Shown: piece after piece, positions 1 through 50,463 of the stretch | Position numbering within the stretch: the first letter of the stretch is position 1 | Layout: each line of letters opens with the position of its first letter | Origin: an uncultured Candidatus Peribacteria bacterium | Lineage (GTDB): Bacteria; Patescibacteriota; Gracilibacteria; UBA1369; JACRIC01 | DNA: 50,463 nt | Assembly (NCBI GenBank): GCA_964617145.1 | Contig: CAZTVN010000001.1 | Location: 1 to 50,463 of the forward strand | Direction of reading: 5' to 3' | Notes under the pieces: generated by a model | Seen by the model: only the letters and a program-made list of their open reading frames with translations | Database searches by the model: none | What the model was told of the DNA's origin: nothing | Program-made: the position numbers and the translations under genes

Positions 1-73
1 AAATATTCCTTTGAGCTCCTTCCGAAGGTGGTAACGATCTGTGTACCCAAGAAGTATTTGAAATATTTAACCG

Positions 74-101
74 TTGACTTTTTTACCTTAATAAGTAAAA
101 T
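74..101 (+). promoter_or_regulatory. candidate sigma70-type promoter of the atp operon
   Basis: TTGACT (74-79), 16-nt spacer, TAAAAT (96-101), 26 nt upstream of the atpB ATG at 128. Sequence match only. Confidence 0.35.
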
Positions 102-127
102 CTTTTAACGATATTAAGCATATCAAA

Positions 128-880
128 ATGAGTGGAATTTCAGAATTACAAGTACATCTTGAGCCAAAAACCGTCTTTACATTATTTGAAGTCATTCCCA
201 TCACTGATACTATTTTAAATATGTGGCTGGTGATGTTTATTCTCATTAGCCTTACTCTCTTCATAAGATTAAAACTTAAATATCTTCCGTCTGGTTTTCA
301 AAATTTGGTTGAATGGAGTTTAGGCGGTTTGCATGATTTTATGGAAAATATTGGAGGGAAAGAAGCTCAAAAACATTTCGTGCCATTCATTACTTTTTTT
401 TTGGTAATACTTTTTTCCAATTGGCTTGGTTTAAGCTTGGGGTTTATTTCCGAACATCTCAATTTACGCGCTCCAACCAGTGATCTTAACTCAACTGCTG
501 CTCTGGCAATTTCTGCTTTTCTTTATTTTGAGTATCAAGGCGTAAAAGCTCATGGTTTTTTCGCTTATCTTGGCCATTTTATTAATATCAAGGCCGTCTT
601 CAAAAAAGGGCCAATGGGTATTATCGATTTTTTTGTTGGAATCTTACACATTGTTTCGGAGTTGGTTCGTCCTATTGCGCTTTCACTTCGTCTTTTTGGT
701 AATATTTTTGGTGGTGAAATCGTCCTTGCCGTTGCTTTCCTTTTAGTTAAACCACTTATTCCCATCCCTTTTATGATATTGGAATTTGTGGTAGGACTGA
801 TTCAGGCTTTTGTTTTTGCTACACTTTTTCTTACCTTTACATCATTAAATACGGCTCATACCATAGAGCAGGCACATTAA
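128..880 (+). CDS. atpB: F0F1 ATP synthase subunit a
   Basis: 250-aa polytopic ORF with the a-subunit signature ...ALSLRLFGNIFGGE... (conserved Arg). First gene of a canonical atpBEFHAGDC order. Confidence 0.9.
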   Translation: MSGISELQVHLEPKTVFTLFEVIPITDTILNMWLVMFILISLTLFIRLKLKYLPSGFQNLVEWSLGGLHDFMENIGGKEAQKHFVPFITFFLVILFSNWLGLSLGFISEHLNLRAPTSDLNSTAALAISAFLYFEYQGVKAHGFFAYLGHFINIKAVFKKGPMGIIDFFVGILHIVSELVRPIALSLRLFGNIFGGEIVLAVAFLLVKPLIPIPFMILEFVVGLIQAFVFATLFLTFTSLNTAHTIEQAH

Positions 881-905
881 TGTATTATTTTTTAACTTTT
901 TTATC

Positions 906-1121
906 ATGAACACCACCTATGTACTCAACTTATTCCTGCCTCTTGCGATCGCTATTCCTTCTATCGCCATAGGCTGGATAGGTTCTAAGGCTATGGAAGC
1001 TATTAGTCGACAACCTGAAGCAACTTCAAAAATACAGCTTAACATGATTCTCGCGATTGTTTTCGCTGAAGGACTTGGTATTCTAAGCTTTGTTTTATCC
1101 CTCATCATGATTAATAAATAA
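906..1121 (+). CDS. atpE: F0F1 ATP synthase subunit c
   Basis: 71-aa helical-hairpin proteolipid with RQPE loop and carboxylate in ...VFAEGLGIL... There is no Ser/Thr after the Glu, so it looks H+-type. Confidence 0.9.
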   Translation: MNTTYVLNLFLPLAIAIPSIAIGWIGSKAMEAISRQPEATSKIQLNMILAIVFAEGLGILSFVLSLIMINK

Positions 1122-1133
1122 TTTTTTAATCTC

Positions 1134-1715
1134 ATGAATTTTTGGATTAAAACCGCAAAAGCGGAAAATTTGGAAACGATTGCTCTAACTCAAGCTCAAC
1201 CTGAAGCTTCGTCTCGTGCTCAATCTCAAGGCTTGAGCTTAGATCCTTCCATTGTTGCTTTTCAGGCTTTGAATTTTATTGTACTGCTTTTTCTTTTAAA
1301 TAAAATTCTTTACAAACCCCTTTTAAAATTGTTGAAGGATCGTGAAAAAAAAATAAAAGAAGGAGTTGAGAATGCTGAAAAAGCCGATTTTTTATTAAAA
1401 GAATCAAGCGCAACGCGAGAAAATATGCTTAAAGAAGCGCGTATCGAAAGTCAGTCCATGATTGAGACGGCACGTAAAAATGGTGAACAGGTTCGTTTTG
1501 ACCTTCTTTCTAAAGCCCAGGACGAAGTTACTCACTTCATTGCTGCTGGGAAAAATGCTTTGGAAGCAGAAGAAGCGAAGGCATTTGAAGAAGTAAAAGT
1601 TAAAGCGGTAGATTTGATTATCCTTTCAGCGGAAAAATTTTTAAAAGGGAAAATTGATCAGGATAAAGATGCCAAATTGATTAAGGAATATTTAGATATT
1701 TATGCTAAATCATAA
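1134..1715 (+). CDS. atpF: F0F1 ATP synthase subunit b
   Basis: 193 aa with one hydrophobic segment (FQALNFIVLLFLLNKIL) followed by a long charged helix. Positioned between c and delta. Confidence 0.75.
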   Translation: MNFWIKTAKAENLETIALTQAQPEASSRAQSQGLSLDPSIVAFQALNFIVLLFLLNKILYKPLLKLLKDREKKIKEGVENAEKADFLLKESSATRENMLKEARIESQSMIETARKNGEQVRFDLLSKAQDEVTHFIAAGKNALEAEEAKAFEEVKVKAVDLIILSAEKFLKGKIDQDKDAKLIKEYLDIYAKS

Positions 1716-2259
1716 AAAAAAATTGATAATTCCTTTTGCGAAAGCTTTACTTGCTATTTCTCGCAAAAACGAAAATTCAAAAAGAATTTTTGCTGAACTT
1801 GTCAGTCTTAAAGAACTTTTCGCGGAAAAAGATTTTCAGGAAGCGCTTTTGAGATTTTCTCATCTTACTTTAGCCGAAATGCATTTGGTTTTGGAAAAAA
1901 CTTTGGGAAAACATTTTGCTCCGGAAATTTTCAATTTTTTAAGTTTATTGGTAGCTTATGATCTTATCCTACAATTTCCCAAAATCGTCGATGCTTATCA
2001 AAAATTTTATTTTGATTCGGAAAATATTAGTCATTTAAAAATTGTTTCCGCGAGAGTCCTTCCTGAGTCTGAACAGACTAAAATTGCTGATCAATTCAGT
2101 CAAAAAAAATATCATCAATATTATTTTTCTTTTGAAGTAGACCACCATTTAATCGGGGGTATTCAAATGTATGAAAATGATCTCCTCGCAGATTATTCAG
2201 TCAAAAATTATCTTAACCATTTGCGTGTTACATTTTTAAGCTTTTCTTATGAAAATTGA
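1702..2259 (+). CDS. atpH: F0F1 ATP synthase subunit delta (OSCP)
   Basis: 185 aa. Overlaps atpF by 14 nt and atpA by 11 nt. Position and length fit delta; sequence divergent. Confidence 0.7.
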
Positions 2260-3766
2260 TGCTAAACAAATTATCGATCATTTGCAGAAACAATTAGAAA
2301 ATCTTGATTTTAAACCAGAAACCGTTGACACAGGGCGTATTCTTTTGGTCGGTGATGGGGTAGCACTCGTTAATGGACTCAGTAATGTTCAAATGGGTGA
2401 AATGATTGAGTTTCCTGGACCTACTTATGGTATGGCGATTAACCTGGCCCAAGAAAGTGTTGGCTGTATTTTATTTGGTGAGGATAAAAATCTTAAAGAA
2501 GGCGATATTGTCAAAAGTACAGGAAAAATCATGGAAGTTCCCACAGGAGACGAGCTTACTGGTAGAGTGCTTAATGCCCTTGGCCAAGCTATTGATGGTA
2601 AGGGGCCTCTTCATTTTAAAAAACTTCGTCCTATTGAACATAAGGCTGAAGGTGTTATTCATCGTAGACCAGTTTCTGTACCTCTACAAACCGGTATTAA
2701 AGCTATTGATGCCATGATCCCGATTGGTAGAGGCCAAAGAGAACTCATTATCAGTGATCGTCAAATTGGTAAAACAGCTATCGCCATAGATACCATTATC
2801 AATCAGAAAGGCCAGAATGTTCATTGTTTTTATGTTGCTATTGGCCAGAAACAATCAACAGTTGCTAATGTAGTGAGAAAATTGGAAGAAACTGGTGCCA
2901 TGGAATATACAACGGTCATTGTTGCAGGGGCTTCTGATCCAGCTGCTTTGAATTTTATCGCTCCTTACTGCGGTTGCGCTATGGCTGAGGCGGTTATGTA
3001 TGAAGGTAAAGACGCTTTAATTATTTATGATGATCTTTCCAAGCATGCTTGGGCTTACCGTGAAGTTTCTTTGCTTCTCCGTCGTCCCCCCGGTCGCGAA
3101 GCCTATCCTGGGGATATTTTTTATCTTCATTCTCGTTTATTGGAAAGAGCTTCCAGGCTTTCTGACGATATGGGAGGTGGTTCGATCACGGCTTTGCCAA
3201 TTATTGAAACTCAGGCTAATGATATTTCTGCTTATATCCCAACTAATGTCATTTCCATTACTGATGGGCAAATCTTTTTGGAGCCGGAACTTTTCTATGC
3301 CGGTAAACGTCCTGCCATTAATGCCGGTATTTCTGTCTCTCGTGTTGGAGGATCTGCTCAAATTCCAGTAATGAAAAAGGTGGCGGGGAATCTTCGTTTA
3401 AATTTGGCTAAATTTCGCGAATTGGAAGCTTTTGCCCAGGTCGGTTCTGATCTTGATGCTCAAACCAAATCACAACTTGAGCGTGGGCAAAGAGCGGTGG
3501 AAGTATTAAAACAGCCTCAGTACTCACCGCTTCCGGTTGCTAAGCAAATTGCTATTATTTATGCGCTCAATAGTGGGCTACTTGATGATATTGAGATAAA
3601 AGACATTTCATCGTTTGAACAAAAATTTTATCAGTTCCTTGATGATAATTATAAAAATTTACAGGAATCTCTTTCCACAGCTCGTAAATTTACAGAGGAG
3701 TTGGAAATGGAGTTGAAAACGGTTATTGAAAAATTCAAAATAAACTGGAATGTCATCACTTCGTGA
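2249..3766 (+). CDS. atpA: F0F1 ATP synthase subunit alpha
   Basis: 505 aa with alpha-type motifs [16 protein letters not shown] (P-loop region), [27 protein letters not shown] and ITDGQIFLE. Confidence 0.96.
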
Positions 3767-4625
3767 TTTAAAACTCAGAATTCGTTCTATCAAATCCACC
3801 CAAAAAATTACCCGGGCTATGGAGATGATTGCTGCATCTAAAATGAAAAAAGCTCAACAACAGGCTTTAAAAGGTCGTCCTTATCTCAACAAACTTTCAG
3901 AAATGATTGCGGTTCTCATCACTTCCAGTGAGCCAAAGTTGACTCATAAACTTTTAGAAAAAAATAATCACAGCAACAATATTGCCTATATTATTATCAC
4001 GGCTGACCGTGGCCTTTGTGGAGCTTTTAATACTAATATTGCTAAAATCAGTCTTGAAAATTTTTCCGTTCGTCAGGATAAAGGACGAAAAATTGTAGCA
4101 GTAGGTAGAAAAATTCGCCAAACCATGCAGAGACTTGGCCAAAGCATTGTTGCTGATTTTGAACAAATGGCCAATGCTCCTGAATTTTTAGACACTCTTG
4201 GTATTGCCAGAATCGTTTTAGATGAATATTTGGCAGGTTCTGTTGATGAAGCATATTTAATTTATAATCATTTTTATTCAACGATTAATCAAAAGCCAGT
4301 TGTCCAGAAATTGTTACCGATTGAACCTGAAACTATTTTTATTGCTGAATCGTCTGCCAATGAAGCGTCAGGTAAAATTGATTATATTTTTGAAGGAGAA
4401 AAAAATATTCTTTTAGACGAACTTTTGCATAGATTGGTCAACATTAAAGTTTATCAGGCGGTGATGGAATCAGCAGCCTCTGAACATTCTGCGCGCATGA
4501 TTTCTATGCATCAGGCTTCTGATAACGCTAAAGAGATTGTTTTGAATTTGACTTTGGAGTACAACAAGACCCGTCAGTCTAAAATTACGACTCAAATTTT
4601 GGAAATTATTGGCGCCGTACAGTAG
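3750..4625 (+). CDS. atpG: F0F1 ATP synthase subunit gamma
   Basis: 291 aa. N-terminus [33 protein letters not shown] and C-terminus ...[16 protein letters not shown] are typical of gamma. Confidence 0.92.
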
Positions 4626-4637
4626 AAAGGCCTTTAG

Positions 4638-6065
<1,428 letters not shown>

Positions 6066-6098
6066 ATGTAATAGTTCATTTCGTTACAGTTCATACTC

Positions 6099-6509
6099 AT
6101 GTTCGACTTAAATATCATTACGGTAGAAAAAAATATTTTTACTGGTAGGGTTTCCTCCGTTATTGTCCCAACAGTAACCGGTGAAATCGGTATCTTGACC
6201 GACCATCATCCTTTAATCGCGAAATTGGATATTGGTGCTATTAAAATAATTTTAGAAGATAATTCTGAACGAACGATTTTTATGGCTGGAGGGTTTTTAG
6301 AAGTGCATAAAAATAAAGTTGCAATACTGGCAGATTTGGCAGAGAATCTTGAAAACATTGCTTTGGAAGAAGCCAGTGCCGCCCGTAAAAAGGCTGAAAC
6401 AATGGTGACTGAAGCAAAAGATGCGGTAACAGCTGAGAAACTTAAAGAGGAACTGCGCATTGTAATGATGAGAGAAAAGCTCGCCCAAATGTCTAAATAT
6501 AAAAAATAG
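6099..6509 (+). CDS. atpC: F0F1 ATP synthase subunit epsilon
   Basis: 136 aa. Beta-sandwich-like N-terminus (..GEIGILTDHHPLIAKL..) plus C-terminal helical hairpin. Last gene of the operon. Confidence 0.85.
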   Translation: MFDLNIITVEKNIFTGRVSSVIVPTVTGEIGILTDHHPLIAKLDIGAIKIILEDNSERTIFMAGGFLEVHKNKVAILADLAENLENIALEEASAARKKAETMVTEAKDAVTAEKLKEELRIVMMREKLAQMSKYKK

Positions 6510-6592
6510 GGATCTCTCTTTTTTAATAAGTCTTGCTTTTTTATCAATATTGTTTAGAATCTGTAAAAATCGGGCATAGTCTTATCTAATGT

Positions 6593-7195
6593 ATGGCTTT
6601 CCTCAAACTTCTTCATAAACTTTTTTTCAATAGGTCGGTAACGGAAAATAAGAGTAAGTTTCTCGATTTACCGGATGAAAGGCTGAGGTCGGAGGAAGGG
6701 GATTTTACGACTCAAGATAAAAAGTCGGACTTACGCGATGAAAAATTAGAGAAAGCCTGTAAAGAATTAAAACAAATAATTGATCAGCTCTATGGCGGTC
6801 GTTCTTTGCGTATCCGTGCTGTAGATGGTGGTTCGTGCAATGGAGAAGAAATCGAATTAACAGCCTTGAATAATGCTTATTATGATATTGAACGTTTTGG
6901 TCTTTCCTTTGTCGCTTCGCCGAGGCATGCCGATATTTTGTTTGTCACAGGTCCTGTTACCCGAAATCTGGAAAGAGCCGTTCTGACTACTTATGAGGCT
7001 GCTCCGGAGCCTTGTATTGTCGTTGCGATAGGCGATGGTGCTTGCACTGGAGGAATTTGGAAAGATTCCTATGCCGTAGTTGGCCCAGTTGAAAAAATCA
7101 TTCCAGTACATTATAAAATTTATGGCAATCCGCCTACTCCAACTCAAATTTTACAAGGCATGTTACATATACTTAAAGATCACGTTCAATCATGA
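6593..7195 (+). CDS. NuoB/HycG/HyfI-like small subunit of a group-4 hydrogenase-related complex, with degenerate Fe-S ligands
   Basis: 200 aa. RIRAVDGGSCNGEEIEL, SPRHADILFVTGPVT, IGDGACTGG and YGNPPTP align by eye to HycG VDCGGCNGCEIEI, SPRHADILLFTG, YGACGNSGG and IPGCPPTP. Two of the four cluster cysteines are replaced (E85, N179). Confidence 0.8.
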   Translation: MAFLKLLHKLFFNRSVTENKSKFLDLPDERLRSEEGDFTTQDKKSDLRDEKLEKACKELKQIIDQLYGGRSLRIRAVDGGSCNGEEIELTALNNAYYDIERFGLSFVASPRHADILFVTGPVTRNLERAVLTTYEAAPEPCIVVAIGDGACTGGIWKDSYAVVGPVEKIIPVHYKIYGNPPTPTQILQGMLHILKDHVQS

Positions 7196-9153
7196 GCACT
7201 GAATTATTCATTCGAATTTGTATTTATATTTGCTTGGTTTTGACCTTGTCAGGTGGAGTTTTTGCACTATTCAGTAAAAAAGATTTTATTCAGCGTATCG
7301 CCCAAATCATTATGTTGACTGCTCTCGTTTGTGGCATTTTAGCTTCGGGAATATTTTTAGTAAAAGATCTTCCAGTTTTATCTCTCTTGGTCACCGATTT
7401 TTCTTTCCCCGGAACATTCATGATGGATAAACTATCGGCAATTTTCTTTTTTTTGGTCAATACGGTTGGTTTCCTGACTGTACTTTATGGCTTCAGATAT
7501 ATATTCAATGAAAAATCACATTATAATATATCTTATCTTCAATTTTTAAGTGCGTTATTTATTTTAGGGATGCAGATGGTGGTTCTCTCTACTACGCCAC
7601 TATTTTTTATTTTCGCATGGGAAATTATGTCTTTTTCCAGTTTTTTGTTAGTAATGGCAGATCTTAAAATCCAATCTGTCAGACCAGCGCTTTTTTATTT
7701 GATCATGACTCATTTGGGGGCTTCAGCCATACTTGCAGGATTTCTCCTTTTGTCCAAGGGCGTTTTCAATCTCAATTTTAACCAGTTGGGATTATCAGCT
7801 TCGGGGCTTCCTGCCAAAACTATTCTGACCGCTTTTTTACTTTTTTTCTTTGGGTTTGGCTCAAAAGCTGGTTTATTCCCTTTTCATGGTTGGCTCCCCG
7901 AAGCCCATCCTCAGGCTCCGAGTCATATTTCTGCTTTGATGTCAGGCATTATGCTTAAAGTTGCCGTATATGGATTTTTGAGAGTTATTTTATATATGCT
8001 GCCCATTCTTCCTCTTTGGGTAGGTTTTTTGGTAGTAATCGTTGGGCTTTTTTCAGCTATTTTTGGAGTGTTTTATTCAGTGATCGAAACAGATATTAAG
8101 CGTATTTTGGCTTTTAGTAGCATAGAAAATCTTGGTCTTATTTTTTCTATCATTGGGATTTATCTTATTGCCCAAAATCAGCAGATGGTTTTGCTTGCGC
8201 AGTTTAGTATGATTGCTGTTTTGTATCAATCGATTTCTCATGCTTTCTTCAAGTCAGGTCTTTTTCTTGTTGCCGGTATTGCAGGACAAGCCTTTCATAC
8301 ACGCAATATTGAAAAAATGGGTGGTATGGCTAGAAAAATGAGGATTTTTTCTTTTGCCGCCTTATTGCTTTCTCTCACTGCTGCAGCTTTGCCGCCTTCT
8401 GGAGCATTTGTCGGAGAATGGCTCGTAATTCAATCGATTATTAACACTGTTTTTTCCGGTATTTTTTCGGTCAAGATTTTATTACTCGGGACATTGATTT
8501 CTTTTGGTTTGGTTGCAGGAATTGCTGTTTTTTCAATGGTTAGATTTTTTGGTATTGGTTTTTTGGCAGAATCTCGAAGTCCCAACGCTGAAATCTCTCA
8601 TGAGCCAGGAGTAGAAATGCTTTTCCCTGTAGCGTTTTTGAGTTTTGTAGCTTTCCTCCTTGGAGCTTTCTCTAAGCCAATAATCGATATAATTGGAGAA
8701 GATTCGTCTTTCATTCCTTTAACTTTTAATCCAATGATTTTATTGGTGATTTTGCTTGGATTATTTTTATTTGCTTTATTATTTAGACGCAGTGGATCAA
8801 CCATGAAAAATGAAAGGCTGTATCATACATGGGACTGTGGTCAGCCGATTAATGCTTCCATGGAATATACCGCCACTACTTTTTCCGCTCCAATCCGTTT
8901 TTTCTTTAGAACTATTTTGAGGGCAAATAAAAAAATTACGGCATATCCAATAATCGATACCAATCCATGGTTGGTTAAAAAGAGCATTCATCTTGAAATC
9001 AACCCAATCTGGGATCAGTATTTTTATAACCCTCTTGTCTGTTCTATTACTTTCCTTTCCTCTACGGTTCGTCGATTACAAAATGGAAATATTCAATTTT
9101 ATATTACGTTGATCCTTATTTCTCTTGTTATCACCGCAATAGTAACTTTATGA
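7192..9153 (+). CDS. HyfB/HycC-like (NuoL family) antiporter-like membrane subunit
   Basis: 653-aa polytopic protein with ...GFGSKAGLFPFHGWLPEAHPQAPSHISALMSGIMLKVAVYG..., typical of HycC/HyfB/NuoL-type subunits. 4-nt overlap with the upstream gene. Confidence 0.85.
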   Translation: MSTELFIRICIYICLVLTLSGGVFALFSKKDFIQRIAQIIMLTALVCGILASGIFLVKDLPVLSLLVTDFSFPGTFMMDKLSAIFFFLVNTVGFLTVLYGFRYIFNEKSHYNISYLQFLSALFILGMQMVVLSTTPLFFIFAWEIMSFSSFLLVMADLKIQSVRPALFYLIMTHLGASAILAGFLLLSKGVFNLNFNQLGLSASGLPAKTILTAFLLFFFGFGSKAGLFPFHGWLPEAHPQAPSHISALMSGIMLKVAVYGFLRVILYMLPILPLWVGFLVVIVGLFSAIFGVFYSVIETDIKRILAFSSIENLGLIFSIIGIYLIAQNQQMVLLAQFSMIAVLYQSISHAFFKSGLFLVAGIAGQAFHTRNIEKMGGMARKMRIFSFAALLLSLTAAALPPSGAFVGEWLVIQSIINTVFSGIFSVKILLLGTLISFGLVAGIAVFSMVRFFGIGFLAESRSPNAEISHEPGVEMLFPVAFLSFVAFLLGAFSKPIIDIIGEDSSFIPLTFNPMILLVILLGLFLFALLFRRSGSTMKNERLYHTWDCGQPINASMEYTATTFSAPIRFFFRTILRANKKITAYPIIDTNPWLVKKSIHLEINPIWDQYFYNPLVCSITFLSSTVRRLQNGNIQFYITLILISLVITAIVTL

Positions 9154-10085
9154 ATTTTTTTGTTTCAATCTATCAATTCATACTTATCTTGCTTATCGCC
9201 CCATTTGCGGCAGGAATAGTTAAGTTTTTTAAGGCTAGACTTCAGGGAAGAAAAGGAGCTTCTCCCATTTTGCCATATTTCACGATATTGACCTTGATGA
9301 AAAAGCAAATGGTCATTTCTAAAAGTACTTCATGGGTTTTCCGGCTGGCTCCATTTGTTGTTTTGGGTACTTCATTATTTATGGTTTTAATATTGCCGCT
9401 GGTTTCTATAGATCGATATTTATCGGCATATAGCAATTTTGTTATTATCGCTGGAATACTCATGCTTGGAACCATCTTTTTAATTTTCGGAGGACTTGAA
9501 TCGGCTTCAGCGTTTGGTGGCATGGGCTCAAGTCGTGAAATGACTATTGCTTCTTTAGTTGAGCCAACTATGATCTTGATTTTTGGTGCACTGGCTTTAA
9601 ATAGTGGTAGTTCAGAAATTAGCAGGATGGTCTCAGACCTTAATATAACGACGCAACCTTTTATCATACCGAGTCTGTTGGCGCTGGTTCTCCTGGCGCT
9701 CGCGGAAAATGCTCGTTATCCTGTCGATAATCCTGCTACACATCTGGAGTTAACCATGGTACACGAAGCAATGATCCTTGAATATTCTGGTCCTTTTTTG
9801 GCTTTGATAGAATATGCTTCGTTTCTTAAACTTACCCTGTTTTCTGTTTTGTTGATGAACTTGATTTATCCGATTGGTTTATTGGAAAGCTCTTCAGATC
9901 TTTTGTCTTATCTTTTGTCTCCTTTATTTCTTATCGCCAAAGTTATTGTCATGATGTTTTTGCTCGCTTTTTTAGAAAGTTCTATCGTGAAAATGCGTTT
10001 TTATAGAGTGCATGAGTTTTTGGCTGTTGCATTTTTTTTAAGCCTCGGTGGTATTTTTTTGACACTTGTTAATACGATTTTATGA
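9150..10085 (+). CDS. HycD/HyfC-like (NuoH family) membrane subunit
   Basis: 311 aa. The N-terminus ..APFAAGIVKFFKARLQGRKGASPILPYFTILTLMKKQ...WVFRLAPFVV parallels the HycD/NuoH N-terminal pattern. Confidence 0.82.
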   Translation: MNFFVSIYQFILILLIAPFAAGIVKFFKARLQGRKGASPILPYFTILTLMKKQMVISKSTSWVFRLAPFVVLGTSLFMVLILPLVSIDRYLSAYSNFVIIAGILMLGTIFLIFGGLESASAFGGMGSSREMTIASLVEPTMILIFGALALNSGSSEISRMVSDLNITTQPFIIPSLLALVLLALAENARYPVDNPATHLELTMVHEAMILEYSGPFLALIEYASFLKLTLFSVLLMNLIYPIGLLESSSDLLSYLLSPLFLIAKVIVMMFLLAFLESSIVKMRFYRVHEFLAVAFFLSLGGIFLTLVNTIL

Positions 10086-10753
10086 TCTCCATTCACGTCA
10101 TAATAGATTTTTTTGCAGGGGGATTGCTTCTGACTACATTCCTTATGATGGGGAAAATACGCCTCATACCGATGTTAAGATACTTTGCAGTCAGTTCCTT
10201 TTTTTTGGCAGGCCTTGGGGCAAGCATGTCTCTTTTGAAAGAAGAAAAAGATTTTTTTATAGCTCCTTTGGCAACCATTTTGTTTAAGGTAGTATTTATA
10301 CCATTGATTATCAATTTTACTGCCAAAAAACTACCTTCTTCCAATCAACTCAAAATGTATTTTAGGCCTGCAACAACTTCTTTTATGTTTTTATTTGTGT
10401 TGATTTTAAGTGGAATAATTGTTAGGAATTTTCCGGTCACTTTTGATGGTACTTTCGATAATCCTTTTTTCTTCAAGAGTTTATTGTTTATTTCAATCAG
10501 CCTGATCCTTTCAGGGATTTTATTGACTGTAATCAGAAAAGATTTGTTTTCACAGGTTTTGGGTTTGCTTACCATGGAAAATGGAATTGCTGCCTTTGGT
10601 CTCGTTACACTTGATGGTATCCCTATTTTTTTAGAAATGGGAATTTCTTTTGTAATTATTATAAGTACGGTAATTTTAGCGGTTTTGATTGATAGAGTTC
10701 ATGAAGTTTATACGATTGGCGACACTGAAAATTTAAAAGAATTAATTGATTAA
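10082..10753 (+). CDS. HyfE-like small membrane subunit (NuoK-related)
   Basis: 223-aa polytopic protein. C-terminal ..LGLLTMENGIAAFGL...EMGISFVIIISTVILAVLI.. resembles E. coli HyfE (..CLMENGSHLVL..). Confidence 0.75.
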   Translation: MISIHVIIDFFAGGLLLTTFLMMGKIRLIPMLRYFAVSSFFLAGLGASMSLLKEEKDFFIAPLATILFKVVFIPLIINFTAKKLPSSNQLKMYFRPATTSFMFLFVLILSGIIVRNFPVTFDGTFDNPFFFKSLLFISISLILSGILLTVIRKDLFSQVLGLLTMENGIAAFGLVTLDGIPIFLEMGISFVIIISTVILAVLIDRVHEVYTIGDTENLKELID

Positions 10754-10762
10754 CTTATTATA

Positions 10763-12256
10763 ATGGCGATTGTAATTTTTATTTTTTTCCCGGTAACCGC
10801 GCTCCTGCCTCTTTTTTTTAAACAGGTTAAGCAGGTACGTCTGATGGCTCTTGTCATGGGTATAGTCAGTTCGTTGATAACCTTTTTGTTCCTGATAAAA
10901 CCGCTATTCTCCAAGCAGGCTTTCATCCTTGGAAATGTACTCCGGATAGATCGCTTTTCGGCTTTTATGGGAATTTTGATCATTTTGCTTTATTTTTTCA
11001 CGGTTATCGTCAGTCATAGATATATTAAAGAAGAAAATCATGAAAAAATTCTCGATTTAAAACAAATCAGATTGTATTTTTTATTATTGCCTATTTTTGC
11101 TCTCGCGATGCTCACCGTGGTGATGGTTGATAATTTAGGTTTGCTCTGGTTGGCTTTGGAAATAACAACTTTAGCCACCACTCCTTTAGTAGCTCTTTAT
11201 AGAAAAGATGGCTCACTCGAGGCAGCATGGAAATATATTATTCTTTGTTCTTTGGGAATAAGCTTGGGTTTATTAGCTGTTTTATTTATCAGTTACGCTG
11301 GTATCAATAGCAATTTAAGTCCTTTTGATTCATTTTCTTTGAGAATGCTTACGATGAACGCTTTAAAGATGCCGCCAGCTATTATGCAATGGGCTTTTCT
11401 CTTTGCTTTTATTGGTCTTGGCACCAAAATTGGATTTTTTCCTATGCACACATGGCTTCCTGATGCTCATGGACGCACTCCGTCTCCCATTTCGGCTATG
11501 CTTTCTGGAATACTGCTCAATGTAGCTTTTTATTCTTTAATGAGAATCAAATTTATTACTGACATAGCGCTTCGTTCATCAGAGTGGACTAATAATCTCT
11601 TTTTGGCATTTGGTGTTATTTCTCTCGTAGCAAGTGCTTTTTTTCTCTATATTCAACATAATTATAAAAGAATGTTGGCCTATTCCAGCATGGAGCATAT
11701 GGGGATATTGGCAATAGCCGTGGGACTCGGACCACTTGGAATGGTTCCTGCATTGATGCATATGTTTGCCCATACATTGTCCAAATCATTACTTTTTTTT
11801 GGTTCAGGTGAAATCTTATTAGCCACTAAAACGGCTAAAATTCATAATGTAAAAAATTTGATTCATACTATTCCTGTTACCGGCACTCTTTTTATTTTGG
11901 GTATGTTTTCTCTTCTTGCTGTTCCACCTTTTGCTGCTTTTTCTAGTGAAATATTGATACTTGCTGCAATAGTTAACAAGGGGCATCTGGTTATTTTCTT
12001 TTTGATGTTATTGGCTCTGGCGCTTGTTTGTGTAAGTTTGTTTAGACATACTTTTAGGATGTTTTGTCTTCATCAAACTGATGATAATCATCAAGGGGAT
12101 GATTACCAAATTGAAAAAAAATTTACTGAAAAATTTAATTTGACCCATCTTGTCATGGTTGTAGAAATTGTGCTTTTGGCTATTTCTGGAATTTTCATGT
12201 TAACCCCAGAAGGTTTTAACTTTTTTTCAGGCATTGCTCAATCAATATTTTTATAA
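10763..12256 (+). CDS. HyfF/HyfD-like (NuoM/N family) antiporter-like membrane subunit
   Basis: 497-aa polytopic protein with ..GLGTKIGFFPMHTWLPDAHGRTPSPISAMLSGILLNVAFY.. and ..RMLAYSSMEHMG.. motifs. Confidence 0.85.
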   Translation: MAIVIFIFFPVTALLPLFFKQVKQVRLMALVMGIVSSLITFLFLIKPLFSKQAFILGNVLRIDRFSAFMGILIILLYFFTVIVSHRYIKEENHEKILDLKQIRLYFLLLPIFALAMLTVVMVDNLGLLWLALEITTLATTPLVALYRKDGSLEAAWKYIILCSLGISLGLLAVLFISYAGINSNLSPFDSFSLRMLTMNALKMPPAIMQWAFLFAFIGLGTKIGFFPMHTWLPDAHGRTPSPISAMLSGILLNVAFYSLMRIKFITDIALRSSEWTNNLFLAFGVISLVASAFFLYIQHNYKRMLAYSSMEHMGILAIAVGLGPLGMVPALMHMFAHTLSKSLLFFGSGEILLATKTAKIHNVKNLIHTIPVTGTLFILGMFSLLAVPPFAAFSSEILILAAIVNKGHLVIFFLMLLALALVCVSLFRHTFRMFCLHQTDDNHQGDDYQIEKKFTEKFNLTHLVMVVEIVLLAISGIFMLTPEGFNFFSGIAQSIFL

Positions 12257-12258
12257 TT

Positions 12259-13830
12259 ATGGAAACTAAAAGTCATCTCAGTATTGACGGTGTGTTTCAA
12301 GAACAGATGAGTCATAATCAAAAGAATTTGCGAATTTTTAAGACAGATTCTGAAAATTTTACCAGAGTTGTAGCTTCTCTCGTTTCTCAGAATTATCGAC
12401 TGGCTTGGTTGTTTGGGACCGATGATAGAGCAGAACATAAGACTTTTGGAGTCCATGCCGTACTCGCCATGGGAGGTAAAAATGAATGGTTGCAGATCTC
12501 AGCCGCTCTTTCCGAAGCAAATCCAGAGTATCCTGCGTTGACGAAAACTATTATGGCAGCTATTTGGTATGAAAAATACCTTATGGATATGTTTGGAATA
12601 GTGGCTAAAGGTCACCCTGATCCACGTCGTTTGGTTCATCATGAGAATGTTCCGCGTGACATTCATCCTTTAAGAAAAGATTTTGAATGGAATACTGTTA
12701 TGGAAAAAGATGATGTTCCTTATCCGATGCTCCATGTCGGAGGCAATGGTATTTATGAGATTCCAGTTGGGCCCATTCATGCCGGAATTATTGAGCCGGG
12801 ACATTTTCGTTTTAATGTTGCGGGCGAAAGGATTGTTAATCTTGAAGGTAAATTGTTTTTTACCCATAAGGGTGTGGAGAAATTATTGGAAGGGAAATCT
12901 GTTTTTGCCGCATTGCCCTATGTCGAGAGAATTTCTGATGATTCTGCGGCTTCACATGTTTTGACTTTTGTACAGACTTTGGAATTGATCGCGGGTGTAC
13001 ATATTTCAGAAAGGGCTAGTCTTTTAAGGACATTGATTGCTGAACTAGAGAGATTAACCATGCACATTCATGATATTTCAAATATTGCCGGAATGGGAAC
13101 AGGCTATACTATTATGGCTGCCCATGGCTTTCGGATCAAAGAAAATTTGGTAAGACTTTCTGAAAAAATTTTTGGAAATCGTTTTTGGAGAGGGTTTATT
13201 ATTCCAGGAGGAGTGGTTCGTGATTTGTCTGAAGCCGAGCTCGATTTGATCTCTCAAACAGTTCAGGAGATTATGGCTGACATGCATGGGCTACTTAATA
13301 TTGGTCTTAAATCAGACGGTCTTTTGGAAAGAATGATAACTGCCGGTGTTCTTACTTTGGATGCAGCCAAAGCTTATGGTGCTGTTGGAATTGCCGTTCG
13401 CGCCATTGATCAAAAAATGGACACCAGGATAGATCATCCTTATGTTTCTTATGATAGATTGAAATTTCAGGTAGTGACCAAAACAGGTGGTGATGTTTTT
13501 GCCAGATTTATGGTTCGCGTCGGTGAATTGGATGTTTCTTCTCAAATGATCGAAGAACTTTGCACATTGCTTCGTACTGTGAAGGGCGAAACGAAGGTTG
13601 TTTTGGTTTTGCATTCAGGAGAAGCTTTGTCGGCGGTGGAGGGTTTTCGAGGTGAAATCCTTCACTTTGTACGCCTCAATGATAAAGGATTCATTGAACG
13701 CATGGCAGTTCGCGATCCATCATTTTGTAACTGGCCACTCTTTGGAGAAATTGGACCAGGCAATATCGTGCCAGATTTTCCACTCTGTAATAAATCGCTC
13801 AATTTAAGTTATTCAGGGAATGACTTATGA
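12259..13830 (+). CDS. HycE/HyfG-like large subunit (NuoC-NuoD fusion) lacking the [NiFe] cysteines
   Basis: 523 aa. NuoC-like N-terminus (..YEKYLMDMFGIVAKGHPDPRRL..) then GPIHAGIIEPGHFRF. The L1 motif reads ERISDDSAASH where group-4 hydrogenases have ER-x-CG-x-C-xxx-H. The C-terminus reads SLNLSYSGNDL where they have S-x-DPC-x-SC-x-DR. Confidence 0.85.
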   Translation: METKSHLSIDGVFQEQMSHNQKNLRIFKTDSENFTRVVASLVSQNYRLAWLFGTDDRAEHKTFGVHAVLAMGGKNEWLQISAALSEANPEYPALTKTIMAAIWYEKYLMDMFGIVAKGHPDPRRLVHHENVPRDIHPLRKDFEWNTVMEKDDVPYPMLHVGGNGIYEIPVGPIHAGIIEPGHFRFNVAGERIVNLEGKLFFTHKGVEKLLEGKSVFAALPYVERISDDSAASHVLTFVQTLELIAGVHISERASLLRTLIAELERLTMHIHDISNIAGMGTGYTIMAAHGFRIKENLVRLSEKIFGNRFWRGFIIPGGVVRDLSEAELDLISQTVQEIMADMHGLLNIGLKSDGLLERMITAGVLTLDAAKAYGAVGIAVRAIDQKMDTRIDHPYVSYDRLKFQVVTKTGGDVFARFMVRVGELDVSSQMIEELCTLLRTVKGETKVVLVLHSGEALSAVEGFRGEILHFVRLNDKGFIERMAVRDPSFCNWPLFGEIGPGNIVPDFPLCNKSLNLSYSGNDL

Positions 13831-13869
13831 GCTTTCTTAAGAGGATCTGAACAATTATGCTGAAGTGTC

Positions 13870-15969
13870 TTAAGAAAAATCAATGGTGAAATTTTTTGGA
13901 AAAATTTTTAGAACTTTTGGCAATTTCTCAAAACGCGAGTCTAGAATATATATTTTCTTATTTTCGCTATTTTCTTGAGTAAAGTCATATATGATCCTTT
14001 TTAATCGAAGTACTACCAGTGGAATCGAAAAATCTTCAAAAATGTTTTTGAAGATTTTTGTTTTTTCTTGTATGAGATGATCGCTTAAAATTTCGAACGG
14101 TAAGCGATGTATGATGAGAGTTTGAATAATGTTTTCGCTTTTTCCATCTCTCAATATTTCTCCCAGGAAGTATTGATTCCCTATTATGAGAGATTTTTGG
14201 GGTTCTTTTAAGAAAAGTGAAATAATTTTTCCTGTACCACCAGAAATTTTTTGACTTAATATCGTTTTCCCTTGTATGCGTTCGATGAGCTCTTTATGAA
14301 GGACATCTGTGGTGTTTTGAGAAGTTGTTAAAAGAAAATGAGAGCCGTTGTGTTTTTCGATAATTTGTTTCAAGATGTCCAGAGTTTCATTAAAATTTCC
14401 CGGAGCAAAAGGAGGTTTGAGATTTTTTGCTATTATTATTTGTGGCGTTTGTGGTTTTTGTTGTTTTTGTGGCCTTTGTGTCGAGATTTTTTCTTCTGAT
14501 TTTATTTGAAGCGTTTTTATGTCGTCGTTTAAGTTTAAAAGTTTTTGAAAAAAATCAAATTTGTCCTCTATGGTGAGGTTTTCGGAAATAAAAATAACAT
14601 TTTTGAAAGCTTTTAGGGCTTCTTTCAGATTGTTTTCTGGATTTTTAGGTGTGGTGTAGAGTCTAGTTTCATCGTTTTTTTCAAATGTCCAACTTACGGT
14701 GTTTTCGTCTTCTTTTTGAATTTTTTCATCATGATTTATTTTTTTTGAGGTAGTGAGTATTTTTCGAAGCTGGTCGTAAAAGACATCTCCTTTATCGATA
14801 ATGAGGATTTTATCTGAAAAAAGGTCTAATTTTTTGAAAATAAGCGAATACGGTATAACTATGCAATTTTCTTTTAAGGCTCGTGAAAGGGCTTTTTTAT
14901 AAAAACAAATATCTTCTGTACAATTTAGGCAGTCGGATTCGTTGCCGCAGAGGGTATTCCAAACCTCATACTCTTTTCCTGAAGGTTCGATTTCTTCTTG
15001 AGAACCTTCCTTTAATGTTTTTTCTTTGAGCAAAATTTTTATAAGCAGAGTAATTTCCTGTTGTTCGAAATATTCTTTCTCTTTTAATTTTTTGAGTTTT
15101 TGCAGGCAAAGATAGTAATCGGCGTTAAAAAGCGTTATGAAATTTTCGGTTAAAAGCGAGGAAGATTGAGATACCGCGATAATAATTTTTTCTTTTTTAA
15201 GATTTTGAATAAGATTTTTGAGATCGTATTTTGGTATTTCGATCAAGCTTACAGTTTTTTGTTTGATATTTTCCTTGATGAATATTTCTCCTTCATAAGG
15301 AAACAGTGTAGTTTCCTGTTTTTCTTTTTTTACTTTTTCTTTGGCGGAGGTGTCCAATTTTTGTGATGCAACGACGTTTTTTAGCATGTTCTTAGATTTT
15401 TTGCAAAAAAGATTTTGTAATGGCCATGTGCTTTTTTTGCTGAGTGTTATTATATTTTCACGTATTTCTTCGGGGATTTCTTCAATTTTTCCCAAGAGAT
15501 AGTCAAAGAGTTTTTTTGACGCGAGTGCATCAAAAAGCGCACGATGTTTTGTTTCATGATCGATTTCAAGGATTTCCGTGAGAATTTCTAAACTGTATGA
15601 AGTTTGATTTGGAAGAAGGATTTTTGCCAGATCCAAAGTGCAGTATTCTTTATTCGTGATTGGGATATTTTTTGCACGGAGAAAATTTGTATCGAAGGAA
15701 ATATTGTGTCCGATAATCGGTATATCTTCAATAAAAGATAAAAATTCGTTTTTTATTTCATCGAGTAGGGGCGCGTTTTTGAGGTCTTCATTCGTTATCC
15801 CTGTTATTTGACTTATGTTTATCGGTATTCCTTTTTCGATTCGGATGAGAGAAGAAAAGGTTTGATGTATTTTTTTATGATCAAATTTGACCGCAGCGAT
15901 TTCTATCGGTTCGTCTTTTTTCGGATCAAAACCTGTTGTTTCAATATCGAGACTTATGAATAGGCACAT
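13870..15969 (-). CDS. DnaQ-type 3'-5' exonuclease fused to a DinG/XPD-like helicase scaffold with degenerate ATPase motifs
   Basis: 699 aa. Exo motifs ISLDIETTGFDP, IIGHNISFDTNFL and HRALFDALA. Cys cluster C341/C347/C350/C355. C-terminal part (..HFLLTTSQ.., ..LIIGNQYFLGE.., ..IIHRLPFE) resembles DinG helicase domain 2. No GxGK(T/S) or DEAH box at the expected places. Confidence 0.7.
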   Translation of the reverse strand: MCLFISLDIETTGFDPKKDEPIEIAAVKFDHKKIHQTFSSLIRIEKGIPINISQITGITNEDLKNAPLLDEIKNEFLSFIEDIPIIGHNISFDTNFLRAKNIPITNKEYCTLDLAKILLPNQTSYSLEILTEILEIDHETKHRALFDALASKKLFDYLLGKIEEIPEEIRENIITLSKKSTWPLQNLFCKKSKNMLKNVVASQKLDTSAKEKVKKEKQETTLFPYEGEIFIKENIKQKTVSLIEIPKYDLKNLIQNLKKEKIIIAVSQSSSLLTENFITLFNADYYLCLQKLKKLKEKEYFEQQEITLLIKILLKEKTLKEGSQEEIEPSGKEYEVWNTLCGNESDCLNCTEDICFYKKALSRALKENCIVIPYSLIFKKLDLFSDKILIIDKGDVFYDQLRKILTTSKKINHDEKIQKEDENTVSWTFEKNDETRLYTTPKNPENNLKEALKAFKNVIFISENLTIEDKFDFFQKLLNLNDDIKTLQIKSEEKISTQRPQKQQKPQTPQIIIAKNLKPPFAPGNFNETLDILKQIIEKHNGSHFLLTTSQNTTDVLHKELIERIQGKTILSQKISGGTGKIISLFLKEPQKSLIIGNQYFLGEILRDGKSENIIQTLIIHRLPFEILSDHLIQEKTKIFKNIFEDFSIPLVVLRLKRIIYDFTQENSENKKIYILDSRFEKLPKVLKIFPKNFTIDFS

Positions 15970-15994
15970 TGTTTTGGCGTGTTTTCAAAGGGTT

Positions 15995-17077
15995 TTAGAT
16001 GATTTCTACAAATTTATCGAAAATAAAGTTTGTATCTATGGGGCCAGGCGTTGATTCGGGATGAAATTGAACTGCCATGAAAGGCAGGGAAGCGTGTTTA
16101 ATTCCTTCTACTGTCTGATCATTGGCGTTTTCAAACCATACTTTCCAATCTTTTAGCAGTGTTTTTTTATCGATCGCAAAGCCGTGATTTTGTGAGGTTA
16201 TATAGCAACGACCAGTTTCAAGATCGGTTACTGGTTGATTTTGTGAACGATGGCCGTATTTGAGTTTATAGGTTTTTGCGCCTGAGGCTATGCCTAAAAC
16301 TTGAGCGCCAAGACAAATCCCGAGGGTTGGAATTTTATGCTCCATTGATTTTTTTACGAGTGCATGTGTTTCCTTGATAACACATGGATCTCCCGGGCCG
16401 TTCGTAATGAATACCGCATCGAACTTGAGTTTGTTTTTGAAAAAGTCGTAATTCCAAGGAACTCGATGTACGGTAATGTTTCTTTTTAGAAAATTTCTTA
16501 GAATATTGTTTTTCATTCCACAATCGATGATAATGATGGATTTTTGACCTCTTTTATAGGTGATTGGTTTTTTAATACTTACTTTGGATACGATGTTTTC
16601 TTTATTAGGATCATAAAAGTTGATGGTTACCGGATCGATATTTTCTGGAATAATTTTCCCAAGCATAGTTCCTTTTTCTCGCAGTTTTTGAGTTAAGGCG
16701 CGGGTATCGATTCCTGTGATTGCTGGAATATTGTTTTCTTTCAGCCAGTCGTTGAGACTTTTTTTTGCATACCAATGGCTATAATTTCCCGAATATTCCG
16801 AAACAATTAATCCTTTTATTTGTATTTTTTCACTTTCAAAATTTTTGTTAATTTTGTCTTTTTCATGCGTATTTTCAGGAACCCCATAATTACCAATGAG
16901 CGGATAAGTGAGGACAAGAATTTGTCCAAAATATGAGGAATCTGTTAAGGTTTCAGGATAGCCTACCATCCCTGTATTAAAGACTACTTCTCCACTTTCA
17001 GGAATTTTGGCCCCAAATGAAATTCCTTCAAAGATGGATCCGTCTTCCAGAATGAGTTTTGCTTGTTTTTTATCCAT
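15995..17077 (-). CDS. carA: carbamoyl-phosphate synthase small (glutaminase) subunit
   Basis: 360 aa. N-terminal CPSase-small domain (..VFNTGMVGYPETLTDSSYFGQILV..) and class-I amidotransferase triad context (LGICLGAQVL, VQFHPES). Confidence 0.93.
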   Translation of the reverse strand: MDKKQAKLILEDGSIFEGISFGAKIPESGEVVFNTGMVGYPETLTDSSYFGQILVLTYPLIGNYGVPENTHEKDKINKNFESEKIQIKGLIVSEYSGNYSHWYAKKSLNDWLKENNIPAITGIDTRALTQKLREKGTMLGKIIPENIDPVTINFYDPNKENIVSKVSIKKPITYKRGQKSIIIIDCGMKNNILRNFLKRNITVHRVPWNYDFFKNKLKFDAVFITNGPGDPCVIKETHALVKKSMEHKIPTLGICLGAQVLGIASGAKTYKLKYGHRSQNQPVTDLETGRCYITSQNHGFAIDKKTLLKDWKVWFENANDQTVEGIKHASLPFMAVQFHPESTPGPIDTNFIFDKFVEII

Positions 17078-17180
17078 AATAACGAATGATGTTCTTTATA
17101 ATTTTTCCGTCCTTATTATAGAGGATAATTTATCCTTTTCCATACGTGCTTTCCTTTCTCCTACAATGAATGATGATTTT

Positions 17181-17189
17181 TGATATAAT
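17181..17189 (+). promoter_or_regulatory. candidate extended -10 promoter for the TerC/DUF475 gene
   Basis: TGATATAAT (TG-n-TATAAT) 31 nt upstream of the ATG at 17220. The -35 region is poor (CTACAA). Confidence 0.4.
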
Positions 17190-17219
17190 CATTTTGGCAT
17201 ATCCGCAAATTTTTATTTT

Positions 17220-18143
17220 ATGTCTTTTTTCCTTCCTCTTATCCTCACCGTGACAGGATTAACGCTCTTTGAGATTATTAGCAGTGTGGATAATGCCATT
17301 ATTAATGCCGAGGTGCTTTCTACTATGCAGGAAAAGGCTCGAAAATGGTTTCTTTTTTGGGGGCTTCTTTTTGCCGTTTTTATTATTCGTGGCCTTTTGC
17401 CTTGGCTTATTGTCTGGGCGACTGTTCCTTCTCTTGGGCCACTTGAGGCTCTAACTGCAACTTTTAGCAGTGATCCAAGAATTCATGAATCTATAGAATC
17501 ATCCGCTCCTATTCTTCTTATTGGCGGTGGCACTTTTCTTCTTTTTCTTTTTTTTCATTGGCTTTTTTTGGAGCCCAAAAATTTTGGCCTTATAGGTGAA
17601 AGATTTTTTTATTCACAAGGTGTTTGGTTTTTTGCCGTTATTTCTCTGCTTTTAGCTATTATTGTATGGTATGCTATTCATCGTAATCCTTTGATGGCTT
17701 TTGGAGCGATAGTTGGTTCTACGGCTTTTTTTATTACCCATGGATTTAAACAAAATGCTGAACTTAAGGAGGCGCAGCTTTTGAAAAAAGGACTTTCCGA
17801 TGTGAGTAAAATTTTTTATCTAGAGATTATCGATATGACCTTTTCTATTGATGGAGTTTTGGGAGCCTTTGCTTTTACTCTTTCAGTACCACTTATCCTT
17901 TTCGGTAATGGTGTTGGCGCTTTTGTTGTTCGACAGCTTACCATGAGCAATATTGAACGTATTAAACAATATATTTACATTAAAAATGGTGCGATGTATT
18001 CCATCCTTTTTCTTGGACTTATTATGATTTTAGACAGTTTTGGTTTTTATATTCCCAGTTTCGTTTCGCCAGTTACCACTTTTGGTGTTGTGGGGTATTT
18101 TTTTATAAAATCTCGGCGAGAGCGTAAAGGAAGAATGGTTTGA
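17220..18143 (+). CDS. TerC/DUF475-family integral membrane protein
   Basis: 307-aa polytopic protein. Duplicated motif FEIISSVDNAIINAEVL and LEIIDMTFSIDGVLGAFAFT, as in TerC/DUF475-type transporters. Confidence 0.6.
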   Translation: MSFFLPLILTVTGLTLFEIISSVDNAIINAEVLSTMQEKARKWFLFWGLLFAVFIIRGLLPWLIVWATVPSLGPLEALTATFSSDPRIHESIESSAPILLIGGGTFLLFLFFHWLFLEPKNFGLIGERFFYSQGVWFFAVISLLLAIIVWYAIHRNPLMAFGAIVGSTAFFITHGFKQNAELKEAQLLKKGLSDVSKIFYLEIIDMTFSIDGVLGAFAFTLSVPLILFGNGVGAFVVRQLTMSNIERIKQYIYIKNGAMYSILFLGLIMILDSFGFYIPSFVSPVTTFGVVGYFFIKSRRERKGRMV

Positions 18144-18185
18144 AAAATAAATAAAAACCTTCTAAACTACATTAAACGGCTGATA

Positions 18186-19124
18186 TTGAATACATTTATG
18201 GAGTATACTAACGCCAATATTCTTTCCTCAAAGCAGTTTGATTCAAGGAGTCTCGAACAGCTTTTTAAAGTTGCCAAAGAGTTAGAGCCTATTGCTCAAA
18301 AGAAACTTCCTTCTGATCTCCTTCGAGGGAAGGTTCTTGCTAGTGTTTTTCTTGAACCTTCAACTCGTACTCGTTTTTCGTTTGAAACGGCTATGAATCG
18401 TCTCGGAGGGCGTGTCGTAACCATAGCCGATCTTCATCAATCTTCTTTAACCAAAGGGGAAACGCTTCAAGACATGGCTCATACTATTTCTTTTTTTAGC
18501 GATGTTACTGTTATGAGGCATCCACAGGCTTTCTCTGTTTCTGTTTTTTCTGAAGGTTCTTTAGTTCCTGTCATTAACGCAGGAGATGGTTCAAATGAGC
18601 ATCCTACTCAAGCTATTGCGGATATTTATACGCTTCATAAAGAGAAGGGTTCTATTGATGGGTTGACGATTGCTTTTCTTGGAGATTTGAAATATTCGAG
18701 GGTGGTTCATTCTCTTTCGAGTCTTCTTTGCCATTTTAGTGTGAAATTTATTTTTGTTTCACCTCAGGCACTTCGTATGCCTGAAAGTGAACGACAGTTT
18801 CTTCATGAAAAAGGTGTTTATTTTGAGGAGACGGAAAATTTAGAGGATGCTATTAAAAAATCTGAGGCTATTTATGTCACACGTATTCAGCGTGAACGTT
18901 TTGAAAATCAAGATGAATATGAAAGACTTTATGGCGTTTATATTATTAGTAAATCTTTGATTGAACGTTGTAACAGTGATGTTCTTATCATGTCTCCTCT
19001 TCCTCGATGTGGCGAAATTACTCAAGATACGGATCAACTTGATGGCGCTTGTTATTTTCGGCAGGTTTCCAATGGTGTTTCTGTACGAATGGCGCTTTTA
19101 AGTTTGGTTTTGGGAAAGATTTAA
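18186..19124 (+). CDS. pyrB: aspartate carbamoyltransferase catalytic subunit
   Basis: 312 aa with EPSTRTRFSFE, HPTQAIAD and SPLPR motifs. The track start is TTG 18186; the in-frame ATG at 18198 is an alternative start. Confidence 0.93.
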   Translation: MNTFMEYTNANILSSKQFDSRSLEQLFKVAKELEPIAQKKLPSDLLRGKVLASVFLEPSTRTRFSFETAMNRLGGRVVTIADLHQSSLTKGETLQDMAHTISFFSDVTVMRHPQAFSVSVFSEGSLVPVINAGDGSNEHPTQAIADIYTLHKEKGSIDGLTIAFLGDLKYSRVVHSLSSLLCHFSVKFIFVSPQALRMPESERQFLHEKGVYFEETENLEDAIKKSEAIYVTRIQRERFENQDEYERLYGVYIISKSLIERCNSDVLIMSPLPRCGEITQDTDQLDGACYFRQVSNGVSVRMALLSLVLGKI

Positions 19125-19163
19125 AAATATGCCTTCTGGCTGTTTTTTTCATGTAAGTCGCTC

Positions 19164-20492
19164 ATGTTTGATACCGTTATAAAGAATGCTCGAATTGTTT
19201 CTCATGAACCAGGTATTCGACAGGGTGATATTGTTATAAGTGGTGGAAAAATTGTTGATATTATTGATGCTTTTGATGGCGAAGCTTCTTTTATTTATGA
19301 TGTTTCAGGAAAATATGTGCTGCCTGGGATCATTGATGCTCATGTTCATTTTCGTGATCCGGGTTTGACGAAGAAAGAAGATTTTGTGAGTGGGTCTCGC
19401 GCTGCTGTGAGTGGCGGCATTACGACGGTTTTTGATATGCCTAATACCGATCCTCCAAATGTGAGCTTATCTGCTCTTATTGATAAGCGTCGGCGTATTT
19501 TGGGTCGCAGTTTTTGTCATTATGGATTTTATTTTGGCGCTACGGCTCATAATCTTCATGATCTTGAGAAGGTGAGCAATGTCGCTGGGATTAAATATTA
19601 CATTTCTCATTCGACTGGAGGACTTGGTGTTCCTGACATGAGCGTTTTGGAGCGTATTTTTGAGCATACGAATAAGCTTGTTGCGGTTCATGCTGAAGAT
19701 GAATCGATTATTCAGAGAAATTTTCAATTGTATGAGGATGAAGTTATTGGGATAGGGGATCATGGCAAAATTCGAAGCCGAGAAGCTGCGTATGAGGCTA
19801 CTTTGCAAGCTCTTACTTTAGCTCAAAAATATAAGCATCGACTGCATGTATGTCATGTGACGACTCAGGATGAAGTTGATCTTATTTTAAGATATCGTTC
19901 TCAAGGTGTTTTGGTTACTTTTGAGATTACCCCTCATCATCTTTTTTTGACTGAAGAAGAAGGGGAAAAACAGGGATTTTTTGTTAAAGTTAATCCTCCT
20001 CTTCGAACGCATAAAGATACTGTTTCGCTTTGGAAGGCGCTTGAAAGCGGTGATCTTGACATGATTGCTACGGATCATGCGCCTCATTTAAAGTCTGAAA
20101 AACATGCTGCGTATAAAGATGCTCCTTCTGGCGTACCTGGAGTTGAAACGATGCTTCCTCTTTTACTTCATGCTATGAATAAGCGTCGATCTTTTGCTTT
20201 ACATGATATTGTGAGGCTTATGTCGTATAATCCTGCTCGGATTTTTGGACTTCATTCCAAAGGAGCTGTGATTGTTGGATATGATGCGGATTTGGTCGTT
20301 TGCGATCTTGAACTTGAACGAGTTGTTGAGAATGAGTCATTGTATACTAAGTGTGGATGGTCTCCGTTTCATGGTTGGAAGCTTCGTGGTTGGCCAGTTA
20401 TGACTTTTGTTAGCGGGATGCCTGTGTATCGCGATGGTAAAGTCGATGAAAATTTTCGATGCGGGAAAGAGGTTGAATTTCATGCATCTTAA
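19164..20492 (+). CDS. pyrC: dihydroorotase
   Basis: 442 aa with amidohydrolase metal motifs IDAHVHFRDPG and ATDHAPH. Located between pyrB and pyrD. Confidence 0.92.
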   Translation: MFDTVIKNARIVSHEPGIRQGDIVISGGKIVDIIDAFDGEASFIYDVSGKYVLPGIIDAHVHFRDPGLTKKEDFVSGSRAAVSGGITTVFDMPNTDPPNVSLSALIDKRRRILGRSFCHYGFYFGATAHNLHDLEKVSNVAGIKYYISHSTGGLGVPDMSVLERIFEHTNKLVAVHAEDESIIQRNFQLYEDEVIGIGDHGKIRSREAAYEATLQALTLAQKYKHRLHVCHVTTQDEVDLILRYRSQGVLVTFEITPHHLFLTEEEGEKQGFFVKVNPPLRTHKDTVSLWKALESGDLDMIATDHAPHLKSEKHAAYKDAPSGVPGVETMLPLLLHAMNKRRSFALHDIVRLMSYNPARIFGLHSKGAVIVGYDADLVVCDLELERVVENESLYTKCGWSPFHGWKLRGWPVMTFVSGMPVYRDGKVDENFRCGKEVEFHAS

Positions 20493-20552
20493 GATTGCCG
20501 ATAGAGGCTAAACCGTGTTTTAATAGATTTATCTTCTTTTTAAGATGTAAAC

Positions 20553-21485
20553 ATGGATACTTCAGTCGATTTTTGTGGCGTAAAGTTTCCAAATCCTACG
20601 GTTTTAGCTTCTGGTATTTTGGGCGTGACTGGGGCGAGTTTGCTTCGGGTAGTGAAAAATGGTGCTGGCGGGATTACCACTAAATCTGTTTGGTATAAGG
20701 CTCATAAAGGCCATCCGAATCCTGTGATTATTGCGAATGAGCATTTTATGCTCAATGCCGTTGGCCTTCCTGATGCAGGAATTGAAAAAGCCCGTGAAGA
20801 GATTCCTAAAGTTTTAGAAAAGTCTTCTGTACCTGTTATTGTGAATATTGTTGAGCGAAGTTTTGAAGATTTTGAACGTGTTGCGGAGCAGGTGGCTGAA
20901 ATGAAACCGTCTCTTATTGAGGTTAATATTTCTTGTCCTAATGTTGATAATGAGTTTGGGAAGCCTTTTTCCTGTTCAACGAAGGATGCCCATGAGCTGA
21001 CACGAAGGGTGAAAAAAAGAGTTGGCAAGATTCCTATTATTTTGAAACTTACTCCAAATGTGACTTCTATCTCTGAAATAGCTAAAGCTGTTGAATCTGC
21101 TGGAGCTGATGCGATTTGTGCTATTAATACGATGCCAGGTTTTATGTACGATATTGATATGAGGGCGCCGGTTTTGCATAACGGATTTAGTGGTATTTCC
21201 GGGCCTGCGATAAAGCCGCTTTCTGTTCGATGTGTGTATGAAATTGCTCGAAGCGTGAAGATCCCCATTATTGGGACTGGTGGTATTTTGACTGGACGTG
21301 ATGCTCTTGAAATGATGATGGTTGGTGCGACGCTTGTTGGAGTGGGAACAGGAGTACATTATCGTGGTATAAGTGTGTTCAAGAAAATTGTTCAAGAAAT
21401 GAGTGAGTGGTGTGAGAAAAATAAGGTGAAACGATTTCAAAATTTAATAGGTGTGGCGCATGAAAAGTCTTTTCGTCTTAAATAA
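20553..21485 (+). CDS. pyrD: dihydroorotate dehydrogenase, class 1B catalytic subunit
   Basis: 310 aa. TIM-barrel DHOD motifs (..EVNISCPNV.. with active-site Cys, ..IIGTGGI..). Followed by pyrK. Confidence 0.92.
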   Translation: MDTSVDFCGVKFPNPTVLASGILGVTGASLLRVVKNGAGGITTKSVWYKAHKGHPNPVIIANEHFMLNAVGLPDAGIEKAREEIPKVLEKSSVPVIVNIVERSFEDFERVAEQVAEMKPSLIEVNISCPNVDNEFGKPFSCSTKDAHELTRRVKKRVGKIPIILKLTPNVTSISEIAKAVESAGADAICAINTMPGFMYDIDMRAPVLHNGFSGISGPAIKPLSVRCVYEIARSVKIPIIGTGGILTGRDALEMMMVGATLVGVGTGVHYRGISVFKKIVQEMSEWCEKNKVKRFQNLIGVAHEKSFRLK

Positions 21486-21515
21486 TTTTTTGAGCTAATT
21501 TTTTCTTCTTTTATT

Positions 21516-22361
21516 ATGTCCGATCAAATCCCTCAAACATTTACGATTAAAAAAATTATTCAAGAGAATGCTGCGGTCAAAACTTACATCTTTGATCGAT
21601 CTGTTTGCGGGAAACCCGGACAGTTTGTGAATGTTTGGATTCCTCGGATGGACGAGAAGCCTATGAGTATTGCTTATGATGATTCCAAATCTCTTTCTCT
21701 TACTATTTGTGAGGTTGGTTCGTTTTCTCGTGCTATAGCTTCGAAAAAGGTTGGTGATAAGCTTGGTATACGTGGTCCTTATGGAAAACCTTTTCATTGG
21801 CAAAAAAAACAACATCTTATTATGGTAGCAGGTGGTTATGGTGCGGCGCCTTTGTTTTTTGCATCGAAAATGGCCATTCAAGATGGCTGTACAATAGATT
21901 TTATTCTTGGAGCTCGGACGAAAAATCATCTTCTTTATCTTAAAAGATTAGGGCTTGTCAAAGGGCTAAAACTGCATATTTCAACGGACGATGGAAGTTG
22001 TGGGCATAAAGGATATAATATCGATATTTTAACGAAAATTTTAGGTGAAACCCGAATGAAAACGTTGCAATTACCCGGTGCTCATTTTTTGAAGAAAAAA
22101 GCTGACTGGGTTTTTACTTGCGGTCCGGAAATGATGATGAAGCGAGTCTCTGATATTTGTTTTGAGAAAAATATTAAAGCTCAGGTGAGCGTCGAACGTT
22201 ACATGAAGTGCGGTTTTGGTATTTGTGGGCAGTGTTGCGTTGATGAATCAGGAATGCCTGTGTGTATTGAAGGTCCTGTTATGGATAATGATACAGCCCG
22301 AATGATCGAAGAATTTGGGAAATATCATCGCGACAGTGAGGGGAGGAAGGTTTATTTTTAG
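21516..22361 (+). CDS. pyrK: dihydroorotate dehydrogenase electron-transfer subunit
   Basis: 281 aa. FAD/NAD-binding fold (..IMVAGGYGAAPL..) and C-terminal 2Fe-2S motif CGFGICGQCCV...PVCIEGP. Confidence 0.9.
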   Translation: MSDQIPQTFTIKKIIQENAAVKTYIFDRSVCGKPGQFVNVWIPRMDEKPMSIAYDDSKSLSLTICEVGSFSRAIASKKVGDKLGIRGPYGKPFHWQKKQHLIMVAGGYGAAPLFFASKMAIQDGCTIDFILGARTKNHLLYLKRLGLVKGLKLHISTDDGSCGHKGYNIDILTKILGETRMKTLQLPGAHFLKKKADWVFTCGPEMMMKRVSDICFEKNIKAQVSVERYMKCGFGICGQCCVDESGMPVCIEGPVMDNDTARMIEEFGKYHRDSEGRKVYF

Positions 22362-22396
22362 AGCGTGGGGTACAATTTTTATTTCAAGAAGCTTCT

Positions 22397-22671
22397 TAGG
22401 GCCTGTGCACACAAAGTTTTTACAGATGGAAGAGACATATTTTGTTCAGTTCAAGAAACGACGACGAAGGTGTGCCCAAAGGCACATCGAGGAGGAGTAA
22501 CGCAGAAATGGGCAAAATATGTCTCTTCCCTTCGGGTTGAACAGGAACCTGTCAGGTCTTCTTTGTTGCTCGTCGCTTGTGGAGCGCAATGGCGAAACAG
22601 CGCTCCTCGCGCCGCGAATCCGACCACGTTCCTGTTCAACCATCGCAAAAACTTTGTGTGCACAGGCCCTA
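22397..22671 (+). ncRNA. unclassified, highly structured 275-nt GC-enriched element (candidate novel ncRNA; alternative: TA-flanked MITE)
   Basis: Three nested perfect helices close a three-way junction: 22397-22421/22647-22671 (25 bp), 22428-22444/22513-22529 (17 bp) and 22535-22548/22628-22641 (14 bp). Two inner hairpins sit at 22471-22486 and 22581-22606. U-G extensions of P2 pair only in the plus sense. Strand and RNA status are unproven. Confidence 0.45.
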
Positions 22672-22682
22672 GGAGAGAATTT

Positions 22683-25061
22683 TTAATTCGTCAGTTTCCG
22701 AAAGATAAAATTTTCGTTTTCGACCTGACAGGTTATTTGATCTCCTTCTTTTAGTTGTTTACGAAGAAGCATTTTTGCCAAAGGAGTATCGATTTCTTTT
22801 TGAATCACTAAACGGGCTGGCCTTGCTCCAAAAACTGGATCATAGCCGAGTTCCGCAAGTTTTTTTCGCGCTGAGTCCATTAAAATAAAACTGATATTTT
22901 GTTCTTCCAGCGATTCAACGGTATCTCGAATCAAGAGATTTATAATGCTTTCAATATTTTCCTTGGTGAGAAAATCGAAAAGAATGATATCATCAAATCG
23001 ATTGATAAGTTCTGGCTTAAGGAGCGTACGGAGTTCTTTAATGAGAGTGTTTTTTTGTTCACGTTCATTGAGTGATTTTATTTGAGCAAAATCGATGGTT
23101 TGTCCTCCAAGATTGGATGAACAAATGATGATAGTATTTTCAAAATTCACTTTTTGTCCTTTGGCATCGGTAAGATGTCCTTCGTCAAGCATTTGAAGAA
23201 GCAAATTAAATATTTCTGGATGCGCTTTTTCGATTTCGTCAAAGAGAATGACGCTGTATGGCCTTCGTCTGATTATTTCAGTAAGTTGGCCTCCTTCTTC
23301 GTAACCGATATACCCTGGAGGAGCACCGATGAGTCTCGCGCTTGTATGTTTTTCACTCAATTCGCTCATGTCAAAGCGAACGAGAGCATCAAGCGTTCCA
23401 AAAAGGTATTCTGTGAGCCTTTCCGCGAGTTCTGTTTTTCCTACTCCCGTTGGCCCCATAAAAATAAAGGATCCGATGGGTTTTGATTTTTTCTTCATCC
23501 CTGTTTGGTTTCGGATAATGGCTTCAGATACGATTTTTATTGCTTTGTTTTGGCCGACAATATTTTGAGACAATATTTCTTCAATGTGCAATAGGCGTTC
23601 TCCTTCGTTTCCTTGAATATGAGGCTTCGGTATTCCTGTCATCTTTGAGACGATTTCTTCTACGATTTCTCGGGTTAAGATTTTTTCGCGTCGTTTCTCT
23701 TTTTCTTTTAAACTTTTTTCTAGAGAGAGTATTTTTGCTTCGATATGTCTGGCTTTATAGCTCAATTTGTTTGCCAGAGGAATATTTTTGTTCATCGTAG
23801 CTTTTTCTTTTCTTTCTATGATGTCAGAGAAAAGAAATTTTTGCGCTTCCTTTTGTCCTGAAAGAGAAAATTCTGGAATATTCATGGCTGTACAGGCTTC
23901 ATCAAGCAGATCAATGGCTTTATCTGGCAAGAGACGATGTACGATATAGCGCTGACTTAAGCGTAAAATATCTTCCAAAATTTCGTCAGGAATGAGGATT
24001 TTGTGATAATTTTCAAACTTTTTTTTAATTCCTTTCAAAATAATCAAACAGTTTTCTTCTGATGGTTCTTCGATATAAACCGGCTGAAATCGTCTTTCGA
24101 GCGCAGCATCTTTTTCAAAATGTTTTCTATACTCGCTTTCCGTTGTTGCGCCTATGCATTGGATTTCTCCACGAGCAAGAGCTGGTTTTAAGATGTTTGC
24201 CGCTTCGGAATTATCTTCTTTTTGCACCAATGAATGGATTTCATCAAAAAATATGATAATTTTTCCATCGGATTTTTTTACTTCCTCGAGAATATTTTTC
24301 AATCTTTCTTCAAATTCTCCTTTTAAGCTCGCTCCTGCAATTATGGAATGGATACTCAGTTCGATGATACGTTTATTTTTGAGATTTTCTGGCACTTTGT
24401 CCTTGGCAATCATATAGGCAATTCCTTCAACAATGCCTGTTTTTCCTACTCCCGGGCCGCCGAAAAGCACTGGATTGTTTTTTGTTTTTCTTGAAAGAAT
24501 TTGAATGATTCTCTCGGTTTCCTCAAAACGATCAATGATGGGATCAAGTTTTCCATCGATTGCTTTTTGAGTCAGATCGTCTCCGTATTGATCGAGAAAT
24601 GTTGTGATTTCGGTTTTTTGTCTTTTTTTTGATTTTTCGTAATAACCGTATATTTTTTCGTAGGAGAGATTAAAATTTTTCAAGGCTTCCTGAATACGCT
24701 TTGATGGATCTTTGGTTAAAATCATGAAAAGATGTATGGATTTTACGCTTTTATCATTGAATGTTTCGACGATTTTTTTGGCTTCTTCCAAAGTTTTTTT
24801 AAGTTCCGCGTCGAATCCAATGTTTTTTATTTTTGTGTCATTTACATCCGTTGTCTCTCTCCGTATTTTTGTTAAGCTCTGAATAAATTCTTCTTTTGAT
24901 ATTTTGAACTCTTTAAACATTTCATCTATTTCTTCGTCATTTTGTTTTAGAATTGCGAGAAAAACGTGTTCTTTTTTTACGTATGACGCGTTTTCTTTGA
25001 GAGCTTCTATTGAGGCAATTTGTAAGATGTTTTCGATTTGTGAAGAGTAGGAAGTTGGCAT
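22683..25061 (-). CDS. Clp/Hsp100 AAA+ chaperone (ClpB/ClpC family, two NBDs)
   Basis: 792 aa. Clp_N-like N-terminus, NBD1 GGPGVGKTG..IIFFDEIH, NBD2 GPTGVGKTE..ILFDEIEKAH. The linker between the NBDs is about 110 aa. Confidence 0.93.
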   Translation of the reverse strand: MPTSYSSQIENILQIASIEALKENASYVKKEHVFLAILKQNDEEIDEMFKEFKISKEEFIQSLTKIRRETTDVNDTKIKNIGFDAELKKTLEEAKKIVETFNDKSVKSIHLFMILTKDPSKRIQEALKNFNLSYEKIYGYYEKSKKRQKTEITTFLDQYGDDLTQKAIDGKLDPIIDRFEETERIIQILSRKTKNNPVLFGGPGVGKTGIVEGIAYMIAKDKVPENLKNKRIIELSIHSIIAGASLKGEFEERLKNILEEVKKSDGKIIIFFDEIHSLVQKEDNSEAANILKPALARGEIQCIGATTESEYRKHFEKDAALERRFQPVYIEEPSEENCLIILKGIKKKFENYHKILIPDEILEDILRLSQRYIVHRLLPDKAIDLLDEACTAMNIPEFSLSGQKEAQKFLFSDIIERKEKATMNKNIPLANKLSYKARHIEAKILSLEKSLKEKEKRREKILTREIVEEIVSKMTGIPKPHIQGNEGERLLHIEEILSQNIVGQNKAIKIVSEAIIRNQTGMKKKSKPIGSFIFMGPTGVGKTELAERLTEYLFGTLDALVRFDMSELSEKHTSARLIGAPPGYIGYEEGGQLTEIIRRRPYSVILFDEIEKAHPEIFNLLLQMLDEGHLTDAKGQKVNFENTIIICSSNLGGQTIDFAQIKSLNEREQKNTLIKELRTLLKPELINRFDDIILFDFLTKENIESIINLLIRDTVESLEEQNISFILMDSARKKLAELGYDPVFGARPARLVIQKEIDTPLAKMLLRKQLKEGDQITCQVENENFIFRKLTN

Positions 25062-25065
25062 AGGT

Positions 25066-26481
25066 TTAAGCTTCTAGGGTAAGAGCGGTTTCGATTTTTC
25101 TTAATGTGCTTATATAGCTGTTTTGAGCGCGAGGGATTCTGATTTCTTCACTTAAAAGATCTTTTTGAGTGATAATTTGAGATCCTTGTTGTGATTCCCC
25201 AACAAGTTCTAGTTGAGAGATGGTTTCAGCCGGCATGTTTGCGAAAATTTCTTCTAAAGTCGCGATGGCGCTCATACTTTCTGCGATTTCTTCTTTTTGA
25301 GGTTTTTGTTCTTCTGGCGCAAACATTTTTCTTCCCACTACGTCGCGTACTTTTGTTAATAGATTTACTACGATATTGCCTGAAAGTTCTTCGATATCGT
25401 CTGGAATGTTTTCTGCTGATTCTCCTGAAATAGCAGATGTTCTTTCGATTGATGAGGGTTCTGCTAAACCATGTTTTTCAGAACCCTCTGCTGTTTTTCC
25501 TTCCTCAACACTTTCAACGAGCGATGTCAAATATTGAAAGTTGTTTCTGATAGCAATGGTTACTGGTCGCTCTATAGCTTGATTTTGATCTGTTGTTTGC
25601 GTTTCTTCTTGAATTGTTTCGTGCGTGCTGTTGGCGATAGCTTGAATGAAAGGTTTTCGTGTTTCTTCTCTTTCTAGCCCTTCATATATTTTCGCGCTAT
25701 CTCCTCTTTTTTCTTGTTCTTCGTCAATTTTTGCACGGACTACTGTTTCGATTCCCTTTGGTATTTCTCTTACGATCCATCCGTGGAAAATAAAGGCTTG
25801 TAAGGCAGGATCTTGTCCTTTTATGGCCCAATGCCCTTGAAAATTTTTTTGATCAGATTTGGCTGGGATCCAATATAGGATAAGTTTTTCGGCACCTTGA
25901 GGTGAAATCGCTTCATATATTTTGGGTTTTTCTTCTTCATCTGCTTTATCGAAAAGAGGCAGTCCTTCTAATGCTCTTTGTTCCTGTAGCCCTTCGTAAT
26001 CCAGTGAACCGTCTGTTTTTTTATAATTGATCATTGCTGGCGCTTCTAAATTTCCAAAAAATGGATTTTTTACCTTTTCGTTTAGGACGGAGAGATTTCT
26101 ATCCGTCAAGTTGACGAGATAGGTTACTGCCAGACGTTTTTTTTCTTTTATGCTATCTTCGGCATTTTCTCTTTTTAAGAAAAAATCTTTCAGTCTTTTT
26201 ACTAGAGCCTTGCTTGCTTCGGCTTGATTTTGCGTTAGTGCCTCTTGAAGTGCTCGGATATTGTCTTCTACGCCTCTCGTAAGATCTTCTGGAAGGTTTT
26301 TGAAAGTTGTTCCTATTTCATGAAGCGTTGTGTCAACGAAAGATCCTGTTGTTTCTAGGTCGTGTCCGAGATTTTCAAGTTCTAGAAGAGTGTTTTTAAG
26401 GAAGCCTTCTCGCAGACTTTCTCCAGATGGTTCTCTTTCAAGGCCTGATACTTCTTTATTTTGTTTCGTTGATACCGTCAT
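25066..26481 (-). CDS. hypothetical acidic protein (no recognisable domain)
   Basis: 471-aa ORF, Glu-rich, with no TM segment or motif I recognise. Ends 4 nt before the Clp ATPase start. Coding status rests on its length and operon position. Confidence 0.6.
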   Translation of the reverse strand: MTVSTKQNKEVSGLEREPSGESLREGFLKNTLLELENLGHDLETTGSFVDTTLHEIGTTFKNLPEDLTRGVEDNIRALQEALTQNQAEASKALVKRLKDFFLKRENAEDSIKEKKRLAVTYLVNLTDRNLSVLNEKVKNPFFGNLEAPAMINYKKTDGSLDYEGLQEQRALEGLPLFDKADEEEKPKIYEAISPQGAEKLILYWIPAKSDQKNFQGHWAIKGQDPALQAFIFHGWIVREIPKGIETVVRAKIDEEQEKRGDSAKIYEGLEREETRKPFIQAIANSTHETIQEETQTTDQNQAIERPVTIAIRNNFQYLTSLVESVEEGKTAEGSEKHGLAEPSSIERTSAISGESAENIPDDIEELSGNIVVNLLTKVRDVVGRKMFAPEEQKPQKEEIAESMSAIATLEEIFANMPAETISQLELVGESQQGSQIITQKDLLSEEIRIPRAQNSYISTLRKIETALTLEA

Positions 26482-26779
26482 TGATTGTGGTAAAAAGATT
26501 TTTGAGTATTTTTTTTTCTTCTCTGCCTGATTCTTGCTCGAGTTTTTGAAACATGGGCCGTATTTTTTCTTTTTGAATATTATTTATATCCAGAAGAAAT
26601 TTTTTATTTATTTTTATGAGTTGACTCATCCCTTCTGCAATGATTTTTTTGAGTTCTTCGTATTGTTTTTGATTTAATGTTGGAAATACTTCATCGAACG
26701 TCTCTAAAATTTCTTTTGGGAGATTTTGGATATTTTTTAGAAGTTCTAGAAGAGCACGTTTTTCTTCTTCCGATGGCAT
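26456..26779 (-). CDS. hypothetical small helical protein
   Basis: 107-aa ORF rich in Lys/Glu/Leu. Its 3' end overlaps the start of the 471-aa ORF by 26 nt. A candidate promoter lies about 60 nt upstream. Confidence 0.5.
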   Translation of the reverse strand: MPSEEEKRALLELLKNIQNLPKEILETFDEVFPTLNQKQYEELKKIIAEGMSQLIKINKKFLLDINNIQKEKIRPMFQKLEQESGREEKKILKNLFTTINDGINETK

Positions 26780-26839
26780 ATTTGATATTAAAAGAAATTT
26801 TGCGATAGAAGCTTGTTTGTGGGTTCGTTTAATCTTAAA

Positions 26840-26869
26840 ATTATAACATTTTTTTGCCTAACATGCCAA
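26840..26869 (-). promoter_or_regulatory. candidate promoter of the ORFan-ORFan-Clp ATPase unit
   Basis: On the minus strand: TTGGCA (26869-26864), 18-nt spacer, TG-T-TATAAT (extended -10; TATAAT = 26845-26840). About 60 nt upstream of the ATG at 26779. Confidence 0.45.
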
Positions 26870-27038
26870 CTTAAAATCGCGGGTAATTTCTCGCGGATCG
26901 ATGCGTCAAAGGCCTGTCAGTATCATGTTTTTGCTCTTATTTTTTTCACTCCTCTTTTTTTAAAAAAAAGGTTTGCTTCATGTCGTTGTTTCCCGTTACA
27001 CTGTCTGTGATCAATTTTATTGATATTCACCATTTTAT

Positions 27039-27710
27039 ATGGAGCAGTATAAGCAAGAATTTGTGAAGTTTTTGGTTGAAACACAGGCTTTACAATTTGG
27101 TGAATTCACCTTGAAAAGTGGTCGAAAAGCTCCTTATTTTTTTAATATTGGCAGTTTTTGTCAAGGATCGGCCATTTCTAAGCTTTCATCTTATTATGCA
27201 GAGGCTTTTCTTCAAAGCGGATTTTCGGCTGATGTGATCTTTGGGCCTGCTTATAAGGGCATTCCTCTTGCTGTTTCTCTTTCTATTACACTTTTTCGAG
27301 ATTTTCAAAAAAATGTTTCTTATGCTTTTAATCGTAAAGAAGCGAAAACTTATGGACAGAAAGATACGATTGTAGGCGCTTCTTTTTCTGATAAGACTCG
27401 CGTAGTTCTTGTTGATGATGTTGTTACCGCTGGAACCGCGATTCGAGAATCTTTAGAGATACTTAAAAATAATGGTAATCCCCAGATTTCTGGCATTCTT
27501 ATTGCTTTGGACCGTATGGAAAAGAATAATGATGGGGAAAATGCGCTTCTTTCGCTTTCTCAAGATTTTCATATTTCCATACACGCCATTATTACTTTAG
27601 ATGAGGTGATTGAATATTTATACGGAAGATCATTTGATGGCCATACCTATATTGACGATGAACGTATGGAAGTTATCCAAAATTACAGGGCTTTATATGG
27701 TATTTCCTAA
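27039..27710 (+). CDS. pyrE: orotate phosphoribosyltransferase
   Basis: 223 aa with ..FGEFTLKSGRKAPYFFN.. and PRPP-binding loop VVLVDDVVTAGTAIRES. Confidence 0.93.
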   Translation: MEQYKQEFVKFLVETQALQFGEFTLKSGRKAPYFFNIGSFCQGSAISKLSSYYAEAFLQSGFSADVIFGPAYKGIPLAVSLSITLFRDFQKNVSYAFNRKEAKTYGQKDTIVGASFSDKTRVVLVDDVVTAGTAIRESLEILKNNGNPQISGILIALDRMEKNNDGENALLSLSQDFHISIHAIITLDEVIEYLYGRSFDGHTYIDDERMEVIQNYRALYGIS

Positions 27711-27714
27711 GGAT

Positions 27715-27873
27715 ATACTGTAAAACATGATTATTACTACAATTGACAAAATTTGGCTACGAATAACTCATCGCTCGTCGTCGTATCTTGTATCTGATAC
27801 ATGTTTTTCTCGCGAGTTCGTTGTTCTCGCTCAAATTTTGTCAATTTCGATACGCAATCATGTTTTGCAGTAT
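27715..27873 (+). promoter_or_regulatory. long imperfect stem-loop (candidate cis-regulatory leader) upstream of pyrF
   Basis: Helices 27715-27732/27856-27873 (18 bp, one U-G), 27741-27756/27831-27846 (15 bp + G-U), 27761-27767/27820-27826, 27773-27778/27812-27817, and apical 27783-27787/27796-27800. The G-U pairs work only in the plus-sense RNA. Confidence 0.45.
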
Positions 27874-27886
27874 GTCACTAATCTTT

Positions 27887-28822
27887 ATGCAACATTTCGC
27901 TGATCGTCTTATTCAACAGATAAAAAGTAAAAAAAGTTCTGTATGCGTTGGACTTGATCCTCGTTTAAGTCACATTCCAAAATTTATACAAGAATCGGCT
28001 TTGGCCTGTCACAAAGATCCTTTTAAGGCTGCTTCAAAGGCTCTGGTTGATTTTAATAAAGGTATTATTGATGCTGTTTATGATCTTGTGCCTGTTGTGA
28101 AACTCCAAATAGCGTTTTATGAAATTTTTGGGCCTCATGGGATGGAGGCTTTTCTTCAAACGATTGCTTATGCAAAGGAAAAAGGACTCATTGTTATAGC
28201 TGACGCCAAACGTTCTGATATTGATTCGACTGCCAAGGCTTATGCTCAGGCTTTTTTGGGAGAGTTTGAGGTTTTTGGCGAAAAACTTAAGATGTATGAT
28301 GTTGATGCCATGACTGTGAATCCTTATCTTGGTTATGACAGCATAAAACCTTTTATTGAAGTTTGTAAATGTTACGGGAAAGGTATTTTTGTTTTGGTGA
28401 AAACCTCGAATTTTTCTTCTGCTGATATTCAAGATCTTTACAATCAAACTGGACAAACAAATTATGAAATTGTTGCTCGTTTACTTGAAAGTTGGGGAGC
28501 TGATGAGATTGGAGAGTGCGGTTATAGTTGCGTTGGAGCGGTTGTTGGTGCAACTTTTCCAAAAGATGCGCTTCGGCTTCGTTCTATTATGCCAAATACT
28601 ATTTTTCTTGTTCCCGGGTATGGGGCTCAGGGAGCGACGGTACAAGATGTAAAAGTTTGTTTTCATGAAGATGGTCTTGGAGCTATTGTGAACTCTTCGC
28701 GTAACATTATTTTTGCTTATCAAGATTCTTCTCGTTTTTCAGAAAAAGACTATGCTTTAGCTTCGAGGCAGGCTGTTATTGAGATGAATTCGTTTTTTAG
28801 AGGTTCAACATTTCGTTCGTAA
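27887..28822 (+). CDS. pyrF: orotidine-5'-phosphate decarboxylase (long, type-2 form)
   Basis: The family-typical N-terminus begins at MQHFADRLIQQIKSKKSSVCVGLDPR (ATG 27887). It also has ..VIADAKRSDI.. and ..LVPGYGAQG.. The track start TTG 27788 adds 33 hydrophobic residues encoded inside the hairpin. In-frame ATGs at 27860 and 27872 are alternatives. Confidence 0.88.
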   Translation: MQHFADRLIQQIKSKKSSVCVGLDPRLSHIPKFIQESALACHKDPFKAASKALVDFNKGIIDAVYDLVPVVKLQIAFYEIFGPHGMEAFLQTIAYAKEKGLIVIADAKRSDIDSTAKAYAQAFLGEFEVFGEKLKMYDVDAMTVNPYLGYDSIKPFIEVCKCYGKGIFVLVKTSNFSSADIQDLYNQTGQTNYEIVARLLESWGADEIGECGYSCVGAVVGATFPKDALRLRSIMPNTIFLVPGYGAQGATVQDVKVCFHEDGLGAIVNSSRNIIFAYQDSSRFSEKDYALASRQAVIEMNSFFRGSTFRS

Positions 28823-29597
28823 GGTTTGCCCATTCTTTTATCGTGAGTGTTTCTGCGCGGCGCGTGGAATCTATTTTTGCATCTTTCAGTATTTTTCCTA
28901 TTTCATTTTTGTCCTTTTTGAGATTGTGAGAAAGGGCGTTTAAAAGATTTTTGCGTTTTGATTGAAATCCTGCATGAATACAATCGAAATATTTTTTAAG
29001 ATCACCTCTTACTAATGGTTTATTATACACAGCGATTTTTATAATTGCTGAGTCGACTAAGGGCTTTGGAGAGAAATTTCCTGCTTTGACGATTCCTATT
29101 ATTTTGGCCTTCGCGAATGTTTGTACGTTCAGCGCGAGAACATTGAGTTTCCCTTCCTTCGCACAGATTTTTTCTGCTACTTCTTTTTGGACTAAAAGGA
29201 GGAGAAGTTTCGGTGCGGCATATTCCATTTTTATAAATGGATCGAGGAGATAGTGTTTTAACAGTGGGGAAGTGATGTAATACGGGATATTGGCAACGAT
29301 TTTATAATTTTTTATTTTTGGAAAGAATTTTAAAGCATCCCCCTCAATAATTTCGACATTTTTAAAGGGTTTGAAGGTTTTTTTTAATAGAGGAATAAAG
29401 CGTCGATCTTTTTCAATAGCGATAATTTCTCCTCCTTTTTCTGCGAGTTTTATTGTCAAAGCGCCAAGTCCTGGCCCTATTTCTATTATCGTGTCAGAGG
29501 ATTTTATATCGGCTTCGAGCACTATTTTTTCTATAATATTTTTATTTATTAAAAAATGTTGACCAAGGGATTTTTTGGCTTTTTGTCCTTTTAGCAT
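28797..29597 (-). CDS. rsmA: 16S rRNA (adenine1518/1519-N6)-dimethyltransferase
   Basis: 266 aa with KSLGQHFLINKNII and the SAM motif IIEIGPGLGALT. The 3' end overlaps the pyrF 3' end by 26 nt (convergent). Confidence 0.9.
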   Translation of the reverse strand: MLKGQKAKKSLGQHFLINKNIIEKIVLEADIKSSDTIIEIGPGLGALTIKLAEKGGEIIAIEKDRRFIPLLKKTFKPFKNVEIIEGDALKFFPKIKNYKIVANIPYYITSPLLKHYLLDPFIKMEYAAPKLLLLLVQKEVAEKICAKEGKLNVLALNVQTFAKAKIIGIVKAGNFSPKPLVDSAIIKIAVYNKPLVRGDLKKYFDCIHAGFQSKRKNLLNALSHNLKKDKNEIGKILKDAKIDSTRRAETLTIKEWANLTNEMLNL

Positions 29598-29860
29598 TGT
29601 ATTTTTAAAAGTTTTGTTCGTTCCGATTGGCCGCTTATAATGAGAATTTTTTCTTTCTGTTTGTTTAATTCATGGCTTAAAAAATGTATAAGTTCTTTGT
29701 TGGCTTTTCCTTTTTCCGCTGGTTTTTTGATACGAATTTTAATTGTTCCATCATCCATCACTTCAATGACTTCGTTTTTTTCGCTTCCAGGAATAATTTT
29801 TATTCTCACATAAAGATCTTTTGAATCATCGGTTTTTATTATTTTTTTTAGATTAAGCAT
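29591..29860 (-). CDS. DUF167 (YggU-like) family protein
   Basis: 89 aa. The pattern ..IKIIPGSEKNEV..IRIKKPAEKGKANKELIHFLS..SGQSERTKLLKI matches the DUF167 consensus as I recall it. Confidence 0.6.
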   Translation of the reverse strand: MLNLKKIIKTDDSKDLYVRIKIIPGSEKNEVIEVMDDGTIKIRIKKPAEKGKANKELIHFLSHELNKQKEKILIISGQSERTKLLKIQC

Positions 29861-32687
29861 TCTTTTGCGTAAAGAATTTTTTTCGTACTTCTTCGATTAT
29901 AAATATGCTGAGTGATCCAAGTAAAATATATCCCCATTCATATAAGGTAAGATCTGTGGTTCGAATGAGATTTTGAATGAATGGTACATGTACAAGAATG
30001 ACGAGAATGAGTACCGAAAGCGTTACGGCGCTTATGAGATAAAGATTGGAGAAAATGTCTAATTTGAATATTGATTTTTTTAACGAACGTGAATTGAATG
30101 CGTGAACCATTTGTATGAGAACAAGAAACGCAAAAGTAAGCGTTGAGGCTTTGAGGTAAATTGGATCGTTGGTTTTTAGTGTCTGCCCCCATTGCCATCC
30201 GTTTTTTATCAATGTCCATATGAAAGTGCTTGTCATAAGAATTCCTATGAAAATTCCGATATAGGTGAAATGAAGAATAAAATTTTTTTTCAAAATTTGA
30301 TCGTTTTTTTGTCTCGGTGGTTTTAGCATAATATCAACTTCAGCTTTTTCTAATCCGAGTGCTAAAGCCGGAAAAACGTCGGTTCCAACATTCACACAGA
30401 GAATAAGAATCGCTGTAAGAGGAGCCTCAAGCGAGAGTAAAATCGCGGAAAAGATCATGACGAGTTCTCCAATATTGCAAGCAAAGATATATAAAATAAA
30501 TTTTTTTATATTTTCATAAATGGTTCTTCCTTCTTCAATCGCTGTTACAATCGTCGCAAAGCTGTCGTCAGCGAGTACCATGTTTGCGGCTTCTCGACTT
30601 ACATCTGTTCCTGTAATGCCCATTGCTATGCCGATATCGGCTCGTTTGAGTGCTGGAGCGTCATTTACTCCATCGCCGGTTACCGCAACAATTTCTCCCA
30701 TCTTTTTGAGTGTTGAGACTATTTTGAGTTTATGTTCGGGGCTTACTCGTGCGAATATGATATTTTCCTCATTTTTAAAAATATTTATGAGTTCGTTTGT
30801 TTCTATATATTCAAGTTCTTTTCCTGTTATGATCTTTACTGTTTCTTTTTCTTTAAAAAGTCCAATTTCTTTCCCAATAGCTATCGCGGTTAAGCCGTAA
30901 TCACCTGTTACCATGTATACTTTGATTCCAGCTTGTTTTGTTATACGAATTGCTTCTTTCACCTCTTTTCTTGGGGGGTCGATCATCCCCACAAGACCAA
31001 CAAAAATAAGATTTTTTTCTACTTCTTTTATCGAATATTCTTTTTTTTCGGTTTTTCCTAATTCTTTAAGAGCAAACCCGATAACGCGCAGGGCGTCTTG
31101 AGCCAGACGCTCATTATCTTTTAATATTTTTTCGCGTAATTTATTGTTGAGTGGAACAATTTTCCCATTTTGATACACTGATTCGCATTTTTCGAGAAGA
31201 TTATCCAAAGCTCCTTTACTGTAAGCTATGATTTTCTCATCAGTTTTGTGAATGGTTGTCATCATTTTTCTCGAAGAATCGAAGGGAAGTTCGTATATCT
31301 TTTTGTTTTCTCTTTTGAGAGATTCGTAACTGAAACCTGCTTTTTCGACCATGGTTAAAAGACATCCTTCCGTTGGATCTCCTAAAATGGTTTTTTGATT
31401 TTTCTCTAGAGATAGTGTCTTTTTTATTAAATGGCCATTATTACAGAGGCTCGCTATACGACAGATGAGTTCTAAAGATTGAAAAAGCTTAGGATTTCCT
31501 TTTTTTATTATTTTGAGATCGTAATCGGGTTCATTTTCTTTACTGTGTCTGCCTATATGAATATTTGTTTTTTTTACAATACATTCTCCATCGTAGGGAT
31601 CGTATCCTGCGCCGGTTATACGAAATTGATAATCCTGCAAAATAAGTTCTTTCACGGTCATTTCGTTTTTCGTCAATGTTCCTGTTTTATCTGAACATAT
31701 AACTGTTACTGATCCCAATGTTTCGACTGATGAGAGTTCTTTCATGATGGCATTTTTTTTTGCCAATTTTTGCACTCCCAGCGCTAAAGTCATGGTAATT
31801 GTGGCTGGCAGTCCTTCGGGTACGGCGGCGACGGCTACTCCAACAGAAAATAGCAGTGTTTCGATAAAAGCTTTTTTTTGCCAAAAATATCCTACAATGA
31901 AAAGAATTGTTGAGAGAACTATGGTTGTTTTCCCTGCCAAAAGTCCTATTTTGTGTAATTCTTTTTGAAGAGGACTTTTATCTTTTTTGGTAGTTCCCGT
32001 AAGGTGTGCGATTTTTCCAAACTGCGTATTCATCCCTGTAGCGAAAACTATCGCTTTTCCTGTGCCATAAGTCACTGTTGTCCCCATGAAAACGATATTG
32101 GTGTGTTCAAAAAAATGAGGATTTGTTTTATCAATATTGTTCGCTTGTTTTTTTATTGAAACCGATTCTCCTGTTAGTACCGCTTCAGATACGCAGAGTT
32201 CGTGTTCTTCAATAAGCCTGCTATCCGCACTGATTTGGTCTCCTTCATTTATAATGATAATGTCTCCCGGAACGAGATATTTTCCTTCTATTTCCATTTC
32301 TTCATTTTCACGAATAACTCTTGCTTTTGCATCTGTGAATTTTTTTAATGCTTCTACAGCCTTTTCTGCTCGATATTTTTGAATAAATCCTATAAAAGCA
32401 TTGAGAATGACAATAAATAAGATGATTGATGCATCGATTTTTTCTCCAGAAATGAATGCGATGATTACTGCTCCAATCAGAATCAATACCATAATATCCT
32501 GAAATTCTTCAAAAAACTGAAGAATGATCGGAGTGCGTTTGTGTGTTTTAATTTCATTGAAGCCATATTTTTCGAGACGGTTTTTTGCCTGGGCATTTGA
32601 AAGCCCTGATACGCTTGTTTCAAAAATTTGGAAAATTTTTTTAACTGACTGTTGGTACATATTTATTTTAGTTGGGACATTCTCCAC
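29853..32687 (-). CDS. P-type cation-transporting ATPase, P2 (SERCA/Ca2+-ATPase-like) family
   Basis: 944 aa with TGES, ICSDKTGTLT, VPEGLPA (TM4), MVTGD and VTGDGVNDAPALKRADIGIAMG. An alternative start at Met10 (32660) would remove the 25-nt overlap with trmD. Confidence 0.9.
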   Translation of the reverse strand: MENVPTKINMYQQSVKKIFQIFETSVSGLSNAQAKNRLEKYGFNEIKTHKRTPIILQFFEEFQDIMVLILIGAVIIAFISGEKIDASIILFIVILNAFIGFIQKYRAEKAVEALKKFTDAKARVIRENEEMEIEGKYLVPGDIIIINEGDQISADSRLIEEHELCVSEAVLTGESVSIKKQANNIDKTNPHFFEHTNIVFMGTTVTYGTGKAIVFATGMNTQFGKIAHLTGTTKKDKSPLQKELHKIGLLAGKTTIVLSTILFIVGYFWQKKAFIETLLFSVGVAVAAVPEGLPATITMTLALGVQKLAKKNAIMKELSSVETLGSVTVICSDKTGTLTKNEMTVKELILQDYQFRITGAGYDPYDGECIVKKTNIHIGRHSKENEPDYDLKIIKKGNPKLFQSLELICRIASLCNNGHLIKKTLSLEKNQKTILGDPTEGCLLTMVEKAGFSYESLKRENKKIYELPFDSSRKMMTTIHKTDEKIIAYSKGALDNLLEKCESVYQNGKIVPLNNKLREKILKDNERLAQDALRVIGFALKELGKTEKKEYSIKEVEKNLIFVGLVGMIDPPRKEVKEAIRITKQAGIKVYMVTGDYGLTAIAIGKEIGLFKEKETVKIITGKELEYIETNELINIFKNEENIIFARVSPEHKLKIVSTLKKMGEIVAVTGDGVNDAPALKRADIGIAMGITGTDVSREAANMVLADDSFATIVTAIEEGRTIYENIKKFILYIFACNIGELVMIFSAILLSLEAPLTAILILCVNVGTDVFPALALGLEKAEVDIMLKPPRQKNDQILKKNFILHFTYIGIFIGILMTSTFIWTLIKNGWQWGQTLKTNDPIYLKASTLTFAFLVLIQMVHAFNSRSLKKSIFKLDIFSNLYLISAVTLSVLILVILVHVPFIQNLIRTTDLTLYEWGYILLGSLSIFIIEEVRKKFFTQKNA

Positions 32688-33337
32688 TCTTCGATTTTTT
32701 TGTGATTACCTGAGCGCAGTATCTCTGGAACTTTCATTTCGTGAAATATTGCTGGCTTTGTGTAGTGGGGATATTCTTTTTTCCCTTTGAGTTTAGGTGT
32801 AAATGAATCTTCCAAGGCTGAATATTCGTCGCCAAGGACATTTGGAAGAAGGCGGGTTAAAGCATCTATAAGAATCATGGCAGGTAGTTCTCCTCCTGTT
32901 AAAACGTATTTGCCGATGGAAATTTCCTCATCCACCAGTGTATCACGAATGCGCTGATCTATCCCTTCATAGCGTCCGCAAAGCAGAATCATTTCTTTCC
33001 GATTACTGAGTCGTCTCGCTGTGCGGTGAGTGAAGATTTTTCCATGAGGGGTTAAAAAAATAACAGGACCTTTATTCCCCTTTTTTGCTGCTAGAATGCA
33101 ATTATAAAGAGGTTCGGGTGTCATAATCATGCCAGAGCCACCTCCGTAGGGTTTATCGTCGACTTTTCGGTGTTTATTTTTGCTGTATTTTCTTATGTCG
33201 TAGAAGTCGAGCTTTATAATTTTTTTTTGGATGGCGCGTCTAAGAATACTTTCATTACAATAAGAATCCATACTATGCGGAAAAATCGTGAGGACAGAAA
33301 AATGTATTTTTTTATTGTCAGCAGGAGAGGGGACCAT
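32663..33337 (-). CDS. trmD: tRNA (guanine37-N1)-methyltransferase
   Basis: 224 aa with ..VLTIFPHSM.., ..PYGGGSGMIM.., ..LLCGRYEGIDQRI.., ..ISIGKYVLTGGELPAM.. Confidence 0.93.
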   Translation of the reverse strand: MVPSPADNKKIHFSVLTIFPHSMDSYCNESILRRAIQKKIIKLDFYDIRKYSKNKHRKVDDKPYGGGSGMIMTPEPLYNCILAAKKGNKGPVIFLTPHGKIFTHRTARRLSNRKEMILLCGRYEGIDQRIRDTLVDEEISIGKYVLTGGELPAMILIDALTRLLPNVLGDEYSALEDSFTPKLKGKKEYPHYTKPAIFHEMKVPEILRSGNHKKIEEWRMSQLK

Positions 33338-33358
33338 AAAATCTTTAAGGAAGTCTCC

Positions 33359-33781
33359 TTAACGTTTTTGCCATTGTGGCGCACGCCGCGCTCGTTTGAG
33401 ACCGTATTTTTTTCGTTCTTTCATTCGAGCGTCACGCGTTAAAAATCCTGCTCTTTTTAAGGTAGTTCGTACCGTTTCATCTACTTCTAAAAGCGCTTTT
33501 GCTATCCCATGACGGGCTGCTTGCGCTTGTGCATGAATACCACCGCCTAGAGCGATGATCGAGATATCGAACATTTTGAGTTTATGTGTCATTTTGAGTG
33601 GCGAATATATGGCATCGAGATCGGTTTTTACTGTAAAATATTTTTCAATCGGTTTTTCATTAATGGTGATAACACCTGTTCCATTTTCGTGCATACGTAC
33701 TCTGCAAATTGCAGTTTTACGTTTACCATTTGCGTAATAATATTTTCGTAATTTTTCGTTTTGTTTAGAAACTTGAGCCAT
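33359..33781 (-). CDS. rpsI: 30S ribosomal protein S9
   Basis: 140 aa, ..GGGIHAQAQAARHGIAKAL.. ending ..RRAPQWQKR. Confidence 0.96.
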   Translation of the reverse strand: MAQVSKQNEKLRKYYYANGKRKTAICRVRMHENGTGVITINEKPIEKYFTVKTDLDAIYSPLKMTHKLKMFDISIIALGGGIHAQAQAARHGIAKALLEVDETVRTTLKRAGFLTRDARMKERKKYGLKRARRAPQWQKR

Positions 33782-33783
33782 TT

Positions 33784-34227
33784 TTAGAGATTAAGAGTTT
33801 CAGGTTTTTGAGCAATGTGATTGTGTTCGCTCTCTGGAAAAATTTTCAATTTATCTATAATCTTTTTTTTCAGTCGATTCTTTGGAATCATACCACTTAT
33901 TATTTTTTTTAAAACTTGTTCGGGTTTTTCTTCTAAGAGACGACTTACCGGTATGGTTTTTAATGCTCCTGGGTATCCCGAATGTCGGTGATAGACTTTT
34001 TGTTCGAGTTTGCGTCCCGTGAGGTGAATGTGCGCCGCATTGATTACTACGACATGGTCACCGCAATCCATATGTGGTGACCATATGGGCTTATGTTTCC
34101 CCCTTAGAATATCAGCAATTTTCGTGGCAATCCTTCCAGGAACTTTGTCTTTGGCGTCAACAAGATACCATTTTTTTTCAATTTCTGATTGTTTTGGGAT
34201 AGAAGTTTTCATAGATTTTACGTTCAT
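33784..34227 (-). CDS. rplM: 50S ribosomal protein L13
   Basis: 147 aa, ..KKWYLVDAKDKVPGRIATKIADILRGKHKP.. Confidence 0.96.
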   Translation of the reverse strand: MNVKSMKTSIPKQSEIEKKWYLVDAKDKVPGRIATKIADILRGKHKPIWSPHMDCGDHVVVINAAHIHLTGRKLEQKVYHRHSGYPGALKTIPVSRLLEEKPEQVLKKIISGMIPKNRLKKKIIDKLKIFPESEHNHIAQKPETLNL

Positions 34228-34577
34228 ACGAGTTCGATTTGTACTTGAGGCGCATTATCTCCTGCACGGAATTTTAATCGAGTAATCCGAGTATAGCCAC
34301 TTTTTCGCTCTTTGTATCTTTCGGCAATTTTTTCGATGAGTTTTTTTGAGGCTTTTTCTTCAAAAAGTATTGTATTGAGTTTTCTTATTGACAGCATTTT
34401 ATTATCTTTTTTCGCAATATTGATAAGTTTTTCTATTAAAGGCTTTACCCCTTTGGCTTTTGATTGCGTGGTTTTTACTTTTTCATAAAGAATAATTGAT
34501 GCAGCTAGATTTCTCATCAATGCGTTTATCCGTGATGGATTTTTTCGTAATTTCGTATGTTTTTTTTGATGTCGCAT
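34224..34577 (-). CDS. rplQ: 50S ribosomal protein L17
   Basis: 117 aa, MRHQKKHTKLRKNPSRINALMRNLA.. Follows rpoA. Confidence 0.95.
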   Translation of the reverse strand: MRHQKKHTKLRKNPSRINALMRNLAASIILYEKVKTTQSKAKGVKPLIEKLINIAKKDNKMLSIRKLNTILFEEKASKKLIEKIAERYKERKSGYTRITRLKFRAGDNAPQVQIELV

Positions 34578-34590
34578 AAATTTAAAAAAA

Positions 34591-35577
34591 TTATTCTGAT
34601 GATTCTTCGGGGAGATGGAAATTTCGACTTTTTAAAGCTATTTTTACTTCTGTTAAAGCCTTTTTGCCAAATCCTCGAAGATTATTGAGTTTCATTTCGG
34701 TGCATTGCACTAATTCTTCAATTGAACCAATGCTCCCATTAATGAGCGCGTTTAATGTCCTTGGAGAGAGGCCCAAAATCTCGATTGGGGTATAGGCTTC
34801 TTGTCGAGGAGTTTCTCGTTCTTCTTGTTGTTTTTTTGCAGCAATTTTTTCGATATTTGTCATAAATTCCGGCTCGATGAGTGCTTCAGTTATGTTGAAA
34901 AGGCTAAAATAAGATTTTAAGAGATCTGCTGCAAATTTTAGAGCGTCGTCTGAAGATATTGAACCGTTCGTTACAATTTCTAATATGAGTTTATCGAGGT
35001 TGGTCATTTGTCCAACACGTACGGCTTCAACGTCATATCGAACCCTTTCGACAGGTGTAAATGTTGCGTCTACAAGAATAAATTCTGTTTCTTTTTCTTC
35101 GCTTTCTTTTATTGAAGCCGGTAAATATCCAACTCCTTTTTCGATGCGGATTTCCATATTGAGTTTTGAATCTTTTGAATCAAGAGTTGTGATATAGAGG
35201 TCTTTATTTAGAATTTCTACATCGGATGATGTTTCTATATCTTTTGCGAGTATTTGTCCTTCTTTTTTTGGATGAAGTTTTATAATAGACGGTTCGCGAC
35301 TTATTTTTTTGATATGGAGTTTTTTGAGATTAAGAATGATGTCAAGCACACTATCCTTTACTCCTTTTAAGGTTGAATATTCATGTGTTACCCCGCTTAT
35401 TTTAACTCCTGTTACCGCAGCTCCTGGAAGAGAGGAGAGCAGCACTCTGCGCAGAGCATTCCCAAGGGTTGTTCCATAGCCTTGAGGAAGTGGGCTTATT
35501 GTAAAAATCATGTGCATTTGACTCATCACTTTTTTTTCAATCTTTGGAATACCAATTTCTTCTTGTATTTGGTGCAT
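34591..35577 (-). CDS. rpoA: DNA-directed RNA polymerase subunit alpha
   Basis: 328 aa, ..PLPQGYGTTLGNALRRVLLSSLPGAAV.. and C-terminal domain ..LGLSPRTLNAL.. Confidence 0.96.
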   Translation of the reverse strand: MHQIQEEIGIPKIEKKVMSQMHMIFTISPLPQGYGTTLGNALRRVLLSSLPGAAVTGVKISGVTHEYSTLKGVKDSVLDIILNLKKLHIKKISREPSIIKLHPKKEGQILAKDIETSSDVEILNKDLYITTLDSKDSKLNMEIRIEKGVGYLPASIKESEEKETEFILVDATFTPVERVRYDVEAVRVGQMTNLDKLILEIVTNGSISSDDALKFAADLLKSYFSLFNITEALIEPEFMTNIEKIAAKKQQEERETPRQEAYTPIEILGLSPRTLNALINGSIGSIEELVQCTEMKLNNLRGFGKKALTEVKIALKSRNFHLPEESSE

Positions 35578-35605
35578 TTCTTGAAGATTTAAGTGTTAAA
35601 AGAGA

Positions 35606-36226
35606 TTATTTTGAATAATATTCAACGACAAGTTGCGGATTGACGATTTTTTCAAAATCTTCTTTTTCTGGTAGTGATTTTATTTTTCCTGTAAGATTTT
35701 TGAAATCGACTTCGAGCCATTTGGGTAGTGTTACTTTCATTTTACGAATTTCTTCAAATAATGGAGAAGATTTTACTGCTTTTCGTACCTCAAAAAGGTC
35801 TCCCACTTTTACCTGAATAGATGGAATGTCTACTTTTTTTCCGTTAAGATTTATTAGTGAGTGTGAGACTATTTGACGAGCCTGTGCCCTTGTTTTTGCT
35901 AATCCTGCACGAAAAATGACATTATCGAGCCTTCTTTCAAGGAGCGTCAAGAGTTCGTCACCAGTTACTCCTTTTGATTTTGAGGCCATTTGATAATATC
36001 TTCGTAATTGTTTTTCTGTGATACTAAAGAGAAAACGAAGTCTCTGTTTTTCCATAAGGTGTTTCGCAAATTCGGAAGGTTTGCTCAATTTATTCTGTCC
36101 GTGTTGACCAGGTGGATAATTTTTCTTTATTGCTTCACCTCTTTTAGATTTTTCATCTCTTCTTCCGAATAATTCAACTCCGAAACGACGAGATAATCTA
36201 TTTTTAGGGCCTGTATAATGAGACAT
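35606..36226 (-). CDS. rpsD: 30S ribosomal protein S4
   Basis: 206 aa, MSHYTGPKNRLSRRFG.., S4 domain ..RLDNVIFRAGLAKTRAQARQIVSH.. Confidence 0.96.
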   Translation of the reverse strand: MSHYTGPKNRLSRRFGVELFGRRDEKSKRGEAIKKNYPPGQHGQNKLSKPSEFAKHLMEKQRLRFLFSITEKQLRRYYQMASKSKGVTGDELLTLLERRLDNVIFRAGLAKTRAQARQIVSHSLINLNGKKVDIPSIQVKVGDLFEVRKAVKSSPLFEEIRKMKVTLPKWLEVDFKNLTGKIKSLPEKEDFEKIVNPQLVVEYYSK

Positions 36227-36243
36227 ACAAAAGAAATAAAATT

Positions 36244-36633
36244 TTATACACGTCTTTTTTTCTTTGGCCTACATCCATTGTGTGGAATGCCTGTTAAATC
36301 AGTGATTGTTTCTATTTGTAAACCAGAACTGTGTAATCCTCGGAGGGCTTGTTCTCTTCCTGTTCCAACTCCTTTTATGAAAACGTTTACTTTTTCTAGA
36401 CCAAATGAGAGAGCTTTCCCTACAGCATTTTCCGCTGCCACTTGAGCTGCGTATGGAGTAGCTTTCCTTGTCCCTTTAAATCCACTTGCTCCTGCCGATG
36501 CCCATGTCAATACTTTCCCTTCAGGATCGGTAATGGTCACAATGGTGTTATTAAAGGAGGCTTGTATGTAAACCCGTCCCTGTGGAACGTTAAGTTTTTT
36601 TGAACTTTTTTTGACTTTAGTTTTCTCTGTCAT
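36244..36633 (-). CDS. rpsK: 30S ribosomal protein S11
   Basis: 129 aa, ..[35 protein letters not shown].. Confidence 0.97.
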
Positions 36634-36658
36634 AGTGAATACAAAGATGTTTTAAATA

Positions 36659-37039
36659 TTATGTTTTCGTTTCTTTTTTCCTTCCAGACCCCATTGTTAC
36701 GCGTTTACCACGTTTCGTGCGCGCGTTTGTTTTCGTTCTTTGTCCTCGTACCGGAAGTTTTTTTCTATGTCTTACTCCGCGATATGAGTTTATTTCTTGA
36801 AGTCTTTTAATATCGAGTGATATTTTTCTTCTTAATTCTCCTTCTGTTGGGATTTTATCGATATATTCTCGAAGGAGCGCTATTTCTGATTCGTTTAATT
36901 CTTTTACTTTTTTATTCTTTTGTATATTGAGTCTTGAAACGATCTCACCGCTTAGGCGTCGTCCAATGCCATATATATATGTGAGTGCGACTTCAATATT
37001 TTTTTCTGGATGCAGATTGACACCGGCGATACGCGTCAT
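36659..37039 (-). CDS. rpsM: 30S ribosomal protein S13
   Basis: 126 aa, MTRIAGVNLHPEKNIEVALTYIYGIG.. Confidence 0.97.
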   Translation of the reverse strand: MTRIAGVNLHPEKNIEVALTYIYGIGRRLSGEIVSRLNIQKNKKVKELNESEIALLREYIDKIPTEGELRRKISLDIKRLQEINSYRGVRHRKKLPVRGQRTKTNARTKRGKRVTMGSGRKKETKT

Positions 37040-37070
37040 AATTCTTTTTAATTAAAAGAAATCGGGAAAT

Positions 37071-37184
37071 TTATCCCTGTCTTTGTTTATGTCTTTTAGT
37101 TGTACAAATAATCCTCACTACTCGATTTCGTCGAATGATTTTGCATTTTTCACATCTTTTTTTTACTGAGGCTTGGACTTTCAT
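37071..37184 (-). CDS. rpmJ: 50S ribosomal protein L36
   Basis: Not in the ORF track (37 aa). My translation is [37 protein letters not shown]. The ATG overlaps the infA TGA stop (ATGA). It has the CxxC...C...H zinc motif. Confidence 0.9.
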
Positions 37185-37435
37185 AAAGATTGGCTTTTGT
37201 GTCGGAATGTAATTATCCCGCGAAGAGGATCATAAGGATTTAATGCTACGGTCACTTTGTCTCCTGGTAGTATTTTGATGTAATGAATCCTCATTTTCCC
37301 CGATATGTGGGCATGTACTACTCGTTGTTTTGTGGCTTCTTGAGATTTTTCATCTAGAAGTTGAACTTTAAATGTTGCATTTGGTAGAGCTTCTAACACT
37401 ACTCCCTGCACTTCAACGAAATCTTTTTTCGCCAT
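37181..37435 (-). CDS. infA: translation initiation factor IF-1
   Basis: 84 aa, [26 protein letters not shown]...[19 protein letters not shown].. It has an approximately 11-aa insertion relative to the 72-aa E. coli form. Confidence 0.95.
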
Positions 37436-37469
37436 ATATTAAGAAGCGATTTTGACATAGAGCGTTTGG

Positions 37470-37498
37470 ATTTTACATAAGTTTTTCTTTTATTGCAA
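37470..37498 (-). promoter_or_regulatory. candidate internal promoter upstream of infA
   Basis: On the minus strand: TTGCAA (37498-37493), 17-nt spacer, TAAAAT (37475-37470), within the 91-nt map-infA spacer. Confidence 0.35.
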
Positions 37499-37526
37499 GT
37501 CAATTTTTCTAAAAAAACTTCTTTTT

Positions 37527-38297
37527 TTAGACTGTCTCGTTTGGGCGAAGAGTAAGAACTTCATATCCTGTCGCGGTTACTGCTATAGTGTGTTCAAATT
37601 GGCAAGAGAGACTTTTATCTAATGTTACGATAGTCCAGCGATCAGAAAGTGTTTTTGTAAAACGTTTTCCCATATTGACTATGGGTTCAATGGCGAGAGT
37701 CATCCCTGGTTTCAAGGCTAATCCTGCTCCTTTTTTGCCAAAATTGTATACTATAGGAGCCTCGTGTAGATTTTTGCCAATGCCATGGCCTGTAAGATCT
37801 CGAACGATGCTATAGTCTTTTGATTCGATCATTTTTTGAATATAAGAGCCTAGATCGCCCAGTCGTACTCCTGGCTTTACCAATTTTATGGCATTTATTA
37901 GTGTTTTTTTTACCGTTTCAAGAAAGTGTTTTTTTTCTTCGGATATTTTTCCAACTCCTACTGAAAGGGCAGAATCGGTGTGAAATCCTTGGTAATATAC
38001 GCCGCAATCGATCGTTACAAGGTCTCCTTCTTGCATGGTTTTGTTAGGAGAGGGGATGGCGTGAACAATTTCATCATTTATGCAAACGCAAATATTTTTT
38101 GGAAATCCCCGATATCCTTTAAATGAAGCCTGAACGCCTAAGGTTTTAAAAAGTTTTTCGGCTTCTTTGTCGAGGGAATCTGTCGTTATTCCCGGCTTAA
38201 CCATGCTTTCAAGCTCTGCTAAAATTTGTCCAAGGATTTTTCCTCCATTTCGCATGATCTTTAATTCCTCTACGGTTTTAAGAGTAGGTTCGTTCAT
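37527..38297 (-). CDS. map: type I methionine aminopeptidase
   Basis: 256 aa. Metal-ligand contexts ..VTIDCGV.., ..HTDSA.., ..TGHGIG.., ..LAIEP.., ..QFEHT.. Confidence 0.95.
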   Translation of the reverse strand: MNEPTLKTVEELKIMRNGGKILGQILAELESMVKPGITTDSLDKEAEKLFKTLGVQASFKGYRGFPKNICVCINDEIVHAIPSPNKTMQEGDLVTIDCGVYYQGFHTDSALSVGVGKISEEKKHFLETVKKTLINAIKLVKPGVRLGDLGSYIQKMIESKDYSIVRDLTGHGIGKNLHEAPIVYNFGKKGAGLALKPGMTLAIEPIVNMGKRFTKTLSDRWTIVTLDKSLSCQFEHTIAVTATGYEVLTLRPNETV

Positions 38298-38923
38298 GAT
38301 ACGATTTTGGAAATCAGTTCGAAATTTACCTTATCGACAGCTTGCTCTCCATTTATTTCCACAAATTTTGCCTTTTTTTTCAGTTTCTCTATAACGGGCA
38401 TGGTTTCTTTTTTGAAGGCTTGAATCCTTGTTTGAATGCTTTTTAGAGTGTCATCTTTCCTTTTTATGAGTTTTCCCCCACATTTTTCGCAAGTACTTTT
38501 ATCATTGTTTACTGCGAAGATCATTTTACAATTTTCACACATCCTTCTTTTTTTTAATCTTTTTATTGCTTCTTTTTCTGAAAGATGGATGAAAATTCCC
38601 GTAAAAGATCGTCCAAATTTTTTCATAAGATGTATAAATTGTTTTGCTTGATTTTCGTTTCGAGGAATGCCATCAAAAAGGACATTTTTATTTTTAGGTA
38701 AAGTTTTGAGAAAATTTTCAACTATTTCCATGACTACTTCGCTTGGCACAAGATGCCCTGCTTCGATGATGTTTTTTACTTTTTTGCCCAAAGTGCTATT
38801 TTTTTTTGCCAATATGCGAAGAAAGGCTCCTGTTTCAAACATCTCTAGCCCTAATTTTTCTGCGAGAATTTTTCCTTGAGTGCCTTTCCCAGAACCCTGG
38901 ATACCAAAAAGAACGTAATCCAT
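38294..38923 (-). CDS. adk: adenylate kinase (zinc-lid form)
   Basis: 209 aa. P-loop GIQGSGKGTQ and lid CENC...CEKCGG. Confidence 0.95.
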   Translation of the reverse strand: MDYVLFGIQGSGKGTQGKILAEKLGLEMFETGAFLRILAKKNSTLGKKVKNIIEAGHLVPSEVVMEIVENFLKTLPKNKNVLFDGIPRNENQAKQFIHLMKKFGRSFTGIFIHLSEKEAIKRLKKRRMCENCKMIFAVNNDKSTCEKCGGKLIKRKDDTLKSIQTRIQAFKKETMPVIEKLKKKAKFVEINGEQAVDKVNFELISKIVS

Positions 38924-38927
38924 TGTA

Positions 38928-40229
38928 TTAATAGAATTTTTCGTAGTGGTGCATTACGAGCTGTGCATTGACTTGTCGGATTAAGTCAAGCACTACTCCG
39001 ACAACGATAATCATTCCTGCTCCGGATATTAAAAGTGGTACCGATCCTGAGGACGATCCTGAAATGACCAATTGAATAAGAATTGGTGCAAGGGCGATAA
39101 ATGCAATGAAAAGTCCGCCGAAGAGCGTGAGTCTGTTTGATATTTTTCCTAGATATTCGGCTGTTTGTCTTCCTGGACGAATGCCTGGAATAAAACCCCC
39201 TCTTTTTTGTATATTTTCTGCCACTTGTTCAGGATTGAATGTAATGCTGACGTAAAAATACGAAAAACCAAGAATGAGAGCAAAATAAATGATGAGATAC
39301 GCTGGTTTGTCGGTTTGTAGGTGAGCAATGATAAAATTTGAGACATCGACAATCCATTTTGTGTGTGAATTTGAGGAAAAAAGACGCGCAGCAAGGAGGG
39401 GGAAATTTATTACTGATACAGCAAAAATGATTGGGATCATTCCTGCTTGATTGATACGAATGGGGATGACAGCTTGTTCGCCTTTTCCTCTCGCAGATCG
39501 TGTTGCATAGGTAATGGGGATATTTCGTACGGCCTCTGTTATCAAAACTACGAGTATCGTTAAGAGAATAGTAACGATCACTAAGGCTACAAAAGGTATA
39601 ATTCTTTGAGCTTCACGTTGGCTAATTGCTAATGTTTGTCCAATTATTGTTGGAATATTTGCTACGATTCCCGCGAAAATAAGGAGCGAAACTCCATTTC
39701 CAATCCCTTTTTCACTGATAAGTTCTCCTAGCCACATGAGAAAAATTGTTCCCGCAGTAATCGTAATCATAATGGGAACAATAATTTTTGCACTGTTAAT
39801 ATTTTCCACAATTGGGACAGGACTTTGAGAATTTAACAGTAAAATCATTCCATAAGATTGAAGAAAAGCGAGTGGAACGGTAATCCATCTTGTATACATG
39901 TTGAGTTTGTTTCTTCCTTGTTCACCTTCTTTTGAAATAGACTCAAGTCTTGGAATGATAACGGTTAAGAGTTGTATAATGATCGATGCGTTAATATACG
40001 GAGAGAGTCCCATGAGAACAATGGAAAAATTTTCCGCGCTTCCTCCTGTTAAAAGACTAAAAATCCCGAGAATTTTATTTTGATCAAGCACTACTTTTAG
40101 CGCATCTTTATCAATTCCAGGGATGGTAATATGTGTCGCGATCCTAAAAATGACAATGATTGCGATCGTAAAAAGGATTTTTTTTCTTAAATCCACAGAA
40201 TTCCATATTTGAAGAAGGTATTTGAACAC
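38928..40229 (-). CDS. secY: preprotein translocase subunit SecY
   Basis: 433-aa 10-TM protein located between rplO and adk, ..GIGNGVSLLIFAGIV.. Confidence 0.96.
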   Translation of the reverse strand: MFKYLLQIWNSVDLRKKILFTIAIIVIFRIATHITIPGIDKDALKVVLDQNKILGIFSLLTGGSAENFSIVLMGLSPYINASIIIQLLTVIIPRLESISKEGEQGRNKLNMYTRWITVPLAFLQSYGMILLLNSQSPVPIVENINSAKIIVPIMITITAGTIFLMWLGELISEKGIGNGVSLLIFAGIVANIPTIIGQTLAISQREAQRIIPFVALVIVTILLTILVVLITEAVRNIPITYATRSARGKGEQAVIPIRINQAGMIPIIFAVSVINFPLLAARLFSSNSHTKWIVDVSNFIIAHLQTDKPAYLIIYFALILGFSYFYVSITFNPEQVAENIQKRGGFIPGIRPGRQTAEYLGKISNRLTLFGGLFIAFIALAPILIQLVISGSSSGSVPLLISGAGMIIVVGVVLDLIRQVNAQLVMHHYEKFY

Positions 40230-40249
40230 TTACTTACGTTAAAAGCTAT

Positions 40250-40660
40250 TTAAGATGATATTTTTTCAGAAGCCTTTTTAGAAATAGGGACTTCTATTTT
40301 GAGTTTTTTTGTCAACTCACCACTGCCTAAAATTTTAACGGACTGTGTTTTTTTATCAATAAGTTTTTTAGCATAAAGGGTTTCAACATTTACCACTTCT
40401 CCATTTTCAAAATATTTATCTAAGGTACCAATATTAATGATTTTATATTTTATTTGTTTTGGGCTTTTAAAGCCTTTTAATTTTGGCATTCGTCGAAGCA
40501 GGGGAGTTTGACCTCCTTCAAATCGTGGACCTTTTGAGCCTTTTCTCGCATTTTGTCCTTTTACTCCTTTCCCCGCATAGGTTCCATGCCCTGAGCCATT
40601 TCCTCTTCCGATTCTTTTTCGTCGACTTTTTTTATTTGGTTTGAGGTCGTGAATATACAT
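40250..40660 (-). CDS. rplO: 50S ribosomal protein L15
   Basis: 136 aa, ..RRKRIGRGNGSGHGTYAGKGVKGQNARKG.. Confidence 0.96.
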   Translation of the reverse strand: MYIHDLKPNKKSRRKRIGRGNGSGHGTYAGKGVKGQNARKGSKGPRFEGGQTPLLRRMPKLKGFKSPKQIKYKIINIGTLDKYFENGEVVNVETLYAKKLIDKKTQSVKILGSGELTKKLKIEVPISKKASEKISS

Positions 40661-40666
40661 GATGAT

Positions 40667-41218
40667 TTAAGTGGTTATCTTGGATTTAGAGTTTTTTTCG
40701 GCTTCTTGTTCTTGCTGAGTTTTTTCTGGTTGTGTCTTTTTTTCTTCCCGTTTTTTGAGTTTTTCTAGAGCTAATATAGTTGCTTTGGCATTGTTGATTC
40801 GATTTGAAGCACCGAGACATTTTGTAATGATGTTTTTTATTCCAGCGAGTTCAATGACTTTACGTACAGATCCCCCCGATATAAGCCCTGTACCCAAAGA
40901 TGCTGGGAGCATGATAAGTTTTGCCGTTTTGTATTTTACTTTTATTTCATGAGGGATTGTTTCTTTGTAAATGTTTACAGAAATAAGATTTTTTTTCGCT
41001 TTTGAAATGCCTTTTTGGATAGCATTTACCACTTCATTTGATTTTCCCACGCCAACTCCAACTTTTCCTTTGAGATTTCCGATTACAACCGTTGCTCGAA
41101 AGCGCAATCTGCGACCACCTTTTACTACTCGAGTAACTCGGTCAATCTGAATGACTTCTTCTTGAAATTCTTTTGGTTCTTTTGGTTGATTTTTTTTAGG
41201 TGGGCGAGAAAATGCCAT
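40667..41218 (-). CDS. rpsE: 30S ribosomal protein S5
   Basis: 183 aa, ..VIQIDRVTRVVKGGRRLRFRATVVIGN.. Confidence 0.96.
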   Translation of the reverse strand: MAFSRPPKKNQPKEPKEFQEEVIQIDRVTRVVKGGRRLRFRATVVIGNLKGKVGVGVGKSNEVVNAIQKGISKAKKNLISVNIYKETIPHEIKVKYKTAKLIMLPASLGTGLISGGSVRKVIELAGIKNIITKCLGASNRINNAKATILALEKLKKREEKKTQPEKTQQEQEAEKNSKSKITT

Positions 41219-41234
41219 AGAGAGAAAATTAAAA

Positions 41235-41582
41235 TTAGAGTTTAAGTCCGCCTTCTCGTAATCCTTCAGCTATTTTTTTTACTCGACCGTGATATTTGTA
41301 TCCTTGGCGGTCAAAAATAATTTCAGTAATATTTTTTTCGAGTGCTTTTTTGGCGAGATTTTGTCCGATTGCGTAAGCTTTTTCCATTATGGTTCCTTTT
41401 TTTATTTTTAAATCAGAGCTCGATAAAAAGGTATTCCCTTTTTCTTTATCGATTAATTGCGCGTAATTGTGCATATTTGAGCGATATACGACCACTTTCC
41501 ATTTGATGGTGTTAGAGACAAGTTTGTTTTTTGTTCTCTTTTTTCGCTTTTCAAATGCTGATTTTTTAAGATTTTTTGGCAT
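41235..41582 (-). CDS. rplR: 50S ribosomal protein L18
   Basis: The track ORF (to 41666) overlaps rplF by 56 nt. The internal Met at 41582 (MPKNLKKSAFEKRKKRTKNKL..) gives a typical 115-aa L18 and a 28-nt spacer. Confidence 0.9.
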   Translation of the reverse strand: MPKNLKKSAFEKRKKRTKNKLVSNTIKWKVVVYRSNMHNYAQLIDKEKGNTFLSSSDLKIKKGTIMEKAYAIGQNLAKKALEKNITEIIFDRQGYKYHGRVKKIAEGLREGGLKL

Positions 41583-41610
41583 ATCGTATAGTAGTATTTG
41601 AATAAGAATA

Positions 41611-42165
41611 TTATCCCTTTCCTCCTGAAGCGGCTTTTCCAGCTTTTTGTTGTACTTTTTCTCCAAAGTAGCGAATTCCTTTTCCTTTGTATGGCTCGGG
41701 TTTTTTTAGACCCCGTATCTCTGCTGCTACCTGTCCCACAAGTTGCTTATTTATTCCTCGTATAATGAACGTGTTTTTAATTTCTTTATCAATTTCGATT
41801 TGTATTCCATTTGGAATCGGATAGCGAACGGGGTGAGAAAAACCTAATGATAACATGAGGTCATTTTCTTTGACTTCCATTTTGTATCCCACTCCTCGTA
41901 TTTCGAGTTTTTTTTGAAAACCTTTTTCAACCCCGATAATCATATTTTGAATCAATGCTCGGAATAGCCCGTGTAAGCTTCTTGATTCTTTTTCATCGTT
42001 TTTTCTCTTTACTTTGATGACTTTTTCCTGCGTTTCCACATCAACCATTGGATGGATTTTGATATCAAGCGTTCCTTTTGATCCTTGTACGATGATGGTA
42101 TCTTGTTCTTTTTTGATGGTAACACCTGTTGGAATTACGATTGGTTTTTTCCCTATACGTGACAT
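41611..42165 (-). CDS. rplF: 50S ribosomal protein L6
   Basis: 184 aa, MSRIGKKPIVIPTGVTI.. Confidence 0.96.
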   Translation of the reverse strand: MSRIGKKPIVIPTGVTIKKEQDTIIVQGSKGTLDIKIHPMVDVETQEKVIKVKRKNDEKESRSLHGLFRALIQNMIIGVEKGFQKKLEIRGVGYKMEVKENDLMLSLGFSHPVRYPIPNGIQIEIDKEIKNTFIIRGINKQLVGQVAAEIRGLKKPEPYKGKGIRYFGEKVQQKAGKAASGGKG

Positions 42166-42182
42166 AGATTTTTTAAAATTCG

Positions 42183-42566
42183 TTAGTAAATTTCGCAGAT
42201 AAGTTCCCCTCCTAATTTTTCTTTCCTTGCTTTTCTATCGCTCATAATACCTTTTGAAGTTGAAATAAGTGCGACTCCAAAACCATTCAATACTGGTTTT
42301 ATTTCTGTATTTTTTAGATAAATTCTTCTTCCTGGCTTGCTTATTCTTTTTATTTCCATTGGTATCTGTTCATTTTGGAGGGTTATTTCGAGTGCTTTTA
42401 AGATTCCTTCACCTTTGACTTCATACTTTTTTATCCATTTTGTCTGTACGAGGTTTTTCACTATTTCTTCTTTTAATTTGGAATGACTGATATTCACGAT
42501 TTCTCGCCCAGCGCGATAAGCGTTTCGTATTCTTGTAAGTAGATCAGCTATAGGATCGGTATGCAT
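42183..42566 (-). CDS. rpsH: 30S ribosomal protein S8
   Basis: 127 aa, MHTDPIADLLTRIRNA.. Confidence 0.96.
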   Translation of the reverse strand: MHTDPIADLLTRIRNAYRAGREIVNISHSKLKEEIVKNLVQTKWIKKYEVKGEGILKALEITLQNEQIPMEIKRISKPGRRIYLKNTEIKPVLNGFGVALISTSKGIMSDRKARKEKLGGELICEIY

Positions 42567-42586
42567 AATTTAAGAGAAGTTATATC

Positions 42587-42811
42587 TTACCAAGATGATT
42601 TTTTGACTCCCATAATTTTCCCTTCGCGAGCGAGAAATCTGAAGCATATTCGGCACATATCGAATTTTCCCATATATCCGCGATTTCTTCCACATAATCT
42701 ACAGCGATTATAAACGCGTGTCGAATTTTTTGGTTTTTTACCACTTGTTAAGCTTTTTAAATAGGCTTTTTTCAGTTTTTCGCTTTTTACTCTCAGGGAT
42801 TTTTTAGCCAT
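42587..42811 (-). CDS. rpsN: 30S ribosomal protein S14 (zinc-binding form)
   Basis: 74 aa, ..[22 protein letters not shown].. (CxxC...CxxC). Confidence 0.94.
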
Positions 42812-42818
42812 ATATCTT

Positions 42819-43379
42819 TTATGAGGTGATGCCGGCTACTTCTTCTTTTTTGAAAGGGAAGCCGAGTTGACGTAATAGTTTATATCCTAGTTTATTGTCT
42901 AAAGCCGTTGTGACGATCGTTATTTGCATACCAAAATTTTTCACTACATCATCTGGTTTTATTTCGGGGAAAATGGTAAATTCTTTGATTCCAATGGAAT
43001 AATTTCCATGACCATCAAAACTTCGCACAGAAACTCCACGAAAGTCTCTTGTTCTTGGAAGTACTACGTTGATGATTTTATTGAGAAAGTCGTACATTCG
43101 ATCTTTTCGTAAGGTTACTACTACTCCGACTGGCATACCTGCCCGAAGTTTGAAGTTTGAAATAGCTTTTTTTGCTTTTGTAACAATCGGTTTTTGGCCA
43201 GTAATTTCAGCAATATTTTTTACCACCTCAGAATAATCTTTTGATCCTGCTAAATAACTCCCAATTCGTACATTAATTTTGATAAGTTTTATTTTTGGTA
43301 CAGCGTGCTTATTTGCAATATTGAGTTCTTTTTGCAATTTTGGAATAATGTTTTTTTTGAAATGTTCACGGAATTTCAT
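42819..43379 (-). CDS. rplE: 50S ribosomal protein L5
   Basis: 186 aa, ..NVRIGSY.., ..[28 protein letters not shown].. Confidence 0.96.
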
Positions 43380-43393
43380 ACAGTTTTTTCAGG

Positions 43394-43735
43394 TTATTTT
43401 TTCTTCTTATGAGAAATTTTTTGAATGGTATCCATACTTTGTTCACATTTTTTGCATATACGCTCTTTCCCACCTTTTTCTTCTTGTTTATATTTTATTC
43501 GAACGGCTTTTTTACAATGTGGACAAATAATCATCGTATTGGATGCGGTGATTGGCGCTTCAAATTGAATTTTTTCTCCTGGTCTGGTTTGGCTTTTTTT
43601 AATATGTTTTACTCTTAAATTTATTTTTTCGACAATAAGTTTTTCGGCTTTTTTGAAAGTTTTCATGACTTTTCCCTTTTTTCCCTTGTCTTTTCCAGAG
43701 ATGATAAGCACATTGTCACCGATTTTAATTTTCAT
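43394..43735 (-). CDS. rplX: 50S ribosomal protein L24 (with C-terminal CxxC...CxxC)
   Basis: The KOW start MKIKIGDNVLIISGKDKGKKGKV is at ATG 43735. The longer track ORF overlaps rplN. The C-terminus has CPHC...CKKC. Confidence 0.92.
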   Translation of the reverse strand: MKIKIGDNVLIISGKDKGKKGKVMKTFKKAEKLIVEKINLRVKHIKKSQTRPGEKIQFEAPITASNTMIICPHCKKAVRIKYKQEEKGGKERICKKCEQSMDTIQKISHKKKK

Positions 43736-43751
43736 AGTTGTAAGATTGTTC

Positions 43752-44120
43752 TTATAAGACTTCTTCAGCAAGTGAAATAATTTTTTGGAATCCTTTTTCT
43801 CTTAGTTCTCTCGCTATGGGACCAAATATACGTGTTCCTTTTGGCAAGTTATCCTTTGAAATAATTACTACGGCATTATCACTAAATCGAATATATGTTC
43901 CATCTGGTCTTTTAACTTCTTTTTTTGTGCGAACGATTACAGCTCTTTCTACAGTTTTTTTCTTTACAATCCCCGTTGGAAGAGCCTCTTTTACTGCTAC
44001 AATTATCACGTCTCCGATTCCAGCATAACGCCTTAAACTTCCTCCAATAACCTTAATACACATAACTTCTTTAGCGCCGGTGTTGTCTGTAACTTTTAGT
44101 CTTGTTTGTTGTTGAATCAT
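43752..44120 (-). CDS. rplN: 50S ribosomal protein L14
   Basis: 122 aa, [24 protein letters not shown].. Confidence 0.97.
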
Positions 44121-44356
44121 ACTTCGTTTTTGTCATGTGGTATCGTTGTCCAACGTTTTAATTTACTTAAAGGACGTGTTTCGTATATTACCACTTCATC
44201 ACCAACTTTGTGCTTATTTTCGGGATCGTGTGCGTGAAATTTCTTTGATGTTCGATAGCGTTTTTTATACTTTGGATGCATTTTGTACGTATTGACCGTC
44301 ACTACAATGGTTTTATCATTTTTGTCGCTGGTTACTACGCCCTTTTTTGTCCTCAT
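44117..44356 (-). CDS. rpsQ: 30S ribosomal protein S17
   Basis: 79 aa, ..[23 protein letters not shown].. Confidence 0.95.
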
Positions 44357-44385
44357 GGTGATAAGATTATAATCTTAATTTATTT

Positions 44386-44631
44386 TTAGTGAACCCTAGA
44401 GATTGTATCGGAAGTTTTCTTTTCTGCAAGTACTTTTTCTTTTTTTGATTCGCTTAGAATTGTCATGATTTGAGCCACATACTTTTTGTTTTTTTTGAGT
44501 GTATGGCTATCTTTCATTTGTTTCATGCGAATTCCTATTTTATATCTTAATACTTCCTTTCGCGCTTTTTCGAGCTCTTTTATGAGTTCTTTTTCGCTGA
44601 GGTTTTTTAATTCGTTTAGTGAGGTAATCAT
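44386..44631 (-). CDS. rpmC: 50S ribosomal protein L29
   Basis: 81-aa helical protein between rplP and rpsQ, ..LKNLSEKELIKELEKARKEV.. Confidence 0.9.
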   Translation of the reverse strand: MITSLNELKNLSEKELIKELEKARKEVLRYKIGIRMKQMKDSHTLKKNKKYVAQIMTILSESKKEKVLAEKKTSDTISRVH

Positions 44632-44634
44632 GTA

Positions 44635-45045
44635 TTATTGGGTCACAAATTTAGATTTTATTGGAAGTTTGTGGCGTGCAAGGCGCATAGCTTCTTTAGC
44701 AATTTTTTCACTTACTCCCTCCATTTCGAAAATAACGGTTCCTGCTTTTATGTCTGCCACATATTTATCTGGAGCTCCTTTCCCGCTTCCCATCGGGACT
44801 TCAGCCCCTTTTTTTGTTACTATTTTATGAGGGAAAATTCGTATCCAGATCTTTCCACCTCGTTTAATATAGTGAGTCATGGCCTTTCTTGCTGCTTCGA
44901 TTTGGCGAGCTGATATTTCTCCTGTTTCTGAGGCTTTCAATCCATAAGTTCCAAAGCTTATTTTTGTACCACGCGTTGCCACTCCACCTCTTTGAGCTCT
45001 CAGCCTGTGACTTTTTCGAAATTTCATTCGCTTGGGTTCTAACAT
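44635..45045 (-). CDS. rplP: 50S ribosomal protein L16
   Basis: 136 aa, [14 protein letters not shown].. Confidence 0.97.
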
Positions 45046-45058
45046 AATGCTTTAAAAA

Positions 45059-45766
45059 TTAAATGGGTAAAAATTCACGAGTAGTTTCTTCTTCAATCCT
45101 TTTTTCCGTTTTTGATTTTAATGAACCAGACTTTTTCCTTTTAAAAATTTCTCCTTTATAGATCCATGCTTTGATGCCAATAATACCAAATTTTGTTTTG
45201 GCAACGACGTACGCATAATCAATATCTGCTCTAAATGTTTGAAGTGGAATTTTTCCATCTGAGAAATATTCACTTCGCGCTATTTCCACGCCATTTAATC
45301 TCCCTGAGACTTGGATTTTGGCCCCCAAAGCGCCATTTTCCATTGCTTTAGCAATGGTCATCTTTGCCGCTCTTCTATAAGAAATTCGTCTTTCAATTTG
45401 ACGAGCTATGTTTTCAGCTACAATATATGCATTTAAATCAGGTTTTTTTATTTCTTTAATAGAAATTTCAAAGCGGGATCCAAACATTTTTTGTAATTTT
45501 TCTTTTAATTCTGCGATATTTTCTCCTTGTCTTCCGATAATGATGCCTGGTTTTGTTGAATGTATGTATACCGCGATATTGCCTGCGGTACGATAAATTT
45601 CTATCTCAGCTACTCCTGCATCTTTTAATTCTTTCATTACGGCTTTTTGCATCTCGATGTCTTCGTGAATGAGTTTTGTATAATCTTTTTTCTTGGCATA
45701 CCATCTTGACGGCCAAGTGTAAATGATACCAATTCTTTGAATTTTCGGATTAACCTTTTGTCCCAT
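45059..45766 (-). CDS. rpsC: 30S ribosomal protein S3
   Basis: 235 aa, MGQKVNPKIQRIGI.. with KH domain. Confidence 0.97.
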   Translation of the reverse strand: MGQKVNPKIQRIGIIYTWPSRWYAKKKDYTKLIHEDIEMQKAVMKELKDAGVAEIEIYRTAGNIAVYIHSTKPGIIIGRQGENIAELKEKLQKMFGSRFEISIKEIKKPDLNAYIVAENIARQIERRISYRRAAKMTIAKAMENGALGAKIQVSGRLNGVEIARSEYFSDGKIPLQTFRADIDYAYVVAKTKFGIIGIKAWIYKGEIFKRKKSGSLKSKTEKRIEEETTREFLPI

Positions 45767-45775
45767 AGAAACAAT

Positions 45776-46144
45776 TTAAGAAGTTTGAGTTGGTTTTTTT
45801 AATTCTTTTTTTTCTTCTTCTTTAATACTTACGCTTACCGTAATATGAGAAGTTCTTTTTAAGATTGGATGAGATCTTCCTCGTGAAATCGGCATACTTC
45901 TTTTCAGAACCCTGCCACCTGTTACGTAGATTTCTGAAATATAAAGATCATTCTCATTCTGTTTGAAATTATTTACTGCATTTGAAGATGCTGATTTTAT
46001 AGCTTTTAAGATTATTTTTGCACCTTTTTTGGGAGTAAATTTTAAGAGTTCAAGAGCTTCGTTTACCTTTTTCCCTCTCACGAGTCCTGCTACAACTTGC
46101 GCTTTTTTAGGTGCTAATGCGATTTGTCTTATTATTGCTTTCAT
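45776..46144 (-). CDS. rplV: 50S ribosomal protein L22
   Basis: 122 aa, ..APKKAQVVAGLVRGKKVNEALELLKFTPKKGA.. Confidence 0.95.
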   Translation of the reverse strand: MKAIIRQIALAPKKAQVVAGLVRGKKVNEALELLKFTPKKGAKIILKAIKSASSNAVNNFKQNENDLYISEIYVTGGRVLKRSMPISRGRSHPILKRTSHITVSVSIKEEEKKELKKPTQTS

Positions 46145-46162
46145 AGAAAAGTTTTAGATATG

Positions 46163-46450
46163 TTAGGCTGTTTTTCCTTGTTCTTTTGCCATTTTTCCTC
46201 CATGTCCTTTGAATTTTTTCGAAGGAGAAAATTCTCCAAGCTTATGTCCTACCATGTTTTCAGTAACAAATACAGGTATATGCTGATGACCGTTGTGTAC
46301 CGAGAAGGTATGTCCTACAAATTCAGGTGATATGTCACAGTCCCTTGCCCAAGTTTTTATAGGTCTTTTTTCCCCACTTTCTGTCATCAACTTTACTTTT
46401 TTGAAAAGTTTTTGATCTATGTATGGGCCTTTTTTTGAACTTCTAGCCAT
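46163..46450 (-). CDS. rpsS: 30S ribosomal protein S19
   Basis: 95 aa, [12 protein letters not shown]...[24 protein letters not shown].. Confidence 0.97.
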
Positions 46451-46471
46451 TTTTTTAATTACGTTAGTTAA

Positions 46472-47314
46472 TTATTTTTTCGTTTTTTTACGACGTCGTA
46501 CAATAAATTGATCACTGTATTTTTTCCTCTTTCTTGTTTTTTTCCCAAGTGCTGGCAATCCCCAAGGAGTTTTTGGATGTTTAAGCCCTATCGGGTGCGA
46601 TCCTTCTCCACCTCCATGAGGGTGATCTACTGGGTTTTTTGCTTTCCCTCGAACCACTGGACGAATTCCCATGTGTCTTTTTCTTCCTGCTTTACCAATT
46701 TTGATAAGATTGTAATCCCCATTGCTCACAGATCCAATAGTTGCAAAACATTCTTTATGAAATTTCCTCATTTCTCCTGATGGCATCTCAACAAAAACGT
46801 AATCGCCTTCTTGTGCTAGCATTCTTGCTGAACATCCTGCTGATCGTATGACTTTTCCTCCAGCACCAGGCTTTAATTCGATATTGTGAATATTGAATCC
46901 GGGAGGGATATTTTTAATTTTGATTCTATTTCCGATTACTGCCTTTGCACGAAGAGCTGTTATAATAGTTGTTCCTACTTCAATTTTTTGAGGAGCAAGA
47001 TGATACCTTCTTTCACCATCTTTATAACAAACGAGCATGATAAAGGCGTTTCGATCAGGATCGTATTCTATGGCTTCGACTTTTGCGGGAATGTTGAGTT
47101 TATCGATTTGTTTGAAATCTACGGTTCTTTGGTTTCTTTTTGCTCCACTTCCGCGATGAGCCACCGTTATCTTCCCTTGATTATTTCTTCCTGATCCACT
47201 TTTTTTCCCTTTTATAAGTTTTTTGTGTGGACGATTTCGCGTGATCTCTTCGTATGAGAGTACGCTCATTTGTCTTCTTCCTGGTGTTACTGGTTTTATT
47301 ATTTGAATAGGCAT
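46472..47314 (-). CDS. rplB: 50S ribosomal protein L2
   Basis: 280 aa, ..MGIRPVVRGKAKNPVDHPHGGGEG.. Confidence 0.97.
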   Translation of the reverse strand: MPIQIIKPVTPGRRQMSVLSYEEITRNRPHKKLIKGKKSGSGRNNQGKITVAHRGSGAKRNQRTVDFKQIDKLNIPAKVEAIEYDPDRNAFIMLVCYKDGERRYHLAPQKIEVGTTIITALRAKAVIGNRIKIKNIPPGFNIHNIELKPGAGGKVIRSAGCSARMLAQEGDYVFVEMPSGEMRKFHKECFATIGSVSNGDYNLIKIGKAGRKRHMGIRPVVRGKAKNPVDHPHGGGEGSHPIGLKHPKTPWGLPALGKKTRKRKKYSDQFIVRRRKKTKK

Positions 47315-47330
47315 AGTTTATAAATATCGA

Positions 47331-47633
47331 TTATTTTTCTTTCAAAAATTTATTGAGATCAAGCTTCTTTTTTTTATCTTTTAAGGTCACAATAGCTTTT
47401 TTAAGCATATCTCTTTTTTCCATCAGTTGTCCCTTTTTTAAGAATCGATATTTTTGTTTAATAGGGATCATTCTCACGCTTTCTATTTGAACTCCATATA
47501 TTTTTCGAATCGCATTTTTAATATCAATTTTCGTGCTTTTTTTCTTTGCCAAGAAGGTATATTTCCCTTTTTCTTGCATTTTCGTGCTTTTCTCAGTTAC
47601 CAATGGCTGTATTATTGAGTCTAATTCGTACAT
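47331..47633 (-). CDS. rplW: 50S ribosomal protein L23
   Basis: 100 aa, ..PLVTEKSTKMQEKGKYTFLA.. Confidence 0.93.
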   Translation of the reverse strand: MYELDSIIQPLVTEKSTKMQEKGKYTFLAKKKSTKIDIKNAIRKIYGVQIESVRMIPIKQKYRFLKKGQLMEKRDMLKKAIVTLKDKKKKLDLNKFLKEK

Positions 47634-47648
47634 TTTAAAAATAGGAAT

Positions 47649-48293
47649 TTAAGAGATTTTAGGTTTACGTAGTTTTAAGAAAATGTTTTCGATTTCCTTC
47701 AAAGCTTCTTCGATAAAAACAACTTTTTCATATTTTAAAAGATCTTCTGGATTGAGATAATTAACGAGCAGCGTTTTTACATTTTTTATATTTCTTGCGG
47801 ATTTTTCGAGGGATTCGTGTTTTTTTGATAAAACAAAAAGAGCGTTTCTTTGAATTGGTAATTTTTCCATCATTGTTTTAAATGTTTTGGTTTTTATTTC
47901 ATTGTCATAATTTTCGATGGCAAAAATTTGATCCCCTTTTGCTAAAGCTGATAAATATGAAAATAATGCTTTTCTTCTTTGTTTTTTTGGCATCATGAGA
48001 GAAAAATTTTGAGTATTTCTTGGTCCAAACGCTACTCCTCCTCCTTTCATGTGCGGATTTCTGGTTGAACCCTGACGCGCCCGACCTGTCCCTTTTTGTG
48101 GATGAGGTTTTCTACCGCCACCACGCACTTCTCCTTTCGTTTTTGTATGCGCAATAGCGATTCTTTTGTTTGCTTGTTGATATCTCAAATATTGATGCAT
48201 GAGGTCGTGATTTACCTTTATTCCGAAAATATTTTCGTTTAGAGTAATTTGTCCTTTTTTTTCACCCATTTGTGTGTAGAGATCTATTTTCAT
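47649..48293 (-). CDS. rplD: 50S ribosomal protein L4
   Basis: 214 aa, ..GEVRGGGRKPHPQKGTGRARQGSTRNPHMKGGGVAFGP.. Confidence 0.96.
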   Translation of the reverse strand: MKIDLYTQMGEKKGQITLNENIFGIKVNHDLMHQYLRYQQANKRIAIAHTKTKGEVRGGGRKPHPQKGTGRARQGSTRNPHMKGGGVAFGPRNTQNFSLMMPKKQRRKALFSYLSALAKGDQIFAIENYDNEIKTKTFKTMMEKLPIQRNALFVLSKKHESLEKSARNIKNVKTLLVNYLNPEDLLKYEKVVFIEEALKEIENIFLKLRKPKIS

Positions 48294-48877
48294 TATGAAA
48301 TTTTTCTTATGATGACGAGACTATTTTTGCTTCCGGGTATTGGCCCTTTTATTCCTATAAGGTGTTCTTCTTTGTTGAGATAGGCAATCGGGGCTTTTTT
48401 GAGCGTAACCATTTCACTTCCCATATGACCTGGTAGTCGTTTCCCTTTATGAACACGACCTGGTTTTGCCCTGGCTCCAATTGAGCCTGGTTCTCTATGA
48501 TGATGTGAACCGTGGGAAGCTGGTCCCCCTGCGAAATGAAATCTTTTTATTACTCCTTGAAATCCTTTTCCTTTTGAAATACCGCTAATTTTTACTTTCT
48601 CATTTTCTTGGAACATTTCTACGGTTACAAGGCTACCTTTCTTATATTGTTCTTCATTTTCAATGCGGAATTCTTTTTTGAAATAAAATTGTTTATTCTT
48701 TTTTGGGTTTTTCAGTTTTTGAAATCCGAGAACGATTGCTGAATAACCATCCTTTTCCAAGGTTTTGACCTGCGTAACTTCATTTGGTACACATTGCACT
48801 ATGGTCAAGGGAATTGGCTTTCCGTTATCTCCAAAAATCCGCGTCATACCTATTTTTTTGCCGAGTATTCCTGGCAT
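48293..48877 (-). CDS. rplC: 50S ribosomal protein L3
   Basis: 194 aa, MPGILGKKIGMTRIF...GKGFQGVIKR.. Confidence 0.96.
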   Translation of the reverse strand: MPGILGKKIGMTRIFGDNGKPIPLTIVQCVPNEVTQVKTLEKDGYSAIVLGFQKLKNPKKNKQFYFKKEFRIENEEQYKKGSLVTVEMFQENEKVKISGISKGKGFQGVIKRFHFAGGPASHGSHHHREPGSIGARAKPGRVHKGKRLPGHMGSEMVTLKKAPIAYLNKEEHLIGIKGPIPGSKNSLVIIRKIS

Positions 48878-48987
48878 AACTTAGTGGTTAATAATTTTTT
48901 TAGTCTTTGGACTTTTGATTTCCTTATGGTGTTTTTTTTCAAATCACCTTAAGGAGCCTCTGACTTTTTTAACATAAGCAGGGATGA

Positions 48988-49016
48988 GTTTAGCTTCTTA
49001 TTGGCCTTAAGTCAAA
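48988..49016 (-). promoter_or_regulatory. candidate promoter in the rpsJ-rplC spacer
   Basis: On the minus strand: TTGACT (49016-49011), 17-nt spacer, TAAACT (48993-48988). This leaves a leader of roughly 105 nt before the rplC ATG at 48877. Confidence 0.4.
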
Positions 49017-49040
49017 TTTTTTTTATGAAAAAAATTGATA

Positions 49041-49080
49041 GTTAAAAATTTATCAAAAGAAATTTTGCTTTTGATAAATT
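49041..49080 (-). terminator. candidate weak intrinsic terminator after rpsJ
   Basis: On the minus strand: 13-bp AT-rich stem (49080-49068 / 49059-49047), 8-nt loop, then UUUAAC. The stem has low GC, so termination is uncertain. Confidence 0.3.
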
Positions 49081-49133
49081 TGCAAGTAGGGTAGCGATTT
49101 TTTCAGCACCTTCTTAGTTTTTCAGACAACTCC

Positions 49134-49460
49134 TTAAGATTCCAGACTTAACATTTTAATTTCGATGTCTACTCCTGCTGGCAGATCGAGATTGGTGAGG
49201 GCATCGATCGTTGATGATGTTGTTTCAGAAATATCGATTAGGCGAGTATGTGTACGAACTTCAAATTGTTCACGAGAATCTTTGTGAACAAATGTTGATT
49301 TGTTCACTGTGAATTTTTCTATTTTTGTTGGAAGGGGTATGGGCCCTGCAACCAAAGCGCCGCTACGTTCAGCTGTATCGATAATTAAGCGTGACGATTC
49401 GTCGATTACCTTATGGTCAAATGAGCGTATTTTAATGCGTATTTTTTGTTTGGCAGCCAT
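49134..49460 (-). CDS. rpsJ: 30S ribosomal protein S10
   Basis: 108 aa, ..[16 protein letters not shown]... The start overlaps the tuf stop (TAATG). Confidence 0.96.
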
Positions 49461-50463
49461 TACTTCATTATTTTAGCGACTACTCCCGCTCCGACGGTTC
49501 TGCCACCTTCGCGGATAGCGAAACGAAGCCCGCTATCCATAGCAATTGGCGCACTGAGTTTTACGACCATCTTTATGTTATCGCCTGGCATTACCATTTC
49601 CACATTTTGAGGAAGTTCAACTTCTCCTGTAACATCGGTGGTTCGGATGTAAAATTGAGGTTTGTAACCTTTAAAGAAAGGAGTATGGCGGCCACCTTCT
49701 TCTTTAGTCAAAATATAGACTTCTGCTTCAAATTCGGTGTGAGGAGTGATACTGCCTGGCTTTGCAATGACCTGTCCGCGTTCTATTTCTTCTCTTTCAA
49801 TACCTCGAAGAAGTAGTCCCACGTTATCACCCGCTTGACCTTGGTCAAGCTCTTTGCGGAACATTTCTACTCCAGTTACCACAACTTTTCTGGTTTCTTT
49901 CACCCCAACAATTTCTATTTCTTCGTTCACTTTTACTACTCCTTGTTCGACACGACCTGTTGCCACAGTTCCACGACCTTTAATAGAAAATACATCTTCA
50001 ACCGGCATTAAGAAGGGTTTATCGAGTTCACGAACTGGTTGAGGAATTTGTTCGTCAAGCGCTTTGGCAAGGTCAATAATAGGCTTACAAGCCGCACAAT
50101 CTTCTTTGCCACATGCACATTCGAGAGCTTTTAATGCTGATCCTCTTATAATAACGGCGTTATCTCCGTCAAATTCGTATTTGTTTAGCAATTCTCGGAC
50201 TTCCATCTCAGAGAGTTCTGCAATTTCGCTGTCCGCCATATCCATTTTATTGAGGAAGACAATAATTTTTGGAACTCCAACTTGACGAGCAAGAAGGATG
50301 TGTTCACGGGTTTGAGGCATTGGGCCATCGGCTGCTGATACTACAAGAATAGCTCCATCCATTTGAGCTGCACCCGTAATCATGTTTTTGACGTAGTCAG
50401 CATGCCCGGGACAGTCTACGTGAGCATAGTGACGATTTGGAGTTTCATATTCTTGATGAGAAG
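49460..50463 (-). CDS. tuf: elongation factor Tu (5' end outside the window)
   Basis: The reading frame continues upstream of the track's internal Met to the window edge (..[33 protein letters not shown]..). Domains II and III are complete. Confidence 0.97.

Follow-up and report, generated by a model that had tools for sequence, protein, structure and literature searches.

A predicted redox-independent relative of membrane hydrogenases encoded beside the ATP synthase genes of a Peregrinibacteria bacterium

Why would a tiny-genome groundwater bacterium of the CPR retain a relative of membrane hydrogenases and respiratory complex I that appears unable to carry out redox chemistry? The question is raised by a six-gene cluster at positions 6593-13830 (+ strand) of a 50,463-nucleotide stretch of DNA (the window, which is the whole stretch analysed here), from a Candidatus Peregrinibacteria MAG (GCA_016188725.1). 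The earlier note, based on sequence alone, described the cluster as a Hyf/Hyc-type membrane module with cofactor-depleted peripheral subunits directly behind the ATP synthase operon, and proposed that it resembles the energy-converting hydrogenase-related (Ehr) complexes and has an ion-translocating or ion-coupling role rather than a role in H2 metabolism. As we show here the observation is confirmed, with one correction to the cysteines of the small subunit, and the interpretation is supported, in that every part of it that could be tested held up, although the ion-coupling role remains an inference from residues and gene context.

The ORFs occupy 6593-7195, 7192-9153, 9150-10085, 10082-10753, 10763-12256 and 12259-13830, all on the + strand, with three junctions overlapping by 4 nt and two separated by gaps of 9 and 2 nt, while a convergent DinG-like exonuclease gene lies at 13870-15969 (- strand). 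Upstream, on the same strand, is an F-type ATP synthase operon at 128-6509, comprising atpB (128-880), atpE (c subunit; 906-1121), atpF (1134-1715), atpH (1702-2259), atpA (2249-3766), atpG (3750-4625), atpD (4662-6065) and atpC (6099-6509). A Pfam search of the contig returned OSCP, ATP-synt_ab, ATP-synt and ATP-synt_DE_N, the atpC assignment being supported by a second Pfam search, whereas atpB, atpE and atpF were assigned from ORF position, sequence and tblastn matches to other atp operons. The c subunit reads ...FAEGLGILSF... and, by our reading, lacks the Gln / Ser-Thr / Tyr Na+-binding signature, and so the enzyme is probably H+-coupled. The 83-nt spacer between atpC and the cluster (6510-6592) contains no terminator-like site or sigma-70-type promoter recognized by a consensus scan, and its predicted RNA folding energy is no better than that of shuffled sequences (z=0.31).

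Pfam and NCBIfam agree with the subunit identities proposed in the earlier note. The first gene (6593-7195) encodes a NuoB/HycG/MbhJ-like small subunit of 200 aa (Oxidored_q6, E=2e-26), which carries an N-terminal insertion of about 20-25 residues (within residues about 20-58) relative to clade members. The second (7192-9153) encodes a HyfB-like (NuoL/MrpA-type) antiporter-like subunit of 653 aa, which matches Proton_antipo_M and the NCBIfam model ‘hydrogenase 4 subunit B' at 469 bits, below the 667-bit cutoff of that model. The third (9150-10085) encodes a HycD/HyfC/NuoH-like subunit of 311 aa (NADHdh, E=3e-29), and the fourth (10082-10753) a HyfE-like (NuoK-related) membrane subunit of 223 aa, which matches ‘hydrogenase 4 membrane subunit' below cutoff (E=5.5e-17) and whose homologues give a weak Oxidored_q2 hit. 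The fifth (10763-12256) encodes a HyfF-like (NuoN/M, MbhH-type) antiporter-like subunit of 497 aa, which matches Proton_antipo_M and, at 318 bits and again below cutoff, ‘hydrogenase 4 subunit F'. The sixth (12259-13830) encodes a NuoC-NuoD fusion, or HycE/HyfG-like large subunit, of 523 aa (Complex1_30kDa plus Complex1_49kDa) that is identical to NCBI protein P0001 from a Candidatus Peregrinibacteria bacterium. Both hallmark motifs that the earlier note had named in the antiporter-like subunits are present.

The large subunit is group-4/Hyf-like but has no NiFe ligands. Its best solved relative is HycE of the Escherichia coli FHL (7z0s_E, E=1e-65), and in the residue-level alignment all four NiFe cysteines are replaced (ERISDDSAASH against DRVCGICGFAH, and NLSYSGND against DPCYSCTD). 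The replacement motifs, ER[ILV]S.D...SH and KSLNLSYSG.DL, are conserved in nearly all of the 120 closest homologues. The small subunit, likewise, cannot hold its [4Fe-4S] cluster. The earlier note counted two of four Fe-S cysteines as retained, which is an overstatement, as alignments to 6cfw_J (MbhJ) and 7z0s_G (HycG), together with an alignment over 87 loci, reveal that only C82 occupies a canonical ligand position (C1). The C2 position is E85, C3 is G149 and C4 is N179, the second cysteine counted, C151, lying two residues after the C3 position. C82 itself is T/S, occasionally N, in most relatives, and the ligand loss is clade-wide, the corresponding motifs being GS[T/S/C]N[A/G]EE, GDGAC and G[D/N]PP. 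No NuoI/HycF or HycB partner occurs here or in any of about 80 related loci. No ORF with a CxxCxxCxxxC motif lies in the cluster, although the motif screen covered the related loci and not the window's own ORFs, and only one, unrelated, occurs in the 84 related loci screened. The rest of the window showed no hyp, Ni-transport, FDH, ferredoxin-type or carbonic anhydrase gene, with the qualification that the ribosomal-protein block at about 34.2-50.4 kb was named from ORF sizes only and not scanned against Pfam.

In contrast to the cofactor ligands, the residues associated with proton pathways are invariant or nearly so. In the HyfB-like subunit E144 (TM5), K225 (TM7), K256 (TM8), K354 (TM12), H232, H239 and H350 are conserved in at least 95% of 55 homologues, E144 and K225 being invariant (transmembrane helices were assigned by motif). 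In the HyfF-like subunit E133, K222 and K341 are invariant, and alignment to MbhH (6cfw_H) shows that the TM5 Glu, TM7 Lys and TM12 Lys are kept, although the TM8 Lys is replaced by Asn. The NuoH-like subunit displays invariant acidic residues at E130, E138, E186, D193, E200, E206, E221, E276 and E289, and the HyfE-like subunit an invariant membrane pair, E166 and E185. It is the peripheral subunits, however, that are the most conserved parts of the complex, as 36% of positions in the small subunit (over 77 clade members, and including E85, E86, E88 and D148) and 28% in the large subunit are at least 95% conserved, against 9-21% for the membrane subunits.

To explore whether the link to ATP synthase is a peculiarity of this contig, a check that had been suggested beforehand, we examined related loci. 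Every related locus long enough to show the whole cluster has the same six genes in the same order and no Fe-S ORF. The atp operon lies directly upstream on the same strand in 22 of 33 non-redundant loci with at least 4 kb of upstream sequence, and in 24 of 39 with at least 2 kb, and other arrangements also keep the two near each other (related loci L087, L006 and L015). Among the 80 genome loci, atp hits appear only with Fe-S-less clusters and not with Ehr relatives that keep the Fe-S ligands. It should be emphasized, however, that shared synteny among related genomes is partly inheritance rather than independent evidence, and that the two nearest relatives of the present locus (L084 and L090) have neither atp nor carbonic anhydrase (CA) adjacency, and so these associations are frequent but not obligatory.

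The relatives also display recurrent CA neighbours, which are not visible in the window and which narrow the functional hypothesis. Of 35 loci with at least 1.5 kb on both flanks, 21 have a CA-like gene directly adjacent on the same strand, and 19 of these also have atp upstream. Four different families are involved: a CsoSCA-like family (Pfam PF20686; PDB 8thm, E=7e-12, with the CxDxR...H...C ligands), Pro_CA_2, a gamma-CA of the CcmM/Cam type (3kwc, E=1e-32), and a new divergent beta-CA-like family, family X. The last has an AF2 model with a pLDDT of 85 and invariant C, D, H and C, and the listed top-50 Foldseek hits are all beta-CAs, but the assignment rests on weak Foldseek scores (E about 1e-3, TM 0.3-0.48). 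In the window itself no CA-like gene was detected by HMM or tblastn.

The kind of complex described here is known. Ehr complexes were reportedly defined by Marreiros et al. 2013, and Jaffe et al. 2020 (PMC7304191) described a CPR-specific Ehr clade without NiFe cysteines, a publication of which the earlier note was unaware. Similar to the present cluster, these Ehr systems encode a group-4-hydrogenase-like large subunit without the NiFe cysteines together with NuoB-, NuoH- and antiporter-like subunits, and the CPR sequences form their own clade, as in a rough NJ tree built here. The published description, however, covers only the large-subunit phylogeny and the missing cysteines. We found no report of the clade-wide loss of the small-subunit cluster ligands, the constant six-gene composition, which includes no NuoI-like subunit, the directly upstream F-type atp operon, or the flanking CA families. 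Many other Ehr relatives (Nitrospirota, Actinobacteria, Rokubacteria) keep GSCNGCE...GCPP in the small subunit. Compared with E. coli hydrogenase-4 (HyfABCDEFGHI) and hydrogenase-3/FHL (HycBCDEFG; structure 7Z0S), whose HyfB, HyfC/HycD, HyfE, HyfF, HyfG/HycE and HyfI/HycG provide the best sequence models for the subunits, the small-subunit gene comes first rather than last, there is no HyfA/HycB, HyfH/HycF or HyfD, no FDH and no hyp/hycI, and the NiFe ligands and the Fe-S ligand set are lost. The actinobacterial six-gene ‘Hyc-like' operon of the Mycobacterium tuberculosis Rv0082-Rv0087 type, represented here by loci from Mycobacterium persicum (L059) and Streptomyces (L042, L067), has the same gene order, S-B-D-E-F-L, no NuoI-like gene between L and S, and a large subunit ending NKSFNLSYAGNDL without NiFe Cys. 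The actinobacterial small subunits, however, keep all four cluster cysteines (GSCNGCE, G.C, GCPP), the loci show no atp or CA adjacency, and they are only about 37-40% identical in L.

It could be argued that the complex is an Mrp-like (Mnh/Pha) secondary antiporter, which exchanges Na+ (or K+) for H+ using the gradient made by the neighbouring H+-ATPase, for pH and sodium homeostasis, with the peripheral arm acting as a structural cap and the carbonic anhydrases of relatives merely supplying or buffering protons. Such a view, which we regard as possible but unlikely, is consistent with the two Mrp/Nuo antiporter-like subunits and the NuoK-like subunit with invariant charged residues, the absence of redox cofactors, the c subunit without a Na+ motif and the lack of a CA gene in the window. 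Mrp is likewise a redox-free complex of two antiporter-like subunits plus a NuoK-like subunit that uses the proton gradient. MrpE/F/G equivalents, however, are absent, the NuoH-, NuoB- and NuoCD-like subunits are retained, the last two being the most conserved parts, which a plain antiporter would not need, and the recurrence of four unrelated CA families points to a more specific link with CO2/bicarbonate. Less likely still, the complex may be an oxidoreductase, in which a separately encoded electron-input module, or an unconventional cofactor bound by the new Ser/Asp/Glu residues, couples a redox reaction to ion pumping. Other Ehr complexes, such as FDH-Ehr, are proposed to partner with formate dehydrogenase (PMC6349859), the replacement residues S226, D228, E85 and D148 are invariant, suggesting that some site is under selection, and only 50 kb of the genome could be inspected. 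In contrast with this hypothesis, no cysteine at any of the four cluster positions is conserved across the clade, none of about 80 related loci contains a ferredoxin-like or FDH gene, the Tyr of the quinone site is Asp here (alignment to NUCM), and the conserved neighbours are ATP synthase and carbonic anhydrases, not redox enzymes. That the cluster is a decaying remnant of a formate-hydrogenlyase or Hyf operon, with no current function and accidentally positioned after atpC, might be suggested by genome reduction in the CPR and the loss of cofactor ligands, but is effectively refuted by the six intact, translationally coupled ORFs, a family of thousands of sequences, strong purifying conservation that is highest in the ‘dead' subunits, the conserved replacement motifs and the recurrent atp adjacency. 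An ordinary split hydrogenase (Ech/FHL), with hyp genes and a HycF-like subunit beyond the 50 kb visible, is refuted by the missing metal ligands, as no maturation system could build a NiFe site or the proximal cluster, unless the alignment around both motifs is wrong, which is unlikely given the conserved flanking residues (ER...H; KS.N/D.SYS.xD).

Our analysis demonstrates that this six-subunit descendant of Hyf-type group-4 hydrogenases and complex I has no ligands for the NiFe site, no ligand set for the proximal [4Fe-4S] cluster and no ferredoxin-like subunit, and therefore cannot be a hydrogenase and is very unlikely to be any electron-transfer enzyme. Equally, the data show that it keeps the complex-I-type proton-pathway residues, namely the TM5 Glu, TM7 Lys and TM12 Lys of two antiporter-like subunits, the acidic residues of the NuoH-like subunit and the NuoK-like Glu pair. 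What the complex does, including ion translocation, co-transcription with atp and any coupling to a CA, is inferred in the absence of experiment. We consider it more likely than not (a probability of roughly 0.6) that it acts as a redox-independent proton-translocating and conformational-coupling module, probably co-transcribed with the F1Fo ATPase and energetically partnered with it. The precedent for a link with CO2 is DAB2, a PMF-dependent CA bound to a complex-I-type antiporter-like subunit (bioRxiv 10.64898/2026.03.13.711513), to which may be added cyanobacterial NDH-1MS/CupA. If the inference holds, the complex would work like these systems, with a CA-like protein genetically tied to Proton_antipo_M subunits and, as in DAB, a proton gradient instead of redox chemistry as the driving force. 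The complex is not a member of either system, as there is no DabA (DUF2309) or CupA homologue, the CA-like neighbours of relatives belong to other families, and the CPR complex retains NuoH/B/C/D-like subunits, which DAB lacks, and lacks the redox arm that drives NDH-1MS. Furthermore, in DAB and NDH-1MS the CA sits on an antiporter-like subunit and needs no NuoB/C/D-like arm, and thus the strong conservation of the peripheral subunits is not explained by this analogy. In this genome no CA gene is adjacent, and the partner is either encoded elsewhere or the complex works here only as an H+-coupled cation or pH module. In the redox-independent reading favoured here the ATPase of a fermentative CPR cell would probably hydrolyse ATP to make the proton gradient that the complex then uses and, as inferred from relatives, the most likely use of that gradient would be vectorial CO2/bicarbonate conversion by an attached carbonic anhydrase.

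Alignment of the large subunit with HycE of the solved E. coli FHL (7z0s_E, E=1e-65) shows that both NiFe motifs of a group 4 [NiFe] hydrogenase (Hyc/Hyf/Ech/Mbh) are present as sequence, but that all four cysteines, in the L1 (RxCGxCxxxH) and L2 (DPCxxCxxR/H) motifs, are replaced (C241 by S226, C244 by S229, C531 by S517 and C534 by G520), the window reading ERISDDSAASH against DRVCGICGFAH and NLSYSGND against DPCYSCTD. The same replacements hold in all listed close homologues, apart from a few in which the motifs are unresolved or truncated. Similarly, in the NuoB/HycG-like small subunit (6593-7195), aligned with MbhJ, with HycG and with small subunits from 87 loci, only C82 is in register with a ligand of the proximal [4Fe-4S] cluster. 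It occupies the first cysteine of GSCNGCE, a position that is mostly T or S in the clade of Candidate Phyla Radiation (CPR) bacteria; the second cysteine of this motif is E85, which is invariant in the clade, the third ligand (G.C) is G149, again invariant, and the fourth (GCPP) is N179, where the clade has D or N. A cysteine two residues after the third position (C151) is common but not universal. Thus, the claim of the earlier note that two of the four Fe-S cysteines are kept is really one in-register cysteine that the clade does not conserve, and the cluster cannot be bound. The small subunit of the window is also about 20 residues longer than its relatives (200 aa against 172-183 aa), the difference (within residues about 20-58) being a highly charged N-terminal insertion (ENKSKFLDLPDERLRSEEGDFTTQDKKSDLRDEKLEK...) after the conserved LLxxLFFxxxVTE start. 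The features of respiratory complex I (Nuo/Nqo) are likewise missing, as the Tyr of the NuoD quinone site aligns with D227 (alignment to NUCM 9iho_D), the N2 ligands are absent and there is no NuoI-like gene in the cluster or the scanned part of the window. The complex thus has no recognisable redox cofactor site.

The window derives from a Candidatus Peregrinibacteria (CPR/Patescibacteria) metagenome-assembled genome (contig JACPHG010000009.1 of GCA_016188725.1). A canonical F-type atp operon (atpB-E-F-H-A-G-D-C, 128-6509) is followed after 83 nt by six co-oriented genes, whose boundaries are exactly those proposed in the earlier note, with 4-nt overlaps at three junctions and gaps of 9 and 2 nt at the other two. 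Pfam and NCBIfam assign them, in order, as a NuoB/HycG-like small subunit, HyfB-like, HycD/NuoH-like, HyfE-like and HyfF-like subunits, and a NuoC-NuoD fusion of the HycE/HyfG type (the large subunit); the cluster encodes only these six families and has no further ORFs. It therefore does not correspond to the MrpA-G subunit set, which includes MrpE/F/G and has no NuoB/C/D/H homologues. A DinG-like exonuclease gene converges on the 3' end. A scan for terminators and promoters and RNA folding of the spacer between atpC and the small-subunit gene (6510-6592) found no terminator-like site, no promoter and no stable hairpin, although this is negative evidence only and CPR promoters may not fit the sigma-70 consensus.

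Elsewhere in the window no hyp, Ni-transport, FDH, ferredoxin-type or carbonic anhydrase gene turned up in the parts that were scanned, which exclude a block of ORFs at about 34.2-50.4 kb that look like ribosomal-protein genes. A 2x[4Fe-4S] ferredoxin-like subunit (HycF/HyfH/EchF/MbhN) and hyp maturation genes were also not found in the cluster or in 84 related loci, and no ORF with a ferredoxin-type Cys motif lies in or beside the cluster in these loci; these observations concern the loci and the scanned part of the 50-kb window rather than whole genomes. Next to the cluster lie pyrimidine biosynthesis genes (carA, pyrB, pyrC, pyrD, pyrK-like, pyrE-like and pyrF; 15995-17077 on the minus strand and 18186-28822), in which carA has no adjacent carB. 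As carbamoyl-phosphate synthase consumes bicarbonate, this proximity may be coincidence or may fit the inorganic-carbon idea developed below. The window also carries ClpB, downstream of whose gene two overlapping ORFs of 471 and 107 aa (25066-26481 and 26456-26779, both minus strand) have no Pfam match, and a 944-aa P-type (type II, Ca2+/Na+/K+-like) cation ATPase (29853-32687, minus strand), a second primary ion pump in a very small genome that may matter for the ion economy discussed here. Over the whole length of the window the cumulative GC skew rises to about 36-40 kb and then falls, while AT skew is strongly negative throughout, which may reflect the change in gene orientation at the ribosomal-protein block or a replication landmark.

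The cluster is not a wreck. The 120 closest homologues of the large subunit (56-100% identity), which are from Uhrbacteria, Moranbacteria, Parcubacteria, Peregrinibacteria and a few others, nearly all carry the same replacement motifs, ER[ILV]S.D...SH and KSLNLSYSG.DL. Across 44-77 clade members, 36% of positions in the small subunit and 28% in the large subunit are at least 95% conserved, compared with 9-21% in the membrane subunits. The residues that define complex-I-type proton pathways are conserved in at least 95% of members, and most of them are invariant: E144, K225, K256 and K354 of the HyfB-like subunit, E133, K222 and K341 of the HyfF-like subunit, the acidic residues of the HycD-like subunit, and the Glu pair E166 and E185 of the HyfE-like subunit. 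Alignment of the HyfF-like subunit with MbhH confirms the TM5 Glu, TM7 Lys and TM12 Lys, whereas the TM8 Lys is Asn.

To place the complex among its relatives, one genome per species was scanned with an alignment of the large subunit, followed by tblastn, motif searches and a rough neighbour-joining (NJ) tree; the scan returned mostly non-CPR Hyf/Ehr loci, and was useful for defining clades but poor for CPR synteny. These analyses reveal a very broad radiation of Cys-less (Ehr-type) large subunits next to true Hyf/Hyc hydrogenases. The large subunit of the window, which is homologous to group 4 hydrogenases and NuoD, falls with the Cys-less sequences, and its gene lies together with those for NuoB-, NuoH- and Mrp/NuoL-M-N-like subunits, a six-gene composition that is constant in all complete related loci; the complex is therefore of the Ehr type. 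The large subunit is 100% identical to a protein annotated as Candidatus Peregrinibacteria, and the CPR sequences form a distinct clade in the rough NJ tree, which places it in the CPR-specific Ehr clade. Two gene orders exist among the relatives (B, D, E and F denoting the HyfB-, HycD-, HyfE- and HyfF-like subunits, and S and L the small and large subunits), the canonical B-D-E-F-L-(FeS)-S and S-B-D-E-F-L. The S-first order without a NuoI-like gene also occurs in Mycobacterium (the Rv0082-87 type), Streptomyces and Rokubacteria, but those small subunits keep all four cysteines. Loss of the ligands is confined, apart from two isolated loci, to the CPR clade and a sister clade (Daviesbacteria, a Saccharibacteria locus, and bins labelled Thermoleophilia, Endomicrobiales and Bdellovibrionales). 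Of the two exceptions, L024 (Chloroflexota; L numbers denote the related loci) has a large subunit with intact NiFe cysteines but a small subunit that has lost the first, third and fourth ligands (GSENSCD, GDEAC, GDPP), while L075 (Dehalogenimonas) is a Cys-less Ehr with GSDNAAE and GNPP outside the CPR clade. Loss of the Fe-S ligands may therefore have happened more than once.

It should be emphasized that the CPR Ehr clade itself is already known. Jaffe et al. 2020 (PMC7304191) reported that CPR sequences form a monophyletic Ehr subclade that lacks the metal-binding cysteines and ‘likely cannot interact with H2', although their gene-context analysis covered only group 3b. Other papers describe the role of Ehr as unknown (bioRxiv 10.1101/765248), or propose an FDH-Ehr redox complex, while Beam et al. 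2020 (PMC7507113) contains no mention of complex I, hydrogenase or ATP synthase. In the literature that could be searched, which is incomplete and includes few subscription journals such that absence of prior art is not proven, we found no report of the loss of the small-subunit cluster, of the complete loss of cofactor sites, of the fixed six-gene composition, or of the conserved neighbourhood of atp, carbonic anhydrase (CA) and ehr genes.

To explore the link to ATP synthase, metagenome contigs were scanned with a CPR-specific small-subunit alignment, which gave 80 loci. After removal of near-duplicates (95% nucleotide identity), the atp operon lies directly upstream on the same strand, 0.1-3.4 kb away, in 22 of 33 loci with at least 4 kb of upstream sequence and in 24 of 39 loci with at least 2 kb. 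Other arrangements also keep the two together. In L087 (Peregrinibacteria Gr01, contig VMFU01000002.1) an atp operon lies 2.7 kb downstream on the other strand (14269-21015), with the order atpD-atpC-(ATPase_gene1)-atpB-atpE-atpF-atpH-atpA-atpG, which resembles the N-ATPase operon order rather than the canonical F-type order seen in the window, and in L006 (Daviesbacteria) and L015, both from the sister clade, atp genes are nearby. In contrast, none of the Fe-S-retaining Ehr or hydrogenase loci showed atp genes within 10 kb. The two nearest relatives of the window (L084 and L090), however, lack the adjacency, indicating that it is frequent but not obligatory, and part of the signal is inherited synteny.

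A second link was unexpected. Where there is a gene between atpC and the small-subunit gene, or directly after the large-subunit gene on the same strand, it very often encodes a CA-like protein of one of four different families. Family Y (about 350 aa) is CsoSCA-like, matching Pfam PF20686 above threshold and PDB 8thm (E=7e-12), with an invariant CxDxR...H...C signature. These homologues of the carboxysome-shell-type beta-CA (L120:8842-9879, L129:8157-9209, L100:12908-14071, L126:8099-9163, L138:9372-10466, L150:17331-18410 and L087:12662-14239) occur in CPR bacteria, which have no carboxysomes, and they always lie directly next to the Ehr cluster, with the catalytic C, D, R, H and C residues conserved. 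Family B2 (about 315 aa) matches Pfam Pro_CA_2 above threshold, and family G (about 200-270 aa) is a gamma-CA of the CcmM/Cam type (3kwc, E=1e-32) in which the three Zn histidines are present. Gamma-CA or Pro_CA_2 family genes lie immediately downstream of the large-subunit gene in further CPR loci (L130:17640-18446, L140:17607-18221, L144, L149, L152:17653-18258; L001:11813-12754, L136:17308-18264, L127), and are often followed by a DUF4349 membrane protein (L116:17325-18281 and family f1). Family X (about 210 aa; 23 clusters in 5.8 billion proteins, all ‘hypothetical') is a CPR-only family without Pfam hits that sits between atpC and the small-subunit gene (for example L086:3650-4285, L092:8628-9284, L097:9256-9891 and L156:9237-9866). 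It has invariant C39, D41, H114 and C117 but lacks the Arg of the CxDxR dyad, and its AlphaFold model (pLDDT 85) matches only beta-CAs among the 50 listed Foldseek PDB hits, albeit with weak scores (E about 1e-3, TM 0.3-0.48). A sequence profile of family X against PDB was not significant (E=0.52), and thus only the predicted fold and the motif support the beta-CA-like call. Profile-profile comparison of families X and Y gave no significant relation (hhalign probability 0.9%), and the two are therefore treated as separate.

Of 35 loci with at least 1.5 kb on both flanks, 23 have atp upstream, 21 have an adjacent CA-like gene, 19 have both and 10 have neither. The window belongs to the small group with atp but no adjacent CA gene, like L116, L121, L132 and L142; indeed, HMMs of the four CA families and tblastn found no CA-like ORF in its 50 kb. 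The cluster of the window does not, therefore, match the DAB inorganic-carbon pump, in which a beta-CA-like DabA is encoded next to a single antiporter-like DabB, and the relatives carry other CA families rather than DabA.

With the one correction to the small subunit, the observation made in the earlier note is confirmed, and its interpretation, which suggests an ion-translocating or ion-coupling role rather than H2 metabolism, is supported. What the sequences themselves establish is that there is no NiFe site, no proximal cluster and, within the loci scanned, no ferredoxin-like subunit, that the proton-pathway residues are intact, that the peripheral arm is strongly constrained and that the gene neighbourhoods are conserved. 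From these data we infer that the complex is most likely a redox-independent proton-translocating and coupling module, which is probably transcribed with the F1Fo-ATPase and shares a proton circuit with it. A Na+-coupled ATP synthase was considered but set aside, because the c subunit lacks the Na+-binding signature. In a fermentative CPR cell the ATPase probably makes the gradient and this complex spends it. The repeated recruitment of non-homologous CAs suggests that, in relatives, the work done is vectorial CO2/bicarbonate conversion, which is the logic established for DabAB (a PMF-dependent CA on a complex-I-type subunit) and for NDH-1MS/CupA. For this genome the partner may be encoded elsewhere, or the complex may act as an H+-coupled cation or pH device. 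It should be noted, however, that this model does not explain why the NuoB- and NuoCD-like subunits are the most conserved parts, nor the role of the invariant new acidic residues (E85, E86 and D148 in the small subunit and D228 in the large subunit).

A more far-reaching possibility, which we regard as tentative, is that the CPR Ehr complex represents a third, independent way of building an energy-coupled CA on complex-I parts. It would be a completely redox-free, Hyf-derived six-subunit machine that uses the proton gradient made by the co-transcribed F1Fo-ATPase to drive vectorial CO2/bicarbonate conversion, or conversely couples CO2/HCO3- disequilibrium to the proton gradient. In this view the CA partner would be interchangeable (CsoSCA-like, Pro_CA_2, gamma-CA or the new family X), and the former hydrogenase arm, with its gas channel and proton path, would be reused as the coupling or docking element, although such a reuse is speculation.

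It could be argued that the complex is instead an Mrp-like Na+/H+ antiporter, which is plausible but less likely, as it does not account for the retained arm or the CA neighbours. A cryptic oxidoreductase is unlikely, given that no cysteine is conserved and there are no redox neighbours in the loci scanned. A decaying remnant and an ordinary split hydrogenase are effectively excluded by the ligand alignments and the conservation data.

The complete loss of cofactor sites, the fixed six-gene composition and the atp-CA-ehr neighbourhood together turn a complex of ‘unknown function' into a testable hypothesis. Ehr complexes are widespread, and CPR bacteria have no electron transport chain, which raises the question of how they manage their membrane potential. 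A complex-I-type machine with no redox cofactor at all, conserved across many CPR lineages and wired to the ATP synthase operon, would show that the coupling and proton-pumping part of complex I can work without electron transfer, and provides a concrete candidate for what the gradient generated by the CPR ATPase is used for. The recurrent and non-homologous CA neighbours point to inorganic-carbon or pH handling, which is relevant to the RuBisCO-based nucleotide salvage and bicarbonate-requiring biosynthesis of these organisms.

Follow-up and report, generated by a model that had tools for sequence, protein, structure and literature searches.

The protein encoded at positions 12,259 to 13,830 of the window (the whole stretch of 50,463 nucleotides that was analysed, called the 50-kb window below) is very probably the large subunit of an Ehr-type (energy-converting-hydrogenase-related) complex, close to hydrogenase-4 and group 4f and belonging to a clade carried by Patescibacteria/CPR. 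With much the same confidence, we read it as an intact protein under purifying selection that would be unable to hold a [NiFe] centre. The best explanation as a whole, to which we give a probability of about one half, is that this Ehr complex would be a redox-free ion translocator working with the F1Fo ATP synthase encoded next to it. The corresponding genes are listed in Table 1.

Table 1. Features of the ATP synthase operon and of the six-gene cluster
Feature	Position	Strand	Basis
F1Fo ATP synthase operon, directly upstream of the six-gene cluster	128..6509	+	ORFs, Pfam labels on contig
ATP synthase a	128..880	+	
ATP synthase c	906..1121	+	
ATP synthase b	1134..1715	+	
ATP synthase delta	1702..2259	+	
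ATP synthase alpha	2249..3766	+	
ATP synthase gamma	3750..4625	+	
ATP synthase beta	4662..6065	+	
ATP synthase epsilon	6099..6509	+	
Small subunit, EhrS / HyfI / NuoB-like, 200 aa	6593..7195	+	Pfam Oxidored_q6, alignments, codons
HyfB / NuoL-like antiporter-type membrane subunit, 653 aa	7192..9153	+	NCBIfam, residue pattern
HyfC / HycD / NuoH-like membrane subunit, 311 aa	9150..10085	+	Pfam NADHdh, alignment with HycD, HyfC, NuoH
HyfE-like small membrane subunit, 223 aa	10082..10753	+	NCBIfam
HyfF / NuoM/N-like antiporter-type membrane subunit, 497 aa	10763..12256	+	Residue pattern, codons
Large subunit, EhrL / HyfG-like, 523 aa, fused NuoC and NuoD domains	12259..13830	+	Pfam, HMMER, alignment, AF2
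N-terminal ex-ligand motif E-R-I-S-D-D-S-A-A-S-H, equivalent to RxCGxCxxxH	12925..12957	+	Alignment, codons
C-terminal ex-ligand motif N-L-S-Y-S-G-N-D-L, equivalent to DPCxxCxDR	13801..13827	+	Alignment, codons

Loss of the [NiFe] ligands in the large subunit

The large subunit contains the Pfam domains Complex1_30kDa and Complex1_49kDa, and HMMER matches it to E. coli HycE (7z0s_E) with E = 1e-65. In alignments with E. coli HycE, HyfG and NuoCD, the four [NiFe] cysteine positions are occupied by S226, S229, S517 and G520, as an earlier note on this DNA had proposed. HMMER against HycE and MAFFT with HycE, HyfG and NuoCD agree in pairing ERISDDSAASH with DRVCGICGFAH and, at the C-terminus, NLSYSGNDL with DPCYSCTDR, so that neither of the two-Cys motifs that mark a catalytic group 4 [NiFe] hydrogenase is present. 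For the N-terminal motif, the coordinates and codons given earlier agree with ours: E223 is GAG at 12925, S226 and S229 are both TCT (12934 and 12943), H233 lies at 12955-12957, and R224 and H233, which flank the former ligands, are retained. At the other end of the protein (S517, AGT at 13807; G520, GGG at 13816; L523 at 13825-13827; stop codon at 13828-13830), the earlier note was right about Ser517 and Gly520 and wrong about the coordinates, as 13795-13827 covers the last 11 residues only (SLNLSYSGNDL) and the 20 residues it quoted span 13768-13827.

The tail that includes the C-terminal ex-ligand motif is near-invariant (PDFPLCNKSLNLSYSGxDL). Its residue C510 was considered as a cryptic ligand and ruled out, because this position is Ile in many relatives, among them the Cys-containing hydrogenases of the sister clade (PLINKS); no cysteine moved onto a ligand position in the alignments with HycE, HyfG and NuoCD. 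The GPIHAGIIEPGHFRF loop, pointed out earlier as a fold signature, is intact and, in the reference alignment, common to the true hydrogenases of the sister clade. The large subunit also has no C-terminal extension, which is true but uninformative, since Cys-containing sister hydrogenases (Brocadia L025, Sporomusa L064) likewise end at CxxCxD[LR].

An AF2 model of the large subunit alone (pTM 0.84) has the hydrogenase large-subunit fold. Its best PDB match is HycE (7z0s_E, TM 0.83), and comparison with E. coli NuoCD gives a TM of 0.79-0.80. Residues 155-201 and 498-523 have a pLDDT below 50, so that the model is uninformative for the old active site.

Conservation and phylogeny

The substitutions are shared by all close homologues. 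Among the best 120 database homologues of the large subunit (56-72% identity, mostly Patescibacteria/CPR), ligand 1 is Ser in 120 of 120, and ligands 3 and 4 are Ser and Gly in all 119 that reach the C-terminus. The resulting pattern is S-x-x-[M/A/S/T] ... S-x-x-G, ligand 2 being variable. Cysteine-less members among 80 related genome loci all have Ser/Gly at ligands 3/4 likewise, and the ligand substitutions are fixed alike in hundreds of genomes from many phyla. A pattern of this kind far exceeds chance, and its universality in the best 120 homologues shows that the large subunit is not the product of decay. Only four columns (226, 486, 517 and 520) consistently split the Cys-less from the Cys-containing group, and 69 columns are at least 97% conserved over both. 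Two new conserved carboxylates, D228 and D486, stand exactly where cysteines are lost, and the surroundings of the former active site are strongly conserved.

Purifying selection, for which a check had been suggested, is supported by these conserved positions and by a dN of 0.20-0.30 relative to the nearest relative (L009), with saturated dS. The small-subunit dN, 0.25 relative to L004, equals that of ATP synthase beta in the same comparison. Identical proteins aside, even the closest relatives share only about 72% identity, so that synonymous sites are saturated and the NG86 dS is undefined; the case for selection is therefore built on dN and on an upper-bound argument. An identical large-subunit protein occurs on three assemblies.

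A phylogeny had been proposed as a further check. In a neighbor-joining tree (BLOSUM62 distances, 84 sequences, NuoCD root), all cysteine-less proteins, the present one included, form one clade, sister to Cys-containing hydrogenases of the same family, and HycE/HyfG and NuoCD fall outside this grouping. The placement in a cysteine-less clade beside group 4f-type hydrogenases has moderate support, because the tree has no bootstrap and no Mbx/Ech references. In the same un-bootstrapped tree the CPR sequences form two groups, which also hold sequences from Acidobacteriota (L010), Bdellovibrionales, Thermoleophilia, Firestonebacteria and Fibrobacteria.

Small subunit and missing redox-cofactor sites

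The small subunit was aligned with MbhJ and HycG, and with E. coli HycG, HyfI and NuoB. Its [4Fe-4S] ligand positions are C82, E85, G149 and N179 (codons checked), facing HycG C48, C51, C115 and C145, and one Cys is left of the four that hold the proximal [4Fe-4S] cluster in group 4 hydrogenases. Most CPR relatives have T, E, G and D at these positions, with no Cys at all; Nitrospira-type Ehr and true hydrogenases have C, C, C and C. A further cysteine, C151, lies near the former ligand positions, and C82 and C151 may form a non-canonical metal site.

No homologue of HyfA, HyfH, HycF, NuoI, Hyp or HycI and no CxxCxxCxxxC motif was found in the 50-kb window, and none of the six genes of the cluster encodes a ferredoxin-type subunit. 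Since the NiFe and [4Fe-4S] ligands are lost and a ferredoxin subunit is missing, the six-subunit complex, as read from its sequence, has nowhere left to bind any of the redox cofactors usual in the family.

Membrane subunits

All six reading frames of the cluster are intact, and the gene order is hyf-like, not nuo-like, with the small subunit first. The HyfB-like subunit matches the NCBIfam family 'hydrogenase 4 subunit B' (1.8e-140) and the HyfE-like subunit matches 'hydrogenase 4 membrane subunit' (5.5e-17), both under the curated cut-off, as is every curated NCBIfam match of the cluster, NuoD and NuoB included. Orthologues of the HyfE-like subunit give weak matches to Oxidored_q2 (NuoK).

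The HyfB-like subunit keeps E144, K225, K354 and E409; this is the pattern of E. coli HyfB, and it is present in every one of the 46 family members. Likewise, E133, K222, N253 and E396 of the HyfF-like subunit reproduce the E. coli HyfF pattern and are conserved family-wide, as are the acidic residues of the conserved loop of the HyfC-like subunit. All canonical ion-translocation residues examined are thus retained, both in the two antiporter-like subunits and in the one of NuoH type.

Neighbourhood of the ATP synthase operon

Only 83 bp separate atpC from the small-subunit gene, on the same strand. A promoter and terminator scan, whose overall counts were at or under shuffled expectation, found no terminator-like site in this gap, and the cluster is probably co-transcribed with the F1Fo ATPase. 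An Rfam scan of the window gave no match. The c subunit lacks the Na+-binding residues of the Ilyobacter c-ring motif; on this motif a Na+-type synthase was rejected, and the ATPase is presumably of the proton type.

Of 26 CPR loci, 15 have the cluster inside or adjoining the operon for F1Fo ATP synthase, as against 0 of 52 non-CPR loci; these counts do not represent independent events because the loci are phylogenetically related. The CPR figure is made up of 12 of 23 named loci, with ATP synthase in the fetched flanks, and of three further contigs out of three. Among loci labelled only 'bacterium', one in six has ATP synthase genes in its flanks. Layouts vary: directly upstream, convergent downstream (L021, L089) or, in some genomes, inserted within the atp operon, between atpG and atpD (L062) or between atpD and atpC (L032). 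In about half of the CPR loci the flanks examined (4-10 kb) are free of ATP synthase genes, and all non-CPR loci lack the linkage, which therefore is not universal in the clade.

Possible function of the complex

The question arises as to what such a complex could do. The part of our reading that makes it a redox-inactive, secondary Mrp-like cation/proton translocator working with the ATP synthase falls slightly short of an even chance. The complex would have given up redox chemistry and become such a translocator, while the peripheral arm (NuoB/NuoCD-like) would be kept as a structural cap or gate. In a fermentative cell devoid of a respiratory chain, the proton-type F1Fo ATPase would hydrolyse ATP to produce a proton gradient, which the Ehr module would convert or regulate, for instance by Na+ extrusion or for pH homeostasis. 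The opposite direction is also conceivable, with the Ehr module supplying an ion gradient to the synthase. A cofactor-free yet extremely conserved arm would nevertheless be hard to explain if antiport alone were needed. Among its conserved features are the tail of the former active site, PDFPLCNKSLNLSYSG, and E179 and H182 of the proton path, and chemistry or sensing may still take place in the arm.

Three other explanations are considered. The loss of cofactor ligands, and NCBIfam matches that all lie under the family cut-offs, are what one might expect of a vestigial, decaying hydrogenase operon or of an ordinary complex I fragment. Such an origin is nonetheless hardly credible in view of six intact reading frames, one protein identical on three assemblies, the same substitutions fixed across hundreds of genomes and many phyla, low dN with saturated dS, conserved functional residues in the membrane subunits, and a hyf-like order from which NuoA, E, F, G, I and J are absent. 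The view of the earlier note, that this is a conserved protein without NiFe binding and no decaying pseudogene, is upheld by the pattern in the best 120 homologues, the low dN and the alignments. A redox-driven pump, in which electron transfer from a soluble partner through the peripheral arm is coupled to ion translocation, is what the literature generally proposes for Ehr complexes, and redox coupling has been proposed for FDH-Ehr in Margulisbacteria. It would fit the four cluster cysteines retained by Nitrospira-type Ehr small subunits, as well as the strong conservation around the former active site. In the CPR clade, however, zero to one of the four small-subunit cluster ligands remain, the large subunit misses the His and Tyr of the quinone site, a ferredoxin-type subunit is not encoded in the cluster, no 4Fe-4S motif occurs in the 50-kb window, and the loci inspected share no neighbouring oxidoreductase gene, so that no electron path is visible. 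That the ion apparatus is kept there while the Fe-S cluster and the ferredoxin subunit are gone argues against an 'unknown redox partner', and we hold this pump to be improbable.

Alternatively, the remodelled pocket (S226, D228, D486, S517, E179, H182) and the carboxylates now standing in place of the cluster ligands could bind a cation or a substrate, and the membrane arm would power, or be gated by, a non-redox reaction, by analogy with the vectorial CO2 hydration of CupA/NDH-1 or DAB complexes, or with a cytoplasmic pH or ion sensor. The new carboxylates D228 and D486 at the very places where Cys are lost, the replacement of small-subunit Fe-S ligands by Glu and Asp, and a peripheral arm as strongly conserved as ATP synthase beta all speak for this reading, and DAB2 is reported as a precedent for antiporter-like modules coupled to non-redox chemistry. 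Nevertheless, we could recognise no catalytic motif (Zn ligands, for example), ligand position 2 varies between M, A, S and T, the argument is drawn purely from conservation, and AF2 confidence is low in exactly these pocket segments; we consider it unlikely.

Returning to the redox-free translocator, a bolder version, about which we are doubtful, would make this CPR derivative of complex I and hydrogenases, devoid of NiFe, Fe-S and quinone sites, an accessory of the F1Fo ATP synthase in both genetic and functional terms, and possibly its physical partner. It would act as a gradient converter or regulator, letting ultra-small, respiration-less cells energise their membrane from ATP hydrolysis. 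If true, an Ehr complex would for the first time have a concrete functional context, and no earlier member of the complex I family would have had a peripheral arm that works without redox chemistry.

Comparison with known systems

A cysteine-less large subunit is a textbook trait of Ehr, published for CPR, the tiny bacteria of groundwater concerned here, and is no discovery in itself. What looks new is the loss of the small-subunit Fe-S ligands, together with the recurrent six-gene cluster in or beside the ATP synthase operon. In the literature searched, which did not include the paper that founded Ehr (Marreiros et al. 2013, BBA), small-subunit [4Fe-4S] loss in CPR Ehr and an operon link between Ehr and ATP synthase are not reported, and a small-subunit-first Ehr gene order is not mentioned; nor did we find there the missing ferredoxin-type subunit or the retained ion-translocation residues of the membrane subunits. 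These observations bear on two questions, the role of Ehr and the way in which CPR without respiratory chains energise their membrane, and the recurrent, CPR-specific placement by the ATP synthase operon offers a testable functional context. If confirmed, redox-independent ion transport here would be a natural case of reversion in a complex I-type machine.

Ehr is defined by a group 4-hydrogenase-like large subunit without Ni/Fe-binding Cys (PMC6349859, PMC10284858, PMC4378227), as found here; published complexes have NuoB-, NuoH- and NuoL/M/N-like subunits alongside and are inferred not to react with H2. The present cluster has the same composition, with NuoB-, NuoH- and antiporter-like (NuoL/M/N) subunits and no NuoEFG module. 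A cysteine-less CPR Ehr clade was already reported by Jaffe et al. 2020 (PMC7304191), with the same cysteine-less large subunit and the same types of partner subunits. In contrast, Nitrospira-type Ehr (N. moscoviensis, L052) keeps the cluster Cys and has the order ...large-small, whereas here the small subunit comes first and its ligands are lost.

E. coli hydrogenase 4 (HyfBCEFGI) and group 4f-like enzymes (Brocadia, Sporomusa and Thermincola relatives) have the same subunit types, and hydrogenase 4 has the same canonical residues in its HyfB-, HyfC- and HyfF-like subunits. The sister hydrogenases also have in common with our large subunit the PDFPL[IC]NKS tail and the loop described above, and the fold is closest to HycE. 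Compared with hydrogenase 4, the present complex has no [NiFe] Cys and no proximal cluster, HyfA, HyfD, HyfH, HyfJ and HyfR are missing, and the neighbourhood contains no maturation genes.

Complex I NuoCD/NuoB and the sulfur reductase MBS/Mbx belong to the same fold family as the large subunit, and MBS/Mbx has also lost NiFe binding. However, the [4Fe-4S] cluster of the small subunit and a ferredoxin subunit of the NuoI type, both retained in complex I and MBS, are gone here. That the gene might be an ordinary NuoD, an eventuality raised in the earlier note, was rejected: I178 and D227 occupy the columns of the quinone-site His (beta1-beta2 loop) and Tyr of E. coli NuoCD, the NuoB-like partner has no N2-type ligands, and the gene belongs to its own six-gene, hyf-like operon. 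Queries with E. coli NuoA, I, J and K (tblastn) gave nothing significant in the 50-kb window, and no ORF of the cluster corresponds to NuoE, F or G.

Finally, the complex resembles the Mrp Na+/H+ antiporter in being a multi-subunit membrane module of NuoL/M/N-type subunits with no redox cofactor. The TM5 Glu, TM7 Lys and TM12 Lys/Glu of Mrp are found as E144, K225 and E409 in the HyfB-like subunit and as E133, K222 and E396 in the HyfF-like subunit. On the other hand, Mrp lacks the NuoH-like subunit and the NuoB/NuoCD peripheral arm present here, and no equivalents of MrpB, E, F or G, which would complete the seven subunits MrpA-G, were identified in the six-gene cluster. Given its antiporter-type subunits and the lack of a redox cofactor, Mrp would be the best functional analogy for the complex, rather than the family to which it belongs.

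A selected large subunit without metal ligands

The sixth and last of the tightly packed or overlapping genes of the energy-converting-hydrogenase-related (Ehr) cluster encodes a 523-residue large subunit, with an N-terminal Complex1_30kDa (NuoC) and a C-terminal Complex1_49kDa (NuoD/hydrogenase large subunit) Pfam domain. Its best match among PDB sequences is E. coli HycE (7z0s_E, E = 1e-65, HMMER), in which DRVCGICGFAH pairs with ERISDDSAASH and DPCYSCTDR with NLSYSGNDL. MAFFT alignment with HyfG, HycE and NuoCD gives an identical ligand register (E. coli hyf, hyc and nuo references are from MG1655). The two alignments agree that S226 (TCT, 12934), S229 (TCT, 12943), S517 (AGT, 13807) and G520 (GGG, 13816; stop at 13828-13830) sit at true [NiFe] ligand positions 1 to 4, as the earlier note had proposed; its codons were correct, but 13795-13827, where it quoted a 20-residue C-terminus, hold the last 11 residues only. 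C510, considered as an alternative ligand, was rejected, being Ile in many relatives, Cys-containing ones included. The C-terminal extension is absent as claimed; however, the Cys-containing sister hydrogenases also lack it, so that its absence says nothing about ligand loss.

The AlphaFold2 model (pTM 0.84) best matches HycE (TM 0.83), then E. coli NuoCD (TM 0.79-0.80). Its pLDDT falls below 50 at residues 155-201 (12721-12861) and 498-523 (13750-13827), exactly where conservation is highest (the GPIHAGIIEPGHFRF loop, the PDFPLCNKSLNLSYSGNDL tail); these segments probably fold only against NuoB- and NuoH-like partners.

The best 120 homologues in a collection of 5.8 billion proteins (56-72% identity) come mostly from Patescibacteria (CPR), namely Uhrbacteria, Moranbacteria and Peregrinibacteria. 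Ligand 1 is Ser in 120/120 and ligand 2 is M, A, S or T, with Cys in one, while ligands 3 and 4, held in a near-invariant tail (PDFPLCNKSLNLSYSGxDL), are Ser and Gly in all 119 that reach the C-terminus. Compared with the closest non-identical relative, a Peregrinibacteria bin (L009), the five genes in common have dN of 0.20-0.30, and synonymous sites are saturated. Relative to L004 (Uhrbacteria), dN of the small subunit equals that of ATP synthase beta (0.25), and conservation of the large subunit (0.40) exceeds that of epsilon (0.62). The fixed ligand pattern and the low dN at saturated synonymous sites exclude decay and indicate purifying selection. A NuoD identity is likewise rejected, since I178 and D227 stand in the columns of the quinone-site His and Tyr; NCBIfam scores for NuoD, NuoB and hydrogenases are all under the curated cut-offs. 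The gene encodes an Ehr large subunit that is intact, under selection and devoid of metal ligands, which bears out the reading in the earlier note of a conserved protein unable to bind a NiFe centre.

Distribution of Cys-less relatives

With each GTDB species represented by one genome, a scan gave 591 loci with relatives. Among the best 80, which were fetched, 10 are true hydrogenases (ERICGxC ... ELCY[SA]CxD[LR]) and the remainder are Cys-less. Gene order is small-hyfB-C-E-F-large (type A) in CPR, Bdellovibrionales, Thermoleophilia and a few others, and hyfB-C-E-F-large-small (type B) in Nitrospira (including the cultured N. moscoviensis), Firmicutes, Brocadia and Methanosarcinales. In a neighbour-joining tree rooted on NuoCD, with limited reference sampling and no bootstrap support, HycE/HyfG branch first and the Cys-containing group next; the Cys-less proteins form a single clade, inside which the type-A forms, those without the Fe-S cluster, group together, the window falling in CPR group 1. 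Only four columns separate Ehr from sister hydrogenases at a consistency of at least 90% (226 C to S, 486 S to D, 517 C to S, 520 C to G), and 69 are at least 97% conserved over both, including E179, H182, R184 and the PDFPL.NKS tail.

A CPR group-1-type cluster (58% identity, small subunit first, T/E/G/D at the Fe-S positions) lies on a 5.35 Mb Acidobacteriota chromosome (L010), with no ATP synthase nearby, and was probably exchanged laterally between CPR and other bacteria. Tandem pairs of hyf/Ehr-type clusters within 20 kb occur in some non-CPR genomes (L040, L059 and L074; Fibrobacteria, Nitrospirota, Methanomassiliicoccus).

Small subunit and membrane arm

The partner small subunit lacks Fe-S ligands, one of the four cysteines being retained. 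Aligned with HycG, HyfI and NuoB, the [4Fe-4S] ligands C48, C51, C115 and C145 of HycG correspond to C82, E85, G149 and N179; these positions are T, E, G, D in most CPR relatives and T/D, C, D, D in a second CPR-rich group. In contrast, both Nitrospira-type Ehr and the Cys-containing hydrogenases of the family retain all four cysteines. The cluster has no ferredoxin-type subunit (HyfA, HyfH, HycF, NuoI), and the 50-kb window holds neither Hyp or HycI homologues nor a CxxCxxCxxxC motif in any frame. The N-terminus of the small subunit carries a charged-residue-rich extension of about 70 residues, missing in most orthologues (177-183 aa); Uhrbacteria relatives have a separate 211-aa gene, without Pfam match, between atpC and the small-subunit gene.

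The membrane module, on the other hand, is conserved. Residues which we take to be canonical from established complex I work were found at the expected positions in the E. coli sequences. E133, K222, N253 and E396 of the HyfF-like subunit align with NuoM E144, K234, K265 and E407, the same pattern (E, K, N, E) as in E. coli HyfF; the TM5 Glu and the TM7 Lys occur in all of 46 family members, TM8 has mostly Asn, and TM12 Glu or Lys. The HyfB-like E144, K225, K354 and E409 reproduce the E. coli HyfB pattern in 46/46 members, and the HyfC-like subunit retains acidic residues in the loop conserved in HycD and NuoH. In one CPR relative (L090), HyfC-like (NuoH) and HyfE-like (weak NuoK match) sequences are fused (532 aa), which supports these subunits as direct neighbours in the complex.

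Linkage with ATP synthase

A complete F1Fo operon lies directly upstream, and the 83-bp gap to the small-subunit gene has no terminator-like site. In flanks reaching about 4.3 kb on the upstream side and at most 10 kb downstream, ATP synthase genes were found at 12/23 CPR-labelled loci, at 1/6 labelled only "bacterium" and at 0/52 non-CPR loci; the link recurs in 3/3 further long CPR contigs and one Uhrbacteria contig. By our estimate, chance would account for such co-location at about 2% in a genome of roughly 1 Mb; the loci are related and their counts not independent. Even so, several layouts over two subclades, including an entire Ehr-type cluster inserted within the ATP synthase operon (L062), argue for selection on proximity. 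The Ehr cluster is thus linked to atp genes in CPR. At the positions of Q and E-S-T in Na+-binding c-rings, the c subunit carries I and E-G-L, and the ATPase is therefore probably proton-coupled.

The window corresponds to contig JACPHG010000009.1 of a groundwater MAG, GCA_016188725.1. It encodes another ATP-driven ion pump within the same 50 kb, a P-type (E1-E2) cation-transporting ATPase of 943 aa, which bears on ion-gradient handling by the cell. A near-complete de novo pyrimidine biosynthesis set (15995-22361, 27039-28822) is unusual for CPR bacteria.

Features of the window and of related loci (L-numbers) from the genome scan
Feature	Location	Strand
F1Fo operon	128-6509	+
c subunit	906-1121
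Small subunit	6593-7195	+
N-terminal extension	6593-6800	+
HyfB-like	7192-9153	+
HyfC/NuoH-like	9150-10085	+
HyfE-like	10082-10753	+
HyfF-like	10763-12256	+
Large subunit	12259-13830	+
carA-like	15995-17077	-
pyrB	18186-19124
pyrC	19164-20492
pyrD	20553-21485
pyrK-like Fe-S subunit	21516-22361
Adjacent ORFs, 470 aa and 106 aa, no Pfam match	25066-26779	-
pyrE	27039-27710
pyrF	27788-28822
P-type ATPase	29853-32687	-
211-aa gene, Uhrbacteria	L004 3650-4285; L091 3660-4295
HyfC-HyfE fusion	L090 6898-8496
Acidobacteriota cluster	L010 4167-11419 (CAWEZL010000001.1)
Cluster directly downstream of atpC	window, L004, L007, L011, L041, L090, L091
atpA-atpG-[cluster]-atpD-atpC	L062 4431-11566 (CAYHUB010000003.1)
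Cluster between atpD and atpC	L032 (Daviesbacteria) 3103-20660	opposite
Cluster downstream or convergent	L012, L021, L089

Possible function

The complex may be a redox-independent, Mrp-like ion translocator, which would work together with a proton-type, ATP-hydrolysing F1Fo by way of the membrane gradient; we give this reading a probability of about 0.45. The main alternative, which we consider rather unlikely, is that the conserved, remodelled pockets now couple a non-redox reaction or a sensing function to the membrane arm, as would be suggested by the carboxylates gained at two positions (D228, D486) and by Glu/Asp in place of cluster ligands. A classical redox pump is more improbable still in this clade, where loss of the cluster ligands together with the absence of a ferredoxin subunit leaves no conventional electron path.

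Ehr complexes are known as group 4 hydrogenase relatives without Ni/Fe ligands and of unknown function (PMC6349859, PMC10284858, PMC4378227, bioRxiv 10.1101/765248). Jaffe et al. 2020 placed CPR sequences in their own Ehr subclade, without the cysteines, that "likely cannot interact with H2" (PMC7304191), with no mention of ATP synthase, antiporters or the Ehr small subunit. As both the class and its CPR lineage are already described, the Cys-less large subunit alone is ordinary to a specialist. We make no claim of priority for the Fe-S ligand loss, and found no report of an Ehr-ATP synthase link in the literature searched. Compared with these known systems, the added points are that the Fe-S ligands are lost, that the cluster has no ferredoxin subunit and that it is linked to ATP synthase at the operon level; they are of moderate interest and provide a testable handle on Ehr function.

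Follow-up and report, generated by a model that had tools for sequence, protein, structure and literature searches.

We found that a block of 275 nt in the genome of an uncultured Candidatus Peribacteria bacterium is a mobile element with terminal inverted repeats (TIRs) and a duplicated target site, and that its interior folds into a conserved three-way junction. We consider it probable that the block is a non-autonomous, cut-and-paste MITE of an undescribed family, and that its junction has an RNA-level role in cis in the operons of its host.

The block lies in a window of 50,463 nt, the whole stretch of DNA analysed, whose Pfam-annotated genes encode ATP synthase, NADH dehydrogenase/Mrp-type subunits, pyrimidine synthesis enzymes, Clp and an rRNA methyltransferase; the ORF at 25066-26481 had no Pfam match. 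An earlier note on this DNA had placed a GC-enriched block between the stop codons of pyrK (22361) and of a convergent Clp ATPase gene (22683), and we confirmed this: 35 nt separate the end of the pyrK-like stop codon from the left TA and 11 nt the right TA from the Clp ATPase stop codon, and the GC content is 0.51 in the element versus 0.37 in the window. Likewise, the helices P1, P2 with its inward extension and P3, the joints and the hairpins that had been described there were all recovered by reading the sequence and with a repeat finder (Table 1). By the latter, the inverted repeat of P1 reaches 28 nt with one mismatch. The GAU of joint J1/2 can pair with the AUC at 22642-22644 of J3/1, and does so in five of six copies (helix 2, columns 29-31/249-251). 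The two sides of the P2 internal loop read ACGACGACGA and CGAGGAGGAGTRACGCAGAAATGG, the conserved interior of P3 contains TTGTTGCTCGTCGCTTGTG and CTCCTCGCGCC, and the P3 tip, which has its own form in the window lineage, reads GTG[G/T]AGC-loop-GCT[C/A]CAC in other copies.

Table 1. Coordinates of the element, of its parts and flanking genes in the window, and of the further full-length copies
Feature	Position	Strand	Description
pyrK-like gene	21516..22361	+	dihydroorotate dehydrogenase electron-transfer subunit; Pfam PF10418/PF00175; NCBI name of 100% identical protein
Whole block	22397-22671		275 nt, between the pyrK-like and Clp ATPase genes
Left TA	22397..22398	.	one of the two copies of the duplicated 2-bp target
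P1	22397-22421/22647-22671		25 bp, Watson-Crick throughout (sequence read and repeat finder)
Left TIR	22399..22421	+	GGGCCTGTGCACACAAAGTTTTT; 5' arm of P1, perfect complement of 22647-22669
Joint J1/2	22422..22427	+	ACAGAT, 6 nt
Arm P2	22428..22529	+	lower stem 22428-22448/22509-22529
P2 perfect stem	22428-22444/22513-22529		17 bp, followed by U-G, U-G, C-G and A-U pairs
P2 internal loop	22449-22468 and 22489-22508	+	large, sequence-conserved
P2 tip hairpin	22469-22488	+	contains the hairpin 22471-22486
Joint J2/3	22530..22534	+	CTTCG, 5 nt; CTACG in two copies (alignment)
Arm P3	22535..22641	+	lower stem 22535-22551/22625-22641
P3 perfect stem	22535-22548/22628-22641		14 bp; 17 nt at 94% (repeat finder)
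P3 tip hairpin	22581-22606	+	form specific to the window lineage
Joint J3/1	22642..22646	+	ATCGC, 5 nt; four of five columns invariant
Right TIR	22647..22669	-	3' arm of P1
Right TA	22670..22671	.	second copy of the target-site duplication
Clp ATPase gene	22683..25061	-	ClpB/ClpC-type AAA+ ATPase, convergent; Pfam AAA_2, AAA_lid_9, ClpB_D2-small, Clp_N
Copy	L035:524-794		
Copy	L036:2972-3244		same insertion also in L037
Copy	L038:782-1054		
Copy	L048:4972-5243		in the genome of L009
Copy	L049:845-1120		
Copy	L050:5012-5286		

One of the two readings offered in the earlier note, a TA-flanked MITE with TIRs of about 23 bp, was borne out by copies at unrelated loci, by their TA..TA flanks, by a nearly identical second copy and by the empty spacer of relatives. 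Spurious ORFs running through the element led us to seven full-length copies of 271-276 nt in Peregrinibacteria/groundwater contigs, at seven loci with different neighbours. TIRs of 23-25 bp, perfect or with one mismatch, bound all seven full-length copies as well as a short relative (L003), and the flanks read TA..TA in seven of the eight insertions, the short relative being counted, and AA..AA in L036. Because this AA..AA repeats in direct rather than inverted orientation, the flanking dinucleotide is a target duplication and no part of the stem. The insertion site is Y-TA-R. A 2-bp duplication fits every copy, while a 3-bp duplication fits none and a 4-bp YTAR duplication just two of the seven; neither the 3-bp TWA duplication of PIF/Harbinger nor the 4-bp YTAR duplication of the IS5 group thus characterizes these copies. 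IS5 subgroups with 2-3-bp duplications exist.

The copy in L050 differs from that of the window at 4 of 275 positions (98.5% identity), the homology ends exactly at tTA / TAg, and this second copy sits between two cell-envelope genes. Since the NCBI protein accessions for the two copies, MBI2453404.1 and MBI2453287.1, are 117 apart, the copies almost certainly belong to the same genome. In the closest genomes without the pyrK/clp insertion, which share only 61-65% pyrK identity with the window, the convergent order of pyrK and clp is kept with an element-free spacer of 20 nt (L009) or 80 nt (L011). The left junction is present also in an independent Logan assembly (L001), and because of this recurrence the element is not an assembly artefact. 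The L001 contig itself stops 4 nt past the left repeat, which exact repeats of at least 31 nt do not account for. Mobility is further indicated by the GC content of the element, which stays at 0.46-0.51 across hosts whose own ranges from 0.35 to 0.57, and by the recurrence of its TA and 18-nt termini in L003. By its TIRs, its target duplication, its occurrence at several loci including two copies in one genome, and its small, non-coding nature, the block is a MITE.

The family appears to be sparse. Only about nine insertions are known, and 1.84 billion representative proteins, when searched, yielded just six ORF matches, for which reason the number of copies per genome may be as low as two, a long way short of the bursts of classical MITEs. 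Plasmid and phage collections contained no BLAST match to the element or to its terminus. An exact scan with the 18-nt terminus of one genome per species in GTDB, where the host is evidently absent, gave one chance match, in Mangrovibacter, and in viral contigs the 16- and 14-mers of the terminus, like three conserved motifs of the interior, had single chance matches or none. Three candidates from a metagenome scan (L004-L006) were rejected as single-arm chance matches inside coding sequence. No transposase was found among the Pfam-annotated genes of the window, which lie outside 25066-26779 and 29853-50383, nor in L003, and neither an IS630-type transposase nor matching IS ends came to light.

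The fold of the element was then evaluated on an alignment of only six copies, in which 99 pairs were scored. RNAalifold gave back the three-way junction of the earlier note, with 97.8% of cells paired; shuffles gave 90.6%, and slid partners 38-50%. Double compensatory changes occurred in 25 of the 99 pairs, as against 8.5 in shuffles (0 of 500 reached 25) and 2-3 in slid controls, and 16 of these 25 pairs fall outside P1. The arms of P1 vary in concert between copies, with double changes at nine pairs. The P2 stem (helix 3; 24 pairs, 99.3% paired) has three such pairs and the P2 tip (helix 5) three out of eight; the P3 stem (helix 6) has eight among 22 pairs, and the P3 tip (helix 8) has two. 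The internal loops contain 74-84% invariant columns (79-84% in the P2 loop) versus 44-62% in the stems, and the stem boundaries and the 5-6-nt joints are identical in copies that are just 78-90% identical overall. Because the junction is conserved with abundant compensatory changes, we conclude that it is a biologically real, conserved structure. The earlier note had expected TA-flanked copies without covariation if the block were a MITE; TA-flanked copies were found, yet covariation is abundant. The lower stems and tips covary while the loops are conserved in sequence, a pattern that implies selection on the element in single-stranded form.

Two contacts between the arms were considered. The window copy has both CGACGA (22462-22467) and its complement TCGTCG (22570-22575), and both sides are invariant in all copies, an invariance that is uninformative for covariation on a loop-loop contact. 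A second candidate, CGAGGAG/CUCCUCG, noticed when the alignment was inspected by eye, was left unsupported, with A-C in L048 and L049 and G-U in L038.

The folding energy of the window copy is extreme in whichever form it is computed. The plus-strand RNA has a minimum free energy of -142.6 kcal/mol (shuffles -79.4 +/- 5.4, z -11.7, 0 of 200), the minus-strand RNA one of -137.2 kcal/mol (z -11.1) and the single-stranded DNA one of -80.9 kcal/mol (z -10.8). The base-pair cells of the alignment comprise 564 Watson-Crick, 17 G-U and 4 A-C. From the U-G pairs the earlier note had argued for a plus-sense transcript, and this argument is weak: the 17 G-U cells do outnumber the 4 A-C cells, but they correspond to only 7 versus 3 pairs and the folding energy is equal on both strands.

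The positions of the copies relative to genes suggest how such an RNA might be made and used. A co-oriented gene lies 0-36 nt upstream of six of the seven copies, and the seventh, in L048, is antisense to both neighbours, an orientation bias that falls short of significance (two-sided binomial p about 0.13). The copies of L036 and L050 lie inside tight co-directional operons, between the members of murC-like/truB and FemAB-like/GT4 gene pairs. We infer the transposase class, the transcription of the element and its RNA-level role. In the explanation that we favour, an element of about 272 nt, with TIRs of 23-25 bp starting with GG and a 2-bp, usually TA, duplication, would be moved by a transposase supplied in trans and encoded outside the annotated genes of the window; the present copy landed in the short pyrK/clp spacer, where the two genes converge. 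It would be co-transcribed with the host operon wherever it lands, as its place downstream of co-oriented genes and within tight operons suggests, and its RNA fold may act in cis as a compact module, either resistant to nucleases or targeted by them. With such a module, an insertion at the end of a gene could be tolerated or be of use, as was proposed for Correia/NEMIS, ERIC and RUP.

Several features of the element agree with those of known bacterial MITEs, for which TA ends, TIRs, RNA stem-loops and ORF fusions have been reviewed (PMC2229807). Like Correia/NEMIS of Neisseria, RUP of pneumococcus and ERIC/IRU of enterobacteria, it is non-coding and non-autonomous, has TIRs with TA at both ends and a target duplication, and is inserted at gene ends and within operons; the transcripts of those elements fold into long stems, and their ORFs, likewise here, become fused to neighbouring genes by annotation. 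Unlike them, it has no sequence similarity that we could find, it forms a two-armed three-way junction with conserved internal loops instead of a single long hairpin, its copy number is apparently low, and its host is a CPR bacterium (Peregrinibacteria). Typical bacterial MITEs are shorter than 200 bp and AT-rich (PMC2229807), whereas the present element has 272 nt and is GC-rich relative to its host. REP/BIME sequences and other extragenic palindromes resemble it in their intergenic place at the ends of genes and in stems whose pairing is preserved by compensatory changes, but REPs have 20-40 nt, no TIR or target duplication, and are mobilized by RAYT (IS200/IS605-like) enzymes, and none of these features is found here. 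With the IS630/Tc1-mariner-derived (Stowaway-like) MITEs the element shares the 2-bp TA duplication and a preference for TA within a YTAR/CTAG-like site; IS630 targets CTAG. CAG-type ends are usual for that superfamily, whereas the termini here start with GGGCC or GGAGC. RUP is mobilized by IS630-Spn1 (PMC2229807).

The strongest competitor, though on balance unlikely in our view, keeps the same MITE and lets the fold serve transposition: a junction formed by single-stranded DNA or by cruciform extrusion would join the TA ends at the base of P1 and present them to an enzyme, either the transposase or one that resolves junctions, with selection acting on mobility and not on a host RNA. Consistent with this, both strands fold equally well, as cruciform extrusion requires, the single-stranded DNA fold is extreme, and the stems are perfect rather than rich in G-U. 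The 151-nt element L003, from an unrelated bacterium of 57% GC, has an identical TA and 18-nt termini around an unrelated interior of 111 nt, which again forms a near-perfect nested hairpin closed by these termini (z -11.5) and so suggests that folding is perhaps required by this group of termini. A by-eye suspicion that the L003 interior is homologous to that of the family was dropped, its local alignment scores being those of shuffles. However, the DDE cut-and-paste enzymes that mobilize TA-duplicating families work on duplex ends and are not known to require any internal structure. Moreover, the best-conserved parts of the element are unpaired loops far from the ends, which geometry alone does not account for, and a U-G pair present in all six copies, with an adjoining U-G/U-A pair, would turn into A-C mismatches on the opposite strand.

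A bolder proposition, which we regard as doubtful, is that the junction is a functional RNA or single-stranded DNA module carried on transposon ends and that this group of termini, perhaps the element itself, occurs across domains, in the 57%-GC bacterium and in the silkworm element BmMITE-6. The latter is a Tourist-like MITE of the PIF/Harbinger group, related to IS5, with the TIR GGGCCTGTGCACACCACGTTTTTTAA, a length of 270 bp and a reported 3-bp TWA duplication (PMC2997013). In a comparison of the termini alone, its TIR shares 22 of 26 positions, among them the first 14, with the terminus of the window element, and the two elements are close in length (270 versus 271 bp), AT content (52% versus 49.5%) and single-stranded DNA folding (-81 versus -80.9 kcal/mol), although the target duplication is here 2 bp and not a 3-bp TWA, and the host is a bacterium and not an insect (PMC2997013). 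This likeness to PIF/Harbinger-IS5 TIRs concerns one described member, which came from a string search of the literature. If the module were functional, the invariant loops of P2 and P3 might bind a protein, dock with each other or catalyse a reaction, and CPR bacteria would harbour, in this family, a new class of structured RNAs that are mobile; if the termini were indeed shared across domains, one MITE lineage would have spread horizontally between bacteria and an animal. The near-identity of the terminus to that of an insect Tourist-like MITE is thus a lead on cross-domain spread or on deep conservation of the ends.

We consider it improbable that the element, while still a MITE, consists of functionless palindromes that are kept perfect by a mutational process, for instance intrastrand template switching or quasipalindrome correction at replication, in which one arm is copied onto the other and compensatory evolution is mimicked. 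The perfect helices in every copy (25/25, 17/17 and 14/14 pairs in the window), the predominance of full Watson-Crick swaps with few G-U intermediates, and the symmetry of the strands would all fit such a process. Unselected loops, however, should diverge at least as much as stems, and here they are the more conserved; the stem boundaries and joints have stayed constant in spite of the divergence of the copies, and the extension of palindromes into the loops that this process predicts is not seen. The element remains best explained as a MITE with a selected fold. It is an unusually clean case of a transposon whose interior, with stems that covary and loops that are conserved, shows the evolution of a functional RNA, and it makes testable the old question why many bacterial MITEs are so structured, be it for an RNA function in host operons, for a need of transposition, or as a mutational by-product. 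Our literature search for MITEs in Peregrinibacteria or CPR bacteria found no report; genomes such as those of Peregrinibacteria are tiny and gene-dense, and the 98.5% identical pair reveals recent transposition there.

The earlier note had also envisaged a dedicated, unclassified RNA gene, or a bidirectional terminator for both convergent operons. A strong covarying fold with conserved loops, and the place of the window copy between convergent genes, would suit a chromosomally fixed structured ncRNA gene or an intrinsic terminator of pyrK and clp, but we judge either very improbable. A stand-alone RNA gene is unsupported because the element moves and lacks a constant place in the genome: seven copies lie at seven unrelated loci with a target duplication, and the orthologous spacer of relatives is free of it. 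The Rfam 15 families, which include riboswitch, ribozyme, tmRNA, 6S, SRP, RNase P, OLE, ROOL, GOLLD and HEARO, gave at permissive E-values only miRNA/snoRNA noise far below gathering scores in the window region, and nothing except two tRNAs at seven related loci (E<=0.1), in agreement with the earlier failure to match tmRNA, SRP RNA, RNase P, 6S or riboswitches. A hammerhead-type core in the joints is absent by inspection and by Rfam. No promoter-like site was found at the element, and terminator-like sites, with a GC-rich stem followed by a T-run, numbered zero on both strands of 22200-22900. Termination is also at odds with the copies inside the tight murC-like/truB and FemAB-like/GT4 operons, where it would be harmful and would sever the expression of the downstream gene.

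Least credible of all is a translated palindromic insert or small-protein module, as in Rickettsia palindromic elements: the frame 22398-22670 runs without a stop over its 91 codons in the window copy as well as in L050, where 99 N-terminal residues of an NCBI-annotated GT4 protein are an extension translated from the element, but indels shift the frame in other copies, stops occur in L036, L038 and L049, the variable sites are spread over the codon positions as 26/32/33 with no enrichment at the third, and the frame has no Pfam match. The three ORFs across the element, which to the earlier note looked like by-products, are devoid of a coding signal. The element gives rise to errors of annotation, among them hypothetical proteins and the false 99-residue N-terminus of a glycosyltransferase.

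[quoted passage not shown] Copies at unrelated loci, terminal inverted repeats (TIRs) and a target duplication, here of TA, are the defining features of MITEs, and all of those tested were found. Scanning for the exact 18-nt terminus yielded nothing real among species-representative genomes and one clear relative among metagenomes, in a contig (L003) of a different organism with 57% GC. Since the element can be read from end to end in one frame, its translation was used as a query against predicted proteins, seeking spurious gene calls, and it retrieved full-length homologues at unrelated loci (listed in the table with the other features); two further ORF matches, P0127 and P0129, look like additional insertions. 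The window carries a single copy, from which the copy in contig L050 differs at 4 of 275 positions, the similarity breaking off precisely at the tTA (left) and TAg (right) borders. At 100% identity, the window PyrK corresponds to MBI2453404.1, an NCBI entry from a Candidatus Peregrinibacteria MAG. This accession and the one for the L050 protein (MBI2453287.1) are 117 apart, the other MAG having its two proteins in a separate block; thus, the window and L050 almost certainly belong to one genome with at least two nearly identical copies.

Features of the window element, its neighbouring genes, and its copies and short relative in other contigs (L numbers)
Feature	Position	Remarks
P1 (helix of paired TIRs)	22397-22421 with 22647-22671	25 Watson-Crick pairs; sequence reading and repeat finder
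P2 (interior arm)	22428-22444 with 22513-22529	extension of two U-G, a C-G and an A-U pair
P3 (interior arm)	22535-22548 with 22628-22641	17 nt at 94% (repeat finder)
pyrK-like gene		stop 35 nt before element
ClpB/C-type ATPase gene		convergent with pyrK; stop 11 nt past element
Short relative	L003:6429-6579	151 nt; TA and same 18-nt terminus at both ends, inverted; 111-nt interior
Copy	L035:524-794	
Copy	L036:2972-3244	between Mur-ligase gene and truB; same insertion in L037
Copy	L038:782-1054	
Copy	L048:4972-5243	GCA_016188705.1, genome with element-free pyrK/clp spacer
Copy	L049:845-1120	after tRNA-Cys and tRNA-Leu
Copy	L050:5012-5286	GCA_016188725.1; between FemAB-like gene and family-4 glycosyltransferase gene

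The ends of the copies define the duplication. TA stands on both sides in seven of eight insertions and AA on both sides in L036; since AA..AA is a direct and not an inverted repeat, the dinucleotide is a target duplication rather than the last pair of P1. No copy is compatible with a 3-bp duplication, and only two are with a 4-bp YTAR duplication. In all seven TA-flanked insertions a pyrimidine precedes the left TA and a purine follows the right one, pointing to Y-TA-R as the target. Stop codons supplied the TA for several insertions: the upstream TAG at L050 is rebuilt from TA and the first G of the element, the L036 element adjoins TAA, and at L038 the upstream ORF now terminates inside the repeat. 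The GC content of the element stays at 0.46-0.51 across hosts of 0.35-0.57. No transposase was found among the annotated genes of the window, which encode ATP synthase, NADH dehydrogenase/Mrp-type subunits, a pyrimidine biosynthesis cluster, Clp and an rRNA methyltransferase.

The closest relatives (61-65% pyrK identity) retain the convergent pyrK/clp pair with element-free spacers of 20 nt in L009 (GCA_016188705.1) and 80 nt in L011 (GCA_016235915.1), so that the 321-nt spacer of the window is explained by an insertion of ~273 nt, these relatives being too distant for a base-exact empty site. The left junction is also present in an independent Logan assembly, whose contig L001 (SRR12113385; pyrD and pyrK) terminates at window position 22425, 4 nt beyond the left TIR. 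Exact repeats do not explain this break, because the TIRs are shorter than the assembler's 31-mers; it may reflect the second, near-identical copy in the sample or low coverage. A perfect palindrome of 12 nt (AAGAAGCTTCTT, 22386-22397) has the T of the left TA as its last base, which places the insertion on the border of a small dyad symmetry. The P3 arm (22546-22558) and the 3' coding end of clp (22722-22734) share a perfect inverted match of 13 nt, AACCTGTCAGGTC / GACCTGACAGGTT, which is the sole match of at least 13 nt between the element and the remaining window. The 13-mer recurs in the near-identical L050 copy, but most other copies differ along this stretch of P3, and chance is the probable explanation; an antisense contact of the P3 arm with clp mRNA may still be envisaged.

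Reading of 22200-22850 together with a repeat finder recovered every helix that had been proposed, the 6-, 5- and 5-nt joints, both tip hairpins and the complementary CGACGA/TCGTCG, and the anatomy is therefore correct; the P1 inverted repeat extends to 28 nt with one mismatch. The element is, as had been noted, richer in GC than its surroundings (51% versus 37% for the window). Its fold is real and far above chance: -142.6 kcal/mol for the plus-strand RNA versus -79.4 +/- 5.4 in dinucleotide shuffles (z -11.7), nearly the same for the minus strand (-137.2 kcal/mol, z -11.1), and -80.9 kcal/mol (z -10.8) as single-stranded DNA.

RNAalifold on six copies of 78-90% pairwise identity returned the same three-way junction. 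Standard pairs fill 97.8% of the cells, versus 90.6% in column shuffles and 38-50% with partners slid by 1-3 columns, and pair-keeping double changes occur in 25 of 99 pairs, versus 8.5 +/- 2.2 in shuffles (0/500) and 2-3 when slid. The earlier note had taken many near-identical copies at unrelated loci with TA duplications and no covariation as the mark of a MITE; copies at unrelated loci with TA duplications were found, but together with these double changes. Nine of the 25 pairs lie in P1, where co-variation of the arms is also expected from recognition by one transposase; no such explanation holds for the 16 in P2, P3 and their tips. In the large internal loops within P2 and P3, 74-84% of columns are invariant (62% on the 3' side of the P3 loop), compared with 44-62% in the variable stems, a pattern in which loops matter by sequence and stems by pairing. 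Thus, the structure of the element is under selection. In the lineage of the window and L050 the tip of P3 is rearranged, GGAGCGC/GCGCUCC replacing the GUG[G/U]AGC/GCU[C/A]CAC of other copies.

The argument that U-G pairs favour a plus-sense transcript is weak: G-U exceeds A-C by 17 to 4 cells, but by only 7 to 3 pairs, one U-G pair conserved in all copies dominating the count, and both strands have about equal minimum free energy. Six of seven copies are co-oriented with the upstream gene, which is not significant, and the L048 copy is antisense to both neighbours; two copies lie inside tight operons and must therefore be transcribed in the sense of the upstream gene.

Searching Rfam 15 with E up to 10 gave only miRNA/snoRNA noise far below threshold for the window element and nothing for related copies, in line with the failure to match it to known RNA families by eye. 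The suggested bidirectional terminator is not borne out, as 22200-22900 contains no promoter-like or terminator-like site. Coding is rejected as well, since the open frame shifts among copies, has stops in several and shows no codon-position bias (26/32/33 variable columns); the ORFs crossing the element are by-products, as supposed. In the family-4 glycosyltransferase MBI2453287.1 (L050:5001-6461) the annotation adds an N-terminal extension of 99 residues, which is translated element, and several 'hypothetical proteins' of 62-151 residues (P0121-P0126) consist of the element alone. Such gene calls are annotation artefacts, useful as handles for locating copies.

The element is thus non-autonomous, is bounded by TIRs and a 2-bp duplication, has a selected fold and was active recently in the window genome. 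A DDE transposase would mobilise it in trans with a 2-bp stagger at TA, and the fold would work in the single-stranded state. Its position at gene ends or inside operons and the conserved sequence of its loops lead us to favour co-transcription with the host operon, the compact fold acting in cis on the transcript; an analogy is offered by the Correia, ERIC and RUP elements, which are reported to act in cis on transcripts (PMC2229807). The chief alternative is that transposition itself requires the fold, as single-stranded DNA or a cruciform juxtaposing both ends. The strand symmetry of folding speaks for it, as does L003, whose interior aligns with that of the window no better than shuffles and is unrelated, yet folds equally extremely (z -11.5) into nested, nearly perfect helices. 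The conserved loops make it unlikely that the perfect palindromes arose by mutation alone. The conserved junction poses a testable question of its role. The second L003 helix contains three U-G pairs as displayed, and a DRTGG/AAA_26-domain gene starts ~180 nt downstream of the L003 element.

The element works like structured bacterial MITEs but has no sequence in common with them and is larger, GC-rich and branched; it represents a new family within a known type of element. Its TA duplication points to IS630/Tc1-mariner and its termini to the PIF/Harbinger-IS5 group, and we therefore file it as a MITE of unassigned superfamily. A full-text literature search with the terminus led to BmMITE-6, a silkworm Tourist-like MITE (TIR GGGCCTGTGCACACCACGTTTTTTAA, 270 bp, 52% AT, predicted folding -81 kcal/mol; PMC2997013). 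Its TIR agrees with the window terminus at 22 of 26 positions, and the window copy (271 bp without one TA, 49.5% AT, -80.9 kcal/mol) comes very near its values, whereas its 3-bp TWA duplication is absent from the bacterial copies; the comparison, of TIR and published summary values, makes BmMITE-6 a lead. An insect regulatory sequence (PMC11469670, Appendix 1) contains TTATGGGCCTGTGCACGTTTG, sharing the first 12 nt of the window terminus, and may be another insect Tourist-like end.

An unrelated MITE-like element of ~167 bp with perfect 19-bp terminal repeats (GGAACCTCTGAAAAACGTA...TACGTTTTTCAGAGGTTCC), absent from the window but present in relatives among the Peregrinibacteria, occupies L048:5300-5466, ~55 nt downstream of the three-way-junction copy. 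The terminus of this second element also occurs solo in the pyrK/clp spacer of GCA_016235915.1 (L011:1383-1399), immediately past the stop codon of pyrK, so this spacer has been struck by mobile DNA more than once.
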